Positions 1 to 64,000 of a stretch of DNA of 64,000 nt are shown piece by piece. Within the stretch, counting starts at the first letter, position 1. Each line of letters starts with the position of its first letter. The translations under genes and the position numbers were made by a program. The stretch comes from a virus, in the IMG/VR virus record IMGVR_UViG_3300023202_000135, positions 26,693 to 90,692 of that record. One strand, written 5' to 3'. The notes beneath the pieces were generated by a model. The model did not search any database, was not told where the DNA came from, and was given only the letters and a program-made list of their open reading frames with translations.

Positions 1-576
1 CTTCGGCTCCGGCACCTCCATCGTGATCGTGTCGGTGCCGACCGGGAGCGTGACGCCGAACGCGATGAACGGTGCGGGCTCCCCGAGCGCGATATTGGTC
101 AGCGGCGGGAAGGCGTTCGCCTTGCCGGTGACGGTCGGCGTCAAAACGTCAGCGGTGATGTTGACCGGCGCGCCGATCGGCACGACGACCTTCACGGTCG
201 GCGCGGGCTCATCGGCGGCGATGTCGATGGTCGACGGCGTATCGACGTAGGGGAAGCTGATGACCGGGGCCGGGTCGTTGATCGCGAGGGCGTCAGGAGT
301 CCCGGCAGGAACTACCACGGCGACGTTGGACGGCGGGTCTGCCATCGCAAAGTCGTCAGGCGTCCCAGCAGGAACCACCACGGCGGCGTTGGACGCGGGC
401 TCGTTGATCGCGAGGTCGTCAGGCGAACCGCCGTCGACGACCACGGCGACGTTCGGGGCGGGATCGTTGATCGCGATGTCTATGGTGGCCGGGGAGACCG
501 TCACCGCCCCTGTCACGGTCGGCGTTTCGTCCGTGATGGTGAGGCTGGTCAGTGGCGCGGTGACGGTAGTGGCCAT
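1..576 (-). CDS. Virion/tail-fibre-like protein, 5' part (runs off the window end)
   Basis: ATG at 576 opens MATTVTAPLTSLTITDETPTVTG... with no stop to position 1. It carries ~20-aa repeats (AINDPAPNVAVVV, AINEPASNAAVVVPAGTPD, AMADPPSNVAVVVPAGTPD) and lies downstream of baseplate genes. Not in the ORF track. Confidence 0.65.
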   Translation of the reverse strand, partial: MATTVTAPLTSLTITDETPTVTGAVTVSPATIDIAINDPAPNVAVVVDGGSPDDLAINEPASNAAVVVPAGTPDDFAMADPPSNVAVVVPAGTPDALAINDPAPVISFPYVDTPSTIDIAADEPAPTVKVVVPIGAPVNITADVLTPTVTGKANAFPPLTNIALGEPAPFIAFGVTLPVGTDTITMEVPEPK

Positions 577-598
577 GAGCCGGGATCCTTACGCGGAA

Positions 599-1024
599 TC
601 AGATAGCCTTGATGGTGGTGTCGCGGACCGTGATCGTCTCGCCCGCGCCGATGGAGACCGCACCGCCCGGTCGCGGGAACCACGCCAGAACGTTACCGGA
701 GCCGTCCGCTATGTAGGCGCCTGCGACGTTGGCGATTGTGCCGCCAGAGGCCTGGAACTGCGGGTCCACGCCGCCGGGCTTGAGGACCACCTGCTCGTTA
801 CCGCCATCGAGGCTACTCACCCAATCGCTCTCGCTGATGGCGATACCGCCGGTCGAGTAGCCATTGCCGTCAGGGACTTCGACGAAGCCTGTCCCATCCT
901 TGCTGGGCGTCGATGAGGAGGTGTAGAGGCGTAGTGAGGTCGCGATGCCGACGATGCCGTCGCCCGCTCCGGCCTCGACGCCGAGAGCGATTCGCTGACC
1001 GAGGTTCGTGGTGTTGTTCGCCAT
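599..1024 (-). CDS. Small virion structural protein (tail-fibre associated)
   Basis: 141 aa; LRLYT...EV..GNGY...G...F.ASGGTI pattern typical of small tail-fibre-proximal proteins; follows the baseplate wedge gene. Confidence 0.6.
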   Translation of the reverse strand: MANNTTNLGQRIALGVEAGAGDGIVGIATSLRLYTSSSTPSKDGTGFVEVPDGNGYSTGGIAISESDWVSSLDGGNEQVVLKPGGVDPQFQASGGTIANVAGAYIADGSGNVLAWFPRPGGAVSIGAGETITVRDTTIKAI

Positions 1025-1028
1025 GGGA

Positions 1029-3119
1029 TCAGCCCTTCACGAGTTCAAAGAAGAGTCCGCGGAGGTTGATCGCCTGGACCGCAGAGTCCAGGACGATGCC
1101 TCCGTTGTAGAGGATCTCGTTGTTGTAGAGGAAGCTGTCGTCGTAGAACTGACGACGGTCGACGGCCGCTTGGACGCGAACGTCTTGCAGCGGGAGGTAG
1201 GGAAGGGACCCGGCCGCGTCGCCTGATTGCGTGGCGAAGTCCGGGTGCGCGGGCGGGAGCACAGGAAGGGGTGATCCGCCAGACGGCCACGGGTCGACGG
1301 GCGGCGCAACGTCCCGGCGGTAGTCTTCGTGGGTCAGCGCCAGGGTGTCGTCGCCGCCAGACATGCCGGTTATGGCCACGGGCCCACCGGTCGAGGTGAT
1401 CGGCTCGTTGAAGTCCGCGCCTGCGAGCTGGTGCGTGAGGTTGATGATCGACGGGTCGTTGTCGTCCTGACGCGCGGTGATCTGCACGTGACCGTTGATG
1501 GCGTTGGTCAGGTTCTCCACGGTCTCGTCGATGGTCCCGCCGATCTGCACGAGGACGCTGCCGCCGGCCACGGCGCCGTTGTCGTCGAACTCGAACGTGC
1601 GCGGGAATCCGCCCGTCTTATCGTCGATGGTGATGCTCTGCGCCTCCAGACCTACAAGGCTCGTGACCTGGATCGAGCCGGTCGCCTTGGCCTTGCGGAC
1701 GTGGCTGAACAGGATGCGGTCGATGAGGCACGACAGCACGCCCGTCGCGTTGTCGATGGCTGCGTAGATGTCGGACAGGCGGATGAGGAACCCGCTGCTG
1801 TTCTCGAACAGGGATACCAACGACGTCACGATCGCCGCGTGCACAGCTTGCGGCTCGAACCGCTGATCGTAGACGACCGGCGCGAGGTAGATGTCGACGT
1901 AGGCCTGATCGGGCGTCGCGACGGCGTTGTGGACTGTGACCATGGTCCGATCGCGAAGAAACTGCTGGATCTCGAAGGGCTGCGTCCCTGAGATTTGCGC
2001 ATACCGCGTGTAGGGGACCACGGTGTCCTGGGCCACGCTTCCGGAGCTGACCACCATGTCGACCGCTTCGCTCGCCCACGCGTAGATGATGACGAGGTTG
2101 GTCGCGTAACTGGCTTGAAGGATGTCCGCGAATCCGAGGGCGATACCGGGAACCCGGCGGATGGCGAGGTCGTAGTCGTCGCGTGTGACCACGCGATCGG
2201 ACGAGCGCAGGAACGCGGGGATGTTCACCCGCATCTCCTCCAGGCTCTCTCGGTCGATACCGCCGCGGGCCGCAGTCGAAGAGGTGAACGACATTTGCAC
2301 CGTCCCCGACGTCTCGATCAAGGCCGCCGTGACAGCGCCCGTCACGTTCCCCGGGCCGCTGGTATTGCCTCCGGTGCCGGTTGTCCGGCGGAAGCGGACG
2401 GTGATCTCGCCGTCCGGGATCTTTCCGGCGTTGGACCCATCACCGAAGGTGAAGACGACCGACCCGTTCGGAGCGTACTGCGCCGTGTAAACCTGCTCGG
2501 TAGATTCGCGAAGCGCGAGGTTCTCCACCTCGACCCACCGGTTGAGCGGGTCGCTCGGGTCCCCGACGAACACCTCCCAGGATCCGTCAGCGACGCCGGT
2601 CGAGGAGAGCTGCACCGTCTGGTTAGGGAGGTTGTTGGTGTCGAACGTCTCCGTCAGCTCCGCACCTTCGGTCAGGAGGAGCGAGGCCGTAGTTGACCCG
2701 GCCGGAATCACGACGTCATCGAGCAGCTCGTACGACCGGCCGTTGGCGCCGGTGAAGACCTCGCCCTTGGTGATGAGAGCGCCGTTGGTGGTCACCTCCG
2801 CGGGCATCTCGTCGATGGTGACCGTGACGGCGGCGGCGACGGGTCCTCGGGGGCGGTAGCCGACGCTTTGAGCGAACCGGAGCGCGCTCTCGTACCGCCG
2901 GGCGGTGGCTAGGAAAATCTCGGTGGCGACGCTGTCGATGTTGAAGGAGACGATGTCGCCCACGTAGCCCAGGAGTTCGATGAGCGTTGTCCCCAACGTG
3001 CTCTCGAAGAAGTCGGACCAGTCCTCGGGACGCGTCTTCTTGACGACGTCGGTGAGTTCTTCGACGATCGTCTCGAACTCTCGCTTGGTATAGCTCGTCG
3101 GCTTGAGCGCAGTCGTCAT
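1029..3119 (-). CDS. Baseplate wedge protein (T4 gp6 / Baseplate J-like)
   Basis: N-terminal DWSDFFESTLGTTLIELLGYVGD...FLATARRYES...GYRP, plus FGDG..GKIP and GGIDRESLEEMR...RVVTRDDY motifs. Confidence 0.9.
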   Translation of the reverse strand: MTTALKPTSYTKREFETIVEELTDVVKKTRPEDWSDFFESTLGTTLIELLGYVGDIVSFNIDSVATEIFLATARRYESALRFAQSVGYRPRGPVAAAVTVTIDEMPAEVTTNGALITKGEVFTGANGRSYELLDDVVIPAGSTTASLLLTEGAELTETFDTNNLPNQTVQLSSTGVADGSWEVFVGDPSDPLNRWVEVENLALRESTEQVYTAQYAPNGSVVFTFGDGSNAGKIPDGEITVRFRRTTGTGGNTSGPGNVTGAVTAALIETSGTVQMSFTSSTAARGGIDRESLEEMRVNIPAFLRSSDRVVTRDDYDLAIRRVPGIALGFADILQASYATNLVIIYAWASEAVDMVVSSGSVAQDTVVPYTRYAQISGTQPFEIQQFLRDRTMVTVHNAVATPDQAYVDIYLAPVVYDQRFEPQAVHAAIVTSLVSLFENSSGFLIRLSDIYAAIDNATGVLSCLIDRILFSHVRKAKATGSIQVTSLVGLEAQSITIDDKTGGFPRTFEFDDNGAVAGGSVLVQIGGTIDETVENLTNAINGHVQITARQDDNDPSIINLTHQLAGADFNEPITSTGGPVAITGMSGGDDTLALTHEDYRRDVAPPVDPWPSGGSPLPVLPPAHPDFATQSGDAAGSLPYLPLQDVRVQAAVDRRQFYDDSFLYNNEILYNGGIVLDSAVQAINLRGLFFELVKG

Positions 3120-3538
3120 AAGAAGTTCTCCGCGATCAGCATGAGTTCCGTATCTCGGTCGATGGCCACAGCCCGCTCCTGCGTCAGGCGGTCACTGACG
3201 AGGCCGAAGGTGATGTGTAGTTGGATCTTCCGCGCGTTCGTGCGGACCTGGACCTGCTCGACATACACGTGCGGCGCGTGGCGGGCCACCGCCTCCTGGA
3301 CCGCGTACTCGACGACCGCCTCGTTGCTGGAGAGCTGGGGCTCCAATAGCGAGAAGTGCAGGCCGGACCCGAACGACCTCCGCCCGGGGCGGGACCCGAT
3401 AGGGGTGAGGATCGCCACCAGCACGTCGCCCCACGCCACGTCGTACTTGCCGGCGGCGCGGAAGTACCCGCCGGACTTGCGCAGGGCCGGGAGCGCAAGC
3501 CCTCGAAGAGCTATATCGGTGGTGGCGTTGTCCGGCAT
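3116..3538 (-). CDS. gp25: Baseplate wedge / sheath initiator (gp25-like)
   Basis: ILTPIGSRPGRRSFGSGL...EP motif, 140 aa, immediately upstream of the gp6-like gene. Confidence 0.85.
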   Translation of the reverse strand: MPDNATTDIALRGLALPALRKSGGYFRAAGKYDVAWGDVLVAILTPIGSRPGRRSFGSGLHFSLLEPQLSSNEAVVEYAVQEAVARHAPHVYVEQVQVRTNARKIQLHITFGLVSDRLTQERAVAIDRDTELMLIAENFL

Positions 3539-3548
3539 GCCTCGAATC

Positions 3549-3851
3549 CTACTGCGAGTTGAGGAAAGAACCAGCGGTCATGGACGGATTCACAACCCCC
3601 GAAAACCCGTCGACGGTAGTGATGGTGGCACCCTCCAAGATCAGCGGCTCCCCTGCGATGAAAACGATGAGGCTGACGATCGACGCCGCCGTAATCAGAC
3701 GGCCGCCAATCCTGGCGCTTCCGAACGTGACCAGCGGGTTCCCCGACGACACCACGAACGGGGCCGGCGGAACGTCGAACGGGGCCGAGAAGCTGTCGCC
3801 GCCCCGCGCCATGACTGCCGACCCAATTCCCGCCACGGCGACCAGCGTCAT
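3549..3851 (-). CDS. PAAR-like spike tip protein
   Basis: Likely start MTLVAVAG at 3851; ~100 aa, with VFIAGEPLILEG and a position near the spike gene. PAAR motifs are not canonical. Confidence 0.5.
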   Translation of the reverse strand: MTLVAVAGIGSAVMARGGDSFSAPFDVPPAPFVVSSGNPLVTFGSARIGGRLITAASIVSLIVFIAGEPLILEGATITTVDGFSGVVNPSMTAGSFLNSQ

Positions 3852-4573
3852 ACCCCGATCCCCCCGAGCGTCGCCCCGCCTGCGGCTATCTGCTTCCAAC
3901 CTTCCAGCTTGACCGTGGCCTGGGCCATCAGTGACAAAACGTCACCGAGCCCCCCGCCGACGCCCGAGGAGACGCCGGCGTTGATCGAGAAGTCGGTGGT
4001 CTCAGCGAGGAACTCCTCGAACACGGAGCCCGCGAACACGGCGGGACACGTCGTCTGAACCTGGGTCGCGGCCGTAGTGGCGATAGCCAAGCTGTCCGCG
4101 TCGAGGTCGATGGACTTCAACTCGTCCTGGTATTGCTGCGCGAGGCCGATGGCCGGAGCCTCGTCTAGGCCCTGTATCCCGTCTCGGTAATCAGATTCGA
4201 GCTGGGACGAGTAATCGCGCGCCATCCCCTCGATCAGCTTCTTCTGCGTCTCGGGGTCGATGCCTTGGAACGTGTCGAGGAGCGCCGTCTCGTCCTGTGC
4301 GGTCCGCGACGCCTCGTACTGCTTGATCGCGAGCGCGGTCGGGAACAGAGGGCACGTGATGTAGCTGACGAGGTCGGTGAAGGAGATGCCGATCGGGTCG
4401 GGGATGATGTCGACGATCCCTTCTATCTTGGCGACTGTATCGACCGTGATACTGCCGACTGCCGCGTTGAGCGCGTTCTCGTAGAACTTGGCTTGGCGCA
4501 CCTTCCCCAGCTCCCGGCTGACGTACGCCTGGAGAACCGTGATGACAATGTCGGGGCACCCGCAAACGGCCAT
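3848..4573 (-). CDS. Hypothetical baseplate-region protein
   Basis: 241-aa ORF packed between the spike and PAAR-like genes; GC3-biased codons. Confidence 0.6.
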   Translation of the reverse strand: MAVCGCPDIVITVLQAYVSRELGKVRQAKFYENALNAAVGSITVDTVAKIEGIVDIIPDPIGISFTDLVSYITCPLFPTALAIKQYEASRTAQDETALLDTFQGIDPETQKKLIEGMARDYSSQLESDYRDGIQGLDEAPAIGLAQQYQDELKSIDLDADSLAIATTAATQVQTTCPAVFAGSVFEEFLAETTDFSINAGVSSGVGGGLGDVLSLMAQATVKLEGWKQIAAGGATLGGIGV

Positions 4574-4574
4574 G

Positions 4575-5591
4575 TTACACCTGCTCGAAGGAGATGAGGG
4601 GGGCGCGCACGGTCACCTGCGCGGATGAGTTGACGTCGACCTGACCCACGGCCTCGATGCTGGCCTGACCTTCCGACTTGACGACCGCCTCGATTGCGGC
4701 CTCGATCCGGGCAACTTGAGCCTTGACGTCGACGTCCGCATCGGACTCGATTCTGACGCCGGCCACGCCCTTGATCGAGATGGTGCCGTCCGCCTCTACG
4801 GTCAGCTCGCCCCCGGACTGAATGGCAACGGACTGGAGGGCGCGAAGCGAAGCGACCAGCGTCTTCGCCTGCGCGGTGTCCTCGTATTGGCCCAGCACCA
4901 GCTCCTCCGGCTGTAGTGACGCTTTGTCAGCCTGGGTCGAGAGTCCGGTGACCGGATCCACGTCGTGGCCAACCTTGACCTCGTTGTCCGCGGACAGGAC
5001 GGCGTCCTTGCCGGTGAGGCGCATGAGGTCTGCGCGCAGCAGCAGCGTTGCAGCCTCGACGAGCAGCGACGCCGCCATGCGGATCTCGCCGCCGGCGCCC
5101 TGCATCTGGAGCGGCCCCGTGGAGCGGAGGCGGACGCTGTTGTCGCGCTTCGAGACCATCACCTCAGCCCGCCCGGAGCGGAGGCGCACCCACATCTCGT
5201 CGCTCTTCTCGGACAGCTCGACCAAGTTCCCCTGGCGGTCCTGCCGACGCCACCGCTTGCGGTTCTGTGCGTAGTCGCTCGTGACGGCCGTTGGGAGGTC
5301 CGGGAAGTTGGCGGATCGCGACGGCGCGGCCCCGACGATGACCGGGTGCTCGCGACGGCCGCGCTCGAACATGACCCACACCACGTCGCCGGTGCTGAGG
5401 GGCGGGCTGTCCCCTGCGTTCTTCGACGCCATCCCGAGCGCGCTCTCGGCCCAAGGAAGATGGTCTACCGGGATGCTTTCCGCGAAGAACTCCGGGACGC
5501 GCACCTTGTACCGTGCGCGGAACTGCTCGTCGTCGGTGCTGACGATGACGCCGCGCCACAGGCCCGCGATGTTGTCAGGGTCCGGTGTCAT
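4575..5591 (-). CDS. Baseplate central spike (gp5 OB-fold / gpV-like, no lysozyme domain)
   Basis: GLWRGVIVSTDD...RYKVRVPE...WA...PPLSTGDVVWVMFERG...PVIVG OB-fold signature; C-terminal beta-helix-like repeats. Confidence 0.85.
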   Translation of the reverse strand: MTPDPDNIAGLWRGVIVSTDDEQFRARYKVRVPEFFAESIPVDHLPWAESALGMASKNAGDSPPLSTGDVVWVMFERGRREHPVIVGAAPSRSANFPDLPTAVTSDYAQNRKRWRRQDRQGNLVELSEKSDEMWVRLRSGRAEVMVSKRDNSVRLRSTGPLQMQGAGGEIRMAASLLVEAATLLLRADLMRLTGKDAVLSADNEVKVGHDVDPVTGLSTQADKASLQPEELVLGQYEDTAQAKTLVASLRALQSVAIQSGGELTVEADGTISIKGVAGVRIESDADVDVKAQVARIEAAIEAVVKSEGQASIEAVGQVDVNSSAQVTVRAPLISFEQV

Positions 5592-6940
5592 TCGATCCCT
5601 CGCTCAATTCGTTCGTGCCTGCCGACCGACTCCTGGTTGACGCCTTGCGCCTGCTCCTCGGTAGGAACGATCGTCTCGGTGGGCTGGAGCTGTGTCGACC
5701 CGGGCTGCGGGTTCGCACCCTCCCGCACGATCAGGCAGCGCGTGGTCCACCCGCCGGTGCTGACGTCATGCTCCACCTCCATCACGCGGAATGTACCGCT
5801 GAGGTAGTGGAGGTCGCCGTTCTCTCGTAGGTACTCGACGCGGATGTAATCGTACTGCCGGATAGCGTGCGTTCCTCGCACTTCCAGCTCGGCCTTGTAG
5901 GTAAACTCGCGCATGCGGTCGTGCAACGCGACGACGCGACGCTGGAACTCGGCCGCGTCCCGGGCCTGGATGTTGATTCGGTAGAGCGCTGTGCCCTCAA
6001 ACGACGGCACGGCGACCGCGTCACCAAGGGTCGTAAGCGGTATGCCGGGCACTCCTTCGGTTTGCGACGTGGTTATCTTGAGAGCGGTGCCGTCGAGACT
6101 ATTGAACCCGACAAACTCCGTGTTCCCCCCGCCGAACAAAGTCTTGAAGAATGATTCGTCGCTGGGGGCGAAGTTGATGACGTCGCCGTCGACTCCGCGG
6201 GCGAACACGTACCGAGCCCGTACCGCTCGCCGGTCGGACGCACGCACACCACGCTGGTCGACCCGGTGGTCGAAGGTTCGGAAGTGCGTGCGTCCGTCAC
6301 GGTCCTCGACGAGGAACAGAAAGTGCTTCCCGTTTTTCCCTTTCGTCTGCGTGGCCAGCCGGAGGAGGAACTCGACGTCGCTCTCTCCGTTCGTTGTCGC
6401 AGATTCGGTCAACTTGTCGGAGCTATCCTCGACCGTGTTCTCGTCGTAGTTCCACCCGCGGGCCGCGGCGATCTGCTGGAAGACGCCCGGGTCGCCCGGG
6501 TCGTTGCTGCTGATGAAGGTGCCGGCAGCGAAGGAGCGGATCTTCCGGTCGCGGTACTGCTGTGCCGCTTTCACCCCCGACAACTCCAGGGTCAGCGTCA
6601 CGCCTTGTGGTGTGAACTGCGGTAGTGGCTTGGTGATGACACCGAGGAACTTCGGGTATTGTCCTATGTCGACCCCGGCCTTTTCCCACCCCCAGCTCAC
6701 GCGCACGCGCCTGCGGTCGCCCGCGGCGAACAGGAGCGCGTCGAGGGCATCTCCTTGGCGATCGAACAGGACCACGGTCCCTGTCCACGCCGCTTCCTTC
6801 AACTGGATGTTGATCGACTGGAGGAACTGATCCGCCCGGAGCGCTACTTCGACGTCGCGCCCTTGCGCGTCCACGCCCAGGAAGGCGAGGTCGAACACAA
6901 GGGACTGTCGACTGTCTCTAGTGTTATCAAGTACCCCCAC
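5588..6940 (-). CDS. Baseplate hub (gp27 / gpD-like)
   Basis: ESDVEFLLRLA and YLSGTFRVMEVEHDVSTGGWTT motifs; directly upstream of the spike gene. Confidence 0.8.
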   Translation of the reverse strand: MGVLDNTRDSRQSLVFDLAFLGVDAQGRDVEVALRADQFLQSINIQLKEAAWTGTVVLFDRQGDALDALLFAAGDRRRVRVSWGWEKAGVDIGQYPKFLGVITKPLPQFTPQGVTLTLELSGVKAAQQYRDRKIRSFAAGTFISSNDPGDPGVFQQIAAARGWNYDENTVEDSSDKLTESATTNGESDVEFLLRLATQTKGKNGKHFLFLVEDRDGRTHFRTFDHRVDQRGVRASDRRAVRARYVFARGVDGDVINFAPSDESFFKTLFGGGNTEFVGFNSLDGTALKITTSQTEGVPGIPLTTLGDAVAVPSFEGTALYRINIQARDAAEFQRRVVALHDRMREFTYKAELEVRGTHAIRQYDYIRVEYLRENGDLHYLSGTFRVMEVEHDVSTGGWTTRCLIVREGANPQPGSTQLQPTETIVPTEEQAQGVNQESVGRHERIERGIE

Positions 6941-7274
6941 GTCCGGCCCTCGCTAGAAACTGCATGACGAGCGGACGCGGTGGAATCACCAGGACGTCCC
7001 CAGGTTGAAGATCGAACTCCGGGTCGGTGACGCCATTGGCGAAGGCGACGGCAACCCACAAGGACTCGAAGCCTTCGCCGTAGTAGGCGACGGCCAACCG
7101 ATCCAGGAATCCGATCTCATGCTGTGCGAGGGTGTGACGTTTCGAGTTCGGGTCAGTCTGGTAGAACTCGGGCGGCACCTCGATGAGGGCGGTAATCACC
7201 TTGTCGACCTCCGCACGGAAGATCGCGGTGTCCTTGAATCGGCTCGTCTTGAGGAGTGAGACGGTCTCGGCCAT
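6927..7274 (-). CDS. LysM-like baseplate protein (gp53 / gpX-like)
   Basis: LDRLAVAYYG...LWVAVAFANGVTDPEFDLQPGDVLVIP LysM-type motif. Confidence 0.85.
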   Translation of the reverse strand: MAETVSLLKTSRFKDTAIFRAEVDKVITALIEVPPEFYQTDPNSKRHTLAQHEIGFLDRLAVAYYGEGFESLWVAVAFANGVTDPEFDLQPGDVLVIPPRPLVMQFLARAGRGGT

Positions 7275-7966
7275 TATGTGTCCACCTGAGAGGCGAACGC
7301 ACCTGTCCGCTTGATGAGGTCGCGCGTCACCGTGAAGGTGATGTCGACCTCCGCCCCGGACGGTAGGACGTCGTCAGTCGTGAACGGCCCCATCCACCGA
7401 ACGCTAGCGTCCGATACGATGCACCGTGCGGCCAGCAACCGGCCAACGGTGAGGATCACCGGCGGCGGCGCGATGGACAGGGGAGGGTCCTTGCGGTCGT
7501 CAACGAGCGGCTTCTTGAGCTGCTCGATCCAACGGACCGGCACCAGGACTTCCTGTTTGATGATGTCGGTGATGCGGTTGGGGCTGGTCGCGCGACCCTG
7601 GGCCCAAAACCGTAGTCGTAGGGGGATCTCCTTGTTCTGTGCGCCGACGAACACCTTGAAGTTCTCGGCGCGCCCGAGCACCTCGATGTCGGCATAGTTC
7701 GGTGTGAGGTTCTCCTCGATACCGTCTTCGAGGTCGAGGAACACCACTTGGAGGGAATCGGACTTGTCGCCGTTGGCCTCACGAAGGCCGGAAGGCCAAA
7801 TGTCCTGATGGCGCCCCCACCACGTCGATTCGATCGCGATCTTGAACTGGCTCGACTGGAGGCGCGGGGCGAGGCATTGGGTATAGTCGATGCCTCGCGG
7901 GGCTGCCCGCGAGTTGAGGGGGCGCCCGCCTACGCCTAGAACTTGGGATCCACCTTCGGCTGCCAT
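7274..7966 (-). CDS. Tail tube initiator-like protein
   Basis: NYADIEVLGRAE, PPPVILTVG and AEVDITF motifs; lies between the tape measure and LysM genes. Confidence 0.7.
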   Translation of the reverse strand: MAAEGGSQVLGVGGRPLNSRAAPRGIDYTQCLAPRLQSSQFKIAIESTWWGRHQDIWPSGLREANGDKSDSLQVVFLDLEDGIEENLTPNYADIEVLGRAENFKVFVGAQNKEIPLRLRFWAQGRATSPNRITDIIKQEVLVPVRWIEQLKKPLVDDRKDPPLSIAPPPVILTVGRLLAARCIVSDASVRWMGPFTTDDVLPSGAEVDITFTVTRDLIKRTGAFASQVDT

Positions 7967-10900
7967 TAGCTTCCACCCGCTATGTTTCGCGTGTCAGGTC
8001 CGGGGCGCGGTAGCGTCGCGCCTTGCGGGGCCTGCTGAATCTGAATCGTACCCTGTCCGCTGCTCTTGAGCAAGGTCGCGATGTTACCGAGTAGTCGATT
8101 CGTCTCCTGTTGCTGCTTCACGAGCGGGCTGTTCTCGCCCACCACGACCTCGATCAGACTGCGGATCTCGGACCCGGACGGCACATTGGCGAGGCCGGCG
8201 GCCTGGAAGTCATCGGCGGTCGGGATGTCGAACCCGATGGCCGCCATCGTCTCCATCACGAACTGGAGCTTCCCGCGCATGCGCTCGCGCTCGCGATCGT
8301 TCATCGCGTCGAAGTCGATGTTGTCGAGCGCGCGGAACCCACGGACGATGCCGCCCAGGCTGCTCATCATGTCGCCGGCACTGGCCAGACGCGCGGTCGC
8401 GCGTGCGCTGATCCGCATACCGCGGAACGTCTCGGACAGCTTCTCCATCGCATCGCGGATGTTGTCCGACTGCGCCAGCACCGGCTCGATGCTGCCCTCG
8501 TCTCCGAACATGCCGAAGAGCCACTCGGTATTCCCCAGCTTGTTGGCGATGGGCTCCAAGTCGTTAAAGCCCTGCATGAGTAGTCCGAGCGAGCTGAGGA
8601 ACTGGCCGGTTGGGCTGAACTTCTCCGCGGTGCTCGTCAGGGCGTCCGTGTTGAGGGCGGCAAAGGTAGTCACGATCTCGTTGATCGCGGTCACCATGTC
8701 CGCGCCACCCGCGGCAATGCGTTTGCCGGGCGTCTCTTCGCCGCCGAAGATGGTTGCGAACTTGTTCGCAACCGCGGCCCAAACGCCCGGGTCCACGTCG
8801 TCGAACAGCTCGCGCAACCGCGTGAAGTTGCGCAGGAACGCCCCGGTGGTGCGGAAGGCCTGGACCGTCGTACCGAACGCATCGGCCGTGTCCTTGCCGC
8901 TGATGGGGCCGAAGATGGTCGCGAGCTTCGGAGCCGTAGCGGCGATGTCCTTGCCTACCGCTACTATGCGGCCGGTCGCGGTGCTGTCCGACCAGAAGTC
9001 GCCGGCCGTGCTGAGCATCTCCTTGATCGCACCTGGGTCCGCGCGGTCGAAGGCATCACTGACCTCCTCGAAGGCGAGGAACAGCTCGCCACTCGCCTCG
9101 AACACCTTGATGGTGGAGTCGAACCCCTTGTAGGTGGCAGTGCTATCGAGCGCGCGGAAAGTGTCGCTGAGCCCGGTGACACTGCGTCGAATGTCCCGGC
9201 CGTTCTTGACGATGTGACTCGCCATATCCCGGCCGGTCCAGAACTCGACCGATGTGTCGATCGCGCCCATGACCGATGCACCGAGACCGATGCCGGCGAC
9301 GAGGGCGGCGGTGCGGGCGAACTTCGCCATGAAGTTGCCCATTCCCGCGAACACCTTGTTGGCGGTCTGTAGTCCGTCCACGGCGACCTTGCTGGGGTCG
9401 AACTCGGTTGCGAGGTTGTTGATGACGCCGGTAATGCGGCCTGCAAAGTCGGTGAGCTGGTCGAACGGACTGCGACCCCCGAACAGGGACGTGATCTTGT
9501 CGACGCCGTTGACGACGGTCGATACAGCGACACCGACGAGCGCACCAGTCGAAATGGCGGCGAAGGCTCCCATGAATACCGCGGCGCTCTTGATGACGCC
9601 GAGCGACTTGTCGAGTTGGCGTTGGTCCACGTCGAACCCAGCGATGAGGCCCATGACGACGTCGCTCATGGTAGACCCGACTCCGGTGACCCCGCCGAAC
9701 TTCTCCATCGCCGCGCTGAACGCGATCATGGCCGGCGCCGCAACAAGCATGCCGGTCGCCATGACGGCGGTGCCCGTGCCGATGGCGGCGAGGCTCGGGC
9801 CGAGTAGTGCGAGCGCGGCCGTGCTGGCAACGATCTGCCCCGGGTCCATCTCCTGGAAGACCGCCACGATCCCCTGCATGCCGTTGAGGATCACCTCGAA
9901 GGCCGGCGCGGCGACCTTGGCGGCGAACCCGAGGCCGATGATAGCGCCGGTGATGACGGCGGTGCCGAGGATGACCGGCGGTGCGGCGAACGCGGCGAGG
10001 CCTTTGGCGACACCCGCGAACATAGCTCCAAGGCCGCCCCCGCGCGCGCCCGCGCCCGCGACGCTGGAGACCGCGGCACCCTTGGCCGCCCTCTGGAACA
10101 TGAACAGCTTCTTAATGGCGCCGCCAAGAGCGGGGAGCATGGCGCCGGTGGCCCGCGCCGCGAAAACGACCGCCCCTTTAGCCATCTGACCAAGATAGAA
10201 CGCGGACGCGATCATCTGGAAGTTCATCCCGTCGAGGGCTTCAATGACGTCGAAGCCGACCTTGTCCGCGACAAATCGCTGCGCCGCGTTGGTCCACTCG
10301 CTCCACACGGGGACCTGACCCGCGACGGCCTTCTCCAATTTCTCCGCCGCTCCGGTGGTTTCGACCAAGGAGTCGCGCACCTTCCCCGCCGTGTCTATAG
10401 TTTCTTCTTGCCGCTCCGTGAAACTGCGGAACGCGGTCGGGTCAACCTGCGCGATCTCCGCAAACCCTTCCGCGGCGAGGCCTTTGATCCCAAGACGGTT
10501 CGCCTTGTCGGCCATTGCGCGGACGACGTCCTCGATGTTGCCTTCCTGCACCATCTTCTGTATTTGCTGCGGATCCAAGTCGGTCAGTGTGCGCAACGAC
10601 TGCCTCGCGGCGATCCCGGCCTCCGAATCTTCGAGGCTCAGCGCGATCTTCTCGGTCAAGTCCTTGCCGAGGTCCAGGAACTCCTCCCCGAACGCGGCCC
10701 TAACACCCACCAGACCTTGCACCATGCTGGATCGCATACGCTCCGGTAGTTGCTTGAGCGCCAAGCCGGTGGCGGACGTTGGGTCGATGATCTCGGCAAG
10801 CGCTTGTTGGGCGCCTTCCAACCCCAAAGCCGTGCTTGCCCCGAGATTCCTCGTGGCGAGGGCGGTGGCGATGGACTCTTCACGCGTGAACTTGAGGGCG

Positions 10901-12213
10901 TCACCCATCTGGTACATTTGCTCTGCGACATTCAACCCGATCTTAGCCGTGGCAGCGAGGTCCGAGTTGTGCCGGCGGATGAACTCTTCCCCTGCGCCGA
11001 ACTCGCGCAGCACACCGGCGGATTCGATCTGCTCCGACGCCGAGATGAGATTACCGTACCTATTATCCGTAGTAATGAGTTCGCGCCCGAACTTCACCGC
11101 TTCGACACGCGTCTTCCCCATATTCCTGCCGACTTCAAACAAACCGTCAGCCATGCTGTCCAACGTCCCGGTACCGGCCTCCGCGGTATCGAGGAACTGG
11201 CCGCTGGCTTGGAAGAGGCCCCGGACGCCGTCCTGCACGTGCTCCAGGGCTTCGCTCACGCCGAGGAAGCTGAGCGACGTGTTCTTGACTTCCTGCGCCT
11301 CGTCACCGATGCGCTCGATGTCGTCGGCGGTGGAGTGCAGCGGTCGCTTGAGGTCGCGCACAACGTCGTGCATGTCCTCCATCTGCGGGAGGATTCGCTT
11401 CTTGAGCTTCGTTTCGAGTTCGCCGTACTCCCTGCCAAGCATGGAGCTGACTTCCTCGACCTCCATGAGCTTCGCGTTGAAGCGGTCAGGAGCTTTGGGG
11501 TCGAGACCGAGCTTCACTTCCGACTGTAGTACAGACAGCTCCTCAGTGACGAGGCGCAGCGACTTGAACGTGTCGCGGAACTGCTTGGGCATCGAGCTGA
11601 TCTTGCCCAAGGCTTGCTTGCTTATCACCAGCTCGCCCGGCTCAGCCAAGATCAACGTCTTGTCCCGGCCCGCACCGCGTGGCGTTCCCGGTGAGGGCGG
11701 GGGCACTTCGCCGCCCGTCTGGAACCGAGGCAGGTTGCGCATCATGCCGGCGAGGTCCGGAGGCTGGGTCATCTGACCGTAGGCCTGTGACAATGAGACA
11801 GAGCGGTCGAAGAGCGGGTTGCGGCGCGTGGGCTTCTTCGCCGTCAGCACGAGCTTGGCCCGGCCGAGTGCCTCTCCGACCGACTTCTTCATCATCGTAG
11901 TCAGCTTGCGCTCGGTCTCCGCCGCGATGACGAAGTTGACCCGCTGCGTGATCGGCTTCGCCGCCTTCTTCTCGATCTCCTTGAGCGCGCTCGCGTACCC
12001 GCGACCGGCGTTCTTCGCGACGTTTTGACCGAACGCGTCGGCCATTCCCCCGAGGTCAGTGAACAGCTTCGACGACGACTTGAAGGCGCGCTTGTTGGAC
12101 GCCTCCATCTGGTCCGTGAACTTCTTGTAGTTAGTCCCCGCCTTCTTGAGCTTGGGGCTCATCTGGTCGTCGAGTTGCAGGAAGAACCCGATGGCTTGGT
12201 CACCGAACGGCAT
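7966..12213 (-). CDS. Tape measure protein
   Basis: 1415 aa, helical and Ala/Gly-rich, with hydrophobic central segments and a F.TGG...D..L...EPGELVI motif; canonical position. Confidence 0.9.
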   Translation of the reverse strand: MPFGDQAIGFFLQLDDQMSPKLKKAGTNYKKFTDQMEASNKRAFKSSSKLFTDLGGMADAFGQNVAKNAGRGYASALKEIEKKAAKPITQRVNFVIAAETERKLTTMMKKSVGEALGRAKLVLTAKKPTRRNPLFDRSVSLSQAYGQMTQPPDLAGMMRNLPRFQTGGEVPPPSPGTPRGAGRDKTLILAEPGELVISKQALGKISSMPKQFRDTFKSLRLVTEELSVLQSEVKLGLDPKAPDRFNAKLMEVEEVSSMLGREYGELETKLKKRILPQMEDMHDVVRDLKRPLHSTADDIERIGDEAQEVKNTSLSFLGVSEALEHVQDGVRGLFQASGQFLDTAEAGTGTLDSMADGLFEVGRNMGKTRVEAVKFGRELITTDNRYGNLISASEQIESAGVLREFGAGEEFIRRHNSDLAATAKIGLNVAEQMYQMGDALKFTREESIATALATRNLGASTALGLEGAQQALAEIIDPTSATGLALKQLPERMRSSMVQGLVGVRAAFGEEFLDLGKDLTEKIALSLEDSEAGIAARQSLRTLTDLDPQQIQKMVQEGNIEDVVRAMADKANRLGIKGLAAEGFAEIAQVDPTAFRSFTERQEETIDTAGKVRDSLVETTGAAEKLEKAVAGQVPVWSEWTNAAQRFVADKVGFDVIEALDGMNFQMIASAFYLGQMAKGAVVFAARATGAMLPALGGAIKKLFMFQRAAKGAAVSSVAGAGARGGGLGAMFAGVAKGLAAFAAPPVILGTAVITGAIIGLGFAAKVAAPAFEVILNGMQGIVAVFQEMDPGQIVASTAALALLGPSLAAIGTGTAVMATGMLVAAPAMIAFSAAMEKFGGVTGVGSTMSDVVMGLIAGFDVDQRQLDKSLGVIKSAAVFMGAFAAISTGALVGVAVSTVVNGVDKITSLFGGRSPFDQLTDFAGRITGVINNLATEFDPSKVAVDGLQTANKVFAGMGNFMAKFARTAALVAGIGLGASVMGAIDTSVEFWTGRDMASHIVKNGRDIRRSVTGLSDTFRALDSTATYKGFDSTIKVFEASGELFLAFEEVSDAFDRADPGAIKEMLSTAGDFWSDSTATGRIVAVGKDIAATAPKLATIFGPISGKDTADAFGTTVQAFRTTGAFLRNFTRLRELFDDVDPGVWAAVANKFATIFGGEETPGKRIAAGGADMVTAINEIVTTFAALNTDALTSTAEKFSPTGQFLSSLGLLMQGFNDLEPIANKLGNTEWLFGMFGDEGSIEPVLAQSDNIRDAMEKLSETFRGMRISARATARLASAGDMMSSLGGIVRGFRALDNIDFDAMNDRERERMRGKLQFVMETMAAIGFDIPTADDFQAAGLANVPSGSEIRSLIEVVVGENSPLVKQQQETNRLLGNIATLLKSSGQGTIQIQQAPQGATLPRPGPDTRNIAGGS

Positions 12214-13580
12214 TAGATGCGCCTCCTACGAAGGGGCGTGCCGGAGAAGTCCTGCACCGGCTTGCGGAACACGCCCGGCCCTGGCTTACCGAGGGTGTCG
12301 CGCAGCGGATCTCCCAGCGGCGGGCCGGGCGGTAGCGGATCGGGGGTGAACTCCCCGGAGTCCGTGTTGTCGAAGTTGTCGCCCTCCATGACGAACCATT
12401 CCGAAAACCATTCGATGTTCGCGTTCTCGGCCGCCCGCGCCACGTAGCGGATCTGCATACCGTTGAAGTTGAACCCGAACGGGATCTGGAATATGAAGTT
12501 CTGGAATATCCGCGTGTTGAAAATGGCCGGCTCTTGCAGCTCGATTAGGACGCGCTCCCCGCTCTCGCCGGTGTCAATCTCGAAGTAGGTGAACAACGCG
12601 CCTTCCGGCGTCGGCCCGATCTGCGTGGTCACCTGCATGAGGTGATCGGTGTTGACCGTCACGTCGACGAGCTGCGGCGCCGGGTCGCTGAACTGTAGTG
12701 GTTCGAGGATCGGGTACGGCGACCCGGTCCTCCCAAGAACGCCCGGGGGCGACTCAATCGACAGAACGTCGAACGTGCCGTAGACGAGCTGCTCTTGCGG
12801 CGTGTAGAACTGCGAGAAGTCCAGGTCGAAGTCGCTATCCGACTTGATGATCTCGGCGTAATCGACCGAGGTCGTGGTAACCTGCGGCGTCCCCTCGCCT
12901 GCGAGGTCCATCGACGCCATCGCTTGCACGTCGATCTCCTGACCAGCGCCCGCGTTGTACAAGTCGCTGATCTCCGACGAGGACAGCTCCCGACGCCACA
13001 CAGCCAGCTCGTCGATCACGCCCTCGAACCCGAGACCGATCGTCCGCGGTGTCCCGAGGTCGTCGTTGAGGTCGCCGTTGAACGACCCGCTCGCAACCTG
13101 GGTGCCGTTGCGGTACAGCACGGCCGCAGTCGGCGTGGCTACGCCGACGTAGTGGATCCAGCCGCTCGTGGCAGCTTCGGTGTAGACCGCACTGGCCGGG
13201 TTGTTGGCGAGGTCGAAGACGCGGAAGGTGATGTCGTCGTTGCCGTCGATCCAGCCAAGCAGGTAGCCCTGGTCGACGAACCCGGAGTCGGTCTTGTCGA
13301 CGATGATGTGGTTGGTGCCGAACATGGTGCTCGGCGCCTTGTCGAGGTTGACCCACACCGACACCGTAACCTTCGGGATCGGCCGGTACCGCTTGTTTCC
13401 GGGGACTTCGGCCTTACCCGTCGAGAGGTCCGTGCGGAGTCCGGAGGCGAAGAACTCCGCGCTGTCTATGGAGGCGTCCGTCAGAACAGCGTCTTCGGTG
13501 TAGACTTCGTCCTTGACCACACCGCCGGGTGCTTCGTCGAACTTAAAGTAGTGAATGAGCCCGTCGTACAGGGCCATCAC
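12213..13580 (-). CDS. LamG/concanavalin-A-like domain virion protein
   Basis: GLIHYFKFDE, TVSVWVN, WIHYVGV, LYRNG and FEGVIDELAVWRRELS..EI..LYN laminin-G-3 signature. Confidence 0.85.
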   Translation of the reverse strand: MMALYDGLIHYFKFDEAPGGVVKDEVYTEDAVLTDASIDSAEFFASGLRTDLSTGKAEVPGNKRYRPIPKVTVSVWVNLDKAPSTMFGTNHIIVDKTDSGFVDQGYLLGWIDGNDDITFRVFDLANNPASAVYTEAATSGWIHYVGVATPTAAVLYRNGTQVASGSFNGDLNDDLGTPRTIGLGFEGVIDELAVWRRELSSSEISDLYNAGAGQEIDVQAMASMDLAGEGTPQVTTTSVDYAEIIKSDSDFDLDFSQFYTPQEQLVYGTFDVLSIESPPGVLGRTGSPYPILEPLQFSDPAPQLVDVTVNTDHLMQVTTQIGPTPEGALFTYFEIDTGESGERVLIELQEPAIFNTRIFQNFIFQIPFGFNFNGMQIRYVARAAENANIEWFSEWFVMEGDNFDNTDSGEFTPDPLPPGPPLGDPLRDTLGKPGPGVFRKPVQDFSGTPLRRRRI

Positions 13581-15457
13581 TCATCCCAAACGAGCCGGAC
13601 GTTGCTGAGCTTGATGTACCTGTTCGGTCGGCTGCTGGTATGGACGCTCCGCACGCGGATGATGATCTTTCCGTCATCCCGGCGGACCTTGTGCCCATCG
13701 GCGTCGGTCAACGTGACCTCGATCTCCTCGCCGGTATAGCGGTCGTCGCCGCTGTTGTTGGTCTGGTAGAAGTTGCCGTCGCTGTCCTTGCCGCCGTTGT
13801 CGAGTGACAGGTAGACCTCGCCGTCGCCGTCGAGGGCCTTGAACTCGACACGAAGCGGGTTGTAGACGAAGTCCGACCCGCCGTCGTTGCGGTTGATGAG
13901 GTTGAATCGGAGCCGCCAGTTCTGCGCGCTCAGCGAGATGTCCGCGGTGTCGATGATGAACTCAAGGTCGCGGGTGGTATTGGAGCTGGTGTCACGGTCG
14001 ATCTCATCCTGCCCGCTGACGTACTCCCATGGAACGCCAGACGTGACGTCATATCGGATGATACTTCCGTCGTGGCCCAGGTCCGTAGTTGAGTCCGCCT
14101 GGAAGTCGTTGCCGCCGATGTCGGTCTCGGACGTTGCCCCGAACACGTCCATCGGCCAGTGGTCGACGGTCTCGCTCAGCGAGATGGAACCAGACACGAA
14201 GCTGGAGAAGTCCGTAATACCTTCGATGTTTATGGCGGCGAGAACGCCGATGTTGTTGAGGAGCCATGCGTGGTACTGCTCGCCGCCGATCGCATCGACG
14301 AAGTCGCCCTTCGGCGCCGTCTTGTCGATCCACCGGAATCCGGGGATGTCCCACCAGTCTTCCCACTCCTGGATCGGTGCCGGGCTGACGCGCACGTCGA
14401 GGGGGCCGATGTAGTCATTGCCGTCCTGATGATTATCCCACGTGCGGTACACGCACCGGTTGAGAATGTGCGCGAGCGTTCCCGCCTCATCGCGCGGCGA
14501 CGGGAGCGTTTCTTGGTTCTGAAACGCCCGGTGCGGGCGGCTGATGTTCTCCAGGCTCCGAAGGTGCAGACGGAACGCGTTGTCGGTCTCAGCGCGGAAG
14601 TCGTGCTGGATTCCGACGACCCATGACTCAATGCGTTCAGGGCCGGTGGGTCGCCAGTCCGGGTCCTCTGTGTGCCCGTCGATAATGACAATCGGGTTTA
14701 TGCGGTCGAGGTTGTCGTCGTCCAACACCGGCCGTGCCTTGGTCGGGATCCGCCCCCCGCCGAAAGCCGCGTAGAAGTTCATGAGGTCAGCTTCGGTGAC
14801 CTTCGTGGTCCCCTGCCCAACCTTGATGAGGAGCCCGCCCTTCGATAGGACCACCTCGAAGTTCCGTATCAGCATCGTCGTTTGCTGCGACGAATTGCCG
14901 GCGAAGCTGTCGTAAGGCTTCCACGCCCACTGGTCGAACGGTGAGTTCCCGGGGTGTCCGCCTACAGCCGCCAACGTGCCGCCGAGCCACTGCGAGGTGA
15001 AGTACGTGCTGAACGAGTCGTTAAACAGACCTAGGCCGTTGTTGCTTTCGCGCTCGATGGCCTTCATGAAGTTGATGTAGTTATTGAGCGGGTCCCCATC
15101 ACGGATGGAACCGTCTCCGCGCAACCACACCCCGATCGACATCTCCTCGCCCGGGTCGCTGGTGCTCTCCCACCACGGGGCGTACACGATGAAGATAGGC
15201 CGGTAATCGACGCCGTCGACCGTGAAGGTCTCGGAGGTCGGATACCAGTAGGCCCAAAACACCGAAGAGTTGGTGTCGGGCGGTGCAGCGTCGACGAGGT
15301 CGGTCTCGGGGTCGTTGATGGACAACGCTGGAATGAACTCCATGCCCACCGTGACCAGAGCGCGGTGGAGGTCGTGGATGAAGCCGTACTTCGTGTAGAA
15401 CTTCGGCTCCTGGAGCCGCCAACGCTTCGCCGGGATCGCTTGTCCGAAAGTCGCCAT
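13577..15457 (-). CDS. Putative virion structural protein (paralog of 15479-16957)
   Basis: 626 aa in the tail module; shares motifs with its neighbour (WDIPGF vs WDVPRF). Confidence 0.65.
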   Translation of the reverse strand: MATFGQAIPAKRWRLQEPKFYTKYGFIHDLHRALVTVGMEFIPALSINDPETDLVDAAPPDTNSSVFWAYWYPTSETFTVDGVDYRPIFIVYAPWWESTSDPGEEMSIGVWLRGDGSIRDGDPLNNYINFMKAIERESNNGLGLFNDSFSTYFTSQWLGGTLAAVGGHPGNSPFDQWAWKPYDSFAGNSSQQTTMLIRNFEVVLSKGGLLIKVGQGTTKVTEADLMNFYAAFGGGRIPTKARPVLDDDNLDRINPIVIIDGHTEDPDWRPTGPERIESWVVGIQHDFRAETDNAFRLHLRSLENISRPHRAFQNQETLPSPRDEAGTLAHILNRCVYRTWDNHQDGNDYIGPLDVRVSPAPIQEWEDWWDIPGFRWIDKTAPKGDFVDAIGGEQYHAWLLNNIGVLAAINIEGITDFSSFVSGSISLSETVDHWPMDVFGATSETDIGGNDFQADSTTDLGHDGSIIRYDVTSGVPWEYVSGQDEIDRDTSSNTTRDLEFIIDTADISLSAQNWRLRFNLINRNDGGSDFVYNPLRVEFKALDGDGEVYLSLDNGGKDSDGNFYQTNNSGDDRYTGEEIEVTLTDADGHKVRRDDGKIIIRVRSVHTSSRPNRYIKLSNVRLVWDE

Positions 15458-15478
15458 GTTACCCCCTCATCGCGCCGC

Positions 15479-16957
15479 TTACGAGGGCGTCGCTGCAATC
15501 GACACGGTGTCACCGGGCCACTCGATGGCCATATTCCATTGACGGCCGTCGTCGTCGACCTGGGCGATCCGATACGGGATCCCGGTGACTTGGTCGGTGA
15601 TCTGGTTGAACGGGAGGAGACTCGAAGACGTAGCGGCGAACCGCGGGACGTCCCATACCGCCCGTACGTCCTGGACGATGGCTATGCTGGTGTCCGGGGC
15701 CACGTTGTTGTCCGTGCTGCCCGTCACCACGCCGGACGCCACGGCGTGCCCCGCACTCGTGGGGCCGCCGGTCGGCAGAACGACCACGGGCGATATGCGG
15801 AAAACGTCATCGCGCTCCGCGAACGGCACGCCGAACGTCTCCTTGATGTAGAGGCTCTCCGTGACGTTGTTGTGCACCCACAGCGAAAACAGGACGTCCC
15901 TGTTCGAGACTCCGATCTTGGGGTCGTCGACTTGGCTCTGCAAGTCGAGCCGGGGGTTCCCGTCTGTCTGTAGTTGGTACCCTCGGACAATGTGCGGCTG
16001 TAGGGCCGCGGTAATGTTCTTGTCGGAGCCCCCGTCGTCGACGAATCGGTAGCTTCTACTGTCTGTGAATGGGATGGCTCCGAACAGTTGCAGGCCCGCA
16101 CCTTGCGTGAACCACCGGCGGGTATGGTCGCGGTCCGAGTGGAGATCCGGGTTGGGCTGGAACGTCAGAACCGCACCGTGACCGACGTTCACCGCCTCGC
16201 CGGCCTTACCCGCCTCGACGTAGAAGCCTTCCCGGCCGCCGACGAACAGGAACTCGTTGTCGAGGGTCATGTCCAGGGTTATCTGGATGCGGTGCGCCAC
16301 GACCTGCAAGCGTTGCGAGTCGTCCTTGTTCTGGTTTTGCAGCCACGGGATTACGTCGACCCGGTCCGTCGCGCCGTCCGCGTTGATGAGGAGCCCACAG
16401 TGCTGGACGACGCCGTCCCCGTCGTACCACCAGAGGTCGTTGAGGAAACTGGTGACGTCGAAGGCATGGGCGTTGATCGCGTCGTGAAGGTTCTGTAGCG
16501 ATACCTCGAAGGTAGACCCGATAGCGACCGAGATGTTTCCGGCGCCGACCGTCGCGTCGTTGTCGAACTCGAAGGTGACCGACGTCGTCCCGTCGCTGAT
16601 GGTGATGGTATCGCCATCGGTCACTTGCCCGGTGATGGTAATGTCGCCGCGGGCGGGTGACGCTCCGTCACCCCCGGACATGCCGTTGGTGGTGATGACA
16701 GCACCGGCTTCGCTGTGCGTGATAGCGACGTTGCCGCCGCTCCCGTTGCTGTCGTTTTCCAGGTCGATCGTGAACCGCTTGCCGTCCAGGAGGTAGTAGT
16801 CTCCGGACCCGCCCGAGGCGGTACTCCCGGTGACGTTCTCGAACCCAACGTCGAGCAGGAAGTCGCGGAATGCTGCGGTCACGGTCTCCTTGGTGTGGCT
16901 CAGGTCCACCGGAGAGAACGTCCAGGTCGCGCGCTTCCAGTCGATAGGTGGTGCCAT
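15479..16957 (-). CDS. Putative virion structural protein with a TFEFD domain
   Basis: 492 aa; RBS AGGAG upstream; contains DGDTITISDGTTSVTFEFD...NLHDAIN. Confidence 0.7.
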   Translation of the reverse strand: MAPPIDWKRATWTFSPVDLSHTKETVTAAFRDFLLDVGFENVTGSTASGGSGDYYLLDGKRFTIDLENDSNGSGGNVAITHSEAGAVITTNGMSGGDGASPARGDITITGQVTDGDTITISDGTTSVTFEFDNDATVGAGNISVAIGSTFEVSLQNLHDAINAHAFDVTSFLNDLWWYDGDGVVQHCGLLINADGATDRVDVIPWLQNQNKDDSQRLQVVAHRIQITLDMTLDNEFLFVGGREGFYVEAGKAGEAVNVGHGAVLTFQPNPDLHSDRDHTRRWFTQGAGLQLFGAIPFTDSRSYRFVDDGGSDKNITAALQPHIVRGYQLQTDGNPRLDLQSQVDDPKIGVSNRDVLFSLWVHNNVTESLYIKETFGVPFAERDDVFRISPVVVLPTGGPTSAGHAVASGVVTGSTDNNVAPDTSIAIVQDVRAVWDVPRFAATSSSLLPFNQITDQVTGIPYRIAQVDDDGRQWNMAIEWPGDTVSIAATPS

Positions 16958-17030
16958 GCCCGCACTCCTTGCTGGGTGTTATACCCGCGGCGTCGGCGGG
17001 TGCCACTCGTAGTCGCTCAGTGGCGCCTTG

Positions 17031-17216
17031 TCATCGGCGGCCCTTGGCCTTCTTCATCGCCTGCTCATGAGCGCGCTTCTCCTCCTGGAGCTGTTCGTAT
17101 AGGCGAGTGACGTGAGCGTTGATCTCACTCGTCGGCATTCGCCACAGCGCTTCAAGCGTGTACGCCCCCTTCCCGTGATATATGAGGAAGAACTCCTTCT
17201 GCTGGAGGTCTTCCAA
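17031..17216 (-). CDS. Small tail/baseplate assembly chaperone (gp51-like position)
   Basis: 61 aa, F.L.YHG...L..L..MP.SE pattern; follows the gp26-like gene; weak TTG start. Confidence 0.7.
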   Translation of the reverse strand: MEDLQQKEFFLIYHGKGAYTLEALWRMPTSEINAHVTRLYEQLQEEKRAHEQAMKKAKGRR

Positions 17217-17217
17217 A

Positions 17218-17991
17218 TCACACGAGGGCTGGTCGAAAAAACTCCGAATCCAGCGGAAGGGCCATTTCGTTGTCGGCGCCGCAATACCGGCACGTCGGGT
17301 AGATGGTCAGGTCGATGCCCGGCTCCATCTTCTCGATCGCCTGCTCGAAGCGCAGGCGGTCAGCGTAGCTGAGGGAGCGGACGAACTCTTCGGCATCACC
17401 CGCGTTGACCGGCACCTCGTTGACGGACTGGATGTGGAGGCCGAGGCGGAAGAACCGACCGCCGTCTTCCACTTGTCCCTGCGCGCCGCGCTGCTTCAAG
17501 TTGCGCCGGATGGTCTCCTCATCCTTCACCCGGAGGAAGCGGCACAGCACCGTCTTGTCGGTGTCCTTGAGCGGCACCGGGAAGGGCTCCAACGCGTCGT
17601 TGTCGGGGAGCTTCTCGTCGAGGTCCGCGCCCAAGTTGACCGGGAACTTGCGGTTGGTCTGGCCGCACTCCTGGCACTTGAAGCTGATGTGGTAGTCGGT
17701 CGTGCCCAGCGTGAACGACCGGATGGCGAGCAGGATCGCGAAGCGGTCAGTGGCCAGGAGGTCGTCGTGCTTGAGCCCCTCGGGCAGGCGGCAGCAGTTG
17801 CGGATCACGTTGTTCATCCGCTGTCCGAAGCCGAGGGCGTTGTTGAAGAGGATCGACTCCTCACGCGAGGTGAGCTTCCGGACCTCGACAGTCCCCTCTT
17901 CGTCCATGAGGCCGTCGTAGAAGAGGCCGCGAGACGGGAGTTGAATGGCGACGTACTCGACGTCGTTGGTGGCGGGTGCGGTGTCAGTCAT
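17218..17991 (-). CDS. Baseplate hub assembly chaperone (gp26-like)
   Basis: LPSRG..Y, VRKLT.REE.IL, D..AILLAIR, two CxxC pairs, C-terminal FFRP. Confidence 0.85.
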   Translation of the reverse strand: MTDTAPATNDVEYVAIQLPSRGLFYDGLMDEEGTVEVRKLTSREESILFNNALGFGQRMNNVIRNCCRLPEGLKHDDLLATDRFAILLAIRSFTLGTTDYHISFKCQECGQTNRKFPVNLGADLDEKLPDNDALEPFPVPLKDTDKTVLCRFLRVKDEETIRRNLKQRGAQGQVEDGGRFFRLGLHIQSVNEVPVNAGDAEEFVRSLSYADRLRFEQAIEKMEPGIDLTIYPTCRYCGADNEMALPLDSEFFRPALV

Positions 17992-18116
17992 GTGGGTCTC
18001 CAGCGTTGCAGGAGGGTTGTCGTGTGATGTCAGACGGCACGAGGATGAGCAGCGCTGCTACCGATCCTCGTGCCGAGTAGTGGTGCGCAGGTTACGCGGC
18101 CCAGGTCAGCGGGCAA

Positions 18117-18689
18117 TCACTGGTTGCCAACGGGGCGGAGACCGTCCCGCGGGATGACCTTGTCGATGACCAGACCCATGGTGACCCGGAGGGCGTCCTC
18201 GCCGTCCATGTCGATGTCGCCCGGATCGTAGCTGTTGGGCCAGATGCCGACGAGGTCGAGGCGGCGCTCGATGGTCCCCTCCGGCGAGAAGAGGCTGACC
18301 CAGCCGGCCATCTTGTAGTCGCGGGCGAGGCCTGTCTGTCCGTTCTCCGGGTTGTGGACGAGGTAGTTCCACTTCCAGAGGACGCTGTGCACCTGCCGGT
18401 CGACGTAGTCCTGGTAGACCACGGACAAGTCGTCGTAGGTCGGGTTCCCTGCGAACTTCCGCTTCTCGTTGAGGTACCCGATCTCGACGATGCCCACCTG
18501 TCGCTTCGGCACCGGGAAGGTACGGAGCGACAGAAGGAGGACGTCGTCCTGACCGCCGGAACCCTGGCCGCCGCCCTGCACCGCCGAGTTGAGACCCGTG
18601 ATGTAGAGCAGCGCGTTGTTCTGGCGCTGGGGCTCGTGGTTGCCGCCACGAGCGCCGATGTGGTTGGCGAAGAGGTTTTCGAGGGCCAT
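18117..18689 (-). CDS. gp19: Tail tube protein
   Basis: EPQRQN, KRKFAGNPTYDD, LWKW, YK, GIWP motifs; directly after the sheath gene. Confidence 0.9.
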   Translation of the reverse strand: MALENLFANHIGARGGNHEPQRQNNALLYITGLNSAVQGGGQGSGGQDDVLLLSLRTFPVPKRQVGIVEIGYLNEKRKFAGNPTYDDLSVVYQDYVDRQVHSVLWKWNYLVHNPENGQTGLARDYKMAGWVSLFSPEGTIERRLDLVGIWPNSYDPGDIDMDGEDALRVTMGLVIDKVIPRDGLRPVGNQ

Positions 18690-18733
18690 GGGGCTGCTCT
18701 CCTGTGCTGCGGTGACGTGATGTCAGCGGACGG

Positions 18734-21436
18734 TCAGACCGACGCTTCCGTGAACTCGGCGCCCGACTGGAACACCGCGAAGTCGATCTCGACGATCTCG
18801 GCCGCCTCGATCGGGATGAGCTGGATCCGGCCGCGCATCGTCTTCTGCCGACGCACTTCCGGCGGGTTGGTCGTCTCGTCGCACCGGACCGAGAACCGCT
18901 CCAGGCCGCGATCGGCCTGGATGGTTGCCAGGATCGGGTTGACGAGCTGCACGAACCGGTTCCAGGTCACCGGGTCGTTGGGCTCGAACACCAGGAAGCG
19001 CACCGCGGTCGCGATCAGCTTCTCAGCGTGGAGCAGGAGGCGGCGGATGTGGAGCGAGTTGAGCGCCGAGTCGCGCCGCAGGGCCGTGCGGTTGCCGAAG
19101 AAGGTGATCCCGGTCGGGAACTGCACGAAGGGGTTGACCCGGTTGGTGTCGCCCACCAGCAGGTCGCGGTCGGTGAGGGTGGGGCTGTACTCCAGCTTGA
19201 GGCCTTCGACCACACCGCGGGCGTGACCGGCGATCGGGAACTGCGGCCCGGCCACCGCGTCGGTGTAGGCCATGAGCGCCGTCAGCTTGCCGGACGGCGG
19301 AGTCCACACCTTGCGCTTGTTGTAGTCATCCTGGATCTGCGTCCACGGCCACGCGATGACGGCGTAGGACGTGTCGATCGCGTTGACCGGGCTGTTGGGT
19401 AGGGCCGAAACCCCGTTGTGCCAGTCGACCACCTCGTCCCGGCTGAGGCCGAACGGCACGTCGATGACGGCGAGCGCGTCGGCCCGGCTCTCGGCCACGT
19501 CGATCATCTCGTTGATGACCTGATAGTGCGTGGCTCCCGGGATGGTGATGACGTTGGTCTCGATCAGCTCGGCGTTGCGCAGGGCTTGCAGGCCGGTGGC
19601 CTTCTGCCCAGTGACGCTGCCGATGTAGTCGGCCGAGGTCACGATCGAGTTGCCGCTGCCGTCGACGAGACCATCGCGGCCCGCGGTGCCGGGGGCGACG
19701 CCGAGTTGGTAGGTGCCGACCGAAGGCGACCCGTTGTCCTCCAGGACGTCGGCGCGCACGTAATCGGACGGCACGGCCTCGTTGCCCAGGCCCTCCTCCA
19801 GCACCAGCTCGATGTTGCGGTCGCTGTTCGGGTCGAGGTTGAGGCCGCGGTAGCGCTCGACGGTCACCAGCGTCCCGGTCTGGTCGGCCGGGGCGCGAAC
19901 GACGAAGTCGAAGCTGCCGGCCGGGGAGCCCAGCAGGGTCGACTGCTTGACCTCGACCTCCAAGTCGTTGCCCCAGGTGCCGGGGCTGATCGCGGTGATA
20001 CCGACCACGGACGCGGTCACGCCGGGGAGCCCTTCGGCACCGCCGGAGAGGCCGGTCACCGTGATGTTGGCGCCCGTAGTGGTGATGTCCTGATTGCCCT
20101 GCTCGCCCGGATCCTCGGCGGTGAGGTCGGCGGCCGGGACGGTCACGGTGGCGTCGACGGCCGTGACGGCGGTCTGTTGGTTGATGGCCACGATGAGGTT
20201 GGCCATGGTCGTCGCGGCGTCGGGGCCGATCAGGACCGGGACGTTGCCCGAGACCCAGGCGTTGTCGTCGTCGAACTCGAAGGTGACGCCCGCGCCGTCC
20301 GCGCCGCCGGTGAGCTGCGTGAGGACGAGGTCAGCGTCAGCGTCGATGGTCGACAGGTTGGCGTTGTCGCCGTCCGCGCCCTCGACGTCGTGGACCAGCT
20401 TGACGGTCGGGGTGCCGCCCTGGTTGGCGGTGTCGTCGCTGGCGGTGATCTGGAGCAGGCCGACTCCGTTGATGGCCTGCACGAGATTGAAGAGGGTGTC
20501 CGCGATGGTCGCGCCGATCCCGCCCGCGACGGATCCGGGGGTAGTGGACGAGTCGTTGTCGAACTCGAAGGTGACGGCGTGCTCATCGGCGCCCGAGAGC
20601 GTGGACGGGGCAGTCGGCGGCGTGGCACCGGCGACCGCGATGGTCGCGCTGTTGCCCTTGTTGGTGACGATGTCGTGCGTGAGCAGGACGTCGTAAGGGC
20701 CGGCGCCGGTCGGGGCGCCTGCGGTGATGTTGAGGGCCGAGCCGTTGACGGCTGCCTGGAACTCGGAGGCGCCGTTGTCGACGGTCGCGCTCTTGTCCAC
20801 TTCGATGTCACCGGTGGTGAGGCCGCCGCCATCGGTGAACTCGAAGATCACCTCGTTGTCGAAGGCGTCGTTGAGCGTGACGGTGTCGTTGGTGGTCGGG
20901 GTCGACGCGAAGCTGGCCGTGGCGCTGGCCGCGACGCCGTTGCCGTCGTCGATCGTGAGGTAGTCGGCGTCATCGGCATTGTCGGAGAAGACGATGTCGC
21001 CTTCGGAGGCCACGGCGCCGCTGCCGTCATTGACGCTGACCAGCTCGCCATCGGTCGGGTTGAGCGAGCTGTCGAAGGAGACCGTGCCGGTGGCAGCGAC
21101 GGGGTCGGTACCACCCGAGAGGCCGGGCAGGGGCCGGTCGGCCTCGATCGCCCCGTAGGTGGGGTTGTCGGTGTTGGCGATGCGGAGGAAGATCGCGTTG
21201 TTGCCCTTCTTGAGGTACTGGACGAGGGCTTGCAGCCCGTGGTCGTCCAGACGAGGGCGTCCGAGCTTGCGGACCATGTCCGCCTCGCTCGTGATCTCGA
21301 TGGGTTCGCTGAGGGCGCCCTTGCTGGCGCCGCCGATGAAGGTCGGCCGGGTCAGGCCCAGGTTGAGCGCGTACTCGGTGAAGTCGAACTCGTTCGTGAA
21401 GATGCCGGGGCTGAGGCGGGCGGTTGGGATGGGCAT
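18734..21436 (-). CDS. gp18: Tail sheath protein with a large nested insertion
   Basis: Start MPIPTARLSPGIFTNEFD after an AGGAG RBS; C-terminal WPW, PPSG, PIAG..RG, VNPF, FGNRT, IRRLL, FEPND motifs. Confidence 0.95.
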   Translation of the reverse strand: MPIPTARLSPGIFTNEFDFTEYALNLGLTRPTFIGGASKGALSEPIEITSEADMVRKLGRPRLDDHGLQALVQYLKKGNNAIFLRIANTDNPTYGAIEADRPLPGLSGGTDPVAATGTVSFDSSLNPTDGELVSVNDGSGAVASEGDIVFSDNADDADYLTIDDGNGVAASATASFASTPTTNDTVTLNDAFDNEVIFEFTDGGGLTTGDIEVDKSATVDNGASEFQAAVNGSALNITAGAPTGAGPYDVLLTHDIVTNKGNSATIAVAGATPPTAPSTLSGADEHAVTFEFDNDSSTTPGSVAGGIGATIADTLFNLVQAINGVGLLQITASDDTANQGGTPTVKLVHDVEGADGDNANLSTIDADADLVLTQLTGGADGAGVTFEFDDDNAWVSGNVPVLIGPDAATTMANLIVAINQQTAVTAVDATVTVPAADLTAEDPGEQGNQDITTTGANITVTGLSGGAEGLPGVTASVVGITAISPGTWGNDLEVEVKQSTLLGSPAGSFDFVVRAPADQTGTLVTVERYRGLNLDPNSDRNIELVLEEGLGNEAVPSDYVRADVLEDNGSPSVGTYQLGVAPGTAGRDGLVDGSGNSIVTSADYIGSVTGQKATGLQALRNAELIETNVITIPGATHYQVINEMIDVAESRADALAVIDVPFGLSRDEVVDWHNGVSALPNSPVNAIDTSYAVIAWPWTQIQDDYNKRKVWTPPSGKLTALMAYTDAVAGPQFPIAGHARGVVEGLKLEYSPTLTDRDLLVGDTNRVNPFVQFPTGITFFGNRTALRRDSALNSLHIRRLLLHAEKLIATAVRFLVFEPNDPVTWNRFVQLVNPILATIQADRGLERFSVRCDETTNPPEVRRQKTMRGRIQLIPIEAAEIVEIDFAVFQSGAEFTEASV

Positions 21437-21452
21437 CGGTAGCTCCTGTAGG

Positions 21453-21632
21453 TCAGGCTGGGATGATTCGTAGGTGTCCCTGTCGCGCAAGCGACCACGT
21501 CAAATCTCCGATCAAGTTCCGGCCGTGAACAACGCTTTCGGCGGCGGGGATGGTGTAGTTGAAGGGGAACCCGTTGGCGTCCTTCAACACGATCGCGATG
21601 CTCTGTCCGAGCAGGTTCCTGATCTCCACCAT
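21453..21632 (-). CDS. Small hypothetical protein (59 aa) upstream of the sheath
   Basis: MVEIRNLLGQSIAIVLKDANG...LARQGHLRIIPA*; its ATG overlaps the upstream stop (TGATG). Not in the ORF track. Confidence 0.65.
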   Translation of the reverse strand: MVEIRNLLGQSIAIVLKDANGFPFNYTIPAAESVVHGRNLIGDLTWSLARQGHLRIIPA

Positions 21633-23230
21633 CAGACCGTGTGTCCGTTGTAAGGTCCGGTGTACTTGGCGGCGTAAACCGCGGAGAGGAGGAGGGCGTC
21701 AGGCACCACGAGCGCCAGAGAGTCCTCCTTGGGCCGCGCGAGCAGCGCGAATCCTACATTCACTGCCGAGTCGATTTGCTCCTGCTTCGTGTAGGTCGGA
21801 GCAGAAACGTCGTCCTCAACTGTGACCATCGCATCCCCGACGATGCCGGGTTGGAGCAGACCAACGACGAGATACGGGTGCGGAGCAAGTCCATGCCACT
21901 CGTACCGAACGCTGGAACCGAGGTCAACTGTAGTAGTCTGACCTATCTTGTCCAGCGAGAGCACCTGTCTCACATCGGGCCCCATGACGGTCAGGAGCCG
22001 CGGTGCGCCCCCCGGCGTTCCGGCGAATCCGGGCTGGTACATCTGGTCCGCAACGACGGTGAAAATGTGGACGTTCTTGGGCGGCCCGGAGCCCGTGGGA
22101 GGCAAAAGAAGCTCGTAGGTCGACGTTATGTCACCGGCCTCGTTGCGTTGAAGGCCCTCGAAAGACAGTGGATCGGGGTCCGGGGCGAGGTACCGGAACG
22201 CAGTGGAGAAGATCCCCACGCCCAGGTTGTCCTCGGTCACCGGAGCATCAGCAATCGTGACGCTGTCGTCGTCGTCCCCAAGGACCAAATCCAAGCCGGC
22301 GGCGGGCTTGGGCTTGTGATACGCCAACTCGTTCCAGGCGACCTCCGCATCTCCGGTCTTGGGCCACTTGCCCGCGAACTCGGCCGGCTCCCAGGGAATG
22401 TGGTAGAGGTTCGGCGTCGTGTGGGCCTTGTCCTCGCTGAACCGCGACGCGGGTGACGTAGTGTCACTGACCCCGAATATGGGAGCCTCGATCGAAGTGA
22501 CCGGGTGCGCCGACACGGTCGGGTTGCGCATGATCCACGTGCGCAGCTCGACGGTCATGATCGTCCGGATATACCGCTGGTCGGGGCCCTCCAAGTCGGA
22601 CTGCTCCGCGAAGCTGAGCCACCTGAGCTGTTGCTTCCACTCCCCAAAAGGGTCGCGGTGGTCGACGGACAGGAGCATCTCCTGGTCCTGCATGCCGAGC
22701 GTGCCGAGCTGACCGAGCACCCACTCGCGGAAATAGTTGTCGGTGTATCGCTTGAGGCACCAGAAGGTGATGTCGTAAGTTGTGCGGTACGGCGCGGGCC
22801 AGGGGTGAATCTCCCACTGTTCGGTCTCGACGTTGTAGTGGACCTTGCGCAAACGCTTCGGCACCCCACGCACGCCTTGATCCGGCACGGGCTCGCGCCG
22901 CTCGATGATGGCGATCGGAAGCGGGAGCACTTCCAGGTCGAAGCGGCTCGCGACCGCCGACTTCATCTTGGCCGCGACCTCATCGACGGTCCCCGACGTG
23001 TCAGTCGGCTTGATCCAGTCCATCGCGACGAGCAGGTCCACGACAGCGGCGAAGCCTTGCTGCGGCCCGCCCAGGCCCAGGCCGACGAGGAGCGGCTGTT
23101 CCCCCGGAGGCGGCTGCAACGGGCTCTCGTTCGGCCACGTGCCGTAATCGACCAGCAACGATCGCAACCACCGCCACATGGCGACGTCGTGTGTCCTGAT
23201 CGAATCCTCGTAGGTGTACGGCTGACTCAT
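21632..23230 (-). CDS. Tail terminator (gp15-like) with C-terminal extension
   Basis: LPLP.....R, PAPYRTTYDITFW, SDLE...RYIRT motifs; position between neck and sheath genes. Confidence 0.65.
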   Translation of the reverse strand: MSQPYTYEDSIRTHDVAMWRWLRSLLVDYGTWPNESPLQPPPGEQPLLVGLGLGGPQQGFAAVVDLLVAMDWIKPTDTSGTVDEVAAKMKSAVASRFDLEVLPLPIAIIERREPVPDQGVRGVPKRLRKVHYNVETEQWEIHPWPAPYRTTYDITFWCLKRYTDNYFREWVLGQLGTLGMQDQEMLLSVDHRDPFGEWKQQLRWLSFAEQSDLEGPDQRYIRTIMTVELRTWIMRNPTVSAHPVTSIEAPIFGVSDTTSPASRFSEDKAHTTPNLYHIPWEPAEFAGKWPKTGDAEVAWNELAYHKPKPAAGLDLVLGDDDDSVTIADAPVTEDNLGVGIFSTAFRYLAPDPDPLSFEGLQRNEAGDITSTYELLLPPTGSGPPKNVHIFTVVADQMYQPGFAGTPGGAPRLLTVMGPDVRQVLSLDKIGQTTTVDLGSSVRYEWHGLAPHPYLVVGLLQPGIVGDAMVTVEDDVSAPTYTKQEQIDSAVNVGFALLARPKEDSLALVVPDALLLSAVYAAKYTGPYNGHTV

Positions 23231-23673
23231 GCTGCGGACTGCTTACGCTTCTTCTTCTTGGAGTTGATGACCTTGTGCACGGCGTTGACGTCGTAGTCGA
23301 CCGTCGCTAGGCACTCCATGAACTTCGTGACTTCGAGGTACGGTTCGACCAAGCCGTAGGGAACGGCGGTGTACTCCGCGCTGAGGTCTATGCTGCGGTC
23401 GTCGACGAATATCCGGGCGGGGACGTGGCCGTCGAGGTTGTCGGCGTCGCTTATGTGCGCGAGCAAGTTCTTGCCGCCGAGCAGAACGATGAGGCAGTGC
23501 TGCGCGTTGTTGCGGTGCTTCATCGGGATGCGGCGCGGGTTGAAGCCTTCCAGCAACACGTGCTTGGTCGACACGACACCGAACCCGAGCTTCAACTCCA
23601 CCTCGACTCGTCCGACCGTGTGGACGCGAACCGTTCGGGCATTGAACACGCGCGAGGGCAGCTTAGTGGGCAT
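23227..23673 (-). CDS. Hypothetical protein, possibly a degenerate SNase-like fold
   Basis: Start MPTKL at 23673; VEVELKLGFGV...VLLEGFNP echoes the phage thermonuclease pattern (DLGF...VRL.GI..P) but lacks the DGDT catalytic motif. Confidence 0.5.
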   Translation of the reverse strand: MPTKLPSRVFNARTVRVHTVGRVEVELKLGFGVVSTKHVLLEGFNPRRIPMKHRNNAQHCLIVLLGGKNLLAHISDADNLDGHVPARIFVDDRSIDLSAEYTAVPYGLVEPYLEVTKFMECLATVDYDVNAVHKVINSKKKKRKQSAA

Positions 23674-24281
23674 CACGCACCCCTCCGCCGATGCTCGCAG
23701 TTGAACACGCGGTAGAGAGGCACGTTGGTGTTCTTCCAGTACCCGACGTTGTTGGCAGCGACGACGATGTAAATCTCGCCTTGGTAGGTGAACTTGTCGC
23801 CCTCCAGACCTTCGATGCCGGCCGCGTCGAGGAGCGCGCGCGGCGTAGTTATCACGACGTCGCGAAGTTTGTCGAACCCCCACCGCTGGAGGTCGCGCTG
23901 CTTGGCCTCTCGGAAGAACCGGAAGTGGATCCGGCACGGGTCAGCGAACTGCTCCTCCTCGCTGGCGTCGTGTGCGTCGTTCTGGTGTGGCTGTTGCCAT
24001 CCGGTCGTCTTCATCGACTGCCCGACCGATTCGCCGTAGAGTAGGTCGTACCCCGTATTGCCGTCCGCGCCGGTGATGAGGTTCTGTCCGTCGATCGTTT
24101 GCTCAGTGTCGACCTCAGTGTCCTGAACCGGCGTGGTGCATTTGAGGAGCGGGTAGTAGTTGATGCACGGATAGAACCGACGCCACTTCTCCACGATCAT
24201 GCGGATCTGGAACTGGAGGTCTTTGTCGAGCGCCTTGGGGAACGCGGTGTCCTGGACAATGGGCGGGGGATTGGTAGTCAT
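23673..24281 (-). CDS. Head closure / neck protein (gp14-like)
   Basis: DLLYGES, L.RWGFD, GDKF.Y.G..Y.V motifs; located in the neck cluster. Confidence 0.7.
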   Translation of the reverse strand: MTTNPPPIVQDTAFPKALDKDLQFQIRMIVEKWRRFYPCINYYPLLKCTTPVQDTEVDTEQTIDGQNLITGADGNTGYDLLYGESVGQSMKTTGWQQPHQNDAHDASEEEQFADPCRIHFRFFREAKQRDLQRWGFDKLRDVVITTPRALLDAAGIEGLEGDKFTYQGEIYIVVAANNVGYWKNTNVPLYRVFNCEHRRRGA

Positions 24282-24808
24282 TGCGCTGCGATCCTCCGCC
24301 GGATGTTGTGGACGATCTGGCGCACGATCTCGGGTCGGAGCGTCCGGGCGCGCTCGCGCATCTGATCGAGGTGGTTACGCCAGTGCGGGCGCGCGGGCAC
24401 GTTGGCCTTGGCCGATCCGAACTCATGGACCCGGGCCAGCTCGTCGAGCAGGAGCGGGACGATCTCGCCCTTGAGGTTGCGGGCGCGCTTCGCGTGGTGG
24501 AACCCGATGCGGAATATCGCACCGTCCTTCACGAGGCGCCGAAACACGCGGATCGAATCCTTGTAGGTGCCGGTCGCAATCATCACGCGCAGGTCGCGCT
24601 CGGCCATCTCCTTGCGCCGCTTCCACGCGGGCGTGAGGGGGGTGGAGTCGAAGCTCGGGAAGTCCTGCGCTTCGATGCGTCCGACGAACCCATCCTTCTC
24701 GGCCTCCGCAAACTGCGCGACCTCGGCCAACGCCGTAGTGGTCGCCTCTGCCTTGATGGCGGCGGCGATCGGACTGAATGACGGAACCTTCGAGCGCTTG
24801 TACGGCAT
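24278..24808 (-). CDS. Neck/tail completion protein (HK97 gp10-like)
   Basis: MIATGTY..SI and LARVHEFGS...VPARPHWR motifs. Confidence 0.75.
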   Translation of the reverse strand: MPYKRSKVPSFSPIAAAIKAEATTTALAEVAQFAEAEKDGFVGRIEAQDFPSFDSTPLTPAWKRRKEMAERDLRVMIATGTYKDSIRVFRRLVKDGAIFRIGFHHAKRARNLKGEIVPLLLDELARVHEFGSAKANVPARPHWRNHLDQMRERARTLRPEIVRQIVHNIRRRIAAQ

Positions 24809-24810
24809 GG

Positions 24811-25581
24811 CTACTCAATGACGGGGACCAGTGGCCGGCGTCGACGCCGGATCTCTTCTTTGAGTTCGCGTTCCTCCTCCTTGCCTTCCTGGAGCATCTC
24901 GCGTCCGTCAACTTCCTGGACGCCCCCTTGGTCGTCCGCGATGCCGCCGAACTTCGCACGCGCGCGCCCGAGGCTCTGCTTCACGCGGGCCGTGACCATG
25001 TTGATGATCCAGTCCACGTCGCTCTCGGGGATGAGCTGCATACCCGTCTTCGGGTGGCTGTCAGAGGTGAAATGGAACGCGTACTCGAACATCACGTCGT
25101 ACGGAATGGTCGCGGCGATGTCGACGTAGAGGTAGTAGTCCGATCCCTCCCACTGCGCGCGCCAGTCAGGCTCGGAGCTGAGCACGCGCCGAACGTCCTC
25201 CCGAAAGTATAGCTGCTGCGCGTACTCACCGAAGGTCAAGCCCTCAGCACCCACGACGGTAGTTGACAGGATGGTCGATGGATCGAACGGGTCGATGGCG
25301 GGCGGGTTGGTGGGCTTGTTGACGAAGTGGACGTGGGTCACGCCTTGGAACCCGGGCAGCGCCGAGGGGCCCGAGTTGAGCGGCCCGTACCGTTTCTGGC
25401 TCGCGGTCGCGGAGAGTTTCGCGACGCCGCGCCCGGGCCGGTTCCGGTTGTGCAGGCGCAGGGTATGCCGAAGAGCAACCTTGATGTCCTTATCGACTGC
25501 CTCGACCTCGACATTGGACGCGCCCAAAGTGGTGCGCACTTCCTCGTTGAGGTTCTCCAGGGTCAGTTCTTGGTTCGGCAT
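24811..25581 (-). CDS. Head-tail adaptor (gp13-like)
   Basis: LGA..VEVE at the N terminus; K..LGRARAKF...DG..M..EG..E...L.EE at the C terminus. Confidence 0.8.
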   Translation of the reverse strand: MPNQELTLENLNEEVRTTLGASNVEVEAVDKDIKVALRHTLRLHNRNRPGRGVAKLSATASQKRYGPLNSGPSALPGFQGVTHVHFVNKPTNPPAIDPFDPSTILSTTVVGAEGLTFGEYAQQLYFREDVRRVLSSEPDWRAQWEGSDYYLYVDIAATIPYDVMFEYAFHFTSDSHPKTGMQLIPESDVDWIINMVTARVKQSLGRARAKFGGIADDQGGVQEVDGREMLQEGKEEERELKEEIRRRRRPLVPVIE

Positions 25582-25595
25582 ACCCTGCTCCTACC

Positions 25596-26321
25596 TCAGC
25601 GGTTCTTCCGGCGCGTGGTGCGCTTCGCCGCCTTCTTCCGCGTAGTGGTCTTCTTCGCTGCGGTCTTCTTCGATGCGGTCTTCTTCTCGGCGGGCGTGCG
25701 CTTGGCGGGCAGTTTCACCCGGTCCTTGAGGGAGGTGGCGGTCTCTTCCTCCTCTTCGCCTTCTCCTTCTTCCTCCTCGCCCTCGTGGTCGGATGCGTCA
25801 GCGGGATCGCCCTCGTCCTCGGCGTCTCCAGCTTCGTCATCGTCGGTGCCAAGGGCAGCGTCGGCTTCGGACTCGTCTCCGTCGCCCGACCCGTCAGCGT
25901 TGAAAGGATCGGTCGCAGTAGCAGCGCGGGTCTGGTTCGCCACAGGACGGCGCTTACCGCCGCCATCGCCAGCGCCGCCGACAGGATCGCCGCCGCCGGC
26001 CTCGGAACCCCGGCTGCCACCAGCGCCGCTGTCCGTGCTCTCCTCCTGGGCAGGTGAGAGAGCAGCAGCTTGCGCCATTGGTTCCGGGGGAGCGCGAAAC
26101 AAGGGCCCGCAGTCCTCGTTGTGGTAGCGCTCGTAGAACGCGCCCTCAACGACGTAGGTCGCGTCGCCGCGCTTGGGGGATTCGCTGTAGGGGCGGACGT
26201 CGATCCGTCGCCCCTCGGGGTTCTGGATCGTGACAGTGAGCCGGCCGCGGTTGATGAAGCGCGGTTGCGGTTGCGGCGCTTCTGCGGCTTCGGCCTCTGG
26301 TTGCGTGGTGGTCTCGGTCAT
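25596..26321 (-). CDS. Hypothetical protein with acidic linker and Lys/Arg-rich tail
   Basis: 241 aa; RBS GGAG; D/E-rich middle and KKTASKKTAAKKTTTRKKAAKR end. Confidence 0.75.
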   Translation of the reverse strand: MTETTTQPEAEAAEAPQPQPRFINRGRLTVTIQNPEGRRIDVRPYSESPKRGDATYVVEGAFYERYHNEDCGPLFRAPPEPMAQAAALSPAQEESTDSGAGGSRGSEAGGGDPVGGAGDGGGKRRPVANQTRAATATDPFNADGSGDGDESEADAALGTDDDEAGDAEDEGDPADASDHEGEEEEGEGEEEEETATSLKDRVKLPAKRTPAEKKTASKKTAAKKTTTRKKAAKRTTRRKNR

Positions 26322-26426
26322 GGCTTCTCCCTTGTGAATCGGCGCTGCCGATGGTTCAGGCCTTATGGTCGCGGGGAAGCGGCGACCTGCAAGCAGTAGT
26401 AGTGGGGTGACGCTTTGTCACTCCAT

Positions 26427-26454
26427 GAAGAAGCCCGGCGACGGGGCCGGGCTC
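26427..26454 (-). terminator. Putative intrinsic terminator
   Basis: AGCCCGGC-loop-GCCGGGCT hairpin followed by TCTTC on the minus strand. Confidence 0.5.
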
Positions 26455-26482
26455 TAAGTCAAGTCTCGATTTGAGGGGCGGC

Positions 26483-26956
26483 CTATGCGGGGGGCCACGC
26501 GCTCCGCGCACCGGGCCACGCGATCATCACGTCGAAGGCATTGCCGAGCGGGGCATCGGGGTGCTTCTGTTCGCTCCATAGCTCCTGGTACGCGTCTTCG
26601 GTCGGGACGCCGTGCGGGAAGTAATCCGTGGCGTAATCGAGCAACGTCGCCGGGCGTCCGAGCCGCGCCGTCATCACGTGGAGAGTGTAGCACCACATGA
26701 CAACCTTGGCCGGGTTGTTGCACAAGCTGGCGCAGAACGTCAGCAGGCTGCGGTCGTAGGCGACGTTGGTGGCCTCGAACCGTTTGACGGCGATGCCTAT
26801 AGCGAACTCACCTCGCACCTCGCGCCACAAGTCGTCAGACATGGTCGGGTGCACGAGCGGATTGAGGCCGACGAACAGCTCGGCCTCCTCCGCGGTCATT
26901 TCACGCACCGGGCAGCCGATCAGACCGGCGCCCAGGGGTAGTTCTTCGTCGCTCAT
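26483..26956 (-). CDS. Hypothetical protein
   Basis: Start MSDEELP, ATGA overlap with the upstream gene. Confidence 0.65.
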   Translation of the reverse strand: MSDEELPLGAGLIGCPVREMTAEEAELFVGLNPLVHPTMSDDLWREVRGEFAIGIAVKRFEATNVAYDRSLLTFCASLCNNPAKVVMWCYTLHVMTARLGRPATLLDYATDYFPHGVPTEDAYQELWSEQKHPDAPLGNAFDVMIAWPGARSAWPPA

Positions 26957-27441
26957 GTGTCGAGCTTCCTCTGCTTCGATCCGGTCACTTTGGCGTCGTC
27001 CGCGTCGACCTTGAGGCCTTCGCGCCAGCCGACCGGGATGGTTGCTTCTGCGTCCTTGAGTACCCACAGGTGGAACTGGTTCGCGGTATCGACAACCCGG
27101 CTCTCCGCGGGGTACAGCTCGAACGCCTCGTGCTCGGGACCTACGATCTCGTTCTTGATGCGCTGGAGGTCGCGCCAGTCATGGATCGGTTCCTTGTCGA
27201 GGCGCTTGACCGACAGGTGGACGAAGTCGCCGCGGTCTCGGTCGACGTTCACTTGGTATCGGCTGTTCTTGTAAACCTCGGACCGGTTCAGCGCAATAGC
27301 TTCGGACTGCCACTCCTCGTCAAGGGCCTCGGGACGCAAGTGCCCCATGCGGCGCTTCAACTCCGCACCGGTGGTGCGTACGTACGCGCGCTCGAACGGA
27401 GTCCAAGGCGGCGGGCGCGCAGCCCCCTTGCGCTTGCTCAT
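26953..27441 (-). CDS. Conserved phage hypothetical protein
   Basis: HLSVKR.D..PIHDWRDLQRIKNEIVGPE.EA.E.YP..SR.VD.AN..HLW, a recurrent phage family motif. Confidence 0.75.
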   Translation of the reverse strand: MSKRKGAARPPPWTPFERAYVRTTGAELKRRMGHLRPEALDEEWQSEAIALNRSEVYKNSRYQVNVDRDRGDFVHLSVKRLDKEPIHDWRDLQRIKNEIVGPEHEAFELYPAESRVVDTANQFHLWVLKDAEATIPVGWREGLKVDADDAKVTGSKQRKLDT

Positions 27442-27758
27442 CGAACCGCGCGCCTGTGGTCTTCGAGGACGCGCAAGCACTCCGGGCACGAGGCCTTCAT
27501 GACGCACGTCGGGCTGTCGGTCCGGACCAACGCGGACGGAAGGCCACACAGGGTCATCGCGCCCTGCTCCTCGCGGTCGGTGATGCACACGTCGCCGCAA
27601 AGCTGCTCGACGACGTCGCGCCGTCGCGCGTTGAACTCCGCTGCGATGTCGTCGCGCTCCTCCGCGGGGTAGCTGCCGGCGAAGGCATGGACGTCGGTGG
27701 CGTTGATGAGGCGGTCGACCAGCTCGATGGCCTCGCGATTGGATCGGCGTCGGGACAT
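27438..27758 (-). CDS. Hypothetical protein with Cys-rich C terminus
   Basis: Start MSRRRSN; TLCG...SCPEC suggests a Zn site. Confidence 0.6.
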   Translation of the reverse strand: MSRRRSNREAIELVDRLINATDVHAFAGSYPAEERDDIAAEFNARRRDVVEQLCGDVCITDREEQGAMTLCGLPSALVRTDSPTCVMKASCPECLRVLEDHRRAVR

Positions 27759-27759
27759 G

Positions 27760-28794
27760 TCAAACCTCCACGAACAGGCGCGGGTGAAACTCCCACAGAC
27801 GGTGGTCCCGGTCGAGGGCGTTGATGACCGCGATCTCCCAAGCGCCCGGAAGCGCCTCCGGCCCTTGGTGCGCACCGAGGAGGCCGCCGACGATTGCGGC
27901 GTTGGTGTCCGAGTCCCCGCCGCGATTCGTGATGTCGATGATCGCGTCGCGGTAGGGGGTGCCGTGGTACAGATGCCAGAAGGCGAGGCGGAAGGCCACG
28001 CGGACGAAGCCTTGCGCGCCGTACATGTCGAGCGCGATGCCGTGATCCTCGCCCATCACGAGGGCATCATCCTGCTCCGCCATGAGGAGGTCCTCGCTCA
28101 GCGCGCCGGCCGCCTCGTTGACTTCATCATCCGAGTACCGACCGGTGACGCGCAGCCGGGTCGCGGCCATCGTGATCGCGGCCTCGGCCGCCGCGGTGAC
28201 CTTGGTGACGGGCTCCTCGCGCAGCGCGTGGGCGATGGCGGTGGCGTAGGCCGCGCAAGCGCTCACGCACTTGGGGTCCGCGTGCGTGAGCGCTGCATCG
28301 GTGATGGCAAGCTGGATCCGCTCGTGATCGCGCTCCTCGTCCTGCCATCGCCATGCGCCGATGGGGGCGCACCTCATGAGCGAGCCATTGCCCGCCGCGC
28401 GCCGGCCACCCTGATCCCAGGAGATGTACCCTTGGTCGACGTTGGCGCTCGCCAGGGCGGCACTGGTCTGCCCGCCGATGTCGAAGGTGACATTGCACCA
28501 AGCGCGGTACAGCTCGTGGAGGACCTCGGGGTCGATGCCGTCTTCCAGGCACAGGTGGACGTGCAGGACGGTCGCCATCATGGTGTCGTCCGTGACCTGC
28601 CCCTTGGCCACGTTGAACGGGCCGCCGCCGACCAGCTCGGTCTGCGGGCCGTCCAAGAGCGTGTCCTTGGTCAGTGGGGGGAGGTCGCGGGGTCGGGCGA
28701 ACTCGTTGGTGGTTCCGAAGGCGTCGCCGCAGGCGAGGCCCAAGAGGGCGCCGTTACGGCGCTTTTTGATGGGGATAGCAGGGGTCTGCGTCAT
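27760..28794 (-). CDS. ADP-ribosylglycohydrolase (ARH/DraG family)
   Basis: GALLGLACGDAFG, GQVTDDT, AGNGSLMRCAP, LTH, GGDSDTNAAIVGGLLGA family motifs. Confidence 0.95.
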   Translation of the reverse strand: MTQTPAIPIKKRRNGALLGLACGDAFGTTNEFARPRDLPPLTKDTLLDGPQTELVGGGPFNVAKGQVTDDTMMATVLHVHLCLEDGIDPEVLHELYRAWCNVTFDIGGQTSAALASANVDQGYISWDQGGRRAAGNGSLMRCAPIGAWRWQDEERDHERIQLAITDAALTHADPKCVSACAAYATAIAHALREEPVTKVTAAAEAAITMAATRLRVTGRYSDDEVNEAAGALSEDLLMAEQDDALVMGEDHGIALDMYGAQGFVRVAFRLAFWHLYHGTPYRDAIIDITNRGGDSDTNAAIVGGLLGAHQGPEALPGAWEIAVINALDRDHRLWEFHPRLFVEV

Positions 28795-28841
28795 GTTGGT
28801 CTCCGTGTCTTGAGCCGGCGGCTCTCCGTTTCTGACACTTT

Positions 28842-28898
28842 CAATATGCCGCGTGACGCGGGGGTGTCAACTTGATTTCCCGGTGGCGGGGCATATTG
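28842..28898. promoter_or_regulatory. Back-to-back divergent sigma70-like promoters
   Basis: Minus strand TTGACA...GGCATATTG toward ARH; plus strand TTGATT...GGCATATTG toward the ORF at 28954. Confidence 0.6.
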
Positions 28899-28953
28899 CG
28901 GGCATCACCTCCAGCAACAGAGGCGCCACGCGCCGAGACCCAAGGAGCCAGAC

Positions 28954-29583
28954 ATGGCCAAGTTCCTCACCCGAGAAGAGGCGATCGAGCGGGCACAGCG
29001 CGCCGTTGCCGAGATCAAAGCCGCGCTCAAGAAGCGCGACGACGCGGCCCGGCCGCGCGTGACCTGGGCCCCGGAGAAGCGCGCCGCGAGTGAAAGCGTC
29101 GGAGGGGCTTGGTTCCGCTGGACGACTGCAAGGGGCGAGCGCGCCGAATGGGTCCTGGTGTTCAAGGGGCGCGAGACGCCGGTCTCCTGCGACCGCGATG
29201 CGTGGTACTGCACCAACGTGCAGGCGAGCCTGCACTCGTCCCTGCCGTTCCTGCGCGCGACCGCGAACGTAACGTGGACCGTAACGCGAAAGAACTTCGC
29301 CACCGACTTCGCGGCCAAGATGGTCGAGGCCTGGGACGCGGAGCTGGAGCAGGCGCGCGAGCAGGAAGACCGATCCGAGAAGGCGCTCGATCGCTGGCGT
29401 GAGAAGGTGCTGGGCCTCAAAGGTGACGACGTCTACGGCTGCGACCCGCAAGGTATCGACCTTGAGCGCGACAGCACCTTCGGTTCCATCACGCTGACCG
29501 TCCGATACCATTCCCGTCCCGTTCTGGAAAAGGCCATCGCTGCATTGCGCAGCGTACTCCCTCCCAAGCACGAAGATGATTAA
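28954..29583 (+). CDS. Hypothetical protein
   Basis: 209 aa, AAGGAG RBS, GC3 bias; one of only two plausible plus-strand genes. Confidence 0.75.
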   Translation: MAKFLTREEAIERAQRAVAEIKAALKKRDDAARPRVTWAPEKRAASESVGGAWFRWTTARGERAEWVLVFKGRETPVSCDRDAWYCTNVQASLHSSLPFLRATANVTWTVTRKNFATDFAAKMVEAWDAELEQAREQEDRSEKALDRWREKVLGLKGDDVYGCDPQGIDLERDSTFGSITLTVRYHSRPVLEKAIAALRSVLPPKHEDD

Positions 29584-29599
29584 CAAGGAGATACTCACC

Positions 29600-30088
29600 A
29601 TGCACCCACTCCTACAGATGATCGGCGGTTCCCCGCCAAAGTCGCCACTCGACGTGCTGCCCGTCCCGACGAACCGCATCGAAGACCTGTACACCGACAT
29701 GCAGGCGATGGAAGAGGACGGCAGCCACCGGGCTCAGTGGGACTTCTGGCGAAGCGTCCACCGCCATTTCCCTGCCCTGCACGGCAAGGAGTTCCGCCTC
29801 AACGTCGACCACATCACGCGGCCTGTGTGGGAAGTCACAGGGGACAAGAAGCCTCCGGTCGTCGGCCGCAAGAACCGGCACGTGATCGAAGTCGAGGCCG
29901 AACACATCTACCCGATCCTGGAGATGCTCGACCGCGTCGACTCGGTGCTGGGGCGGTATCGTCTGTGGGCCTTCGTGGAGAAGGAATACCCGGCCACACG
30001 CGACCGTCTCCCCTGGCACATCCATCACGACATGGGTCGAGGCATGTGGCTCGTCGGCCGGCACGCGGACGAGGAAGAGGACGACTGA
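29600..30088 (+). CDS. Hypothetical protein with internal duplication
   Basis: AAGGAG RBS before MHPLL; halves resemble each other (QWDFWRSVHRHFPA vs RYRLWAFVEKEYPA). Confidence 0.75.
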   Translation: MHPLLQMIGGSPPKSPLDVLPVPTNRIEDLYTDMQAMEEDGSHRAQWDFWRSVHRHFPALHGKEFRLNVDHITRPVWEVTGDKKPPVVGRKNRHVIEVEAEHIYPILEMLDRVDSVLGRYRLWAFVEKEYPATRDRLPWHIHHDMGRGMWLVGRHADEEEDD

Positions 30089-30115
30089 TTCCGTAGGTCG
30101 GATTCAACGGAGCGC

Positions 30116-30154
30116 CAAAAGACAGAGCCCCGGGGAACGCCCCCGGGGCTCTTT
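30116..30154. terminator. Bidirectional intrinsic terminator
   Basis: AGAGCCCCGGGG-AACGC-CCCCGGGGCTCT hairpin with T-tracts on both strands between convergent units. Confidence 0.8.
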
Positions 30155-30222
30155 GCGCATGAATCGGCTGAAAGGTGCGCGGTCGCTGAACGGCACAACC
30201 GTAGTGGCCCTGTGACGAAGTG

Positions 30223-30396
30223 TCAACGACGAATATGGCTGACCACTTTCGCCAGCGCCTCGGACGTCGCGAGCACAGCTTCGGCCCAGGAGCGGTAGGT
30301 GCCGCTCCAGATATACAGGCTGCCGTCTCCTAGACGCTCTGCGATAATTGCCACCCAACAGAGCGTGTCGACCATGTATATGCGGACCTCGTACAC
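30223..30396 (-). CDS. Possible small hypothetical protein
   Basis: GTG-started YEVRIYMVDTLCWVAII...HIRR*; lower GC; start uncertain. Confidence 0.4.
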   Translation of the reverse strand: MYEVRIYMVDTLCWVAIIAERLGDGSLYIWSGTYRSWAEAVLATSEALAKVVSHIRR

Positions 30397-30455
30397 GAGC
30401 CGATTCTGGCACCACGGCAAATGCTGCAACCGCGTCAATATGGCGTAGTGCCGAG

Positions 30456-30526
30456 TTGCCTCCCCTGGACTCGAACCAGAACTAGCAGAGCCAAAATCTG
30501 CTGTGCTACCATTACACCAGGAGGCA
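30456..30526 (-). tRNA. tRNA-Gln(TTG)
   Basis: Acceptor TGCCTCC/GGAGGCA, anticodon arm GCAGA-TTTTGGC-TCTGC, T-loop GGTTCGAGTCC. Confidence 0.9.
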
Positions 30527-30645
30527 TTGCGTCCGCGCCCCCTTATCCCTGTACTTCGGGGCTTGCGATTGGAGGGCCGGCGTTCCAACCCTCGCGCGCG
30601 CGTAGGGGCGCCCGGGCGCGCGAGAGGAGCAGGGACCGGCCAAAG

Positions 30646-30687
30646 CTGCCAAGGGAGGGGTCGAACCTCCGACCAGCGGATTAACAG
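30646..30687 (-). pseudogene. 3' half of an interrupted tRNA-Asn(GTT)
   Basis: CTGTTAA-TCCGC-TGGTC-GGAGG-TTCGACC-CCTCC-CTTGGCA; its acceptor strand pairs with TGCCAAG at 31181-31187. Confidence 0.8.
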
Positions 30688-30690
30688 AAG

Positions 30691-30763
30691 CAGCCGGTGT
30701 GGGACTCGAACCCACTTCTCGCGGTTAACAGCCGCGCGTAAAGACCTGCTATACTATCCGGCT
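30691..30763 (-). tRNA. tRNA-Asn(GTT), nested in the interrupted tRNA-Asn
   Basis: AGCCGGA/ACCGGCT acceptor (one mismatch), CGCGG-CTGTTAA-CCGCG, GTGGG-TTCGAGT-CCCAC. Confidence 0.85.
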
Positions 30764-31125
30764 TGACGTGCGTTGTACCTGCCTGCGCATTTGCGTCCGC
30801 AGAACAGCAAGCCTGACCGACGCTGCGCCGCGAATCGAACCCTTGCGCGTGTCCGTTGGAATGCCTTACCGCATTCCGGGCATTCGAGATCAACCGCAGG
30901 ATGCGCATGGCGCGAACCATGATCCGCTCGCTTCACGAGTTCCAAGTTACCCGGTCGATTGTCCCGCTTCTTCCCGTTCATGTGATGGATCAGCTCGCCG
31001 GGCCCGGGGACCACTCCGTGCGTCTCCCAGTAGACGAGGTGATGCTCATAGCAGTACAGGCCTCGGTACCGCTTTCCGGGGTACCCTTCCGGGGCTTTCA
31101 CCAGCTCGTACGGCCCGTTCCTCAT
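30754..31125 (-). CDS. HNH homing endonuclease with C-terminal Zn ribbon
   Basis: YEHHLV...IHHMNGKKRDNRPGNLELV...H; CPECGK...FCGRKC. Confidence 0.9.
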   Translation of the reverse strand: MRNGPYELVKAPEGYPGKRYRGLYCYEHHLVYWETHGVVPGPGELIHHMNGKKRDNRPGNLELVKRADHGSRHAHPAVDLECPECGKAFQRTRARVRFAAQRRSGLLFCGRKCAGRYNARQAG

Positions 31126-31131
31126 TCGGGT

Positions 31132-31159
31132 AGTGTAGAACCGGAGTTAACACCGGCAA
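31132..31159 (-). promoter_or_regulatory. Promoter for leaderless HNH transcript
   Basis: TTGCCG-16 nt-TACACT, 6 nt upstream of the ATG; the spacer holds an imperfect palindrome CCGGtGTTAACtCCGG. Confidence 0.55.
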
Positions 31160-31161
31160 GC

Positions 31162-31187
31162 CCGCTCTACCGCTGAGCTACTTGGCA
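31162..31187 (-). pseudogene. 5' half of the interrupted tRNA-Asn
   Basis: TGCCAAG-TA-GCTC-AGCGGTA-GAGC: acceptor strand plus a complete D-arm, after which the tRNA pattern breaks. Confidence 0.8.
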
Positions 31188-31190
31188 ATA

Positions 31191-31276
31191 TGGCGGAAGG
31201 TCAAGGAATCGAACCCTCATGCTTTCACATGGCCCGGTTTTCGAGACCGGTTGGACGCCGTTGTCCGCGACCCTCC
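31191..31276 (-). tRNA. tRNA-Ser(CGA)
   Basis: CCGGT-CTCGAAA-ACCGG, long variable arm CATG-TGAAAG-CATG, T-loop TTCGATT, encoded CCA. Confidence 0.9.
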
Positions 31277-31283
31277 GTAGTAT

Positions 31284-31356
31284 TGCTGCGAGGAGGAATC
31301 GAACCCCCGACCCGTCGATTACGAAACGACCGCTCTGCCGGCTGAGCTACCGCAGC
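31284..31356 (-). tRNA. tRNA-Thr(CGT)
   Basis: GCTGCGG/TCGCAGC acceptor, GTCGT-TTCGTAA-TCGAC, GGTTCGATTCC. Confidence 0.9.
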
Positions 31357-31362
31357 ATGAAA

Positions 31363-31490
31363 TGATCGTCCCTGCCCGTCAGGGTAAAGCTCCGTCGCGG
31401 CCTCGAACCGCGTCCTTCCGTTCCGGGTGGGGATCGAACCCATGGGGGAGGTCGACGCCTCCCGAAGCCCATCGAACGAAGCAACGATCG
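31363..31490 (-). ncRNA. Putative tRNA-like structured RNA with two T-arms
   Basis: TGGG-TTCGATC-CCCA and CGCGG-TTCGAGG-CCGCG; GCTTCGT/ACGGAGC 7-bp stem; ends GATCGT/ACGATC pair. Confidence 0.5.
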
Positions 31491-31493
31491 TAG

Positions 31494-31570
31494 TGGAGCG
31501 CGCAGTCGGATTTGAACCGACGTCTCCTGCTTGGAAGGCAGGGGCCCTAGGCCAACTGGACGATGCGCGC
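31494..31570 (-). tRNA. tRNA-Gly(TCC)
   Basis: GCGCGCA/TGCGCGC acceptor, CCTGC-CTTCCAA-GCAGG, GTTCAAATC, CCA end. Confidence 0.92.
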
Positions 31571-31573
31571 GCG

Positions 31574-31649
31574 TGGTACTCGTGGGCGGACTCGAACCAC
31601 CAACCTTCCGCGTATCAGACGGACGCTCTGACCATTGAGCTACACGAGA
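31574..31649 (-). tRNA. tRNA-Ile(GAT)
   Basis: TCCGT-CTGATAC-GCGGA, GGTTCGAGTCC, CCA end; U1-U72 mismatch. Confidence 0.88.
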
Positions 31650-31677
31650 TCGTGACTTGCCACTGTGATAGGTTGTC

Positions 31678-31713
31678 AAAGAAAAAGCCCCGAGCTTTGT
31701 AGGCCCGGGGCTT
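31678..31713 (-). terminator. Intrinsic terminator (attenuator) upstream of the tRNA operon
   Basis: AAGCCCCGGGC-CTACAAA-GCTCGGGGCTT followed by TTTCTTT. Confidence 0.85.
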
Positions 31714-31738
31714 GGTTGGTCCTTGAAGCGAATGCGCG

Positions 31739-31816
31739 TTAGACCATGCAGCCCCGGTCGGTCCATCCCTGGATCGAATTACCGCCGGTGATCTGCGTGG
31801 GTTGCGTGAAGCGCAT
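31739..31816 (-). CDS. Putative attenuator leader peptide MRFTQPTQITGGNSIQGWTDRGCMV
   Basis: 25 codons plus TAA, leaderless start behind a promoter; 3' codons are complementary to the terminator 5' arm. Confidence 0.7.
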   Translation of the reverse strand: MRFTQPTQITGGNSIQGWTDRGCMV

Positions 31817-31822
31817 GGTCGA

Positions 31823-31850
31823 ATCGTAGTGGTGCGGGGGGCGCAGTCAA
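31823..31850 (-). promoter_or_regulatory. Sigma70-like promoter of the leader/tRNA operon
   Basis: TTGACT-16 nt-TACGAT, 6 nt before the leader ATG. Confidence 0.7.
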
Positions 31851-31875
31851 CGAAACTGTCTCGCGGGCTGAGGTG

Positions 31876-32466
31876 TCAGTCGCCCGGGAGGGCGTCGTAC
31901 AGCGCAGAGATTTGCGCCGGGGTGAGGGTCAGGTAATCCGTGCCCTCCGGCAACAGGCCGCATTCGATTGCGGCTTCGCACACGCGCTGATCGTGAGCCA
32001 GGAATAGCGGCATTGGATCCGGCATGCCCCGACGCTCCCACTCCTGGCGTATCTTTCTTCGGTACTCCGCGTCGTCCTGTTCCTCGGCCGCGTGCGCATC
32101 GGCGGCCGTGTTGAAGGCCTGCACCACTTTGACCTCGGTGGCCTCGAAAACCGGAATGGTCAGGTCCTTGGCCAGCTCATCGTCGTACTCGTGTACCTCT
32201 GTCATCACGTACGTGGCCTGAACCATGAGGTAATCAGCGAACTCATCGGCATCCTCTCGAAGTTCGATGTCATCGGCGTCGTACACGTCCATCGCGTAGT
32301 CCCACCACAGGTCCAGCAAGTCGTGCAGGTCGTCCCACGCCACTGACCCCGGGTCGGGCGGCCATGCAGTTCCAGCAATCGGGTCGAGGGTATCCAATCC
32401 CCCTGAGAAAATAATCCTTCCGACGAGGGTAATCGGTGCCTTGGTGGGTCGGTTGTGCGCGATCAT
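31876..32466 (-). CDS. Hypothetical acidic protein
   Basis: 196 aa, AAGGAG RBS, upstream TTGCAC...AATACT promoter-like site. Confidence 0.75.
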   Translation of the reverse strand: MIAHNRPTKAPITLVGRIIFSGGLDTLDPIAGTAWPPDPGSVAWDDLHDLLDLWWDYAMDVYDADDIELREDADEFADYLMVQATYVMTEVHEYDDELAKDLTIPVFEATEVKVVQAFNTAADAHAAEEQDDAEYRRKIRQEWERRGMPDPMPLFLAHDQRVCEAAIECGLLPEGTDYLTLTPAQISALYDALPGD

Positions 32467-32651
32467 GGCGACTCCTTTCAGCCGGTGTGAGTATTCGAGC
32501 GTGACGCGCGCGGTGCAAGTCTTTTCTCGCGTTACTCGGTATTATCGAGTATTCGCTTGAACGGGCCGTGTTCGTCGTCGGGGCGAACACCTGTGCGTAG
32601 TCGCTGTGTCATTGCGTCACCTCATGAAGAAGGGGGCGAGCCAAAGCCCGG

Positions 32652-33323
32652 TCACTTCACCGCGCGGTACGCGATGCGCTTGCCGATCCGGTTGATGGAT
32701 GCCCCGCTGAGTCCGTACTCCTCGCCCAGTTCCCGCTGGTTCTCGCCGGCATCGTACCGAGCGCGGATATCGCGGACCTGCGCGTCGGTCAAGGCTCCGC
32801 GACGCGATCCGCGACCTACCTTGGTAATCGGCCCCCCAACCGCAGGCCACGTGACTCCCGTGACAAGCTGCCCGATGGTGGGCTGGCTTACCCCGAACTC
32901 GACGGCAAGGTCGGACTGCTTGGATCCGGCCGCGTACCTCTTTCTAATGTCGACGATATTCTCGTCGGACAGCTTTCGCCCGTTGCCGAGCACAGCACGC
33001 GAGTGGAGATTGTTCGTCGTTGGCGTAGTCCACTCCAAGTTTGCCGGTCGGTTGTTCTGTCGGTCACCGTCGATGTGGTTGACCGGGGAGTCGGCGTGAG
33101 ATGGTGGGCCGTTGAATGCGCGGCAGACGAGGCGGTGAACCAGCACCTGCTTCTGCTCGTTGCGGTGGCTCAACGTCACCCGCAGATAACCCATCGTGTG
33201 GTTCTTGAGGGCGAGCACACCGCCGCCGGATCCCCGGCTTTTCGACACGCGCCGCACGTTGCCGTGGTCGCTGACCTCGTAGACGCCTTCATAGCCGTCG
33301 ACGGGCTTCCAGGATTCGGACAT
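32652..33323 (-). CDS. NUMOD4-HNH homing endonuclease with C-terminal HTH repeats
   Basis: ESWKPVDGYEGVYEVSDHGNVR, VHRLV..AF, VNHIDGDRQNNRPANLEW.T...N; two LT...V.DIR.RY.AG HTH repeats. Confidence 0.92.
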   Translation of the reverse strand: MSESWKPVDGYEGVYEVSDHGNVRRVSKSRGSGGGVLALKNHTMGYLRVTLSHRNEQKQVLVHRLVCRAFNGPPSHADSPVNHIDGDRQNNRPANLEWTTPTTNNLHSRAVLGNGRKLSDENIVDIRKRYAAGSKQSDLAVEFGVSQPTIGQLVTGVTWPAVGGPITKVGRGSRRGALTDAQVRDIRARYDAGENQRELGEEYGLSGASINRIGKRIAYRAVK

Positions 33324-33327
33324 GAAA

Positions 33328-33357
33328 TGACCCCCGCAGGTTGAGTGCGGGGGTCAT
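33328..33357 (-). terminator. Hairpin after the capsid gene (terminator, abutting the HNH start)
   Basis: ATGACCCCCGCA-loop-TGCGGGGGTCAT followed by TTC then ATG. Confidence 0.65.
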
Positions 33358-33422
33358 CGTGAAGCACGAACGTAAATGGTCAATGCCCAATTACGTAAGA
33401 ACTATCTCTTCCTTGAACTTGG

Positions 33423-34928
33423 TCAAGGCGACGGGGTGAGATTGATCCTTACGTAAAAATTGGGGTTGACCATCTTCGTCGCGTAGCGGCTGGCGAGGCC
33501 CTTCTGATGCAGGAAGTCGGCCGTGACCAGGGTCTCGGTCGTGTACATCATCTGGTAGGGCGACCAGACGAGGCCCGCTTGGTAGAAGTCGTTGCCCTTG
33601 TAGCCCATGAGGACGTTGCCGTCCGGGCTGGCATTCGGCTCCTTGTCCAGGTGGATGTCCTTGTACACGCGGAACTTGTTGAGCAGCGTTCCGATGTAGT
33701 GGAGACCCTGGACGTTCGCGGGGCGCGGCGCGGCCTGGAACATGCCGGCGGGGAGGGACTCGATGAGGGTCGAGGCCTGCTCGTCGACGATGAGCCAGTT
33801 GCCATACCCCTTCTGCGTCGCCGCCCAAATCTTGTTGGAGGCGTTGTTGAGGGGGATGGCGAAGTCCCGGTAGTGGTCGGTGATGTTGAAGCCGGGGCTC
33901 GCACCGGGGGTCTTCGCGAACGTGTCGACGACCGGCGCCACCTGCCACATCTCGTGGATGAGCTGGCGGGCGATCTCGAAGTTCATCTGCTCGGCCGCAC
34001 CGGTGATGAGGTTGGGCTCCAGCGAGACGCCGAACTCCTGGAGGATGTCGTGGACGGCCTCCATGCTGTAGTTCAGCTTCATGGCCCGACGCTCGGTCTC
34101 CACGGTGGAGGTCGTGATCTGCACGTCCACCTGCGGGGTGAGCTGCGACCCCTCGCTGTCCCAGCGGTAGCGGGCGATGATCGGCTGGGAGTTGTCGACG
34201 GCACCCGAGAAGGTGACGCTGACCGCACCGGTCTTGTAGTCGATGCTGCCGGTGACGCCGCTCAGGAACCCGCCGTTGCCGTTGTCGTAGACGGTCTCGG
34301 CGGTGCCGGAGACGATCGCCGTGACGGACACGGTGCCCGGAGCCACGCCGCCGCCGTCGTGGTAGACGAGCGTTCCGGCGTAGGTCGCGGCGGCGCCGTC
34401 ACCCTGGGCGATGACCTCGGCGTCGATCACTTCGTTGGAGAAGTTGAAGCCGCTGTCCTGCTTGCCGGTGTTGGCGTCGAAGAGGCGCATGCCGGGGGTG
34501 TAGCTGCCCTTGGCCTGATCTCCGCCGACGATCCAGTTCCAGTAGACGACGGTCGCGATCTTGCGGGTCGTCACCTGGACCGAAACGAGGTCGGTGATCG
34601 GGTTGGTCGGGAAGCCGGCCCGGATGATGGGGAAGATGTAGTCGGAGAAGCCGCCGACCAGCGCGGAGCGGGTGGCCTCGTCGAGAGTGACGAGCCCGTT
34701 CTCGTTGAGCTTGCGGCGGGACTTCGACGCCATCCAGCGCTTGGCATTCTCCATCACCAGGGCGGTGGAGGCGCGCATGTAGTCGTCGTCGATTCGGAGG
34801 TCACCGTAGTCAGACTCCGTGAAATACTCGGCCCAGCCGCCTTCGGATTCGGGGAGTTCCGACAGACGCAGACCGGCTTCCAGGACGCCCTCGAAGATGC
34901 CTCCCTGTTGCAGAGCAAGTTCGCTCAT
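33423..34928 (-). CDS. gp23: Major capsid protein (gp23-like)
   Basis: FPIIRAGFP...DLVSVQ, R.MK..YSMEA..D, EIARQLI, GNWLIV, YIGTL, LMGYKG, WSPY, GLASRYA motifs. Confidence 0.95.
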   Translation of the reverse strand: MSELALQQGGIFEGVLEAGLRLSELPESEGGWAEYFTESDYGDLRIDDDYMRASTALVMENAKRWMASKSRRKLNENGLVTLDEATRSALVGGFSDYIFPIIRAGFPTNPITDLVSVQVTTRKIATVVYWNWIVGGDQAKGSYTPGMRLFDANTGKQDSGFNFSNEVIDAEVIAQGDGAAATYAGTLVYHDGGGVAPGTVSVTAIVSGTAETVYDNGNGGFLSGVTGSIDYKTGAVSVTFSGAVDNSQPIIARYRWDSEGSQLTPQVDVQITTSTVETERRAMKLNYSMEAVHDILQEFGVSLEPNLITGAAEQMNFEIARQLIHEMWQVAPVVDTFAKTPGASPGFNITDHYRDFAIPLNNASNKIWAATQKGYGNWLIVDEQASTLIESLPAGMFQAAPRPANVQGLHYIGTLLNKFRVYKDIHLDKEPNASPDGNVLMGYKGNDFYQAGLVWSPYQMMYTTETLVTADFLHQKGLASRYATKMVNPNFYVRINLTPSP

Positions 34929-34986
34929 GGGAAGTTCCTTTCGGATGTTGGTTGGTGTGCTTGGTTGAGGAAGAACGAGGTGATGT

Positions 34987-36870
34987 TCAGCGGCCGATCT
35001 TGGACACCGCCGCAGCCGCTTGCTTCACGCCGGGGCTGACTTGGTGCCCGTTCGCGGGTCGGTCGGGGACATCGGAGGTCGATTCGACCATGAGCCCTCG
35101 ACGTAGCGCGGAGCGTTGCGGAACAGGCGAGTCTTCTGGCTCATCCTCCCCTTCGGCCAGGACCGGCTCGGCCGTCTTGTCCTTGGGGGCCTGCCCGACG
35201 ATCATGGGCGCGAGGCCCTCGACCATCTCCGCAAGCTGTTCGAGCGTAGTGGCCTCCTCCAGAACCTTGCGGTAGCGCGCCAAGGCGGGCTGGGCCGCAA
35301 GGACCAGTTCGAGGGCCTCGTCCACCGGTTCTCCGGTTTCGGGGGTCTCCACGATGGGCGCAGGCGCCCGGGTCCGCTCGATCAGTTGGTTGGCAAGTTC
35401 TCGGTGGCCGCTCGACTCGCGTCCCGCCGCTTCTGCGGCCTCAGCCAGTCGCCATGCCTCGTCGCGGTTCGCTTCTGCTTCCGCAACCTTCTGCCGGAGT
35501 TCGCCCGCGCCTTCACGCAGGCGACGATTCTCAGATGTTAGCTGCTTGAGTCGCGATTGCAACTCCTCGACTACGGCCTTGAAGCCGGCTTCGTGTTTGG
35601 CTGTCGCAGCCTCCGTCACCGCGCCGATCGACTCGTCGATCGAGGCCCCGACCGTGATCCCATCCAGCATCGGGCCGATGGACTCGGCCACCTTGCCGAG
35701 GAGCCAGTCGCTCAGGGCGGCCTTGTCGCTATCAGAGAGGTCTTCCCGGGCCCGTGCCTGGGACCACTTCCGGTGGAGCTGGGCCGTCAGCTCGATGGGG
35801 TTGCCGGAGACCTCCTGGAGGGCCTCCAGGAGGGGCAGGAAAGGCTCCTGGAGGCCCTCCTCGGACACCTCGGCGCCCTGGGCCGCCTCGCCAGATAGGC
35901 CCTCAGCGGCGCTCTCTGCGAACTTGAGCATGATGGGCTGGCCGTTGGCCGGGCAGGCCGCGAAGTGGGTCAGGTCGCCGCAAGGCTGGTCCAGGGCCTC
36001 GAACACGAGGTCGACGTGGTCCTGCCCGCAGCGCGCGCAAGTCTTGACCGTAGTGGTGTGGGTGTCGTCGCCCTCCTTGAGCGACTTCTTGCGCTGCACG
36101 GCCGGGGCGTCGGCGCCGGCACCTTTGGACAGGTTGGCGTAGGCGCCTGGGGTGGACGGGCGCATGACCGCGTCCCAGCACTCCAGGATGTAGGTCTCGG
36201 GGCTGACCTTGCCGCTCTCGTCGACCTCGCCGTTGCCGCGAGTCGACACGCCCCAGCGCACGCCCTTGCGGGTGAGTTCCTGGAGGATGAGGCCAGACGG
36301 GGTATCGAGCAGCTCGTGACGAGCCCACACCACGCCGTCCTCCTGGAGCTTGGCCTGGGTAGTGACGAGGGCGACCTCCTTGCCGTCCGTGCGGCCGTCC
36401 TTCGGGTGCTCGAAATGGCCGGTCATCCCGCGCTCGTTGATGCGCTCCAGGATCGGTGACTTTTTGTCACCGAACAGCTTCTCCCAAATCTCCTTCGGGT
36501 AGTAGCGCTTGTTCGCGTTGCGGACGCCGGACCGCTGGCCGGGGCCTTCGACGAACCACCGGCCGTCTTTGGGTAGGGGTACGGTCTCGCCGTTGGGGAG
36601 CTTGCGCTCGACAAGTTCGAGGTCGTTGAAGTTCTCGACCAGCGTCAGGTTGTCGTTCTGCTGGAAGCTCTCGCAGAGCGAGTTGCCCTGCTTGGTGGCC
36701 CGCCCTTCCGCGAACCAGACCTTGTCCTTCTGTGTGACGTACGAGACCTCGGGGGTGAACACGAGGTTGAGGTCGCCGCCCGATTCGAGGAGGCCCTGGT
36801 AGCTGTCCCAATCCTCGATCCAGCCTTCGCAAAGGAGCCGGCGATTAGTAGCTGGGGTACGGGGTGGCAT
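34987..36870 (-). CDS. gp21: Prohead protease (gp21-like) fused to a coiled-coil scaffold region
   Basis: NANKRYYP, GHFEHP, LLDTPSG.IL..L, GVSTRGNG, WDAVMRPSTPGAY; coiled-coil C-terminal half. Confidence 0.9.
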   Translation of the reverse strand: MPPRTPATNRRLLCEGWIEDWDSYQGLLESGGDLNLVFTPEVSYVTQKDKVWFAEGRATKQGNSLCESFQQNDNLTLVENFNDLELVERKLPNGETVPLPKDGRWFVEGPGQRSGVRNANKRYYPKEIWEKLFGDKKSPILERINERGMTGHFEHPKDGRTDGKEVALVTTQAKLQEDGVVWARHELLDTPSGLILQELTRKGVRWGVSTRGNGEVDESGKVSPETYILECWDAVMRPSTPGAYANLSKGAGADAPAVQRKKSLKEGDDTHTTTVKTCARCGQDHVDLVFEALDQPCGDLTHFAACPANGQPIMLKFAESAAEGLSGEAAQGAEVSEEGLQEPFLPLLEALQEVSGNPIELTAQLHRKWSQARAREDLSDSDKAALSDWLLGKVAESIGPMLDGITVGASIDESIGAVTEAATAKHEAGFKAVVEELQSRLKQLTSENRRLREGAGELRQKVAEAEANRDEAWRLAEAAEAAGRESSGHRELANQLIERTRAPAPIVETPETGEPVDEALELVLAAQPALARYRKVLEEATTLEQLAEMVEGLAPMIVGQAPKDKTAEPVLAEGEDEPEDSPVPQRSALRRGLMVESTSDVPDRPANGHQVSPGVKQAAAAVSKIGR

Positions 36871-37222
36871 TCCGCTTCTCCTTGAAGACGTCGGGAACCT
36901 TAGGGGTTCGATCGAAGAGCGCGATGACCGCTCCGTTGTGGAAGATGGCCTGGGCCGCCCCGAACTCTCGGGCCCGGTCTACCGATTCCAGGCCGATCTC
37001 GTGGTGACCCCACAGACGAAACTGCCGGGCGATGACGGTGGGGTTGGAGCCGAGTGCGAACGACGGAACGTCACCGTCATCACCTTCGTCGATGTAGATC
37101 GTGTAGGACTCCATGTAGTTGTCGTACACGAGCACAAAGAAGTCGCCCGGAAGTTCGGGCGGAAGTTCGGCGTCGATGCCTACCCGCGGGCCGAGGCCTC
37201 TACGCTTCTTCTTCGTCGCCAT
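36845..37222 (-). CDS. Hypothetical protein
   Basis: 125 aa, packed within the head operon. Confidence 0.65.
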   Translation of the reverse strand: MATKKKRRGLGPRVGIDAELPPELPGDFFVLVYDNYMESYTIYIDEGDDGDVPSFALGSNPTVIARQFRLWGHHEIGLESVDRAREFGAAQAIFHNGAVIALFDRTPKVPDVFKEKRNATPYPSY

Positions 37223-37397
37223 GCTCGGACACCAGAACGTGATCGGGTGAGAGGTCGGTCGTGCAGTGCGGACACGACCGCGGGCCCTCCTGCAAGGGAA
37301 GCGGGAATCCGCACGACGGACACACCGTGCGGTTCCCTTCTTCGAGCCCCTCGTCGAGGCGGGGCTTCCGGACGGTGAGGTAACGCGCCGCCGTCAC
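37200..37397 (-). CDS. Small Zn-ribbon protein
   Basis: CPSCG...CPHC, 65 aa, overlaps its neighbours. Confidence 0.65.
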   Translation of the reverse strand: MTAARYLTVRKPRLDEGLEEGNRTVCPSCGFPLPLQEGPRSCPHCTTDLSPDHVLVSEHGDEEEA

Positions 37398-37924
37398 GAC
37401 ACCGACCGGTTGAGGTGGCCTTCGTCACCGAGCGGGCGGCCCACGGCGGCGGCTCCCGCGAGCGCGAACAGGCCGTTGGCGTAACGGACCTGGACCCGAC
37501 CCCGGGCCGTCTCCGCTTCGTCAGCGTCGGTGAGGCGGAAGAGGTGGTAGGGGAACTGCGCGTCCTGCACCGTGAACACGACCTTGCCCCCCGGCTCCAC
37601 CTGGATCGACGCGACGTCGGCACCGTTGTGGTGCACGTCGGCCGCGACGTAGTCGGTCCCGTCCCCGACGCCGGTTGCGTTCGGGTCGGTCTCATCGACG
37701 TCGACCTGATAGTCGTTGTCGGGGCTCTTGTCGACGAAGATGGAGAAGGGGCTGGAGCCGTCGTTGATGACGGTGCACTCCAGCGGGGCGTCGGCCACGT
37801 TGCCGGCCCCGAGGTCGCTTCCGAGCGGGAACCGGGACCGCTTGACCACGCCGATGTGGTGGGGGGTGTCGAACCGCTCACCGGGGAACCCGATGAGGAA
37901 CTCGGTGTAGTGGGGGTCAGCCAT
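37394..37924 (-). CDS. Putative head-associated structural protein
   Basis: 176 aa, beta-rich; resembles the C terminus of 38021-38773. Confidence 0.65.
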   Translation of the reverse strand: MADPHYTEFLIGFPGERFDTPHHIGVVKRSRFPLGSDLGAGNVADAPLECTVINDGSSPFSIFVDKSPDNDYQVDVDETDPNATGVGDGTDYVAADVHHNGADVASIQVEPGGKVVFTVQDAQFPYHLFRLTDADEAETARGRVQVRYANGLFALAGAAAVGRPLGDEGHLNRSVS

Positions 37925-38020
37925 GGCCGGCTCCTGTAACAGAAGAAGGGCGGGAAGCCAGCGGGTCGTCGTCGCTGACCCCCCGCCCTAGGGGTTCGAG
38001 GTCTGTCCCTGACCGTCCGC

Positions 38021-38773
38021 TCAGATGCGGACGATGTCCAGGTTGTTCGCCTCGCGGACCTGGAACCGGCCGCGGCCACCGCCGAGGGCGGCGAGGCCGA
38101 GGTAGTTGTCCTTGCCCTGCCGGAGGATGACCTTGAAGGACTTGCTCGCGCCGGGCTTGACCGCCACGCTGGTCACGGCCTCGGTGTTGTTCGGCGCCGT
38201 GGTGGCCGCCCAATTCTTGCCGTCCTCGGAGACGAGGAGCGACACGGTGAGGTCGTCCTGGTTCTGGATGTCGGCCTCGACGCCGATCGTCAGCGGACCG
38301 CCGCGGTCGTCCTTGGACCGGAAGATCAGCGGCAGGTCGGTGCCGCCCTCGCGGGGGTCGGCCTCGCCGGTGCCGCCGGAGAGGTTGGTCGGGGCGATCT
38401 CGAAGGCGACGTCGGCGCCGGTCGAAGCGCCCTCGTCGGCGGCGGTGACCAGAGCCGAAGCCTCGGTGTCACCGTTGATGGCGTTGATGACCTCCTCGAT
38501 GGTCGAGGTGGCGGCGCCGGCGCCATCGGTGGCGGAGTTGACGATGATGGTCTCGCCTTCGACGACGACGCTGAGCGGGGTGTCCTCGCCTGCGACGCGC
38601 AGCTCGAAGACGATGTCGTTGCCCTCTTCGCCGTCGTCCACGGCGGTGAGGTTGAAGTCGTCGTTGGTGAGGGGGCCGTCGAACACGGCGGTCGCGGCGG
38701 CCACCGACAGAGCACCCGTTGCGGGGGCGCCGAAATCGTAGTTGGCCACGTGGGCTACCTGGGTCTGAGGCAT
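38021..38773 (-). CDS. Putative structural/decoration protein with a sheath-like inserted domain
   Basis: AAGGAG RBS; LTAVDDGEEGNDI...INAIN...LSGG segment. Confidence 0.75.
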   Translation of the reverse strand: MPQTQVAHVANYDFGAPATGALSVAAATAVFDGPLTNDDFNLTAVDDGEEGNDIVFELRVAGEDTPLSVVVEGETIIVNSATDGAGAATSTIEEVINAINGDTEASALVTAADEGASTGADVAFEIAPTNLSGGTGEADPREGGTDLPLIFRSKDDRGGPLTIGVEADIQNQDDLTVSLLVSEDGKNWAATTAPNNTEAVTSVAVKPGASKSFKVILRQGKDNYLGLAALGGGRGRFQVREANNLDIVRI

Positions 38774-38865
38774 GGGTGCTCTCCTTGGTTAGTTCCAGGA
38801 CGGTGAATCGAAGTAGGCGCGTTACGCCTGTAGTGGACTCGATTGTGCGACACGCTCAATCAAAG

Positions 38866-39612
38866 TCAAAGGGAAGTGACAGAGGAAGCGAGCCGCCGGA
38901 GAATCTCCTGGGCGTCCTCTTGAGGTCCGCGATTCGACTCGAACTGTTGGACCTCGCCGTAGGTGACGTCGGCTCGATCGAGCCGCTCGTAGGGCCGGAG
39001 AAGTGACACAGCGTCACCGGCGACCCGACCCCACCCTTCAATCAGGGTGAGGAAAAAGGGGTGCTGGTATGTTGCACAGGCGGATCCGCCATCATCCGCC
39101 AGCACCAGCACATCGACAGGATACCCGTCCTTGTAGGCAGGCAAGGCTGCGATGCGACGATCGCCACCCTGTGTCGTAGTTGGCTCCTCTTGGTCGCGGA
39201 TCAGCTCGATCCACTGCGGGATGGCGTAGGGCTTGTTCTCGTAACGGAATGCCGCGTCCACTTGGCGGAGCCGGGCGACGTACTCCTCGCGCTCCAGTAG
39301 GGTTGCGGTGCGGTGTTCCTGGAGCGCGTCTTCCTGCTCCGAGCTATCAGGGCCGAGGATGGCGATGGCTTCTTCGTTGTTGTAGAGCACCCACTCGCCT
39401 TCGTCGCGCACGGGCTTGATGATGCCCGGGGCTTCGTTGAGGCCGTAATAGGGCTGTGGCGTGTCCGTCTGCCACCACCCAGCGTAGAGGAGCAGCGTGC
39501 GCCCCGACTGCTCGTCGTGGAACGCCGCGTCGAGGAGCCACTGGTCGCCGGTGCCTCCGACGACTATGCGGCGGCCGGCGAGGCAAGATCGGAATAGTAG
39601 TGCGTGGTCCAT
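38866..39612 (-). CDS. Hypothetical protein coupled to the giant polyvalent gene
   Basis: 248 aa, starts 8 nt after the stop of the 2925-aa ORF. Confidence 0.7.
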   Translation of the reverse strand: MDHALLFRSCLAGRRIVVGGTGDQWLLDAAFHDEQSGRTLLLYAGWWQTDTPQPYYGLNEAPGIIKPVRDEGEWVLYNNEEAIAILGPDSSEQEDALQEHRTATLLEREEYVARLRQVDAAFRYENKPYAIPQWIELIRDQEEPTTTQGGDRRIAALPAYKDGYPVDVLVLADDGGSACATYQHPFFLTLIEGWGRVAGDAVSLLRPYERLDRADVTYGEVQQFESNRGPQEDAQEILRRLASSVTSL

Positions 39613-39620
39613 GGGTTACC

Positions 39621-42600
39621 TCACAGCTTGAGCGCGGCGTGCTTCTTCTTCGCGGTGGCGGCCGTGACGACAACATCCTCCAGCCCGCGGCCGAACGCAA
39701 ACTTGGTGATACCCCGTTGCTTGAGCGCCTCGCGTGCCTGGACGACGCTCATCGACGGGATGATGAACAAGCACCGCCGTAGGTCGATGCCGTGCCGGAA
39801 TATGATCTGGTGGCTCGACCCGATCGACGCCTGTGACCGCAGCATCGACTTGCCCATCTCCAGCCACACCTCGGGCGTGTTGTACCGGGTCGAGGACAAG
39901 TTGGCAAAACTGTCGCCGGTGCCGCACATCTTGGTGTCGGTCTCCAGCATAGCGTCTATCGAGAAGTACAGGTACCCGGATCCGCCCGTGATGCTATGTA
40001 CCGCGTTGGTGAACGCGTGGTCCCCGCCACCGTTGTTGGCGTCCTGCGACTGCGACCCCGAGCCCGCGCCGCCGCCGGGGGGCACGCCGTAGAAGGGTAG
40101 TCGGTTCGCGGTCGGGGCGAGCATCGGCACGCCGCCGAGGATCATCTTGTCGACGTTGCCAGAGTGGGAGACCATCGCCTCCTTGCCTCCGTTGATCTTC
40201 CGCCACGCCTCGCGGTAGGCCTCGGACGTCCACCCGAGGAAGTGGTGTTTGCGGTACCCGCCTTCCCCGTCGACGGCCGAGAGCTGGCCGTCGATCTGAC
40301 CGGCAGTGAGTTCCTGGAGCTTCGACACGCTGACGCCGAGCTGCTGGGCGAGGAAAGCCTGCATCTTCTCGATCACTTCGTCGGGCACGTCCTGGTCCGG
40401 GTCCGAGGACATGTAGGTGTTGAGCGCGTCCTGGAGGCCTCCGGTCGGGACGATGCTGCCGGCGCTGCTGGGGTTGGCTGCGGCGACCTCTGCCACGGTC
40501 AGCGTGTCTCCCGCGTTGATTTTCTTCTGGTAGCTCGGCTTGATGAGGATCTTGGTGCCTTCGACCTCGTAGTGTTCCCCGCGCACGAGCACGCGACCGT
40601 TGTGGCGCACGCCGTATTTGTCCGGGTCGATCGCGCCGTTCCACCCCGCAGGTAAGGATGCCTGAACGCCTTCGGGCAAATCGCCTGAGACGCTGATGTC
40701 ATAAGTGTCCTTGTTCGGGTCCGCGGCGATCGTCCGGCGGGATTTGACGTTCATGTACGCCGCCGATTGCTTCGACCAGAACAAGGCCTCGCGATCCTTC
40801 TTCGTCGACGGGCGCATCGGGATCTGCGACGCAACCTCGAACAGAGCCAGGGCGCGCTTCACGGTGGCCGGCGAGGGCGTCCCGGGGACATAGGCCCAGC
40901 AGAATCCGTGCCACGTCTTGGCGCCGCCGACCTGGACAGGGGAGAAGAACATCTTGGCCCCGCCCTGCTTCTCGCCAATGCGGAACGATCCGCGGTGATT
41001 GAGCGATTGCGAGGTCGAGGCCTCCAGGAGCTTGATGCGCATAATGCCGGCGTCGTCGACGTAGGCGTCGGGACCGGGCGTGGACGTCGAGAAGTCGACC
41101 TCGATGTTGGGGAGATCCTGGGGTAGTGGCTCTTCGACTTCCTCGCCTTGGGCCTGCGCGAGCCACGCATCGTAATCGAAGGTGAACGGCGAGAAGATCG
41201 CGCCGTCGTTGACCTTGGGGTAGCTCTTCCAATCGTCCTTCGGTTCCGTCGCGCCGGCCGCGACTGACTTGATCTCGCTGATCCACTGGAGGTAGGTACC
41301 GGCCATGTTGAAGACGGCCTCGGGGGCGTCTTTCGGTGCGCCGGCCTTGCCCGCCTTCACCTTGTACAGCTCGCCCGATCCGAGCTTCCCCTCGGCCTCG
41401 TCCTGGAGCGCGGTGAGGACGGCGGTGAGAACATCGACGGCGGTGAGCGTGTCCTGGTTGAACTTCGGCGGGTTCTCCTCCCCGGCGATGGCCTTGTTGA
41501 GGTGGAAGTTCACGGTCTTCACGGCCTTCGTGATGGCGTCCGCGAAGCCGTTGTGCGAATCCGTAGTGGATGGCTGGACGCCGATGGGCTGGAGCGTACC
41601 GATCCCGCCGCCCTTCGTCACGGACATAGGGTTGACGGTGATCTTGTTGAGCGCCTCGACGGCCGCGACGGACGCGTACTCCGTGACCTTCCACGTGAGG
41701 ATAGTGACGTCGGAGTCGTCCTTCATCTTCGCGTGCTTGACCCATACCTCCTGGTTCTCGATTGAAGCCTTGTCGACGCGCACCGTGCGTCCGGCCCACT
41801 TCGCGTCGATCGCCTTCTTGATGTCGAGCGCCTCCTCTTCGGTCATGCCGAATTGCTCCGGGCTCGCATCGAGCACCTGGACGGGCGCGCTCTTGACCGG
41901 GACGGTCTCGGGCCACGCGAACAGCTTGTTGAGCTTCTTGAGTGCCTTGGTCCACGCGTCGAAGTAGTTATCCCGCCACGCCACCACGTCCGCGATGACC
42001 TCGGCCCGCTTCTTGGGCTTGTAATCGAGCGCATCGAAGAGGGGCTGGAGCGCCCCCTCGATCGCGACGTCGGGGATGGACTGGATGTCCGCGATGGTGC
42101 GGCGCATCGACACGAAGGCCGAATCAGGGATCACGGACGGGTCCTTGGCGTAGGCCAAGAGCAGGGTCTTGGTGACGGCTTGCCCGTGAACGCCGCTGGG
42201 GGTGAACTTGGGGTCGAGCTTCGGCGCCATCTTGTTCGTAGTGAAGAAGCGGAAGCTCTGCCCCTTGTCGATCGGCCGCAGTTTGCCGTTGACGAGGATC
42301 CAATTGGACGGGTTGCCGTCGTGGTCCTGCGTGAACATGTCCAGCGCATGCTGCTGGAGGAGGATCACCTTGTTCTGGTTGTCGAGCCCGGTCGGGTCGT
42401 CCGGCACCGGCGACTGCTCGCCCTCCCACAGCGGTTGCAGCGCCCACTTCTTGCCCTCGAACTCCACGACGCGCACCGGGTTGGTGTTGCTGGTCACGAG
42501 GCCGAACAGCTTCGATGCCGCTTCTTCCGCGTGGAGGCGCGCGGTGTTCCCGTTGTCGACGCCCTTGAGGCCCTTGGCGATAAAGTTGAGGCCCGTCTCG

Positions 42601-45600
42601 GGATCGTTGAGCTTGAGGTTCGGCGTGGAGCCGCCGCCGAGGTTGCCCTTCTTCACCAGCTTCGACGCGTCGAGCTTGTGCAGGTAATCCTTCCGGCTCT
42701 GGTAGTCAAAGCCGACCTTCGGCGTGACGACGACAGGGCTGGGCTCCTCAAACGAGACCTCTGCCTCGCCGCCGACCGCGCCCGTCTTGACCTTTTTCTT
42801 CGGCGCGTCGACCGGGGCTTTGGCGGCCGGCTTCTTCTTCGCCTTCGCCTTGCTGCTGATGACCTTGAGCAGAGCAGTGTACTGCCCCTTCTTGAGCATG
42901 CCCGGCACGAAGGACTGCGCCATCACAGGAATCAGCGAGGACGGCGCGTAGGACGCCGCCTCCATCCCCGCGTCCTCGCAATACTGCTTGAACGTGATCG
43001 GGTTCATGCCGACCGAGTCGAGCGTCGACCCGTAGGCGATCTTCTTGATTCCCGCGTTGATGAGCGACTTGGGGTGTGTGTGGAACGCGTAGTGGGTACC
43101 GAATGACTCTTTGTCATCGGCGGCCTCAATAATGCCCCACTCCGTGTGCTCCTTCTGGCGCAGCACGTGGTACTTGCCGAGGGAGTCGACGAAGAGCGCG
43201 ATGTTGAGGTTGCGGTCCTGGCCCTTGTTCGGGCCCGAATCCTGCGCGCCCGTGATCGACAGGTACCCAATCAGCGTGGCGTTGATCGGCACGCTGATCT
43301 TGGTGCCGGGCGCGGGGTGGTTGTCGAGGAACAGGTAGCTGGCCGCGTACTTGAACTTCGCGAGGCCCTTGGACCCCGCAAAGCTCTTGATCTGGTCGAC
43401 GGCTTCGGGCGGGATTGGGAACTGGCTCTTATCGGCCAGCAGCGCCCACGTGTCTTCTTCCGTAGTGGCCTCGGCCGCCGCGATGGCCGTTGACATGCCC
43501 AGCGGCTTGAACGCCTCGGGGGGAGTCTCGACCGAGGCGTTCTCGGTGAGGATGAGGACATCGAAGTCGATCGCGACGGTAGCCTCTCCGGTCTCCTCGT
43601 CGATCTCCTCGAAGTCATTCTTGTTGCGGTATGCGAGGTAGAGGTTCTTCGATCCATCCGCCATCTCCGCGCGGATGTAACCCACGCACCAAGCGGTTAT
43701 CTCCTCGCCGCCTTCGACGGCCACGGTGAATCCGGCGCCCGGAGGCGGGTACTGTTCTTCGGGTCCCTGGTCGGGGTTGAGGACGGACTTGTTGCCGCCG
43801 AGGTCCTGGAGGTACGGCACCCACTTCCAGGATTCCCAATCGTCCTGGTCCCCCAGCACTTCCTCGAACCACGTGTCGACGCTGTCGCCGCTTTCATCGC
43901 CATCGGTGTAGGGGGCCTCCGTGTCGACGTCGTAGTCGACGACCGAGGCATCCTTGTTGGCCACCGCTTGCACGGAAAACGGAGCTTGCCCTTCGTCGAT
44001 GATCTTGACGCCCGGTACAGGGAACGGCGGCTTGAACTCCGGAACCTGGACCGACGCCAGCGCGGTGACGTCGCCTTCCTCAGACGGCACGTTGTCGATC
44101 GCCGTCTCCTTGTTCTTGAGCAGGGAGCTGAGCGCAGCGTCGATCGCCTTGACTTGCCAATCGTTACCCGACTTGCTGGTGAGCTTGCCGGGGTCCGCCT
44201 TGCTTTCGCGGATCACGACGCCGTCCGTGCCCTTGCCCGCCTTGGTCGGGTTTCCGCTGGTCACGCGAGCGATGAACATGCGGTGAACGGCCGCGTCACC
44301 CTCGAAGTCCCCGACGCTTCGCACCAGCTCGACGTTGAGCCCGAGGTGTTCCTTGGCCGCTCGCTGCGCTGCGTACTCGATGCTCTCCCCGTCGCGGATG
44401 CGAGCGGAAGGAAGGCGGAAGTGGTACCCGCCGTGGCCGGGCTGCGTCGGGTCCTTCGCCCCGGTCGGGCGGTACAGCACGTAGAAGAGGCCGTCCGTAG
44501 TGACGGACTTGCCGCCCATAGTGATCGCAGCGGTGCTGGGCATGTACGCGATCACACCCGCGCAGAGGTGCTTGCCCTTCGGGATCTTCTTGAACGGGGT
44601 CTGCTTGATCGGCTTGACGGAGATAGGCGCGAGGTCCGCATCGGGTCCGATGCTCCCGTCTGCGCTGCTGAACGCCGAGTCTGCTCCCTTGCCGAAGGTG
44701 ATCTCCGGGTTGTCGCCGTCCAAGTATGCGAGGCCCGTGGCGGTATGCAGCACGGGGGTGAGGAGGTCGAGCCACTCCCCGAGGTCCATGACCGTCATGC
44801 CGCCGGCCTCGGTCACCGCAACGGCCGACAGCTTCTCCTCGCCGTTCGGGTTCTTCCGGCGCACCCACGCGACGAGTTGGAGGAGCGCCTCGGTGTCCTC
44901 CTCGACCGCCTTGGCCCACGACCCGACCAGCACCTTCGAGACGCTAGGGGCGTTGACGAGGTACGACCCCATGTTGTGCAGGGCGCCCTCTTCCAGCTCC
45001 TTCTGGATCATGCCGATGTGCTCGTCCGGCACCATGTAGTTGAGACGAGGGAACGGGTACTCGCCCGCATGGCTGGCGCCGATGAGCACGAAGTCGGGCC
45101 ATGCAGGGGCGGTGATCCAGTCGCTATCCGCGCCGTCCTGCGAGACACCGACGAAGGCCTTGACCTTGTTGTTGACGAGCACGTAGGCCGCGACGTTCCA
45201 CACGAAGCCAAGCTCTTCATGCTTCACCGTGGATCCGACCGGGAACGGCTCGCTGCCATCGGTCGGCGCCAGTACCATGTCGCCGGCCAGGGCCATCTGC
45301 TCCGTGATGATCCCCCAATGGCCCGCCTCGATGCCGTAGTTAACGGCCTTGAGCTGGTCCACGAGCGGAATCTTCGGCGGCGTCTCGGAAGGGCCGAACC
45401 CTCCCGTATCATCCGCGAGGGCCACTTGCAGCGAGTCGATGTGCTCGGCCAGGACGAACCCCTCCCCTACCTTATCAGTCCGGTAGAAGAGGTAGACCGC
45501 GGCGCCGTGCATCGTGTTGGCGAATGCGATGATCTTGTTGGGCTTGCCCGCCCACTCGACGACGTCACCTACCTTATGATCCGCTCCGAGAGGCGTGTTG

Positions 45601-48398
45601 ATGGGGCCGGTCATGTCGTGGTTGGACAGGTACGAGGACAGTCCGGCCCAGGCTTCCTGCGGCACCACGTAGTTGGTTGCCGAGAATGGGTACCCGAGCG
45701 GGGTCTTGGGGAGCTTGGGCTGGCTGATGCCGGCGGGCGTCGCGTCGGCGTCGCCTTCGTCTCCTTCGTCGCCGGTGGCGGTCCCCTGCCCCACGGGTGT
45801 CACGACGTCACCGGAGGGGATCAGGGCGTCGACGGTCTCCTGGTCGAACTGGATCTCGCCTTGCTCTTCGATCTCACTCTCGATCGCATTCCACGCGGTG
45901 TTCGCGGCCTGCCACCAAAAGGGGCTCTTTTTCTTCGAGCCGCCGATCTGCTTCCGGACAATGGCCAAGAACTTCTTGCCGCCCTTGACGGCGTTGACGT
46001 AGGCGACGACGACGTGCTGCGTGCCCTTGTAGGTATAGATCGTTCCCAAGTCGAACGGGAAGCCATCGGCTTTGACGCCGGGCTTCATCGTGTCGCCTTC
46101 GCCCGCGTTGATGAGGAGGAACTTCGAGACCTCGGGGTCGACCCACTCCGGCGGCGGGTTCTTGATGAGGTCGATCGCGCGCTTGGTGCCCGACAGGTTC
46201 GTAGTGGGGTCGACGCCATTCTCGACGTGGCTTCCGTCCTCGGGCTCCGGAGGTTGCGCGGCGCCGGGGTTCTGCGCGGGCTGCGGGGCTTGTCCCGGAG
46301 GGGCCGCCTGGATGAGGCCGAACGTGGGCATCCCGCTGATGAACCCTGACGTGAGCGCCCACAGGCTGTTGTCCTTCTTGGACAAGTAGGTGGCGACCAC
46401 CGGCGTATTACCGAACGCCTGGGGCTTGTCGGCGTCCGGAACGTGCACCATCTTGAAGTGGGGTCCGTCCGCGATCATGGCCGGGAGCGCCCCGACGTTG
46501 TCGGGGCCGACCTTGCCGCCGATCTCCGCGTCCTTTACCTCCGCCTTCGGCATGTGCTTGGTCAGGAACGGCAGCCCGGGGTCGTCTTGCAGCACAAGAT
46601 CGTAGTAGCTGATCTGGTCACCCGTCACCATGTAGACGAGAATCGGGTTCCCGACCGGCGGCATGATGATCGTGCCCGGCTCGATGTCCGGCCCCGGGTC
46701 GCTGCCCGCGCCCATGACGTCAAGGACGCCCGTGTTGTTCGCGCTCTCCAGGCCTTGGGCACCGCCCGCAGGCATAGCAAAGGTCTTGCCGAAGGAGTCT
46801 CGGACAATGTAGAACAGCGTATCGCCGTTAACCCCGATGCCGGCGAGCACCTGGATCCACTCCTGCGTCATGTCCTGGTGGACCCACTTCGTGCTGGGAT
46901 CCGTGACGCCGTTCTCGACGCCGAGGTAGGTGTCCTTGAGCGCGATGAGCTGTCCCTGGTGAAACGTGGCCATCTGCTCGAAGAAGTCGATCTGGTTCTG
47001 CGGAATGCCCGCCTTCGCGGACATATCGTCCTTGGCCGTGCCGTGCGTGCCCTTCGGCGGCGTCGCGCCGGGGCCCTCAGCGCCGGGGTCTTTGGCGGGC
47101 GCAAACGTAGTGATCTTGACGTTGTCATCGTTCGGTTTCGTAGTGGGAGAGCCGGGCTCATTGGCGTTGGGCGGCGGTGCGGGCTTGTTCTGTGAGACCG
47201 ACTTGAGCTGGTCCTTGATGTTGCCGGTGGTGGTCGGCTGCGTGTCGAGGTGCGGGAACGCCTGGAGGAAGAGCGGGTAGATGTCACTGTTGGGGTCGAG
47301 CGCGTCCTTGATGGTTTCGAGGTCGCCCTTGATCGCTGAGTTCACGAGCGACTTGAAGATGGTCCCCTGCCACTTGTTCTTCGCGGCCCACTTTTGGAGC
47401 GTGAGCAAGAACGCTCTCGTCTGACTGGTAGTGATCTTCTGACCGAGGCGCATCTTCGACATGTGCGTGTAGAGCGCCTCGGGCAGCGTGGCGAAGTCGG
47501 TGGCGGCGGGGTCGACGTAATGCTTGCCGCCGGGGTGCAGGAATTGGGAGTAGACCTGGATGAGGTCGTTGTACTTCGGCGGGTGGATGTGCTGCGTCAG
47601 CTCCGGGACCGGCTTGTCGAACAGCGCCTTGAGCAGCTTGTTGTCGTGGAGGTGCACAGCGTAGTAGGCCACCACGATCGGCCACGCGGCCTTCGATGCC
47701 TGGGTCTTGGGCTTCTTGCCGTGGTCCAGCCAGAAGTGTTCGTCGAGCTGGCAGTTCGCCATCTCGTTGAGGTCTTCGCGCGCGTACTCGCTGACCTCGT
47801 CGTCGGACTCGCCCATGAGCCGAGCCGCCAGCACGAGCGGGTTGGCGGCCGTGTGGTACCGGCGGAAGATCGCGTTGCCCACAGCACCTGCGCTTTCACC
47901 GAAGGCCTTGCGGTAATCGAGCTGCGTGCCCGTGGCCTGGACGTAATCCTCGCAGAACCGAGCGGCCTTCTCGGGGGTGAGGCCGTACTCCCACCGCCAC
48001 GCGTCGAGCTGGAACGCGTTGTAGACCTCATCCGGCTCCGCGTTGAGTAGTGACGTAATGTCATCGGTCTCGTCGAGCAGGCCGGCGTCGATGGCCTCCG
48101 CGCGCACCGACTCAACCCACCGATGCGCGGCGTCGCCGCCGTGCAGCTTCCAGGACCGGAGGTACGCGTCGTCGGCGGTCGTGTGCAGGGCTTGCTCCGC
48201 CAGCTCCTTGTTGCGCTCGTTGATCGCGAAGAACCGGCCCATCTTGCGGATGTCGTCGAGGGTTGCGACGCCTTCCTTGAGAGCCTTCGCGATCGACACG
48301 CCGTGGACGTCGAGGAGCTTCTCGCCCTGCTCGTGCTCCTCCAGCGCCGCGGCTGCGGCTTCCTGGATGTTCTCCGGCACTTCGTAGGTCAGTCGCAT
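39621..48398 (-). CDS. Giant polyvalent protein (degenerate Nudix, PI3/4-kinase/HipA-like, possible ART-like C terminus)
   Basis: 2925 aa; AGV...LP...DGES...AA.R..KE..GL (Nudix-like); GGGST...FIAK...AE..AS...DHDGN..N...IDKG (kinase-like); SH...S.SQD..NGG.D.AFT...QIIFR. Confidence 0.85.
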   Translation of the reverse strand: MRLTYEVPENIQEAAAAALEEHEQGEKLLDVHGVSIAKALKEGVATLDDIRKMGRFFAINERNKELAEQALHTTADDAYLRSWKLHGGDAAHRWVESVRAEAIDAGLLDETDDITSLLNAEPDEVYNAFQLDAWRWEYGLTPEKAARFCEDYVQATGTQLDYRKAFGESAGAVGNAIFRRYHTAANPLVLAARLMGESDDEVSEYAREDLNEMANCQLDEHFWLDHGKKPKTQASKAAWPIVVAYYAVHLHDNKLLKALFDKPVPELTQHIHPPKYNDLIQVYSQFLHPGGKHYVDPAATDFATLPEALYTHMSKMRLGQKITTSQTRAFLLTLQKWAAKNKWQGTIFKSLVNSAIKGDLETIKDALDPNSDIYPLFLQAFPHLDTQPTTTGNIKDQLKSVSQNKPAPPPNANEPGSPTTKPNDDNVKITTFAPAKDPGAEGPGATPPKGTHGTAKDDMSAKAGIPQNQIDFFEQMATFHQGQLIALKDTYLGVENGVTDPSTKWVHQDMTQEWIQVLAGIGVNGDTLFYIVRDSFGKTFAMPAGGAQGLESANNTGVLDVMGAGSDPGPDIEPGTIIMPPVGNPILVYMVTGDQISYYDLVLQDDPGLPFLTKHMPKAEVKDAEIGGKVGPDNVGALPAMIADGPHFKMVHVPDADKPQAFGNTPVVATYLSKKDNSLWALTSGFISGMPTFGLIQAAPPGQAPQPAQNPGAAQPPEPEDGSHVENGVDPTTNLSGTKRAIDLIKNPPPEWVDPEVSKFLLINAGEGDTMKPGVKADGFPFDLGTIYTYKGTQHVVVAYVNAVKGGKKFLAIVRKQIGGSKKKSPFWWQAANTAWNAIESEIEEQGEIQFDQETVDALIPSGDVVTPVGQGTATGDEGDEGDADATPAGISQPKLPKTPLGYPFSATNYVVPQEAWAGLSSYLSNHDMTGPINTPLGADHKVGDVVEWAGKPNKIIAFANTMHGAAVYLFYRTDKVGEGFVLAEHIDSLQVALADDTGGFGPSETPPKIPLVDQLKAVNYGIEAGHWGIITEQMALAGDMVLAPTDGSEPFPVGSTVKHEELGFVWNVAAYVLVNNKVKAFVGVSQDGADSDWITAPAWPDFVLIGASHAGEYPFPRLNYMVPDEHIGMIQKELEEGALHNMGSYLVNAPSVSKVLVGSWAKAVEEDTEALLQLVAWVRRKNPNGEEKLSAVAVTEAGGMTVMDLGEWLDLLTPVLHTATGLAYLDGDNPEITFGKGADSAFSSADGSIGPDADLAPISVKPIKQTPFKKIPKGKHLCAGVIAYMPSTAAITMGGKSVTTDGLFYVLYRPTGAKDPTQPGHGGYHFRLPSARIRDGESIEYAAQRAAKEHLGLNVELVRSVGDFEGDAAVHRMFIARVTSGNPTKAGKGTDGVVIRESKADPGKLTSKSGNDWQVKAIDAALSSLLKNKETAIDNVPSEEGDVTALASVQVPEFKPPFPVPGVKIIDEGQAPFSVQAVANKDASVVDYDVDTEAPYTDGDESGDSVDTWFEEVLGDQDDWESWKWVPYLQDLGGNKSVLNPDQGPEEQYPPPGAGFTVAVEGGEEITAWCVGYIRAEMADGSKNLYLAYRNKNDFEEIDEETGEATVAIDFDVLILTENASVETPPEAFKPLGMSTAIAAAEATTEEDTWALLADKSQFPIPPEAVDQIKSFAGSKGLAKFKYAASYLFLDNHPAPGTKISVPINATLIGYLSITGAQDSGPNKGQDRNLNIALFVDSLGKYHVLRQKEHTEWGIIEAADDKESFGTHYAFHTHPKSLINAGIKKIAYGSTLDSVGMNPITFKQYCEDAGMEAASYAPSSLIPVMAQSFVPGMLKKGQYTALLKVISSKAKAKKKPAAKAPVDAPKKKVKTGAVGGEAEVSFEEPSPVVVTPKVGFDYQSRKDYLHKLDASKLVKKGNLGGGSTPNLKLNDPETGLNFIAKGLKGVDNGNTARLHAEEAASKLFGLVTSNTNPVRVVEFEGKKWALQPLWEGEQSPVPDDPTGLDNQNKVILLQQHALDMFTQDHDGNPSNWILVNGKLRPIDKGQSFRFFTTNKMAPKLDPKFTPSGVHGQAVTKTLLLAYAKDPSVIPDSAFVSMRRTIADIQSIPDVAIEGALQPLFDALDYKPKKRAEVIADVVAWRDNYFDAWTKALKKLNKLFAWPETVPVKSAPVQVLDASPEQFGMTEEEALDIKKAIDAKWAGRTVRVDKASIENQEVWVKHAKMKDDSDVTILTWKVTEYASVAAVEALNKITVNPMSVTKGGGIGTLQPIGVQPSTTDSHNGFADAITKAVKTVNFHLNKAIAGEENPPKFNQDTLTAVDVLTAVLTALQDEAEGKLGSGELYKVKAGKAGAPKDAPEAVFNMAGTYLQWISEIKSVAAGATEPKDDWKSYPKVNDGAIFSPFTFDYDAWLAQAQGEEVEEPLPQDLPNIEVDFSTSTPGPDAYVDDAGIMRIKLLEASTSQSLNHRGSFRIGEKQGGAKMFFSPVQVGGAKTWHGFCWAYVPGTPSPATVKRALALFEVASQIPMRPSTKKDREALFWSKQSAAYMNVKSRRTIAADPNKDTYDISVSGDLPEGVQASLPAGWNGAIDPDKYGVRHNGRVLVRGEHYEVEGTKILIKPSYQKKINAGDTLTVAEVAAANPSSAGSIVPTGGLQDALNTYMSSDPDQDVPDEVIEKMQAFLAQQLGVSVSKLQELTAGQIDGQLSAVDGEGGYRKHHFLGWTSEAYREAWRKINGGKEAMVSHSGNVDKMILGGVPMLAPTANRLPFYGVPPGGGAGSGSQSQDANNGGGDHAFTNAVHSITGGSGYLYFSIDAMLETDTKMCGTGDSFANLSSTRYNTPEVWLEMGKSMLRSQASIGSSHQIIFRHGIDLRRCLFIIPSMSVVQAREALKQRGITKFAFGRGLEDVVVTAATAKKKHAALKL

Positions 48399-48429
48399 CG
48401 CGAACAGTCTCCGTCAGGATCGTAGTCGA

Positions 48430-49275
48430 TCAGTCGTCCTGGGCCAGCTTTGCTCGGGGCCCCCGCTGGTATTCGTTGAGCAGGATAGCCCGCTCCTTCA
48501 CCAGACGCGGGGCGCGTGTCAGGTCGACCATCGTTCCCTGCGTGTGCTCCTGGATGAGGTCGTCGATCTGGTCATCGCTCATGTCCTGGAGTTCCTCCAG
48601 TCGATGATAGTAGGTGACCCGAACCGGCGGGGATCCGGTCTCGACGAACTTCTCAACGATCGTGCTGTAGGGCTCCGGCATGCCTTGCGGATTCTCGATG
48701 CGCGTGCCGCGCTCGACCAGAGGGGCGCGTGCCACGGGGGCGGGGTCCGGGGTGAGCGTCTCGACGTCGACGTAAGAATCGGTGTCCACGTCGACACGAT
48801 CATCGTCGTCCTCGAACAGCGGGGTGATGTTCCCGTCGTCGTCATCGTAGTGGTCGAGTCGGCTGTTGGCCTGGAGCGCGTGGTGCTCGCCCAAGTGCAC
48901 CCACGACGCGGCGATCTCGGTCGGCGTATAGCTGAGAGAGAGCGACCGTGCAGCGGCTTCGACGACTTCCTCGCCGTACTTCTCGGCCGCCTCCTGATAC
49001 TTCGCCTCGGTGTTCTCCCCCGGGCTCGTGCCCGACGCGCGCGCGCACGCGCATGCCGCGTCGAGGGCTTCGCTGACCTCGTAGATGAGCATGGCCCGGG
49101 CGAGGCGCTCGCGCGCAGGTTCGTTGAGGTTCTCGGGCAGCTCGCACGACTGGTTCGCGACGTCGTAGGCGAACCACTTGCCGTTGGGGCTGCGCTGCGG
49201 GAGGTAGCCGTCGATCTCGGGGTACGCGTAGTTGGCGTCGAGCGCGGCGAACGTGTGCGGGCACGTGAGGATCAT
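48430..49275 (-). CDS. Hypothetical protein
   Basis: 281 aa, acidic, ATGA-coupled to the upstream gene. Confidence 0.7.
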   Translation of the reverse strand: MILTCPHTFAALDANYAYPEIDGYLPQRSPNGKWFAYDVANQSCELPENLNEPARERLARAMLIYEVSEALDAACACARASGTSPGENTEAKYQEAAEKYGEEVVEAAARSLSLSYTPTEIAASWVHLGEHHALQANSRLDHYDDDDGNITPLFEDDDDRVDVDTDSYVDVETLTPDPAPVARAPLVERGTRIENPQGMPEPYSTIVEKFVETGSPPVRVTYYHRLEELQDMSDDQIDDLIQEHTQGTMVDLTRAPRLVKERAILLNEYQRGPRAKLAQDD

Positions 49276-49739
49276 GGGGCGGTCCTGTTCGTGAGCTTAC
49301 CGACAGCCTTGCCGAGGGCGGCCATCGGGTTACTGACTTGCGGTGCGCTATTCTTGAGGACCGGAGCTGCGTGCCAATCGGCATCCCCGCTCTCGGTCAA
49401 GTCGCCACTTCCAAAGGCCCCCTCGAACTCCTCGAAGCTCATCGTGACCTCTTCACCTTCGCTCACCTTCCGGCGATTCTCCCGTCCGCTGAGGCGCTTG
49501 GTGGCGCTGATGATCTCCTCCGCATCCTCGCTGATCTTCGGGACGCGCGGCTCGTGATGCTCGTCGATGTCCCCGGGCTCCGGGCGGGGCGGGGGCCTGC
49601 GTTTCGTAGTGGGCGCGGACTCGCTGACCTCGCGAGCCCCCACACGACCAAGGGCAGCGCCCATGCTGGCGATGCCTTGGCTGCCGGCGGCCTTCACGGG
49701 CGGTAGCTCGTGGTTCGGAGGCAACGGCGTATCTCCCAT
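49272..49739 (-). CDS. Hypothetical low-complexity protein
   Basis: 155 aa with an AGGAG RBS. Confidence 0.7.
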   Translation of the reverse strand: MGDTPLPPNHELPPVKAAGSQGIASMGAALGRVGAREVSESAPTTKRRPPPRPEPGDIDEHHEPRVPKISEDAEEIISATKRLSGRENRRKVSEGEEVTMSFEEFEGAFGSGDLTESGDADWHAAPVLKNSAPQVSNPMAALGKAVGKLTNRTAP

Positions 49740-49754
49740 GAGATTCTCCTACTG

Positions 49755-49790
49755 AAAAACCCCCCGCCCCGGTTGTGGGACGAGGGGCTT
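49755..49790 (-). terminator. Putative intrinsic terminator
   Basis: AAGCCCCTCGTCCC-ACAACC-GGGGCGGGGGGTTT followed by TT. Confidence 0.6.
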
Positions 49791-49816
49791 GTCTCTCCCT
49801 GCGCGGTGACGCTGCG

Positions 49817-52381
49817 TCAACGCTTGGCGGCGATGAGCATCCGGTCCTTGAGGAACACCAGCTCGGCCTCCTCCAAGCCGTCATGCTGCATGCGCGAGGT
49901 GGTGACCTTCTTGAAGCCCGCCTGCGCAGCGGACTCGCGGAGCACCTTCTCGTGCTTGTCGTCGTGGTACTTCACGCCGACGTCGCCGTTGCCGAACACC
50001 GTGGGCTTGAGTTCGGTCTCGTCGAGGAAGCTGCGCAGCGCGTCGTTCTCCTTCGCCACGCTCTCCATGAGGGCGGGGTTCCGGACATGGTGCTGCGTGC
50101 GCCCCAGCATGCCGGCGGCCATGGCCGGGCCCGAGTTCCGTTCGGACACCTGCCCCGTGTTGCCACGGCGCATGATGTGCGCGCCGCCGTGGGTTCCTTC
50201 CTTGAGCATGCCGCTGACGAGGCGCTGGCCTTCGTGCAGCGGGGCCTTGGGCTTGCCGTTCTGATCGGCGGACTCGGCCTTGAGGCCCTTCTTCTTGCCG
50301 ATCTTCTTCTTGCCCTTGGCCTTCTTCTTGGCGCCCGCGGCCTGCTTCTTCGCAGCGCCGGCCTTCTTCTTGGCGCCCGGCGAGGGCTTGCCCTTGGCCT
50401 GCTGCTTCTTCACGGCCTGCTTGGCGGCGGACTTGCCCTTGAGCTTCTTGCCCTTCGCCTTGCCGCCGGCAGCGGCCTTCTTCTTGCCGTGCTTCTTGGC
50501 TGCGGCCTTGCCGATGCCGCCCAGCGCTTGCTGCTGCTCCTTGGTGCGGCCAGTGGCCGCCATCCAGGCCTTGACGCCGGCCGGGGAGCCGGGTCCGGGG
50601 CCGCCCTTGCCGGACTTGTTCCCGAGCTTGCCCTTGAGCTTCTTGCCGCCCACCTTGCCGGTGGGTTTGGAGCCCGGGTCCGCGGTGTAGTCACCTCCCT
50701 TGTCGCCCTGCCCCTTGCCGGCCGCGCGGTTGATCGACCGCTTGACGAGCATCGCACCCAGCATGCGGTTGACCATGCCCTTCGCGCCGCCCTTGTGCAG
50801 CGCCTTGAAGGCCTTGCGCCCCCAGCGCCCGCCGAACGCGCGGGCATTGGCGACGGGGGCGGAGACAGCCTTGGCCTCGCTGATCGCCTTGGTGGCGATC
50901 TCGTCGATGTCGGCGTCCTCCATCTCGACGTCGGCGTCTTCGTGGATGCCCAGCTCGAAGCCGTCCTCCTCGACGGCCAGGGCGACGTGCTCGGGGTCGA
51001 TGCCGAGGGCTTCCGCGATGTCGGTTCGGGCCTTGTCGATGTCGACCTCGCCCTCCTCCATCTCGTCGTCGTAGTCGTCGTCCTTGTCCTTCTTGCTCTT
51101 GCTCTTGCTCTTGCTCTTGCCCTTGCCGCGCTCGTCGAGTTCCTCCTCGTCCATGCCGAAGAGGTGCTCGAAGGCCGCGAGGGTGGCCTTCTCCTGGAGG
51201 GTAGTGGCCTTGGCGCCCTCCGCGCCGAGCCACTGGCAGAACATCTCGACGATGTCGTCCTCATCGAGCGCCTCGGCCACGGCGTCGCCGTTGTAGCTGA
51301 CGGTCTCGTCGACGTTGGCCCCGTTGACGTAGGCGAAGTAGCCCTCGGCCACGCCCTCGGGGAGGGTCAGCTCGAACCAGTCCTCGGACTCGACCATCTT
51401 CTCGGCGGGCGAGTAGAAGTCGGGGTACCGAGCGCCGTTCGGGGTCGCCCTGCCGGTCTTCACCGGCTTGCCGTCGTTGCCCTTGGAGCCGGCCGGCGTC
51501 TTGGACGGGCGCTCCTTCTGGAGGTCGCCGCCGTAGCCCTTCTTCTCGTTCTCGGAGAGGTCGCGGGCGATGTCCTCGATCGCCTCGTCGCGCTCCTCCT
51601 CGTCGAGGGTGGTGACGTCGTAGTCGATGTCGTCCAGGCCGATCTCGGCCAAGTCGTCGAGCACGGTCTCCAGGAGGCTCTCCGGGACCAGGAGGGTGTC
51701 GTCGTGGCTCATCTCGCTCTCGTGGAGCGTGAACCACGCGTCCTCCTCGGACGAGCTGATGGTGCCGCCACGGCGCTTGCGGGCCATGGCCTGCCGGCGG
51801 CCGTACTTCCGCGTGTTCCGGCGGCGACGCATCTTGACCTTGGCCCGGTTCTTCCGGCGGCTGATGCGGCGCTTGCGGTTCTTGCGGCGCTCGTCGCTGG
51901 TCTGGATGCGCGCATTGCGCATGCGCTTCATGAGCTGGGTCTTCGACAGGGTCTTGCCCGCCTTGACCTCGTTGAGCATCTCGGGGTCATCACCCTCGTC
52001 GAGGTCGTCCTCGGTCAGCTCGGGGTCCTCTTCGATCGACTCGCGGATCGCCTCCACGAGGTCGCTATCGGTGAGGCAAGCGAGGGTCAGAAGGCCCAAG
52101 GTGCCCAGCGGCACGTCGCCGTAGGCCTCGCCGTCCTCGTCGATGAGCACGGCGTTGATGACGGGCTCGTGCTCGTACTCGATGTCCTCGGCCTCTTCGA
52201 GCCCCTCGTCGATCGCGGCGACGAGGGAACCGTAGTCGAGGCTCTCCAGGAAGCGCTCGACGGCGATCCCTTCGAGGGTGAACGAGCCGTCCTCGTTGTA
52301 GAGGATCTCGTCCGGCGCGACGGCCAGCGGCAGGCTGCCGGTGCCGTGGTCGGATTCGAGGAGGGGCGTGTCGTAAGGCAT
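49817..52381 (-). CDS. Prohead core-like protein with a gp68-like basic segment
   Basis: 854 aa; acidic blocks with L/I-x-E motifs; TSDERRKNRKRRISRRK...AMARKRRG segment; Lys/Ala/Gly-rich block. Confidence 0.75.
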   Translation of the reverse strand: MPYDTPLLESDHGTGSLPLAVAPDEILYNEDGSFTLEGIAVERFLESLDYGSLVAAIDEGLEEAEDIEYEHEPVINAVLIDEDGEAYGDVPLGTLGLLTLACLTDSDLVEAIRESIEEDPELTEDDLDEGDDPEMLNEVKAGKTLSKTQLMKRMRNARIQTSDERRKNRKRRISRRKNRAKVKMRRRRNTRKYGRRQAMARKRRGGTISSSEEDAWFTLHESEMSHDDTLLVPESLLETVLDDLAEIGLDDIDYDVTTLDEEERDEAIEDIARDLSENEKKGYGGDLQKERPSKTPAGSKGNDGKPVKTGRATPNGARYPDFYSPAEKMVESEDWFELTLPEGVAEGYFAYVNGANVDETVSYNGDAVAEALDEDDIVEMFCQWLGAEGAKATTLQEKATLAAFEHLFGMDEEELDERGKGKSKSKSKSKKDKDDDYDDEMEEGEVDIDKARTDIAEALGIDPEHVALAVEEDGFELGIHEDADVEMEDADIDEIATKAISEAKAVSAPVANARAFGGRWGRKAFKALHKGGAKGMVNRMLGAMLVKRSINRAAGKGQGDKGGDYTADPGSKPTGKVGGKKLKGKLGNKSGKGGPGPGSPAGVKAWMAATGRTKEQQQALGGIGKAAAKKHGKKKAAAGGKAKGKKLKGKSAAKQAVKKQQAKGKPSPGAKKKAGAAKKQAAGAKKKAKGKKKIGKKKGLKAESADQNGKPKAPLHEGQRLVSGMLKEGTHGGAHIMRRGNTGQVSERNSGPAMAAGMLGRTQHHVRNPALMESVAKENDALRSFLDETELKPTVFGNGDVGVKYHDDKHEKVLRESAAQAGFKKVTTSRMQHDGLEEAELVFLKDRMLIAAKR

Positions 52382-52449
52382 GAGGTGCTCCTTCTGGAGT
52401 CGGGGTCAGTTGGCGGCGCGTTTCTACACGCCGCGGAGGGGTGATGCCG

Positions 52450-54360
52450 TCAGGCGGCAGGTTCGGGGGTGAGGATCTCGTCGAGACTGTCGACCTTGAA
52501 GTAGGCGTGCAGGGCCATGGCCGTGTCCTCGTCGACCGAGACGACGGCGGTGTCGCCCGCGATCTTGACCTCCGCGTCCTTGTCGACACCGAAGTCCTTG
52601 AGGAACGCGACCGACTCGGTGAATAGGCTGCGCGGCACCGTGACCGTCTTGCCCTCGACGACGAGCTGTCCCTTGGCGTGCATGCCGACGAAGACGTCGC
52701 GGTGCTCCCCGGGCGTGCTGTCGAAGGCCTCGGCCAGCTTGGCGTGGGCGCCCTCGCTGAGGTAGAACGGGGTTCCGTCCTCGTCCTCGTAGTAGCCCTT
52801 GTGCTTCTCGGGCTCCGCGGCGAAGCCGTAGGCGTGGCCCTTGGTCTTCTTGCCCTTCTTGTTGTGCATGTGGTCGTTCTTGGGCGCTTCGTCGTCGCCC
52901 TCCTTCACGGCCAGCTTGACCTTCCGCATGCGGCGGGTCTTGCGGTCCTTGAAGTCCTTGGGCTTCTTCATCTTCTTGGTGGTGGCGTGCGGGTCGTAAC
53001 CGCGCTCGCTGATCTCCTGCGCGACGGCCAAGGCGTCCTCGGCCTCGACGATTTCGCGCTCGATGCCCTCGACCTTCTCGGCCTCCTTGAGCCGGCGGTT
53101 GGCAGCGGTCACGCCCATGCCCCCGGAGATGGTGATCGGGAAGCCATTGACCACGGTCTTGATGTGGACCGCGCGCTCATCGGAGAAGGACTCGTTGAGG
53201 TCGTTGCTGCCTTCGGCGCCCTCGTTGAGTTCGATCTCCAGGGCGTCGAGCTTGCCGCTCTTGGCCAGCTCGTCCTTGACGGCCTTCACGAACTGCTCGC
53301 CCAGCGGGCTCTCCATAACCTCGCGCATGGCCCACGACATGAGGTACTCGCTCACACCGTAGTGGGGGCTGCCCTTGAACATGTCGTAGGAGCTGAGGCG
53401 GCAGGACCCGCCGTAGCAATCGACGTTGATGCCGTCGACGACGAGCGGGCCCTTGGCCTTGGCTTCGGTGATGTAGCTGTTGTCGGCCTTCACGGGCTCA
53501 CCGCAGCAGTATTCGAGCAGAGCGGCGGCGGCTTCGATCTCCTCGCTCTCGTTGCTGTCACCGCGGATCATGTCGACGGCAATCTCGATCGCATCCTCGG
53601 TGCTCTTGCCGCGCTTGACGGCCTTCTTCACGATCTCGTTGACGATCTTCTCGTCGGCGTCCTCGCCGTGCACCTTCTGCGCGGTCTTCCAGGCAGCATC
53701 CTTGACGTCGCCCTTGTCAACGGCCTCGTCGATGGACTCCTTCATGTGCGGGGCGCCGACCGGGCGCTTGTTGGCGCGCGCCTTCGAGGGCATCGCGTCG
53801 TTCTTGATCTCCTCGCCCTGCTTCTTGGTGCCGATGGACTCGGGGATGAAGACGCGGCACTCGTGGTTGTTGATGGCGTAGACCGGCATCTCGTCGCGGT
53901 CCTCCTCATCGACCTCACTGATGCGCGGGATGCCAGCCTCTTCGATGAAGGCCTCGGCGTGCTCGCGATCCGGGAACGTGATGTGCATGAGGATACCGTC
54001 GTCGCTCTCCTGCGTAGTGGTGATGGCCCCTTCGTTCTGGTCGGCCACCTCCTCGATCGACTCGGCTGTGTGGCGCTTGAAGTGGCCGTGCGGGTTGTCG
54101 CTGGCGGGGCGCTGCGGGCTCTTGAGCGCGCTGCCGCTGGCCTTCTTCGCCTCATCCCCGCCGCCGCTGCCGTAGGCCTCGTTGAGGCGCTTGACAGTGG
54201 GCAGGGCGACGCCCGCCTCTTCCGCGACCTCAGCGGCGATCTCCAGGGCCTCGTCGTCGTCCTCGGCCTCGGACAGGTCCGTGGCGAGGCCGGGGCGCAA
54301 CCGCAGACCGTCGAGGCCTTCGTTCATCGCCCAGGCTTCGAGCAGCTTCTTGATGTCCAT
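52450..54360 (-). CDS. Prohead core/internal protein-like
   Basis: 636 aa, GGAGG RBS; N terminus MDIKKLLEA; many LxE/IxE motifs. Confidence 0.75.
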   Translation of the reverse strand: MDIKKLLEAWAMNEGLDGLRLRPGLATDLSEAEDDDEALEIAAEVAEEAGVALPTVKRLNEAYGSGGGDEAKKASGSALKSPQRPASDNPHGHFKRHTAESIEEVADQNEGAITTTQESDDGILMHITFPDREHAEAFIEEAGIPRISEVDEEDRDEMPVYAINNHECRVFIPESIGTKKQGEEIKNDAMPSKARANKRPVGAPHMKESIDEAVDKGDVKDAAWKTAQKVHGEDADEKIVNEIVKKAVKRGKSTEDAIEIAVDMIRGDSNESEEIEAAAALLEYCCGEPVKADNSYITEAKAKGPLVVDGINVDCYGGSCRLSSYDMFKGSPHYGVSEYLMSWAMREVMESPLGEQFVKAVKDELAKSGKLDALEIELNEGAEGSNDLNESFSDERAVHIKTVVNGFPITISGGMGVTAANRRLKEAEKVEGIEREIVEAEDALAVAQEISERGYDPHATTKKMKKPKDFKDRKTRRMRKVKLAVKEGDDEAPKNDHMHNKKGKKTKGHAYGFAAEPEKHKGYYEDEDGTPFYLSEGAHAKLAEAFDSTPGEHRDVFVGMHAKGQLVVEGKTVTVPRSLFTESVAFLKDFGVDKDAEVKIAGDTAVVSVDEDTAMALHAYFKVDSLDEILTPEPAA

Positions 54361-54446
54361 GGAACTGTCCTCCGGTGACGCTTTGTCAGCGTAGTAGGTA
54401 CTTCGGTTTCGGCCAGGGGCAACTCAGCGTGCCGCCCGGAAGGGTC

Positions 54447-56435
54447 TCAGCCCTCGTCGAACGCGGCGAGGGTCTCCGCGACGTCCGCCTTTTTGCTGCG
54501 GCGCTTGTCGCGCGGGTACTTAGGAGCAACCGTCTCCAGCGTAGCCCCGTCCGACTTCGGAGGGGCGCCGCGGTGGCTGATGATCCGGTACTTGTCCTTG
54601 TGCTTGGCCATGCCGCCGTACACGCCGGTCATGCCCGCCGTCTCGTCCACCCCGATGGGGTGGGTGTGGTCGTTGGCTTCGTCGACCGAGACCTCGATGT
54701 TCTCGCCCGCTTGGGGGTTGAAGTGCACTTCGTGTGCATGGTTCTCATCGGTGGTGCTCACGACGCGCACCACCTTGTCGGCCAGGATCGAACGAGCCTG
54801 GGCGCCGCTGATGCTGACGGTGTGCGTGTGCGGGTACTCGCCCGCTTCCTCCAAGCGGATGTCGACGTCGTCGCCCGCCGCTTCCTCCAGCTCGTCGCGG
54901 TCCACGACGTAGTGGTCTTCGTTCTTCTTGCGGCGCAGGATCCGGGAGAGCAAACCGCCGCGGCTTCGACTCTTGGTCTTGATCTTGGGCGTGCGCCGGC
55001 TCTTCTGCATCGTGCGCATCGTGTTCTTGATCGCGCGACTCTGCGCGACCTCGTCGACGCCTTCGAGCTTCGCGTAGGACGTCTCGGCCTTGTTCTTGTC
55101 GTCGCTGTCCTTCGCGGAGAGCGCAGTGATGTAGGACTTGGCGTCGCCGCTCTTCTTCGACCATCCGGAACCGGTCCAGTAGCGCATGCTGCCGTCACGG
55201 CCCTTGATGACGAGGGCGTAGCCCTTCCCCACCTTCGCAGTGGTGACGCGATCCCGGGAAGAGCGACCTTCGTCGAAGTCTTCGAGTGATTCGCTCATTT
55301 TGCCGCGCGCCCCTACACCGTAGTAGCTCTGGAGCGGCTCTCCGCAGTTGGGGCACTTCTTCGGGTACCGGCCCGGATACTTGAACACGCGGAACGTGCA
55401 GTGCGGGCACACGTGCTTCGCATCCTGGGTCATGTCGTTCATCCGGCGCAGGAGGCCGGGCGACATGGCTTCGGTCAGCTTGCGGACGTTCACGCCCTTC
55501 TTGACGTCCTTGACCCACTTCTTCGCGATCTTGATCGCTTCGTCTTCGTCGTCGATGCTTTTGCGCATGTTGATGGTGAGCCAGCCCTTGCCGTCCTTGC
55601 TGCGGATGTGCGCAACGTAGTGGTCCCGGTGGTAGGACAGGTTGTACCCTGGTCCGCGCAGGCGCGCTTCGTCGAGGCTCTCCTTGAGCTTGCCGGCGGC
55701 GAACTTCTTGCCCTTGTCGGTGACTTCGCCCGCGGCGTCGACGTAGCCCATCTTGATGAGCTTGCCCATGACGGACGAGCCCACATTGGCGCGGCCCTTG
55801 ATGATGCCCTGGACCTTCTTGCGCAGCGAGACCGCAGACGAGCCTTCGTCGATGATCGACGCGCCCGTCGATTCCTTGAGCAGGTCCTTGAGGCGCTGTC
55901 CTCCCTTGAGCTTCACCTCGTGCTTGCGGACGTTGATCCACTGCGGCTTGCCGATCACCTTGACCTTCACCTGGATCATGTCCTTTGTCTGGCCGCGCGG
56001 CAGCCGTCGAGCGATCTTGTCCGGCAGCGGGCGCACGTCGAATACCTTATTCTTGAGCTGGATGCCGGACGTGCCCTGGGGAGGGTAGTAGGTGCCGACG
56101 TCGCGGGCTTCGTCGAGGCGGGCTTCGGTGATCTTGCTGCCGTCGTCCCAATCGCCCAGCTCGTCGACGGGTGACACTTCGTCACCGGCGTCGTCGTAAT
56201 CCATCGGAGTCATGGTGCCGTCGTCGGAGATGAGCAGGGCGCGCTGTTGGCCCTGGACGATGAAGCCGGCCTCCGACTCATGGACAGCGGTGGCCTCGTC
56301 ACCGTTGCGGCGCATGAAGGCGCGCCCGCTTTCTGCGGCGAGCAGGGCGAGGGTGCCGAGGTTATGCGCCTCGGTCAGCGGGGCGCTCTCGTTGATGTCG
56401 GTCTGGAAGAGCGTGGCGAGTTGGGAAGCGTTCAT
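54447..56435 (-). CDS. Modular internal-protein-like polyprotein
   Basis: Start MNASQL; short basic modules separated by ES..L/I-D-E linkers; Zn ribbon CPHC...CPNC; His-rich HTH/HAHE repeats. Confidence 0.75.
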   Translation of the reverse strand: MNASQLATLFQTDINESAPLTEAHNLGTLALLAAESGRAFMRRNGDEATAVHESEAGFIVQGQQRALLISDDGTMTPMDYDDAGDEVSPVDELGDWDDGSKITEARLDEARDVGTYYPPQGTSGIQLKNKVFDVRPLPDKIARRLPRGQTKDMIQVKVKVIGKPQWINVRKHEVKLKGGQRLKDLLKESTGASIIDEGSSAVSLRKKVQGIIKGRANVGSSVMGKLIKMGYVDAAGEVTDKGKKFAAGKLKESLDEARLRGPGYNLSYHRDHYVAHIRSKDGKGWLTINMRKSIDDEDEAIKIAKKWVKDVKKGVNVRKLTEAMSPGLLRRMNDMTQDAKHVCPHCTFRVFKYPGRYPKKCPNCGEPLQSYYGVGARGKMSESLEDFDEGRSSRDRVTTAKVGKGYALVIKGRDGSMRYWTGSGWSKKSGDAKSYITALSAKDSDDKNKAETSYAKLEGVDEVAQSRAIKNTMRTMQKSRRTPKIKTKSRSRGGLLSRILRRKKNEDHYVVDRDELEEAAGDDVDIRLEEAGEYPHTHTVSISGAQARSILADKVVRVVSTTDENHAHEVHFNPQAGENIEVSVDEANDHTHPIGVDETAGMTGVYGGMAKHKDKYRIISHRGAPPKSDGATLETVAPKYPRDKRRSKKADVAETLAAFDEG

Positions 56436-56510
56436 GGTGGCCGTCCTGTGGGGCAGCGTAGTGGTTGATAGTCTCTGATTCGGGCGCGAAGTCAACGAAG
56501 GCGTGCCCTC

Positions 56511-56881
56511 TCAATCGTCGTCGAGGCCCTCGATCACGAACCACTCGTCGGGTCCATCGGCTGGGGGTGCGGCCGGCGGTAGGGGTGTGTCGGAGGCCTC
56601 CGTGATGGGAGGAGCTTGAAAGGCTGGGCGAATGGGCTGGATATGAGGGTCTGGTACATGAGATGCGTCTCGGGCTCGATCTCCGCGATCTTGTCGGAAC
56701 CTCGCTGGAGCACGCGTTCGAGAAGGCCAAGTGCGGCGCTTGACGGATCGCACCTCACGAACATCCGCACCTTGTACGGGCTCGACATGATCCGGTCCCA
56801 CAAGTCACGCTCCTCCGGGCCGCCGTCGACGGGGAACCATAGTCCAGGGAAGCCGAAGATGATCTCGGTGATATGGTTCAT
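56511..56881 (-). CDS. Hypothetical protein, apparently frameshifted near 56608
   Basis: MNHITEIIFG... keeps GC3 bias up to FKLL; the bias then moves to the frame ending ...EWFVIEGLDDD*. Confidence 0.5.
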
Positions 56882-57579
56882 GGCGCATGCAAAGCCCCGT
56901 CGTTGATGGTGATGCCCGGGACGTAGCCGTTCTTGATCCCGCGCGACAAGGCCCCGATCGCGGATCGGTCGTGTGCGTAGTGGTGCTCGATCCCAGCAAC
57001 AGCTTCCTTGAGCGTGATTCCGGGGTGGCCCCGCACGTGCAGCAGAAGTCGGTGGCACGTGCCTTTGAACGGGGACCAGCTTACGCCACCGGCCGATCCT
57101 GCGGGCTTAAAGTTCTTGGCGATGTCGACGAGCCAAGGGTCCAGGCGGTTAGTACGCTTGTCCCGATGTTCCGGGTCGCTCAGTGACCGGACCTTGTAGC
57201 GGTAGCTCTCGATGACGTCGTCGACGATCACGTCCGCGCCCTTCGACACGGTCAGCATTCCGACGCCTCGTTCCCGCGCGATCCGGCAGCCGAGGACCCA
57301 CGCCCTGCGCTGAGTCGAGCAGTTGTTGAAGTACGGTACCGCGATCGAGGAGCGGTTGACGTCGCGGTGGCGGCGCAGGCTTTGAGAGAGGACTTCCAAG
57401 GACAGGGCGCGCTTGCACTCGATGCCCCACAGCACGTCGCCCTTCTGCGCCACCATGTCGATGTGTGCGATCTCTTGATAGACCGACCAGCCATTTGCAC
57501 GCAGCCAACCGACGACGCGCTCAGCGAGTTCGCACTCACTGTCGAATCGTAGTGGCTTGTGCTTGGCGCGTCGCGGCAT
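56878..57579 (-). CDS. PD-(D/E)xK restriction-endonuclease-like protein
   Basis: SE.EL...V..WL...GW.VYQE...IDMVA...GIECK motif. Confidence 0.75.
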   Translation of the reverse strand: MPRRAKHKPLRFDSECELAERVVGWLRANGWSVYQEIAHIDMVAQKGDVLWGIECKRALSLEVLSQSLRRHRDVNRSSIAVPYFNNCSTQRRAWVLGCRIARERGVGMLTVSKGADVIVDDVIESYRYKVRSLSDPEHRDKRTNRLDPWLVDIAKNFKPAGSAGGVSWSPFKGTCHRLLLHVRGHPGITLKEAVAGIEHHYAHDRSAIGALSRGIKNGYVPGITINDGALHAP

Positions 57580-57582
57580 CGC

Positions 57583-57864
57583 TCAGGGTTCCTCCCCTGG
57601 CAACAGGCACACGTCCTCGCTGCCGGCGACGCCGGGGTCGCACGCCACGTGATACCCAATCGGTTGGGCGAGGTGATTGATGAGGTCGATGACGGTGACG
57701 TAGGTCTGGTCGTCCTCCATCGTCACGTTGTCACCGAAGGCCTCGACCAAGTCCGGCTCGCTGGTGATGTTCACCTGCTCGTCGAGGAAGTCCGCGATGG
57801 ATGAACGGTTGATGGCGGTGATCCGATTGCGGACCAACCCGGCCGAGGCAGCGTTCAGTGACAT
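57583..57864 (-). CDS. Hypothetical protein
   Basis: 93 aa, tightly packed in the operon. Confidence 0.6.
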   Translation of the reverse strand: MSLNAASAGLVRNRITAINRSSIADFLDEQVNITSEPDLVEAFGDNVTMEDDQTYVTVIDLINHLAQPIGYHVACDPGVAGSEDVCLLPGEEP

Positions 57865-58103
57865 TGGGCCTCCAGCTCTTCGAGCGGGTCGAAGATGTCG
57901 ACGTGTTTGTTGGTGATGGGGTTGAGCACGCGGATGCGGCGAACCACGGTATGTCGACGGTCGGGGTTGCGCATCACGCCGTGGCCGATCTCAGCAAGAG
58001 CTTGGACTCGGTCGCTTCCGCCCGGGGCGTTCACGCGCAGGATCCCGTCCTTGGTCTCGACAGCGAGGTCCCCGGGCATCGGGTCGTTCATGTTGATTCG
58101 CAT
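57855..58103 (-). CDS. Hypothetical protein
   Basis: AAGGAG RBS before MRINMND. Confidence 0.6.
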   Translation of the reverse strand: MRINMNDPMPGDLAVETKDGILRVNAPGGSDRVQALAEIGHGVMRNPDRRHTVVRRIRVLNPITNKHVDIFDPLEELEAQCH

Positions 58104-58117
58104 CGTAGTGGCTCCTT

Positions 58118-58480
58118 TCAAGCGGATTGACGGTTGGGCCATAGGAAGTGCCCGGCGATGAAGCCTGTGATGAACTTCCCGGGGAGTATGAGCCAGTGCG
58201 CGCCGAGGGTGAAGTCCAAGGCGACCATGCCGGCGAGGAGCGCAGTCAGCGGGGCGATGACCTGCCACGGCTTCCGGTCCTTGTCGATGGGCCAGAAGAA
58301 GTGCCCCATGAGCGCGCCGAGGGCGAAAGGGACCGCGCTGGTCTTGAGGCTGAGGCTGGTGATGACGGCGCTGATCGTGTTGCCCTCAGTGCTGTCGAGG
58401 GCAAGGCCGATGTCCCAGGCGATGAGCCCGGCCGTCGCCACGAGGATGATGGATAGGGTGAGTATCTGTGCTTTGGTCAT
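58118..58480 (-). CDS. Small multi-pass membrane protein (holin-like candidate)
   Basis: Start MTKAQ; about 4 hydrophobic segments; duplicated GHFFWP/GHFLWP motif. Confidence 0.65.
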   Translation of the reverse strand: MTKAQILTLSIILVATAGLIAWDIGLALDSTEGNTISAVITSLSLKTSAVPFALGALMGHFFWPIDKDRKPWQVIAPLTALLAGMVALDFTLGAHWLILPGKFITGFIAGHFLWPNRQSA

Positions 58481-58776
58481 CGACTCTTCCGTCGCTGGTT
58501 GCGGTGCGCCTTCGTAGTGGCACGAGTGCACAACCGGTCGAACGTTTCGGACATGCCGTTGTCCTGCGGCAGCATGCACTGGCCGTCCGGCGGTGTGCCC
58601 TCGCCCTGCTCGATCTTATCCCTGCACCGGCGGAGGCTCTCGCGGTACGCGTCCTCGTCGCCGCCGTAGACCACGTCGATGATGCGGCGCTGTTCGGATT
58701 CGCGCTCCTCATCGGTGATGCCATAGACCTTCGGCTCCAGGGCCGGGTGTGTCTCGGTGGGGGTAGGCGTTCGCAT
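58477..58776 (-). CDS. Hypothetical protein
   Basis: GGAGG RBS before MRTPTP. Confidence 0.6.
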   Translation of the reverse strand: MRTPTPTETHPALEPKVYGITDEERESEQRRIIDVVYGGDEDAYRESLRRCRDKIEQGEGTPPDGQCMLPQDNGMSETFDRLCTRATTKAHRNQRRKSR

Positions 58777-58777
58777 G

Positions 58778-59122
58778 TCAGTCACCTCCGTCCTTGTTGC
58801 GGTGGATCGTCGCGGTGTCTGCCTTCGCTCGCTTCTCGTGGCGCGCGGACAGCTCCGCGTGGAGACGTTGCATCGCGATGTCGATGTGCTGCACCGGCGG
58901 CTGTCCGAGCATGATGAGCACGACGTTGAAGCCACTGAGCACGAGTCGGTAGTCCCACGAGTGGCCGCTCCCTTGCATCTGGTAGAGGAGCGGCATGTCC
59001 CCTGCGGTCTCGATCACGTCGTAGTTGCGCGCGCAGGCAGCGACGAACGACACGAGGTCCTCGCTCGGGTTACGTCCGATTGGTAGCTCGAACGATTCGT
59101 GGTTGCGGAGTAGCTGGATCAC
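58778..59122 (-). CDS. Hypothetical protein
   Basis: GTG start overlapping the upstream stop (GTGA). Confidence 0.6.
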   Translation of the reverse strand: MIQLLRNHESFELPIGRNPSEDLVSFVAACARNYDVIETAGDMPLLYQMQGSGHSWDYRLVLSGFNVVLIMLGQPPVQHIDIAMQRLHAELSARHEKRAKADTATIHRNKDGGD

Positions 59123-62100
59123 AAGTCCCCCTTCTCTTGCTTCTTGAGGACGGACGCGGCCCACCGCTTGCCGGGGTCGCCGCCGAACGCGAGGAACATG
59201 GCCTTGCCGCCTTCCGTGGACTTGTCGGCCTCGCACTCGAAGAACTCGTGGATGCGCTTGGCCTCGGACAGCGGCACAGCAGACGTCAGAGCAGGGGCCT
59301 TGAGGATGCCCTCGACCATGCCGAGCTTGGATATGCGCGTGATGCCGCGCTTATGGGCGCGCTCGACCGCAGACGGCGGTGTGAACGTCTCCTCGACCAA
59401 AGCGACGTGCTCCACGATGACTCCGAGCACCTCATCCGGGATGTCGAAGTCGCTTCGTAGTAGGCGGGCCTCCTTGAAGTATTGCTTGGGCGAGATGTAC
59501 GCGGCTTTGCCCTTCTCGGCCTTCTTGCGCGGCTTCGCCCCCTTCTTGTACATGTCCCATGCGAGGGCGAAGGCCTTGTCCTTGGCCATGCCCTTGGCCT
59601 TCATCGCCTTGACCGTTCCGCTGAATCCGGGAGGGGCCTTCTCGTCGAGGCTCTCCTCCTGTGACGCTTCGTCACCGGGCGCGGGCTCTTCCTCGGGCTC
59701 TTCGTCCTCCGGCGGTTCCTCGCCGCCCCCGCCGGCTCCTGGTTCCTGGCCGAGCTGGTCGGCCGTAGTGGTGACCGGTCGCGGCTCCAACGTGGGCACG
59801 GTGTTCGTGATGCGGCCGACCGGGTTGATCTCCAGCTTCTTGAGCTTGAACTTAATGCGCGTCTGCTGGATCGCCTTCTTCTCGTCCATGCCTCCGACGA
59901 TGAGCATGTTGAGCCAGTCCTGCACGTCATCGAGATAGAACCCGATCTCAGGGACCCCGTACACGTTGGCGTCGGCCTTCTGGTTCCCCTTGGCCTTCGT
60001 AGTGGTCTTGGGATTCGCGCCCTGGTTGTCCGCGCCCGCGTTGTTGGACGGGGCTTCGTTGAGGTCGTCGATGGATTCGCGCAGCTTGAGCTTCTTGCCT
60101 TTGAACTCGGGGTCGCCGTACTTCACGCTCACGATCTCGGCCCAATCACCGACCTTGTCGAGCCACGTGCGCATCGCGGAGCGGGAGCCGAATGCAGCGA
60201 CCGCCCGACCATCTGCCCAATGAACGACCCATGCCTTGCCCTTGGCGGCGCGGTCTTCGGGGCCCTCGGCCTTGTTGATCGCCTTGAGGTCGGCCGCGGT
60301 GGGTGGTGCGTTCTTCTCGAACAGGACGGCTTCGCCCTCGCCCTCGGAGGCACGCTTCTTCTTGGCCGCGGGGTTGTCGAGCTTGGAGCGGAACTGCGGC
60401 GGGACCACGCTCTCCTGCACCTGCGGGTCGCCCTCTCCGTAGTCGTCTGCCCACGGCATGGGGCGACCATTGTTCAAGGCCTTGTGCATCTCGTTGAAGG
60501 CCCACCAGAGCTGGAACTCATCGCTGGGGATCTCCATGATGACGCCTTCGTTGAGGCCCATGCAATCGAGGCACTCGATCTTCCATGCCCCCGAATAGGA
60601 CGGCATGCGGAAGCGCGTGTTGCGGCCCTCGCATACCGGGCAGGGCTTGTCGCAGGGCCGGGCGCCCTCATCGAGCGACTCTTGGGTCTGCCGGCGGCAG
60701 TCCTTGCACGTGAGGATCCAGTCGTTCTCGGCCGTGGACTCACGGTAGTAGGTGTCGGGGCTGCCGCACTTCGGGCAGGCCTTCGCCACTTCGTCGATCG
60801 CGGTCTCCCGGAGGCCCAGCTTCTTGAGGTACTTCTTCACCTTGCGCTTGGTCGGCAGGCGCGCGACGACGTTGCCGCCCATGAAGTCGGCCGTGTACCC
60901 TCCGACGTTGGTCGAGACGGTGACCTCATTGGGGGCTTCCGCGAGGTGACGGTCGATCTCGTCGAAGCCGTCCTGGATCAGCTCACCAGCGCAGGTGAGA
61001 CCCAGGCGATGCGCGAGGATGCCAAGCGAGAAGTTGTCAGCGCGCACCACCGCCACGCCCTGCACCTCTTCGCAAGGAATGCCGAGCTGCTGTGCGATGG
61101 GTGACACGTCGTCAAAGGGCTTCTCGTCGATCACGAGGCAGTGGCCGCGACGATCGTAGTTGACGCGGCTGAGCACGCTCTCGTTGTGCCGGCGAAAAGC
61201 CTTGGACAACGCGACCACTTCCTGTTCCGCATCGGTCAGACCTTCGATCTCCTCGCTCTCGTTGATCTCTGTACCGGTGCGGCGCAGCACGTAGCTCAGG
61301 TACTTGCGCAGTCCCATGTCGTTGTCGATGGCGAGGGGCTTGGATCGGGTGTAGCTACCGATCACCCCTTCCGACAACACACCACCGTGGTTCCACGCCT
61401 CATGGACCGCGTGTTCCATGATCTCGGCCGTCTCGTCGAGGCCCAGGCGATGCGCGGCGAGCGCAACGACGGCCGGGGCGCCCTCGATGACGTGGTGCTT
61501 GCCGATGGCGGACGCGTTGAGGCCGAAGAGCTTCGCGACCTTCGGTGCGTCCTCGTGCTCGGTCACCAGAACGTAGTGGTCCCCGGTCGTCGCTTCCACG
61601 AGCCGGGCCATGGCGCGGTCCTCATGGCGGCGCGTGTAATGATACCCGATCGTGTTCGCATGCTTCCCTTCGTGGATCGCGGTGCGGCGAACAACATACC
61701 GGCTGAGCACCTCGTGGCTCTCATTGAGTCGCTCGACGATGCGACGGTAGACGCGCCCGCGCTTCATTTTCTCGGCCGTCTCGTTCACTTCTTCGGTGAG
61801 GCGGGCCGGAGGGATGATGACGATGGCCTCGTCGATGTCGTACCACTCCAGGTGCCGGGCGAGGCCGTCGACCACCGTGTTGATGATCGGGATGGCGTCG
61901 ACCTCGTTGAGCAAGGTCTTGTGGTCGAGCTTGCCGTTGGCCGTGCGCACGCCGAAGTCGAAGGCGGTGATGTGCGGGTCGTTCTGTACTTCGATCATGG
62001 TCGATACGTAGTGGTGCTTGCCGACGTCGAACTCGTAGACGCTCTCGCGCTTTGCTTTGGCGTGTCGCTCTTTCTTGATGGTGTGCGTTCGGACGCGCCG

Positions 62101-64000
62101 GTACGCGGCCTTGGTGGCTTGGTCGTCGCTCTTGCCCGCCTTCTTCGCCTTCTTGAACGCGCCGTTCATCTCCAGCGCCTCAACATCGAACTCGTTGATG
62201 TGACCGGCGCGGTGCAGCTCATCCACTGCGATAGCCGTGACGCGCTTCACCTCGTCGACCGTGTGCTTGCTGAGGGCGGTCTGGATGTTGGCCTTGAGGT
62301 ACTCGTCGAGCCTGCCCTCCTTGTCGGCCGCCGCGGCGTTCCTGGCCATCGTCTCCCACGCCGCACCTGCTCCGGCGATGTGCTTGCGCAGCTCATCGTC
62401 GCTGGACTTGAGGAGGTCGATCCCTTCGTTGAGCGCATTCGGGATAACGGCGGCAAGGCTCTCGTTCTTCTTGCCCGCATCCGGCGTGCCAGGGGCCTTG
62501 CGCAGGCCGGCGGAGGCGCGCTTCTTGGCCCGGACCTTCTTGTCCTGCTCAGGGCCGTAGTGGCGGTTGCCGATGTTCACGCCGATCGAGCCGCCCTTAA
62601 TCCCCTTCACGAGGCTCGACCAGCGCATGATCTTGGGCTTCTGCTTCTTGACGCCGTCCTTGAGGGACCACTGCGACTGCGCGAGCAGGATGCGATCCGA
62701 GTTGAGGTCGCGCTTCGCGATCGTCCACCACTGGTTGCCCATCATCACGGACTTGCCCTGGACGAGGTACTCCTTGAGCTGCTCCTCGCTGGGCCCGCTC
62801 TCGTTGATGATGATACTCTCGGTGACGCCTTCGTTCTTCGCCTTCGGCTGGTAGAGTCCGCGGCTGGCCGCCTTCTTGAGCGCATAGCGCAGGGCCTTGA
62901 GGTCGCGCTTGCGAACCGTGCGGCTCTTGGACCGCTCCAGGAAGTCGATGGCGTCGGCCGGGTGTACCCACTTGATTTGCTCGGTCTCTCGGTCGTGGCG
63001 CCCGGAGCGGCCGATGACCTGCATGAGGTAGTAGGTCGTGATACTGGTCGTGCCCTTCAAGCTGGCGAGCTTGGTGAGGATCTTGGCCTTGTACCCTGTC
63101 TCTTCCTCAACCTCTCGGACCGCTGCTTCCTCGGCGGTCTCGCCCGGGTCGACAGTGCCCTTCGGCCACGTCCAGTGCGCACCGCCGAAGTGGTTGCGCG
63201 GCTCGCGAATCAGCACCTCGCCCTTCTTGTTGAACACGACGCCGCCGGCCGACAGCTTGGGCTGGTACTTCTTGGGCTTGAAGTGCTGCTTGGTCTTGGG
63301 GTCATCGGCCACGGCCTTCTTGCGGCCAGCGCCGAAGAAGCCTTCGTCGACGTCGTCGCCCACGCGGTCAGCGTAGTTGGCGATGAGCCACTCCTCAAAC
63401 TCCTCGGCGTTGCCTTCGTCGAGGTCGATGAGCCAGTTCCACCACACGTCGTCCGGGATGCCTTCGGGCTGATGGTCCCACTGCTCCTGCAACTCCGCGT
63501 CGAGCTTCTCAATGTCCTCGTCGGTGGGCGTGGCCGGGTCGTTGGCCGGGACACGTAGTTGGTGTGCGTCCTCCAGGAACCGGGCCGTGGTCTGGTCCAT
63601 GAGGTCGTCGGGGATGTCGATGACGTCGTAGGCGTCCTCGGTGATCTTGGTCTGGTCCTTCACCTTGACGTTGCGGTCCGCCTTCTGTTCGACGCCGACA
63701 CGGTACTCCGCGCGACCGTCCTTTCGGAGGCTGATGGTCGCGTCGCTGCTGGGGTGCCGGTAGATGAGCGCGTTGCCGCGCACGCTCGCCTTGAGCCAGC
63801 CCGCCTTGGACAGCGCCTTCTTCGCCTTGGCCGGGTCGAGCTTGCCGAGCGGTGCAACGGGCTTGCGGGCGTTAGGCAGTACGAGGCCTTCGCCTGCGTA
63901 GTGGTGCGTGAAGCGCTTGAGCGGTTGGTCGCCTCGGGCATAGGTTCCGGCGTAGGCTTCGACGATGATTCCTTCGGTCACCAACGCGTTCCAACGCAAG
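59119..64000 (-). CDS. Giant modular protein with intact Nudix hydrolase (5' end probably outside the window)
   Basis: At least 1626 aa; Nudix box GTVDPGETAEEAAVREVEEETGY; two CxxC...CxxC ribbons; many L/I-x-E linkers; C-terminal GGD.G.RWA domain. Confidence 0.85.
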   Translation of the reverse strand, partial: LRWNALVTEGIIVEAYAGTYARGDQPLKRFTHHYAGEGLVLPNARKPVAPLGKLDPAKAKKALSKAGWLKASVRGNALIYRHPSSDATISLRKDGRAEYRVGVEQKADRNVKVKDQTKITEDAYDVIDIPDDLMDQTTARFLEDAHQLRVPANDPATPTDEDIEKLDAELQEQWDHQPEGIPDDVWWNWLIDLDEGNAEEFEEWLIANYADRVGDDVDEGFFGAGRKKAVADDPKTKQHFKPKKYQPKLSAGGVVFNKKGEVLIREPRNHFGGAHWTWPKGTVDPGETAEEAAVREVEEETGYKAKILTKLASLKGTTSITTYYLMQVIGRSGRHDRETEQIKWVHPADAIDFLERSKSRTVRKRDLKALRYALKKAASRGLYQPKAKNEGVTESIIINESGPSEEQLKEYLVQGKSVMMGNQWWTIAKRDLNSDRILLAQSQWSLKDGVKKQKPKIMRWSSLVKGIKGGSIGVNIGNRHYGPEQDKKVRAKKRASAGLRKAPGTPDAGKKNESLAAVIPNALNEGIDLLKSSDDELRKHIAGAGAAWETMARNAAAADKEGRLDEYLKANIQTALSKHTVDEVKRVTAIAVDELHRAGHINEFDVEALEMNGAFKKAKKAGKSDDQATKAAYRRVRTHTIKKERHAKAKRESVYEFDVGKHHYVSTMIEVQNDPHITAFDFGVRTANGKLDHKTLLNEVDAIPIINTVVDGLARHLEWYDIDEAIVIIPPARLTEEVNETAEKMKRGRVYRRIVERLNESHEVLSRYVVRRTAIHEGKHANTIGYHYTRRHEDRAMARLVEATTGDHYVLVTEHEDAPKVAKLFGLNASAIGKHHVIEGAPAVVALAAHRLGLDETAEIMEHAVHEAWNHGGVLSEGVIGSYTRSKPLAIDNDMGLRKYLSYVLRRTGTEINESEEIEGLTDAEQEVVALSKAFRRHNESVLSRVNYDRRGHCLVIDEKPFDDVSPIAQQLGIPCEEVQGVAVVRADNFSLGILAHRLGLTCAGELIQDGFDEIDRHLAEAPNEVTVSTNVGGYTADFMGGNVVARLPTKRKVKKYLKKLGLRETAIDEVAKACPKCGSPDTYYRESTAENDWILTCKDCRRQTQESLDEGARPCDKPCPVCEGRNTRFRMPSYSGAWKIECLDCMGLNEGVIMEIPSDEFQLWWAFNEMHKALNNGRPMPWADDYGEGDPQVQESVVPPQFRSKLDNPAAKKKRASEGEGEAVLFEKNAPPTAADLKAINKAEGPEDRAAKGKAWVVHWADGRAVAAFGSRSAMRTWLDKVGDWAEIVSVKYGDPEFKGKKLKLRESIDDLNEAPSNNAGADNQGANPKTTTKAKGNQKADANVYGVPEIGFYLDDVQDWLNMLIVGGMDEKKAIQQTRIKFKLKKLEINPVGRITNTVPTLEPRPVTTTADQLGQEPGAGGGGEEPPEDEEPEEEPAPGDEASQEESLDEKAPPGFSGTVKAMKAKGMAKDKAFALAWDMYKKGAKPRKKAEKGKAAYISPKQYFKEARLLRSDFDIPDEVLGVIVEHVALVEETFTPPSAVERAHKRGITRISKLGMVEGILKAPALTSAVPLSEAKRIHEFFECEADKSTEGGKAMFLAFGGDPGKRWAASVLKKQEKGDL

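Follow-up and report, generated by a model that had tools for sequence, protein, structure and literature searches.

Three homologous modules, very probably nested one within another, in the contractile tail sheath protein of a virus

A 'Russian doll' organisation of domains has been described for the sheath proteins T4 gp18 and diffocin CD1363 (PMC6088184, citing Aksyuk 2009/2011), and in PMC9230969 the Russian-doll sheaths are placed in a class designated 'type 3'. The same paper locates the extra sheath domains away from the tube and describes them as dispensable in T4. What is already in print comprises Russian-doll sheaths made of non-homologous domains and one self-insertion, of depth 2, in a flagellin; a search of the main texts of open-access papers found no account of a sheath in which homologous domains nest in each other. 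The present work concerns a sheath gene in a 64,000-nucleotide stretch of DNA from an uncultured phage (hereafter the window; positions 26,693 to 90,692 of IMG/VR record IMGVR_UViG_3300023202_000135). Residues 113-468 of its product are, very probably, three homologous alpha/beta modules of ~110 residues each, which are nested within each other and would form external acidic domains. The sheath gene and the parts of this array, in the order in which they occur in the protein, are as follows.

18734..21436, (-) strand: contractile tail sheath gene, 900 aa (phrog_23, PF17482, AF2 model)
21011..21100, (-) strand: N1, residues 113-142, beta1-beta2 hairpin assigned to the outer module (profile 1-27)
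20933..21010, (-) strand: N2, residues 143-168, hairpin assigned to the middle module (profile 2-25)
20582..20932, (-) strand: inner module, uninterrupted (N3 + Ca), residues 169-285 (profile 1-111, 72.8 bits)
20288..20581, (-) strand: Cb, residues 286-383, body assigned to the middle module (profile 24-112, 64.9 bits)
20033..20287, (-) strand: Cc, residues 384-468, body assigned to the outer module (profile 25-112, 81.7 bits)

The 900-aa product is a contractile tail sheath protein, in which both the conserved N-/C-terminal core and the sheath C-terminal domain are found. In PHROGs it matches the tail sheath family phrog_23 (E 2e-63) and in Pfam PF17482 (E 6e-6; 26.6 bits, just below the cut-off of 26.9), and its AF2 model aligns with the sheath of phage KP1 (9ev2_S1; Z 35.0, rmsd 2.7, 439 aligned), with T4 gp18M (3foa_A; Z 23.2) and with 26 further sheath entries (Z 18-32). 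The tube gene, at 18117-18689, adjoins the sheath gene. When the whole sheath was compared by tblastn with 50,697 phage records, none of the 2,035 matching records had one place covering at least 80% of the query, and among the 25 matches listed only H1 reaches N-terminal of residue 444, with 46% of the query covered in two pieces.

Within residues 113-468 (nt 20033-21100), three N-terminal hairpins are followed by three C-terminal bodies, the innermost hairpin (N3, residues 169-195) and body (Ca, residues 196-285) being joined directly. The original prediction, which was made from the sequence alone, had placed three N-terminal halves followed by three C-terminal halves at 20030-21100, and it agrees with both the repeat statistics and a module profile. 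Similarity between the repeats was assessed from the Smith-Waterman score of each pair in relation to 300 shuffles. No shuffle (0/300) scored as high as the pairs N1-N2 (z 4.5), N1-N3 (z 6.1), Ca-Cb (z 6.0) and Cb-Cc (z 11.5), the last being the most similar pair, and for Ca-Cc (z 3.3) 4/300 shuffles did so. By this measure the N2-N3 pair alone showed no significant similarity (z 0.85, with 70/300 shuffles as high) and N and C halves showed none in 9/9 pairs (z -1.3 to 1.1); in a self-BLASTP of the sheath there were no off-diagonal matches. The module profile, for which 150 uninterrupted modules from other proteins were used, has five matches on the sheath, in the order N-only, N-only, full, C-only, C-only, at the profile positions listed above. 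The N-only and C-only matches part at the same place in the profile, 24/25. This corresponds to the beta2-beta3 turn, flanked by 'DG' and 'TFEF', and it was in the hairpin between these two motifs that each copy had been proposed to be inserted into the previous one. As one profile detects all three layers, the inserted domain is homologous to the domain that hosts it, i.e. it is a self-inserted duplicate. The insert is very acidic, with 53 D+E vs 3 K+R. No Pfam model detects the module; the Pfam matches of single modules to HicB_lk, Calycin_like and LapA (E 0.002-0.07) were rejected as sub-threshold and mutually inconsistent. The PDB sequence matches of the module profile, viz. Crov588 (E 0.003, with 0 stretches passing) and ThreeFoil (E 0.025), were not convincing.

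The AF2 model of the whole sheath (pLDDT 85.2, pTM 0.61; 75-94 in the blocks of the insert) shows an identical pattern of strands and helix three times in the insert. Solved domains that are contiguous (~95-120 residues) align over 75-109 residues across sheath 138-381 in 34 of the 50 matches listed, 15 of the 34 having Z >= 6. The middle module, thus delimited, aligns in VIA-align with residues 91-184 of the A-1(L) sheath (Z 9.6, rmsd 2.2, 91 aligned), 97-215 of Mu gpL (Z 9.4, rmsd 3.0, 106 aligned) and 84-179 of PhiTE (Z 9.2). For the outer pair (model 109-461) the sole structural match is T7 gp12 143-247 (Z 7.8, 90 aligned), while the inner module (166-286) matches FliD with Z 8.5-9.2 in VIA-align (5fhy_B vs model 167-285: Z 9.2, rmsd 2.3, 100 aligned). 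Since contiguous solved domains span both sheath 138-381 and 109-461, a hairpin and a distant body are predicted by the AF2 models to constitute one domain. In the model of the insert alone (pLDDT 84.6, pTM 0.68) the C-terminal part of the outer module folds poorly, pLDDT being 37-69 from the block that begins at residue 331 onwards, and due to this the outer N1-Cc pairing, as far as the models are concerned, rests on the whole-protein model. As had been anticipated, the models pair distant hairpins and bodies rather than showing tandem or unrelated domains, and the pairing of the first N-half with the last C-half is indicated by three independent lines, viz. the profile coordinates, the orthologue series described below and the AF2 models. 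The predicted structures thereby support the pairing of hairpins and bodies in three dimensions and, for the sheath, a Russian-doll organisation in which a domain consists of two chain segments flanking a complete inserted domain.

According to this interpretation, each module would have the strand order beta1 beta2, then, after the split point, beta3 beta4 helix beta5-beta8. The outer copy would comprise residues 113-142 + 384-468, the middle copy 143-168 + 286-383 and the inner copy 169-285 without interruption, the second copy lying in the beta2-beta3 turn of the outer copy and itself holding the third at the equivalent turn. Such nesting would be possible because the N and C termini of the module are side by side, an adjacency which is shown by natural circular permutants. 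The outer copy would represent the external domain that belongs to the sheath itself, located where simple sheaths carry the PF17481-type domain, and be orthologous to the single module of 634-aa relatives. The chain would run outward via three hairpins and return via three bodies, and this out-and-back course would equip the outer face of every sheath subunit with three additional domains, which are very acidic and non-catalytic; the outward projection of the modules, which according to the original prediction would form a three-domain stalk, is inferred from the place that the equivalent domain occupies in solved sheaths.

Other copies of the module in the window are located as follows.

1344..1694, (-) strand: uninterrupted module copy, C-terminal in the baseplate wedge protein (profile 1-112, E 3e-28)
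16439..16801, (-) strand: circularly permuted module copy (profile 78-111 first, then 2-70)

The first of these, whose presence in the baseplate wedge had been noted in the original prediction and is real, lies in ORF 1032-3119(-), encoding a gp6/J-like wedge protein of 696 aa (phrog_219, E 1e-44, and Pfam Baseplate_J). The permuted copy lies in ORF 15479-16957 (-), which encodes a 492-aa virion-region protein. The module is present in at least 1,242 protein clusters (50% identity), where it nests in itself at three different loops and to a depth of up to 7, P0065, P0055 and P0050 being proteins with depths of 4 to 7, and circularly permuted modules also occur in the family. Of 196 proteins scanned for their architectures, 178 contained any part of the module, 86 had at least two of each part and 58 of the latter were balanced, i.e. 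had equal numbers of A, B and C. Nested or tandem parses were obtained for 39/58 of these balanced architectures vs 2.9% of shuffled token strings, in a set that is not independent, because 48 of its members had been identified by their relationship to sheaths. The other 19/58 had no parse under the unpermuted grammar; most of them belong to the permuted ACABBC class (14 proteins, all balanced), which that grammar cannot parse. No match was obtained by tblastn with either the baseplate module (E <= 1e-3) or the insert (E <= 1); the low-complexity filter may contribute to these blanks, since Rhodobacter phage RcTitan, which is culturable, does carry the module (gp13 and gp17). PHROGs and Pfam searches of eight non-sheath proteins with deep nesting or tandem modules provided no context, P0062 alone being matched (a weak sheath match and DUF4215).

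If the array were not nested, the three hairpins would form a separate small beta domain and be followed by three tandem bodies lacking their N-terminal parts. The N-halves and the C-halves do each occur in tandem in the primary sequence, and the structures considered here are predicted models. However, the alignment of solved contiguous domains across N2...Cb and N1...Cc in these models, the equal counts of N-only and C-only matches in all eight (8/8) nested proteins examined, and the orthologous sheaths are all contrary to this arrangement, and it is extremely unlikely. Counting of the nesting depth in homologues by means of the profile, which had been suggested at the outset, revealed depths of 1, 2 and 3 among orthologous sheaths, viz. 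one uninterrupted module (634 aa), N-N-C-C (~774 aa) and N-N-N-C-C-C (~890 aa). In the depth-1 orthologues N1 and Cc are adjacent and make up one complete module of 108 bits. In an unguided MAFFT alignment the single module of P0026 aligns to N1 + Cc, and the N-N-C-C sheaths P0009, P0012 and P0014 align to N1, N2, Cb and Cc. The same nested structure could also have had a different history, in which blocks of hairpins and bodies were duplicated in separate tandem events by unequal crossing-over. A 42-nt direct repeat, 79% identical, in the junction DNA where Cb and Cc begin, the high similarity of Cb and Cc noted above, and a few unbalanced strings (two proteins with AABC and three with ABCBC) favour such duplications, but parts of these strings may simply have escaped detection, as P0004, P0005 and P0021 drop a hairpin only when the 8-bit threshold is applied. 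Further, this history requires two matched events per layer, whereas 14 sheath relatives have a permuted whole module as their inner copy, the split points in different lineages are of three kinds, and the closest non-sheath relatives of the inner layer in the tree are complete stand-alone modules (P0188 and P0147). We consider it improbable in comparison with insertion of whole modules. In the tree of layers, each sheath layer clusters with its counterparts in other depth-3 sheaths, and the closest neighbours of Cc are the single-module bodies of the 634-647-aa sheaths P0026, P0139 and P0153; in a FastTree of the sheath core (midpoint-rooted, without support values) the nesting types are scattered.

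With regard to function, the nested modules are putatively a surface decoration that would contribute to weak adhesion, to lateral bracing of the sheath in its extended state, or to both, and would not be needed for contraction. That they instead form a specific receptor- or glycan-binding adsorption device of the tail, and not a passive decoration or brace, is possible although not probable. The same module also occurs in the baseplate wedge and in one other protein of the tail region, which is consistent with such a device, as is the likeness of its fold to FliD and flagellin outer domains and to domains beside LPMO chitin-binding modules (Z 5.8-6.1), and a hypothesis of this kind for extra sheath domains is found in PMC9230969. 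However, the conserved positions of the module are glycines and core hydrophobics, and no conserved pocket or motif was identified. In addition to the surface decoration proposed here, a broader proposal, which must be regarded as rather doubtful, is that the module is a dedicated self-nesting block from which rods of adjustable length are built by recursion. With abutting termini and at least three loops accepting a whole copy, it could give rise to out-and-back rods on any virion protein, and phages and some bacteria could extend these rods recursively, depths from 1 to 7 being seen. The cassette might then move in frame between genes by recombination at the short 'G-L/M-S-G-G'-coding sequence, which immediately precedes the first hairpin and recurs where each module ends.

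A domain into which copies of itself are repeatedly inserted represents a distinct route to elongated structures from a single chain. In the present sheath the insertion would be three deep; relatives reach a depth of seven, three alternative loops are used and permuted variants exist. This offers natural material for asking which features render a fold 'insertable', as well as a domain family, at least 1,242 clusters in size and so far without a model, for domain libraries, and it suggests that many phages may tune tail thickness and surface charge by module nesting.

In comparison to known systems, the module resembles PF17481 (Phage_sheath_domII) in its position in the sheath chain, after ~residue 100 (the outer module starts at 113), and the same fold is seen in PF17481-type domains (Z 9.6, 9.4 and 9.2) with 12-21% identity. 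The PF17481 profile of Pfam, which as a positive control identified Mu gpL 99-203 (48.4 bits), has no match on the sheath (E <= 1) or on single modules (E <= 5), so that the module shares fold and position with this family but does not fall within the Pfam family itself; in the reverse direction the module profile matches Mu gpL weakly (129-179, 8.7 bits). The PF17481-type sheaths (Mu gpL, A-1(L), PhiTE, Milano, Sf14, E217 and Bas63) contain a single copy and not a nest. The fold is also like that of FliD D2/D3 (5fhy_B, Z 9.2; 5h5w_B, Z 8.6; values of 8-9 being modestly above background), with a Foldseek E of 2e-5 and no detectable sequence similarity, and comparison with a flagellin (9au6_A) gave Z 4.6. 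As in the Russian dolls of T4 gp18 and diffocin, each outer domain would be inserted in the one below it, the chain running out and back; however, the domains of those sheaths are described as different, whereas the three outer dolls of this sheath are homologous copies inserted in the same turn. In D4/D5 of the Geovibrio flagellin, too, a loop of the parent domain holds a homologous copy, and the polymer whose surface carries it is likewise helical. However, the nesting there is two deep and in a flagellar filament, whereas in the present case it would be three deep in a phage sheath, and the relatives of the module reach seven deep and use three alternative insertion loops.

The tail sheath of this virus carries an insert (sheath residues 113-468) made of copies of one module, an alpha/beta domain of about 110 residues, and the results described here establish the homology of these copies, the order of their nesting, the split point which they share and their predicted co-folding. 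The genes and sheath segments concerned are listed below.

Module-bearing genes, neighbouring genes and sheath segments in the window
18734-21436, minus strand: contractile tail sheath gene, 900 aa (phrog_23, PF17482, AlphaFold2 superposition)
18117-18689: tube gene, adjoining the sheath gene
Sheath residues 94-112 and 470-595 (nt about 21101-21157 and 19652-20027): flanks of the insert (3fo8_D alignment)
Sheath residues 113-142: N1, N-terminal hairpin
Sheath residues 143-168: N2, N-terminal hairpin
Sheath residues 169-195: N3, N-terminal hairpin
Sheath residues 196-285: Ca, C-terminal body
Sheath residues 286-383: Cb, C-terminal body
Sheath residues 384-468: Cc, C-terminal body
ORF 1032-3119: baseplate wedge protein with a complete module at its C-terminal end (phrog_219, Baseplate_J, module profile)
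16439-16801, minus strand: circularly permuted module, within the 492-aa protein of ORF 15479-16957

The 900-aa product is a contractile tail sheath: it matches phrog_23 (E 2e-63) and the Pfam family PF17482 (26.6 bits), with Gp18_domIII_N matched at residues 35-85, and its AlphaFold2 model superposes on KP1 9ev2_S1 (Z 35.0, rmsd 2.7, 439 residues aligned) and T4 gp18M (Z 23.2). The only record identical to this protein comes from a 90.7-kb contig. Baseplate genes also adjoin the sheath gene. The strand opposite this gene contains a 674-aa open frame (19418-21442, plus strand), which may stem from the high G+C content of the window (about 65%).

The original prediction of three N-terminal half-motifs followed by three C-terminal halves at 20030-21100 was borne out, as three short units (residues 113-195) precede three longer units (196-468), together occupying nt 20033-21100. 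When the similarity of unit pairs was compared with 300 shuffles each, no shuffle reached the observed score for N1-N2 (z 4.5), N1-N3 (z 6.1), Ca-Cb (z 6.0) or Cb-Cc (z 11.5), and 4 of 300 did so for Ca-Cc (z 3.3); the N2-N3 pair taken alone was not significant (z 0.85, 70/300), and N-versus-C pairs were similar only at background level in this test. A 113-position profile, made from 150 uninterrupted modules of other proteins, matches the sheath with its positions 1-27, 2-25, 1-111, 24-112 and 25-112, so that the hairpin alone is matched twice, the complete module once and the body alone twice. There is a single common split point, the turn between beta2 ('...DG') and beta3 ('TFEF'), where insertion had been proposed, and the uninterrupted copy pointed out in the baseplate wedge protein is indeed present. 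In the permuted copy of the 492-aa protein, for which PHROGs gave no match, profile positions 78-111 come first, followed by 2-70.

In the proposed arrangement, N1 pairs with Cc (outer), N2 with Cb (middle) and N3 with the contiguous Ca (inner). The AlphaFold2 model of the whole sheath, based on 26 sequences (mean pLDDT 85.2; 75-94 across the insert), shows the pattern beta-beta, then beta-beta-helix-beta-beta-beta-beta, three times; a model of the insert alone (residues 105-475) has a pLDDT of 84.6, but folding is poor over its last approximately 40 residues, beginning with the block that opens at model residue 331. Domain pairing was read from the ranges aligned by VIA-align (insert model residue + 104 = sheath residue). 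Among the 50 listed matches of the insert model, 34 (15 of them with Z ≥ 6) span sheath residues ~136-382 with merely 66-109 residues aligned, and since their partners are contiguous domains of about 95-120 residues, the model requires that N2 and Cb form one domain. Another 15 matches (ten with Z ≥ 6) cover the contiguous inner copy (~160-286), and one is different and longer. With the whole-sheath model, a crAss001 capsid-entry chain aligns over 140-381 and T7 gp12 143-247 over 109-461 (Z 7.8, 90 aligned); because the latter is the sole structural match to the outer pair, this pairing rests mainly on comparative evidence.

Of 48 relatives of the sheath found, 30 were read. Sheaths of about 890 aa show the same full-profile pattern, whereas shorter relatives carry fewer layers: P0026 (634 aa) has a single uninterrupted module (profile 2-112, 108 bits), and P0009 (773 aa) has the order hairpin, full module, body. 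In an unguided MAFFT alignment, the module of P0026 is divided by a gap, its parts falling on N1 and Cc, and P0009 and two other relatives (P0012 and P0014) fall on N1, N2, Cb and Cc; this indicates that the outer pair is the ancestral, orthologous sheath domain, with the other layers inside it. A tree built from the bodies places every layer with its counterparts in other sheaths with three nesting levels (depth 3), and Cc with the bodies found in P0026, P0139 and P0153, sheaths that have a single module. The central claim, that the first N-half pairs with the last C-half, is thus supported by the orthologues and, in the predicted model, by T7 gp12, and the aligned ranges as a whole give the pairing originally proposed. 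Further, 3fo8_D (the T4 gp18 protease-resistant fragment, residues 87-352) aligns with model residues 94-595 (Z 8.8, rmsd 4.0, 114 aligned), suggesting that a layer resembling gp18 domain II separates the three modules from the sheath core, which could make the whole sheath a nest of five or six levels.

When 1.84 billion representative proteins were searched with the profile, 1,242 matched at E ≤ 1e-3; of these, 309 reached E ≤ 1e-10 and 22 reached E ≤ 1e-30. The 150 best are 164 to 4,805 aa long, with up to 15 matched stretches. A scan of 196 proteins with three part-profiles, A for the hairpin, B and C, gave 326, 409 and 348 matches of at least 8 bits, versus 4, 0 and 4 on reversed sequences; the commonest architectures were ABC (37), ABCABC (17), ACABBC (14), AAABCBCBC (9) and AABCBC (8). 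Where part counts were equal and at least two copies present, 39 of 58 proteins parse as tandem or nested, 21 of the 39 with a depth of at least 2, compared with 2.9% of shuffled part strings. With the full profile, N-only and C-only counts are equal in every nested protein examined, and nesting depth, which the original prediction had proposed to count in homologues, is 3 in P0025 and P0045, 4 in P0065 (632 aa), 5 in P0055 (614 aa) and 7 in P0050 (1066 aa; one full match plus six each of the N-only and C-only kind). The last three proteins, without a match in PHROGs or Pfam, split after beta3 rather than before it.

The split point thus differs by lineage, lying at profile ~24 in the window sheath, ~34 after beta3, and ~64-75 in P0071 (407 aa), where positions 64 and 75 of the host copy flank a complete module (architecture ABABCC, the part order also of the 367-aa P0116). 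The inner copy of the relative P0010 is permuted (full profile 77-111, then 1-72), and the part-profiles give this order in 14 ACABBC sheath relatives. These differing split points and permuted copies argue that copies were inserted whole, at several permissive loops of a module whose termini would be adjacent. A history of separate tandem duplications of the hairpins and of the bodies, with which a 42-nt junction repeat (79% identity) fits, appears improbable to us beside such whole-copy insertion. A 25-nt direct repeat (84% identity; 20034-20058 and 21105-21129) stands at either end of the insert, which is 1,071 nt long in all. Each copy codes for G-L-S-G-G, one directly before N1 and the other at the end of Cc; possible explanations are a neck motif in the structure and a footprint left by recombination. 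In P0009, the stretch ahead of the first hairpin weakly resembles the last 17 profile positions (1.6 bits).

The module is also carried by a cultured siphophage, Rhodobacter phage RcTitan (KR935213), which is a possible experimental system for it.

Module-bearing genes of RcTitan
8559-9128: gp13, 189 aa, one module copy at 72-175 (32 bits)
10535-12748: gp17, 737 aa, at the expected place of the major tail protein, two module matches (52-157 and 174-246)

The insert lacks cysteine and has 53 acidic (D+E) and 3 basic (K+R) residues, against 66 and 46 elsewhere in the protein, so each sheath subunit would gain a strongly negative appendage. The array would project outward, since solved sheaths have the corresponding domain on the outside and additional sheath domains sit away from the tube (PMC9230969). 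We favour a putative role as a non-catalytic decoration, bracing the sheath or mediating weak adhesion.

The structures closest to the module are external domains that simple sheaths carry at the same point of the chain, viz. cyanophage A-1(L) sheath 91-184 (Z 9.6, rmsd 2.2), Mu gpL 97-215 (Z 9.4) and PhiTE 84-179 (Z 9.2), and likewise those of Milano, Sf14, E217 and Bas63. FliD D2/D3 (Z 8.5-9.2), flagellin FliC and T7-like nozzle proteins are also among the best matches, and an XM1 sheath insertion domain has previously been likened to FliD D3. Mu gpL 99-203 corresponds to PF17481; however, although fold and chain position are alike, the PF17481 model did not detect the module when the sheath and single modules were scanned, and the module profile matches Mu gpL 129-179 weakly (8.7 bits). 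Due to this, the module is treated as a distant relative of the PF17481 domain and not as a member of that Pfam family. No description of homologous self-nesting in a sheath was found in the literature searched; 'Russian doll' sheath architecture (PMC6088184) and, in Geovibrio flagellin, the insertion of a duplicated FliD-like domain into a loop of its parent (PMC11532411) are already known from published work.

What the first reader, a model, noticed from the sequence alone, without database searches (positions are those of the whole stretch)
30456..31850. Leader-peptide attenuator whose codons match all six tRNAs of the phage tRNA operon
Seen: promoter TTGACT-16-TACGAT, then a leaderless ORF (31816-31739) reading ATG CGC TTC ACG CAA CCC ACG CAG ATC ACC GGC GGT AAT TCG ATC CAG GGA TGG ACC GAC CGG GGC TGC ATG GTC TAA, then an intrinsic terminator, then the tRNA genes. 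The ORF's 3' end (CCGGGGCT-gca-TGGTC) is complementary to GACCA-acca-AGCCCCGG, which includes the terminator's 5' arm, so the two structures are mutually exclusive. Codons 4-17, upstream of this antiterminator strand, include a cognate codon for each downstream tRNA: ACG x2 (Thr-CGT), CAA (Gln-TTG), ATC x2 (Ile-GAT), AAT (Asn-GTT), TCG (Ser-CGA), GGA (Gly-TCC). CAA, AAT and GGA are disfavoured in this GC3-rich genome. Established: this is the logic of trp/his/thr-type ribosome-mediated attenuation, and host anticodon nucleases (PrrC, VapC, PARIS AriB) deplete tRNAs during infection. Inference: a ribosome stalled for lack of any of these tRNAs frees the antiterminator and switches on the phage's replacement tRNAs, i.e. 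a tRNA-depletion-sensing counter-defence. I know of no description of this for a phage tRNA cluster.
Basis: partly seen in the sequence, partly recalled or inferred. Interest (0 to 1): 0.93.

Follow-up and report, generated by a model that had tools for sequence, protein, structure and literature searches.

The report
Codon-matched attenuator before phage tRNA genes
A GC-rich uncultured phage places a promoter, a 25-codon test gene written in codons its six tRNAs read, and a switchable transcription stop ahead of those tRNA genes, so it probably makes them when ribosomes read those codons slowly.

Summary

Each part beats chance.
- All six tRNAs have a readable codon in 0.5-1.2% of null ORFs.
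- The leader is the top outlier of 314 small ORFs in the contig.
- The antiterminator pairing has p about 0.007.
- Of 9 promoter-like sites in 181 kb of strand, only this one has an ATG at +1.
- In masked folds, a ribosome at codons 2-17 leaves the antiterminator free. At codon 21 to the stop it blocks it.

Direct conservation cannot be tested. The tRNA island is an insertion absent from 19 related phage loci, and nothing similar turned up in three collections. No RNA data exist.

My own survey of 46 other phage tRNA arrays found the same design in unrelated phages. L085 has four units, each leader matching its own tRNA set, and L092 has one.

The scan has noted this architecture before on other DNA (at least 7 genomes). 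Four literature searches found no published account.

Verdict: probably a real leader-peptide attenuator (about 0.6), a new variant of a known kind. The anti-nuclease counter-defence purpose is untested.

The parts
31823..31850 (-). Sigma-70-type promoter-like site: TTGACT (31850-31845), 16-nt spacer, TACGAT (31828-31823)
   Evidence: 9 of 12 matches. It is one of only 9 such sites on both strands of the 90.7-kb contig. The architecture resembles other intergenic TTGAC sites in this phage whose -10-like hexamers are TACGGT, TATGAT or CACGAT.
31739..31816 (-). Leader ORF of 25 codons plus TAA. The ATG lies at the predicted transcription start (leaderless). Codons 4-17 are the sensing stretch.
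   Evidence: It is the only promoter-like site in the contig with an ATG 5-8 nt after the -10. It has 10 of 24 codons readable by the six tRNAs, and 13 of 14 residues in codons 4-17 are Thr, Gln, Ile, Gly, Asn or Ser. On both counts it is the top of 314 small ORFs.
31744..31800 (-). Hairpin within the ORF (regions 1:2, leader nt 17-73). It could act as a pause site or anti-antiterminator.
   Evidence: -30.3 kcal/mol, z -2.39, 6 of 200 shuffles fold as well. It is part of the full-length MFE structure.
31741..31757 (-). Antiterminator 5' strand (region 2): CCGGGGCU-gca-UGGUCU, codons 20-25 and the first base of the stop codon
   Evidence: CCGGGGCT occurs only twice on this strand of the contig.
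31705..31722 (-). Antiterminator 3' strand (region 3): GGACCA-acca-AGCCCCGG. It overlaps the terminator's 5' arm.
   Evidence: -30 kcal/mol; duplex -28.1 kcal/mol, reached by 0.7% of 5000 random genome segments and 0.74% of 5000 dinucleotide shuffles.
31676..31713 (-). Intrinsic terminator: 11-bp stem, 7-nt loop, then a T-rich tail
31574..31649 (-). tRNA-Ile (GAT)
   Evidence: 65.3 bits.
31494..31570 (-). tRNA-Gly (TCC)
31283..31357 (-). tRNA-Thr (CGT)
31191..31276 (-). tRNA-Ser (CGA)
   Evidence: Rfam scores it only as a weak tRNA-Sec-like match, 33.7 bits, below that family's gathering score.
30690..30763 (-). tRNA-Asn (GTT). It lies just after an HNH endonuclease gene (31125-30754) inside the operon.
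30455..30526 (-). tRNA-Gln (TTG), the last tRNA
30124..30152 (-). Terminator-like hairpin that would end the tRNA operon. It faces convergent plus-strand genes.

Best explanation
This is a ribosome-mediated (leader-peptide) transcription attenuator that gates a six-gene phage tRNA operon.

How it would work:
1. Host RNA polymerase starts at the A of the ATG, giving a leaderless mRNA. A ribosome translates the 25-codon leader while the polymerase moves on.
2. If the ribosome runs quickly to codons 21-25 or the stop, it covers region 2. The terminator (31713-31685) then forms and transcription ends before tRNA-Ile.
3. If the ribosome is held up at any of codons 4-17, region 2 stays free. These codons include at least one readable by each of the six tRNAs. 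Region 2 pairs with region 3, the terminator cannot form, and the polymerase reads into the tRNA genes.

The phage would therefore make these tRNAs on demand, when decoding of their codons is slow.

Shown:
- the sequence elements;
- the alternative folds and their geometry;
- that each is statistically unusual;
- that the same design occurs in unrelated phages.

Inferred: promoter activity, leaderless translation, kinetic coupling, and the physiological trigger.
For: Anatomy.

Folds:
- The full leader folds as a 1:2 hairpin plus terminator: -57.7 kcal/mol, z -3.52, 0 of 200 shuffles as good.
- The antiterminator forms when the terminator's 3' arm is absent, at -30 kcal/mol.
- Its duplex is reached by 0.7% of nulls. 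It is the strongest upstream complementarity of 15 terminator-like hairpins in the contig.

Ribosome-mask folds:
- A-site at codons 2-16 allows 14 antiterminator pairs, and codon 17 allows 12.
- Codons 18-20 allow 9, 6 and 6.
- Codon 21 to the stop allows 0.

Codon match:
- 6 of 6 tRNAs served in 1.2%, 0.53% and 1 of 183 of three nulls.
- At least 10 readable codons in 14: 0.0064% of 141,400 windows.
- The leader is the single best of 314 small ORFs. The next best has 8.

Promoter: 1 of 9 promoter-like sites in the contig has an ATG 5-8 nt downstream, and it is this one.

Other routes to the tRNAs:
- No usable promoter lies between the terminator and tRNA-Ile, so Ile and Gly must be reached by readthrough.
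- The major capsid gene upstream has its own terminator at 33356.

The class exists elsewhere, by my own survey:
- L092 has a 12-of-12 promoter, a leader whose first 14 residues after Met are all amino acids of its 7 tRNAs, an antiterminator (p 0.003), a terminator, then the array.
- L085 has four units. Their leaders are rich in F/E/A; in D, K (AAG) and G; in N/P/T/Y; and in V/T/N/P. Each matches its own downstream tRNAs (p 6.8e-9, 6.8e-6, 1.4e-4, 0.012).
- Codon-matched ORFs at p<0.001 lie upstream of 3 of 47 arrays, against 2 of 893 control windows.

Leaderless leader peptides are predicted in Deinococcus deserti (PMC4007540, passages read).
Against: - No relative carries this island, so nothing shows the leader is conserved.
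- The ORF has no Shine-Dalgarno sequence, while 43 of 66 crude gene calls have one, including nearly all clear ATG genes. No other gene here looks leaderless.
- The AUG sits in a small 4-bp 5' hairpin.
- Three tRNAs (Asn, Ser, Gly) are sampled by a single codon. No codon is in tandem, unlike the trp, his or leu leaders.
- Four of codons 4-17 (CCC, ACC, GGC, GGT) are not read by these tRNAs under standard wobble.
- In the untranslated nascent RNA the antiterminator, not the 1:2 hairpin, is the MFE. So translation dependence rests on kinetics.
- One spurious hairpin in the contig shows nearly as strong upstream pairing, -27.5 kcal/mol.
- A weak promoter-like TTCAAA-18-TACGAT after tRNA-Gly could feed the last four tRNAs independently. 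It scores 8 of 12, below the scan threshold (seen).
- The host is unknown.
- The finding was picked from a very large scan, so selection inflates coincidences.
Confidence: 0.6

Rival explanations
1. Coincidence. The terminator simply ends or insulates transcription from the HNH and ORF196 genes upstream. The small ORF is not translated. The tRNAs are made by leaky readthrough or from promoters that the consensus scan does not recognise.
For: - No conservation could be shown.
- The ORF lacks a ribosome-binding site in a phage that uses them.
- The promoter match is only 9 of 12.
- Promoter-like sites next to terminators recur here, at 33383 and 30226. That suggests such pairs can arise without attenuation.
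- The finding was selected from a very large scan.
Against: Several roughly independent coincidences would have to coincide at one spot directly upstream of the only tRNA cluster:
- the codon match, 0.5-1.2%;
- the antiterminator, 0.7%;
- an ATG at +1 of one of only 9 promoter-like sites;
- sensing codons confined to the permissive window.
The same design also recurs in unrelated phages, with leader content tracking the tRNA set.
Confidence: 0.22
2. An RNA-only element. The roughly 135-nt terminated transcript is a small RNA in its own right. Or the alternative folds serve processing or stability of the tRNA precursor, with no role for translation.
For: - The transcript is strongly structured (z -3.52).
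- Liberated attenuator RNAs can act in trans (rnTrpL of Sinorhizobium, PMC6614838, search listing and abstract start only).
- A second promoter-like site followed after about 46 nt by a terminator lies at 30226-30124.
Against: It does not explain why the ORF is the most codon-matched of 314 small ORFs. Nor does it explain why the matched codons stop where the antiterminator strand begins. No Rfam family matches at E<=1 apart from tRNAs and two weak chance hits.
Confidence: 0.08
3. The ORF encodes a functional micro-protein, and its position before the tRNAs is incidental.
For: It is an open frame with an ATG at a plausible transcript start.
Against: A degenerate search for the peptide in viral contigs found nothing. 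The peptide's last third is dictated by the RNA stem. Its composition mirrors the tRNA set.
Confidence: 0.03

Closest known systems
Multivalent leader-peptide attenuators of enterobacterial amino-acid operons (thrL sensing Thr and Ile; ilvL sensing Ile, Val and Leu; also trpL, hisL, leuL, pheL). The family names and details are recalled. The general trp mechanism is as quoted in PMC4007540.
   Same: Promoter, short ORF enriched in regulatory codons, a 1:2 hairpin, a 2:3 antiterminator, a 3:4 intrinsic terminator, and several specificities sensed by one leader.
   Different: - It controls tRNA genes, not biosynthetic enzymes.
- It samples six specificities with 1-3 scattered codons each, instead of tandem runs.
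- It has a leaderless start instead of a Shine-Dalgarno sequence.
- It is in a phage.
- It has no sequence homology to these families: no Rfam leader family matched.
Leaderless leader peptides predicted in Deinococcus deserti (PMC4007540, passages read)
   Same: The transcription start coincides with the AUG of a short ORF rich in the relevant residues, upstream of translation-related genes (aminoacyl-tRNA synthetases) or biosynthetic genes.
   Different: Those precede protein-coding genes in a bacterium where about half of mRNAs are leaderless. Here the target is a tRNA operon in a phage whose other genes use Shine-Dalgarno sites.
Codon-matched leader units before tRNA arrays in other uncultured phages (L085, L092; my). 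The scan's earlier AI notes describe the same thing on other genomes.
   Same: The same order of parts and the same logic. The first 14-17 codons sample the tRNAs and the ORF tail forms the antiterminator (L092).
   Different: Those phages are AT-rich, their leaders have a 5' UTR with an AAGG-like site, and they are unrelated in sequence. The window's unit is GC-rich and leaderless, and it sits in a mobile-looking island.
Anabaena sp. PCC 7120 trn operon, a silent tRNA array induced under translational stress (PMC8421152, passages read; PMC10272220, term search only)
   Same: An accessory tRNA array is kept off and switched on when translation is impaired.
   Different: Control is at the promoter, through direct repeats bound by a repressor (TrcR). 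The terms leader peptide, attenuat- and terminator are absent from both texts.
T-box riboswitches
   Same: They sense tRNA status and decide between a terminator and an antiterminator.
   Different: T-boxes bind uncharged tRNA directly and need no translation. No T-box match was found here, and the leader is too short.
Phage tRNAs as counter-defence against tRNA-cleaving systems (PARIS, PMC11464382; retron effectors, PMC11555353; anticodon-loop variants, PMC10264068). Search listings and abstract starts only.
   Same: Phage-borne tRNAs that could replace host tRNAs lost during infection.
   Different: I did not read those papers beyond the listing for how the phage tRNAs are regulated. Nothing in this window links these six tRNAs to a nuclease.

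Membership tests
Ribosome-mediated leader-peptide transcription attenuators (mechanistic class) | A promoter that gives a short leader transcript ahead of the regulated genes | tested here: inconclusive
   A consensus-level site is present. It is rare in this contig, 9 sites in 181 kb of strand. No transcript data: no RNA run is listed.
Ribosome-mediated leader-peptide transcription attenuators (mechanistic class) | A short ORF in the leader that is translated | tested here: inconclusive
   The ORF is present. It has no Shine-Dalgarno sequence. Its ATG is at the predicted +1. Translation cannot be tested with these tools.
Ribosome-mediated leader-peptide transcription attenuators (mechanistic class) | Regulatory codons matching the product controlled, beyond chance | tested here: met
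   6 of 6 tRNAs served, p 0.005-0.012, and the leader is the top of 314 small ORFs. The codons are scattered, not in tandem.
Ribosome-mediated leader-peptide transcription attenuators (mechanistic class) | An intrinsic terminator between the ORF and the regulated genes | tested here: met
Ribosome-mediated leader-peptide transcription attenuators (mechanistic class) | A mutually exclusive antiterminator whose upstream strand is covered by a ribosome finishing the ORF but left free by one stalled at the regulatory codons | tested here: met
Ribosome-mediated leader-peptide transcription attenuators (mechanistic class) | Conservation or co-variation in relatives | tested here: inconclusive
   No relative holds this island. 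Co-variation was seen only in unrelated analogues.
Ribosome-mediated leader-peptide transcription attenuators (mechanistic class) | Readthrough rises when the cognate charged tRNA is scarce | not testable with these tools
   This needs a reporter, Term-seq or Ribo-seq.
Rfam leader families (Trp, His, Thr, Leu and other curated leaders) and T-box | A match to the covariance model | tested here: not met
   with permissive filters and E up to 1, gave only tRNA-clan matches and two weak Plastid-ycf2 hits on the opposite strand of tRNAs. So this works like these families but is not a homologue.
Phage tRNA counter-defence against anticodon nucleases | The tRNAs replace species cleaved by a host nuclease, or resist cleavage | not tested
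   The host and its defences are unknown. I did not analyse the anticodon loops.

The most novel reading that the evidence does not exclude
The leader is a six-channel sensor of tRNA depletion. When a host anticodon nuclease or another tRNA-targeting defence removes any one of the Ile, Gly, Thr, Ser, Asn or Gln tRNAs, ribosomes stall in the leader. The terminator is then bypassed and the phage switches on its own replacement set. That would make it an inducible counter-defence carried on a mobile, homing-endonuclease-bearing island. More broadly, codon-matched attenuators would be a general and so far undescribed way in which phages regulate tRNA genes.
Probability: 0.2. Interest if true: 0.95.

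Novelty: new variant of a known kind. Interest (0 to 1): 0.8.

Why it matters
Why phages carry tRNA genes, and when they express them, is an old open question. A leader that reads the very codons its tRNAs decode would mean the phage measures decoding speed directly and makes tRNAs on demand.

That gives a simple, testable regulatory logic: recode the leader and watch readthrough. It also offers a natural reporter for tRNA depletion, and a way to predict which tRNAs matter to a phage from sequence alone.

Four literature searches found no description of leader-peptide attenuation of tRNA genes. My survey suggests it recurs in unrelated phages.

Tried and rejected
Relatives of the island:
- ORF196 just upstream is an orphan (only its own cluster).
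- 19 loci related through the major capsid protein hold 0 tRNAs within 10 kb.
- 5 whole related records hold none, 3 of them at least 98% complete.
- DNA patterns from the leader and terminator, a degenerate back-translation of the peptide, and a tRNA-Ile word found nothing. I searched viral contigs, metagenome contigs and genome contigs. These scans find only exact pattern matches, and the window's own record may be left out.
- blastn against cultured phages hit only generic tRNA similarity.
- The scan's look-alike index gave nothing.

Expression:
- No RNA holder is listed.
- The four DNA runs, all from one study, carry identical sequence. The only listed differences are at 31326 and 31309, inside tRNA-Thr and from other organisms' contigs. 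So there was no microdiversity to read.

Host: the capsid protein has only distant cultured relatives, 32% identity or less, so the host stays unknown.

Downstream promoter: the TTGACA at 31679 has CACGAT only at a 19-nt spacing, ending on the first base of tRNA-Ile. I rejected it as the source of tRNA-Ile.

CTACGAT motif: it is strand-biased, 17 against 2, but most copies are inside genes. I dropped it as a promoter signal.

Repeats in 26000-33600 showed nothing involving the leader.

A second survey pattern aimed at GC-rich terminators returned 8 loci, each with a single tRNA, which was uninformative.

The swap matrix of leaders against tRNA sets is confounded by set size and overlap. I do not lean on it.

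Antiterminator duplex tests for the L085 units were not significant with my simple region definition (p 0.24 and 0.099), although their partial folds show the pairing.

Supplementary files of papers were not opened. Those of PMC4007540 list the predicted leaderless leader peptides and could bear on the comparison.
Full report
WHAT THE WINDOW IS. The window is bases 26693-90692 of a 90.7-kb IMG/VR virus record that CheckV estimates at 49% complete. It is 61-68% G+C. Nearly all genes lie on the minus strand: 62 of 66 crude calls. Around the finding lie a head maturation protease (34987-36870) and a major head protein (33423-34928). Two HNH endonucleases follow (32652-33323 and 30754-31125), then an ADP-ribosylglycohydrolase (27760-28794), all.

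THE OBSERVATION.
- Promoter-like site: TTGACT (31850-31845), 16 nt, TACGAT (31828-31823).
- ATG at 31816, six bases after the -10 hexamer.
- A 25-codon ORF ending in TAA at 31741-31739.
- A terminator-like hairpin at 31713-31685 (11 pairs, 8 of them G-C) followed by a T-rich tail.
- Six tRNA genes: Ile-GAT, Gly-TCC, Thr-CGT, Ser-CGA, Asn-GTT and Gln-TTG.

These are the only tRNAs in the whole contig. Rfam finds nothing else in 29500-33000 at E up to 1, apart from two weak chance hits opposite tRNAs.

IS IT MORE THAN CHANCE? I derived codon usage from 66 crude gene calls.

Codon match. I defined readable codons by standard wobble: ACG; CAA/CAG; ATC/ATT; AAC/AAT; TCG; GGA/GGG. The leader serves all six tRNAs. 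That happens in:
- 1.2% of 200,000 draws of 24 codons from the phage's codon usage;
- 0.53% of 121,307 stop-free 24-codon windows in all six frames;
- 1 of 183 small ATG ORFs of 18-34 codons, the leader itself;
- 3 of 314 small ORFs when GTG and TTG starts are allowed.

By strict Watson-Crick pairing the leader serves 5 of 6, because AAT is a wobble codon for GTT. At least 5 occurs in 2.1% of draws.

Density of the match:
- 10 of codons 4-17 are readable, which 0.0064% of 141,400 windows reach.
- 13 of those 14 residues are one of the six amino acids, which 0.013% reach.
- Among 314 small ORFs the leader is the single best on both counts. The next best are 8 and 12.

Antiterminator. The duplex is -28.1 kcal/mol. 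That is reached by 0.7% of 5000 random 78-nt segments of the contig and by 0.74% of 5000 dinucleotide shuffles of the ORF. It is the strongest upstream complementarity of 15 terminator-like hairpins. One spurious hairpin inside a gene comes close at -27.5.

Promoter. Promoter-like sites by the tool's criteria are rare: 9 on both strands of the contig. Only this one has an ATG 5-8 nt after its -10.

These tests are roughly independent, and they coincide directly upstream of the only tRNA cluster.

DOES THE GEOMETRY WORK?
- The full leader folds into a hairpin within the ORF (nt 17-73) plus the terminator: -57.7 kcal/mol, z -3.52.
- The ORF hairpin alone is -30.3 kcal/mol, z -2.39.
- Without the terminator's 3' arm, region 2 (31757-31741) pairs with region 3 (31722-31705), which includes the terminator's 5' arm.

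I then masked a 28-nt ribosome footprint at each A-site codon. I folded the RNA that exists before the terminator's 3' arm is made.
- Stalls at codons 2-16 leave all 14 antiterminator pairs.
- Codon 17 (GGA) leaves 12.
- Codons 18-20 leave 9, 6 and 6.
- Codon 21 through the stop leaves none.

So all the matched codons lie in the permissive window, and a ribosome that finishes the ORF blocks the antiterminator. This is the classical design.

Two caveats apply. At equilibrium the terminator always wins in the full transcript, so the decision must be kinetic, as in known attenuators. And in the untranslated nascent RNA the antiterminator, not the 1:2 hairpin, is the MFE. Whether untranslated transcripts terminate therefore depends on folding order.

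CAN THE tRNAs BE MADE ANOTHER WAY? The TTGACA over the U-tract (31679-31674) has no -10 at 16-18 nt. CACGAT lies at 19 nt and ends on the first base of tRNA-Ile, so a start there would fall inside the tRNA. The capsid gene has its own terminator at 33356. tRNA-Ile and tRNA-Gly therefore seem to depend on readthrough of the 31713 terminator. A weak TTCAAA-18-TACGAT after tRNA-Gly might feed the last four tRNAs. It is below the scan threshold and I saw it.

WEAK POINTS.
- The ORF has no Shine-Dalgarno sequence, whereas 43 of 66 crude gene calls have one, including nearly all clear ATG genes. Translation must therefore be leaderless, which is unproven here.
- Leaderless leader peptides have been predicted in Deinococcus deserti: 14 of them, upstream of tRNA synthetase or biosynthesis genes (PMC4007540, passages read).
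- Three tRNAs are sampled by one codon only.
- The host is unknown.

CONSERVATION.
- In 19 loci related through the capsid protein (53-68% identity), the next structural genes follow the capsid gene within about 700 nt.
- Here about 7 kb is inserted between 26.4 and 33.4 kb.
- Those 19 loci have no tRNA, and neither do 5 whole related records.
- The island is thus a recent acquisition. I found no relative of it anywhere.
- Public runs hold only identical DNA from one study, and no RNA.

Direct co-variation for this leader therefore cannot be tested.

THE SAME DESIGN ELSEWHERE. The scan's earlier AI notes report codon-matched leaders before tRNA arrays in at least seven other phage genomes. These are leads, not evidence, so I ran my own test.

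A pattern of a T-run 15-45 nt before a common tRNA D-arm returned 109 viral loci. I left out arrays of fewer than 3 tRNAs or with less than 220 nt upstream. 48 of the 109 loci held a single tRNA. That left 46 arrays plus the window.
- Six arrays had a terminator-like hairpin within 90 nt upstream.
- Five of those six had a small ORF ending at it.
- Binomial p for readable codons: 6.8e-9 and 6.8e-6 (two units of L085), 6.8e-5 (L092), 0.0058 (L063) and 0.049 (L061). The window scores 0.0021.
- Of 9325 other small ORFs in the same loci, 1.5% reach p<0.01 and 0.34% reach p<0.001.

In a cleaner test with no terminator requirement, I took the first-ATG ORFs of 10-45 codons within 300 nt upstream.
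- p<0.01 is reached upstream of 5 of 47 arrays, against 12 of 893 control windows.
- p<0.001 is reached upstream of 3 of 47, against 2 of 893.
- The window ranks fourth of 47.

Details of the other units:
- L092 has a 12-of-12 promoter, a leader whose first 14 residues after Met are all amino acids of its seven tRNAs, and a terminator before the array. Its antiterminator has p 0.003.
- L085 comes from a 424-kb contig and has four units. Two have near-identical promoter regions.
- Their leaders are rich in F/E/A, in D/K(AAG)/G, in N/P/T/Y and in V/T/N/P. Each matches the tRNAs that follow it.

It raised my odds for the window from about 0.2 to about 0.6.

WHAT IT IS LIKE. It works like the multivalent leader-peptide attenuators of amino-acid operons. 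It is not a homologue of any curated leader family or T-box.

The nearest published case of a conditionally expressed accessory tRNA array is the Anabaena trn operon. That operon is controlled by repeats at the promoter (PMC8421152) and by the repressor TrcR (PMC10272220, title and abstract start). Neither text holds the words leader peptide, attenuat- or terminator.

Four full-text searches for leader-peptide attenuation of tRNA genes or phage tRNAs found nothing relevant. The library lacks most subscription journals.

VERDICT.
- The attenuator mechanism is the best explanation (about 0.6), with chance the main rival (about 0.22).
- The idea that the trigger is tRNA cleavage by host defence is untested (about 0.2).
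- It is a new variant of a known kind. The scan has seen it before on other DNA, and this is a GC-rich, leaderless example of it.

Noticed in passing
window 31190-30640 (minus strand): A tRNA-like 5' piece (31187-about 31145) and a 3' piece (about 30690-30645) have complementary acceptor ends. Each carries TGTTAA, an Asn GTT anticodon loop. They flank an HNH endonuclease gene (31125-30754) and an intact tRNA-Asn. It looks like a tRNA-Asn split by a homing cassette that brings its own replacement. Earlier first-reader notes say the same.
   Followed up: partly
window 31490-31363 (minus strand): The 136-nt gap between tRNA-Gly and tRNA-Thr holds two T-arm-like motifs (GGGTTCGATCCCC and GCGGTTCGAGGCCGC). 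No tRNA is called there.
   Followed up: no
window 30226-30124 (minus strand): A second promoter-like site, TTGACA-17-TACGGT, is followed after about 46 nt by a strong hairpin terminator. It could give a very short transcript, or mark the end of the tRNA operon facing the convergent genes 28954-30088.
   Followed up: partly
window 33383-33324 (minus strand): TTGACC-16-CACGAT lies directly after the capsid gene and overlaps the 5' arm of its terminator (33356). A transcript starting there would lack the full hairpin and run into the HNH gene.
   Followed up: no
window 26400-33400: An accessory island of about 7 kb lies between the capsid gene and the next conserved structural gene. It holds two HNH genes, ORF196, the tRNA operon, two plus-strand genes and an ADP-ribosylglycohydrolase. 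It is absent from 19 related loci. A 17-nt imperfect direct repeat lies at 26417-26433 and 32616-32632.
   Followed up: partly
whole contig: CTACGAT occurs 17 times on the coding strand and 2 on the other, often as CCACTACGAT. Copies include the leader's -10 region (31829) and the site just after tRNA-Gly (31493). Most copies are inside genes.
   Followed up: partly
window 31649-31574: tRNA-Ile (GAT) appears to have a U1:U72 mismatch at the top of the acceptor stem, by my reading with the ends given. It is nevertheless the best-scoring tRNA (65.3 bits).
   Followed up: no
L085 1498-1560, 4000-4065, 9083-9190, 11948-12049: One 424-kb phage contig has four small ORFs ahead of tRNA blocks. Their amino-acid content tracks the tRNAs that follow. 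Two of the units share a near-identical promoter region.
   Followed up: partly
L092 5431-6217: A perfect TTGACA-16-TATAAT promoter comes first. Next is a leader whose first 14 residues after Met are all amino acids of the seven tRNAs downstream. An antiterminator and terminator follow, then the array.
   Followed up: partly
window 39621-48398 (minus strand): A 2925-residue ORF has no PHROG match. Partial relatives, 28-35% identity over parts, occur in 14 of the 19 related loci.
   Followed up: no

Follow-up and report, generated by a model that had tools for sequence, protein, structure and literature searches.

The window, a 64,000-nt stretch of a virus record from IMG/VR, contains a cluster of tRNA genes in which one gene has been split. 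All of the features considered here lie on the minus strand (Table 1), and direct reading of the sequence places a resident (outer) tRNA-Asn in two halves with 474 nt between them. The 5' remnant corresponds to tRNA positions 1-27 and is made up of the acceptor strand TGCCAAG (31187-31181), the dinucleotide TA, a D arm of the form GCTC-AGCGGTA-GAGC (31178-31164) and G26/G27 (31163-31162); its canonical D arm was also picked up by script. The 3' remnant, tRNA positions 32-73, begins with the anticodon loop CTGTTAA (30687-30681) and continues through TCCGC, the 3' strand of the anticodon stem, a TGGTC variable loop, a T arm of GGAGG-TTCGACC-CCTCC (30670-30654), the acceptor strand CTTGGCA (30653-30647) and a discriminator G at 30646. 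Taken alone, this remnant matches positions 32-74 of a tRNA-Asn profile (nhmmer, E 6.9e-6). The outer acceptor strands form seven of seven Watson-Crick pairs, and the 5' strand of the anticodon stem, the partner of TCCGC, is missing, with 4-5 bases at about positions 28-31 gone. Judged by its sequence, the resident tRNA-Asn of this phage is a pair of non-functional halves. The CTT of the right junction recurs within the tetranucleotide GCTT, which occurs both after the outer acceptor (30646-30643) and at the left junction (31161-31158). The junctions show no clean target duplication and no long homology, and the insert may have come in through homologous repair or through end joining. The same cluster also holds a degenerate tRNA-like piece at 31442-31424.

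Table 1. Coordinates of the split tRNA-Asn locus, listed in the direction of the minus strand
Feature	Position in window	Strand	Extent and basis
tRNA-Ser(CGA), upstream neighbour	31191..31276	-	ARAGORN; gap of 3 nt to the outer 5' remnant
Outer tRNA-Asn, 5' remnant	31161..31187	-	Acceptor 5' strand, D arm and positions 26-27 (28 uncertain); sequence reading
Putative cassette promoter	31132..31159	-	Visual reading; below the threshold of the consensus scan
HNH_3 endonuclease gene, 123 aa	30754..31125	-	C-terminal Cys4 zinc-finger-like module; Pfam, PHROG
Inner tRNA-Asn(GTT), complete	30691..30763	-	ARAGORN 30763-30690; Rfam tRNA model 30763-30691, 52.3 bits
Right junction, CTT	30688..30690	-	3 nt between inner-tRNA discriminator and outer C32; sequence reading
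Outer tRNA-Asn, 3' remnant	30646..30687	-	GTT anticodon loop through discriminator; nhmmer
tRNA-Gln(TTG), downstream neighbour	30455..30526	-	ARAGORN and Rfam

Between the two halves lies a second tRNA-Asn, which has an A7-A66 mismatch, a 3-bp D stem, a discriminator G and no encoded CCA. Its identity to the outer gene is 13/26 in the 5' part and 29/42 in the 3' part. This inner gene is the sole tRNA-Asn candidate in the cluster and, given the A-A mismatch and the weak D stem, it may be less than fully functional. The stop codon of the HNH reading frame, TAG, occupies positions 8-10 of the inner tRNA, and the two genes therefore overlap by 10 nt.

The HNH reading frame matches Pfam HNH_3 (PF13392) at 42.7 bits (cut-off 24.8; 4.5e-11) over residues 26-70, and this is the only ORF family match between the tRNA halves. 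Its best PHROG matches are all annotated as HNH endonuclease (PHROG 7545, 3.9e-14). Residues H28, H47, H48, N56, N60, H73, C82, C85 and C109 are invariant across 61 family sequences, the His and Asn residues being of catalytic type and the Cys residues those of the zinc finger. When the protein was searched against the sequences of solved structures, a weak match to the zinc-finger part alone was returned. The family is present as a single copy in the 90.7-kb record; an unrelated second gene, of the NUMOD4/HNH_3 type, is found 1.5 kb away at 32652-33323. A sequence-only reading of this DNA had described a nested layout with halves about 475 nt apart and fully complementary acceptor strands, an incomplete 5' strand in the outer anticodon stem, an HNH endonuclease gene between the halves, and a complete, divergent tRNA-Asn(GTT) whose first 10 nt overlap the HNH 3' end. 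The layout holds base for base, the gap in the stem is real, and the two inner genes are upheld by the Pfam and PHROG matches and by ARAGORN and Rfam, respectively.

The promoter is the weakest item of the cassette's anatomy. The same reading had claimed one in the insert. A consensus scan called no promoter before the HNH gene, whereas a visual reading finds TTGCCG (31159-31154), a 16-nt spacer containing GTTAAC (31151-31146), and TACACT (31137-31132), followed after 6 nt by the ATG in what looks like leaderless-type spacing. What supports taking 31159-31132 as a promoter is that in five relatives (L030, L074, L088, L073 and L079) GTTAAY likewise comes after a TTGAC-type -35 box, at -27/-26 and so equally far from the ATG. 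More broadly, GTTAAY occurs no more than 60 nt from the ATG in 24 of 82 loci, where 2.8 would be expected.

The HNH reading frame sits between RNA genes, outside any self-splicing intron or intein, with about 60 non-coding bases ahead of it and none after the inner tRNA. Searched with Rfam models, the window gave no group I or II intron, even at E up to 10, and 20 related loci gave no intron that reached the gathering threshold, results that bear out the earlier description of the nuclease gene as free-standing. Splicing would not restore the outer tRNA, because its anticodon stem lacks 4-5 bases and the scan detected no intron ribozyme. A group I intron in the tRNA gene is rejected, given the lack of any Intron_gpI match and the loss of positions 28-31 from the exons. 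A tRNA-in-tRNA intron of the kind seen in Lak megaphages is likewise rejected, as the insert also holds a promoter-like region and the HNH reading frame and the outer anticodon stem cannot form. Nor does an integrase-borne island fit, there being no integrase between the halves and the repeated material being tRNA 5' sequence or a whole tRNA.

In a fuller form of this tRNA-in-tRNA alternative, the insert is a processed intervening sequence, with RNase P and RNase Z freeing the inner tRNA and an RNA ligase joining the outer halves so that both tRNAs are made. The geometry lends itself to such a scheme, as the inner tRNA ends only 3 nt from C32 of the outer 3' half, and GCCGGTG at 31157-31151 is fully complementary to CACCGGC at 30699-30693, in the 3' acceptor region of the inner tRNA, so the ends of the insert could pair; phage tRNA introns that possibly encode a tRNA themselves are also described in the available text of Devoto et al. 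2019 (PMC6784885). Excision would nevertheless leave an outer tRNA without the 5' strand of its anticodon stem, with GGCTT unable to pair with TCCGC, and the removed part would include the promoter and a 372-nt reading frame upstream of the inner tRNA. Moreover, a second processing signal after position 27 is absent, ARAGORN in intron mode gives no intron-bearing tRNA, and the group I/II scan was empty as noted above. By eye, the distal pairing is missing from two other loci with the nested layout (L045 and L121), and split relatives (L068, L063, L044 and L123) have no tRNA-like insert end. Taken together, these points make processing of the insert very improbable.

The record is a metagenome assembly, and repeats common to tRNA genes can mislead assemblers, so one might suppose that reads from two tRNA-Asn genes were misjoined. 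Yet contigs from a second sequencing run cross both junctions (31062-31379 and 30675-30845) without differences, and a single first-run contig of 12,959 nt covers the whole layout, these bridging runs belonging to one study and the first of them being a possible source of the window's DNA. The same layout is also found in the unrelated assemblies of L045 and L121. The probability of a chimera is accordingly close to nil.

An uninterrupted allele had been anticipated among relatives of the phage. An intact tRNA-Asn of the same type (TGCCAAG...CTTGGCA), alike in acceptor stem and D arm, does exist in an unrelated viral contig (L277), where the 2.8 kb covered contain no HNH homologue; its identities to the outer 5' and 3' remnants are 25/27 and 34/42. 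No empty-site allele was found in a close relative of the phage. An exact-pattern scan of viral contigs for the intact outer tRNA returned 0 matches, and contigs from three runs of the study just mentioned showed no joint that skips the cassette. A looser pattern applied to genome contigs gave at least 120 matches, and the 25 distinct sequences among those listed were all bacterial tRNA-Phe(GAA) and hence uninformative. Among cultured phages, megablast identified no close relatives, blastn gave single-tRNA matches only, and tblastn with the HNH protein retrieved just five distant records at 34-39% identity. A search with the T4-like capsid protein turned up 19 related loci at 53-68% identity, but in none of the 18 scanned do tRNAs lie near that gene, which left no syntenic empty site to examine.

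The wider family provides a clearer view of the association. A census drawn from the window, IMG/VR and metagenomes (80 of 128 metagenome relatives) comprised 122 loci plus the window, falling into 84 clusters and spanning a GC content of 26-64%. An intact tRNA-Asn(GTT) touches the HNH gene in 58 of the 84 clusters. In 46 of the 84 its start lies within -100 to +25 nt of the HNH stop, and the reading frame enters the tRNA in 40 of these 46, with the stop codon at tRNA positions 8-10, the arrangement of the window, in 12. Another configuration, an intact tRNA-Asn ending 0-72 nt ahead of the HNH ATG, is seen in 12/84. A further 14 clusters contain uncalled or truncated Asn-like genes (4) or Asn-like fragments only (10). 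The link is not absolute, since 12 of the 84 clusters, several with short flanks, show no trace of tRNA-Asn. As far as such gene neighbourhoods can tell, this HNH gene family is tied to tRNA-Asn genes, and in many unrelated phages.

Footprints like those in the window recur within the family. The nested layout, a split tRNA-Asn with an inner tRNA, is found again in L045 (7/7 Watson-Crick acceptor pairs) and L121 (six Watson-Crick and one GU), and these sequences support an independent recurrence of a split target with an internal replacement. The arrangement had been called unusual, and within the HNH family it is not. Split halves without a replacement tRNA are present in L068 (7/7) and in L063, L044 and L123 (6+1 each), and in three other loci a 5' remnant pairs with the 3' strand of an intact downstream tRNA (L035 and L122, 7/7; L116, 6+1). 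Detection of the 5' halves required some care. A 5'-half nhmmer profile missed those of the window, L048 and L044, so a D-arm regular expression was added; this expression alone is unspecific, with 21 control matches in 36.8 kb, and a control based on acceptor pairing was relied on instead. Complete 7/7 pairing (Watson-Crick plus GU) between a 5' remnant and a downstream, T-arm-linked strand was observed in 10 of 24 same-locus comparisons, the window included, as compared to 10 of 552 cross-locus pairings, or 0.43 expected in 24. Where the ends of the remnants could be read, the 5' remnants stop somewhere around positions 21-31 and the 3' remnants start at 32-36 or later, which points to a single insertion zone. 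A canonical TRGYTCA was counted by eye in 18/24 remnants versus 12/58 intact neighbours, a suggestive contrast that was not used as evidence because remnant detection itself favoured canonical D arms.

The identity of the HNH protein shows no relationship to that of the whole neighbouring tRNA (rho 0.02, p 0.36), to the anticodon arm (rho -0.01) or to the tRNA 3' part (0.03), and it correlates weakly with the adjacent tRNA 5' part (rho 0.13, Mantel p 0.018), a value that could be inflated by overlap of the reading frame with that part. A stable unit of nuclease plus its own tRNA is therefore not the rule for the family. The restriction of co-divergence to the 5' part instead makes it look as though the usual passenger is the 5' part of the tRNA, with carriage of a whole tRNA, as in the window, being the rarer case. 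Possible and at most indirect signs of co-conversion come from this weak 5'-part correlation and from L035, L122 and L116, where the upstream remnant is matched by the acceptor 3' strand of the tRNA that lies downstream.

We consider it probable, at roughly 0.7, that the insert of 474 nt represents a cassette built around a free-standing homing endonuclease, one that is dedicated to phage tRNA-Asn and brings tRNA sequence along with it. The cassette would consist of a weak promoter, the gene for the HNH_3/zinc-finger nuclease and a tRNA-Asn(GTT) gene entered by the reading frame, and it would have entered the resident tRNA-Asn between positions 27 and 32 with the loss of 4-5 bases. In this scheme, the nuclease would cut or nick the tRNA-Asn genes of HNH-free phages somewhere between the D arm and the anticodon loop, and during co-infection the break would be repaired off the cassette-bearing phage. 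The conserved tRNA segments flanking the cassette could serve as short homology arms, and tRNA sequence beside the nuclease gene would be co-converted, usually the 5' part and in the window the whole tRNA. What we infer is that tRNA-Asn is cleaved and where, that the inner allele is immune and the arrangement neutral, how the break is repaired, and that the cassette is expressed. The predicted target of the nuclease is a 30-40-bp stretch of the tRNA-Asn gene.

It could be argued instead that the HNH gene is a bystander in tRNA clusters, its product cutting elsewhere or inactive, and that the fragments arose by ordinary rearrangement, through recombination between tRNA-Asn copies, slippage or decay. 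Homing endonuclease genes of several families do abound in phage tRNA clusters, as the nearby NUMOD4/HNH_3 gene illustrates, and relatives of SegB associate with many tRNA isotypes in the part of PMC13096335 available to us. The failure of whole-tRNA identity to track HNH identity, and the degenerate tRNA-like pieces elsewhere in the cluster (31442-31424), also fit a bystander. What such a gene would not account for is a link specific to one isotype, with tRNA-Asn(GTT) touching the gene in 58 of 84 clusters, nor the fact that acceptor-matched fragments flank the HNH gene itself (10/24 loci, against 1.8% in cross-locus pairings), nor the recurrence of one break zone across loci of 26-64% GC. 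An unconnected nuclease gene is therefore unlikely, and a cassette homing into tRNA-Asn is the reading retained here.

A broader version of the homing reading is doubtful enough to be offered tentatively. Here the HNH gene would be a specialist parasite of tRNA-Asn that uses universal tRNA segments as portable homology arms and carries two built-in regulatory features. The arms might permit moves between phages as unrelated as the 26-64% range in GC implies, and the parasite would mend its breakage with the tRNA sequence that it brought, continually making chimeric tRNA-Asn alleles. The promoter element GTTAAY resembles the Asn anticodon loop CTGTTAAY and could be a target-mimic operator for autorepression. 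RNase P cleavage of a co-transcript would deprive the nuclease mRNA of its stop codon, which is situated within the tRNA, and may in this way limit translation.

Phage tRNA genes are now regarded as tools of counter-defence, and tRNA-Asn is an isotype attacked by tRNA-cleaving host defences such as PARIS. Viral variants of tRNA-Lys, tRNA-Thr and tRNA-Asn overcome the PARIS nuclease, according to the accessible portion of a recent preprint (bioRxiv 10.1101/2025.02.04.636281), and amplifying a tRNA region through SegB overcomes Septu, according to that of PMC13096335. If the homing reading is true, tRNA alleles would be turned over directly by a nuclease family that specifically subjects the tRNA-Asn genes of unrelated phages to breakage, replacement and recombination. 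The family would in that case also exemplify a selfish element that compensates for the harm it causes. There is also a lesson for annotation: an orphan tRNA half, or a reading frame that extends into a tRNA, can be a homing footprint in a phage genome and not an error.

A literature search, with most subscription journals outside its reach, returned no paper that describes an HNH family specialised on phage tRNA-Asn genes and accompanied by split or replaced tRNAs, and several known systems resemble parts of the arrangement. In Aeromonas phage Aeh1 the free-standing homing endonuclease gene mobE reportedly splits nrdA, leaving genes in pieces, and integrative elements that target tRNA genes bring a copy of the displaced part. 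As is proposed for the window, a mobile element interrupts a gene, and function survives either in the pieces or in a duplicated segment that the element brings. The cassette's target is an RNA gene, it has no integrase, and the sequence that it duplicates is the 5' part or a whole tRNA, not the 3' end.

The "enigmatic" tRNA introns of Lak megaphages (PMC6784885, in the text available) share with the window a tRNA-like gene nested in a phage tRNA gene. That text mentions no nuclease gene for the Lak intron and has intron-bearing and intron-free alleles aligning as an intact tRNA; in the window, by comparison, a nuclease gene lies inside and the outer tRNA is irrecoverable.

The closest known system is SegB of phage T4, likewise encoded by a free-standing nuclease gene among phage tRNA genes. 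In the available portions of PMC2330249 and PMC13096335, the preferred SegB cleavage site is inside a tRNA-Asn gene carried by T2L, RB1 and RB3, co-conversion during homing replaces the recipient tRNA region, and SegB relatives are widely co-located with tRNAs. Those same portions mention neither flanking target halves nor a run-in to a tRNA gene for segB, and both are present in the window. The folds differ as well, SegB being a GIY-YIG enzyme and the window's nuclease an HNH_3 protein with a zinc finger. Finally, SegB recognises a motif in the T arm and cuts many tRNA genes (PMC2330249 and PMC13096335, as above), whereas the footprints of the window's HNH family point to the stretch between the D arm and the anticodon loop, and to one isotype.

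The resident tRNA-Asn gene of this virus persists as two halves that lie 474 nt apart, and the sequence between them contains an HNH_3 gene overlapped by a second, complete tRNA-Asn (see the table below). This arrangement had been proposed from the sequence alone, and each of its parts is present when the bases are read. The acceptor strands of the outer halves pair at 7 of 7 positions, the 3' half matches positions 32-74 of the tRNA-Asn profile (E 6.9e-6), and the HNH stop codon, TAG, forms positions 8-10 of the inner tRNA. In the outer anticodon stem the 5' strand is missing; that it was incomplete had also been noticed. The inner tRNA is identical to the outer one at only 13 of 26 bases in the 5' part and 29 of 42 in the 3' part; its D stem has 3 bp, and A7-A66 is a mismatch. 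As for the promoter that had been proposed within the insert, a candidate sequence does exist, but a consensus scan makes no promoter call.

Features of the split tRNA-Asn gene, the insert and the surrounding region
Feature	Coordinates	Strand	Description
Outer tRNA-Asn, 5' half	31187-31161	minus	TGCCAAG-TA-GCTC-AGCGGTA-GAGC-G-G; starts 3 nt after tRNA-Ser; first third of the tRNA
HNH_3 ORF	inside 474-nt insert	minus	123 aa; family profile match
Inner tRNA-Asn(GTT)	inside 474-nt insert	minus	complete; first 10 bases are the last 10 of the HNH ORF
Outer tRNA-Asn, 3' half	30687-30646	minus	Asn anticodon loop CTGTTAA, anticodon stem 3' strand, variable loop, T arm, acceptor CTTGGCA, discriminator G
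GCTT, three sites	30688-30691; 30643-30646; 31158-31161		after inner tRNA acceptor strand; after that of outer tRNA; at left junction
GCCGGTG	31157-31151	minus	just past outer 5' remnant; overlaps putative -35 box
CACCGGC	30699-30693		inner tRNA 3' acceptor region, minus strand; exact complement of GCCGGTG
tRNA-Gly/tRNA-Thr gap	31358-31493	minus	136 nt; T-arm-like pieces TGGGTTCGATCCCCACCCG (especially 31442-31424) and GCGGTTCGAGGCCGC nearby; no callable tRNA
Region ahead of tRNA-Ile	31850-31685	minus	strong promoter-like site TTGACT-16-TACGAT, short ORF, terminator-like hairpin
Second homing-type nuclease gene	32652-33323	minus	223 aa; NUMOD4 + HNH_3 + helix-turn-helix; unrelated to the first; between capsid gene and tRNA cluster
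Very long ORF	39621-48398	minus	2925 aa

The GCTT at the borders of the cassette may be microhomology used at insertion, or may be due to chance. GCCGGTG and CACCGGC offer an alternative "acceptor" pairing of 6-7 bp that covers the 7-66 pair, the one mismatched (A-A) within the inner tRNA. GCCGGTG could be what is left of a former 5' strand or could have arisen by chance, for which our own rough estimate of the odds is about 0.02.

The source record is a linear IMG/VR virus of 90.7 kb, 49% complete by CheckV estimate, with genes for a T4-type major capsid protein and a prohead protease directly upstream of the tRNA region. ARAGORN, with which Rfam agrees, calls six minus-strand tRNAs there in the order Ile, Gly, Thr, Ser(CGA), Asn(GTT) and Gln. 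CTACG(A/G)T-like motifs are repeated between the tRNAs of the cluster, and the T-arm-like pieces between tRNA-Gly and tRNA-Thr may be further decayed tRNA genes.

That the split arose in assembly is made very unlikely by contigs of a second run from the same study, which bridge each junction without difference. The sequence-only reading had suggested a scan for an intron. None was found in the window: ARAGORN's intron mode reports no intron-bearing tRNA, and an Rfam scan to E 10 no intron of group I or II. At the Rfam threshold, group I introns are also lacking from 20 related split or remnant loci. The space is also too small for a ribozyme, with about 60 non-coding bases before the ORF and 3 bases between the inner tRNA and the outer 3' half.

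An intact tRNA-Asn on another contig, L277, shares its acceptor stem and D arm with the outer halves (25/27 and 34/42 identical), which are therefore of a real tRNA-Asn type; no HNH homologue occurs in the 2.8 kb of L277 examined. Viral contigs searched by exact pattern, 18 capsid-related loci and contigs from three runs of one study yielded no close relative of the phage with an empty site.

No close homologue of the HNH protein was found in cultured phages, while homologues of 35-56% identity are plentiful in uncultivated viral contigs and metagenomes. Among the matches listed, 122 loci and the window formed 84 clusters, in each of which tRNAs and tRNA-Asn-like fragments were mapped. An intact tRNA-Asn(GTT) starts at the 3' end of the HNH gene in 46 of the 84, with the ORF extending into the tRNA in 40 of these; in 12 others an intact tRNA-Asn ends just before the HNH ATG. 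The remaining clusters have an Asn-like gene missed by ARAGORN or cut by the contig end (4/84), Asn-like fragments only (10/84), or no trace of tRNA-Asn (12/84, some with very short flanks). Throughout this census the place of the adjoining tRNA is never taken by another isotype. The GC content of the loci ranges from 26 to 64%, so the element has spread across very different phages. Judged from these sequences, the family is widespread, apparently undescribed, and specialised on phage tRNA-Asn genes.

The nested layout recurs in two loci, L045 and L121, where the outer acceptor strands pair 7/7 and 6+1, respectively. The inner tRNA of L121 (about 600-720 in the locus), placed like the family's Asn genes, has a TTT (Lys) anticodon, a possible anticodon switch. 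In four loci (L068, L063, L044, L123) both halves flank an HNH gene with no inner tRNA. In L035, L122 and L116 a 5' remnant stands immediately before the ATG and can pair 7/7, including one G-U pair in L116, with the acceptor 3' strand of the intact tRNA that follows, whose own D arm is unlike the remnant's in all three and whose 5' acceptor strand is unlike it in L035 and L116. Among loci with a recognisable 5' remnant, full acceptor pairing is seen in 10 of 24 same-locus combinations, against 10 of 552 across loci. Remnants of the 5' part stop at roughly positions 21-31, and those of the 3' part begin at 32-36 or later. Mirror-image orders also exist: 5' remnant, intact tRNA-Asn and HNH gene in L039 (1351-1459) and L057 (1347-1451), and intact tRNA-Asn, HNH gene and a 3' remnant beginning in the anticodon loop in L098. 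Two loci hold what look like broken products. The tRNA after the HNH gene in L129 (1054-1122) has a 5' acceptor strand unable to pair with its 3' strand and looks like a chimera, and L127 (about 590-640) holds a "mini-tRNA" of only acceptor 5' strand, 13 nt, T arm and acceptor 3' strand.

We propose that the nuclease would cut tRNA-Asn genes free of the HNH gene, in the zone between D arm and anticodon loop, and that a cassette-bearing donor would serve as the template for repair of the break, with homology provided by conserved tRNA segments. A right-hand crossover inside the tRNA would produce a hybrid tRNA and an upstream 5' remnant, as in L035, and one past the donor's tRNA would produce the nested layout of the window; were no tRNA sequence carried along, the gene would merely be split. 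The footprints match what break repair would leave if such a predicted nuclease made the cuts. The homing interpretation first offered for the cassette is backed in its architecture and evolutionary logic, while cleavage by the enzyme stays a prediction. HNH identity correlates weakly with that of the 5' part of the adjoining tRNA (rho 0.13, Mantel p 0.018), which fits the break-repair reading; neither the anticodon arm nor the 3' part shows such a correlation. The lack of correlation with the whole adjoining tRNA (rho 0.02) argues against a stable unit of nuclease plus its own tRNA as a family-wide rule. In the window, the inner tRNA most resembles the tRNAs adjoining the closest HNH relatives (L031, L030, L082), mild support for the whole tRNA having arrived there together with the nuclease.

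The motif GTTAAY is present in the 60 nt upstream of the ATG at 24 of 82 loci (2.8 expected from shuffles); in a control stretch taken from within the ORF it is present at 1 of 84. It falls either at -27/-26, directly after a TTGAC-like box (the window, L030, L074, L088, L073, L079), or between -10 and -15. Either way, the ATG is only a few bases past the likely -10 element, which suggests leaderless transcripts of the HNH gene. GTTAAY resembles the Asn anticodon loop (CTGTTAAY) and could be either left over from the target or a target-mimicking operator.

The tRNA introns of Lak megaphages may also encode tRNA (PMC6784885), but the insert described here carries a nuclease gene, and the available text on Lak mentions none. 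Among described systems T4 SegB comes closest: it is a free-standing GIY-YIG nuclease within the tRNA cluster, with a preferred site inside the tRNA-Asn gene of T2L, RB1 and RB3 and with homing that excludes the recipient's tRNA region (PMC2330249). The link of SegB relatives to tRNA genes is broad and covers many isotypes (PMC13096335). Compared with SegB, the present element has a different nuclease family, an isotype specificity and another apparent break zone, fuses its ORF to a tRNA, and leaves behind target halves and tRNA duplications. With these differences, its predicted features place it among the free-standing homing endonucleases found in the tRNA clusters of phages.
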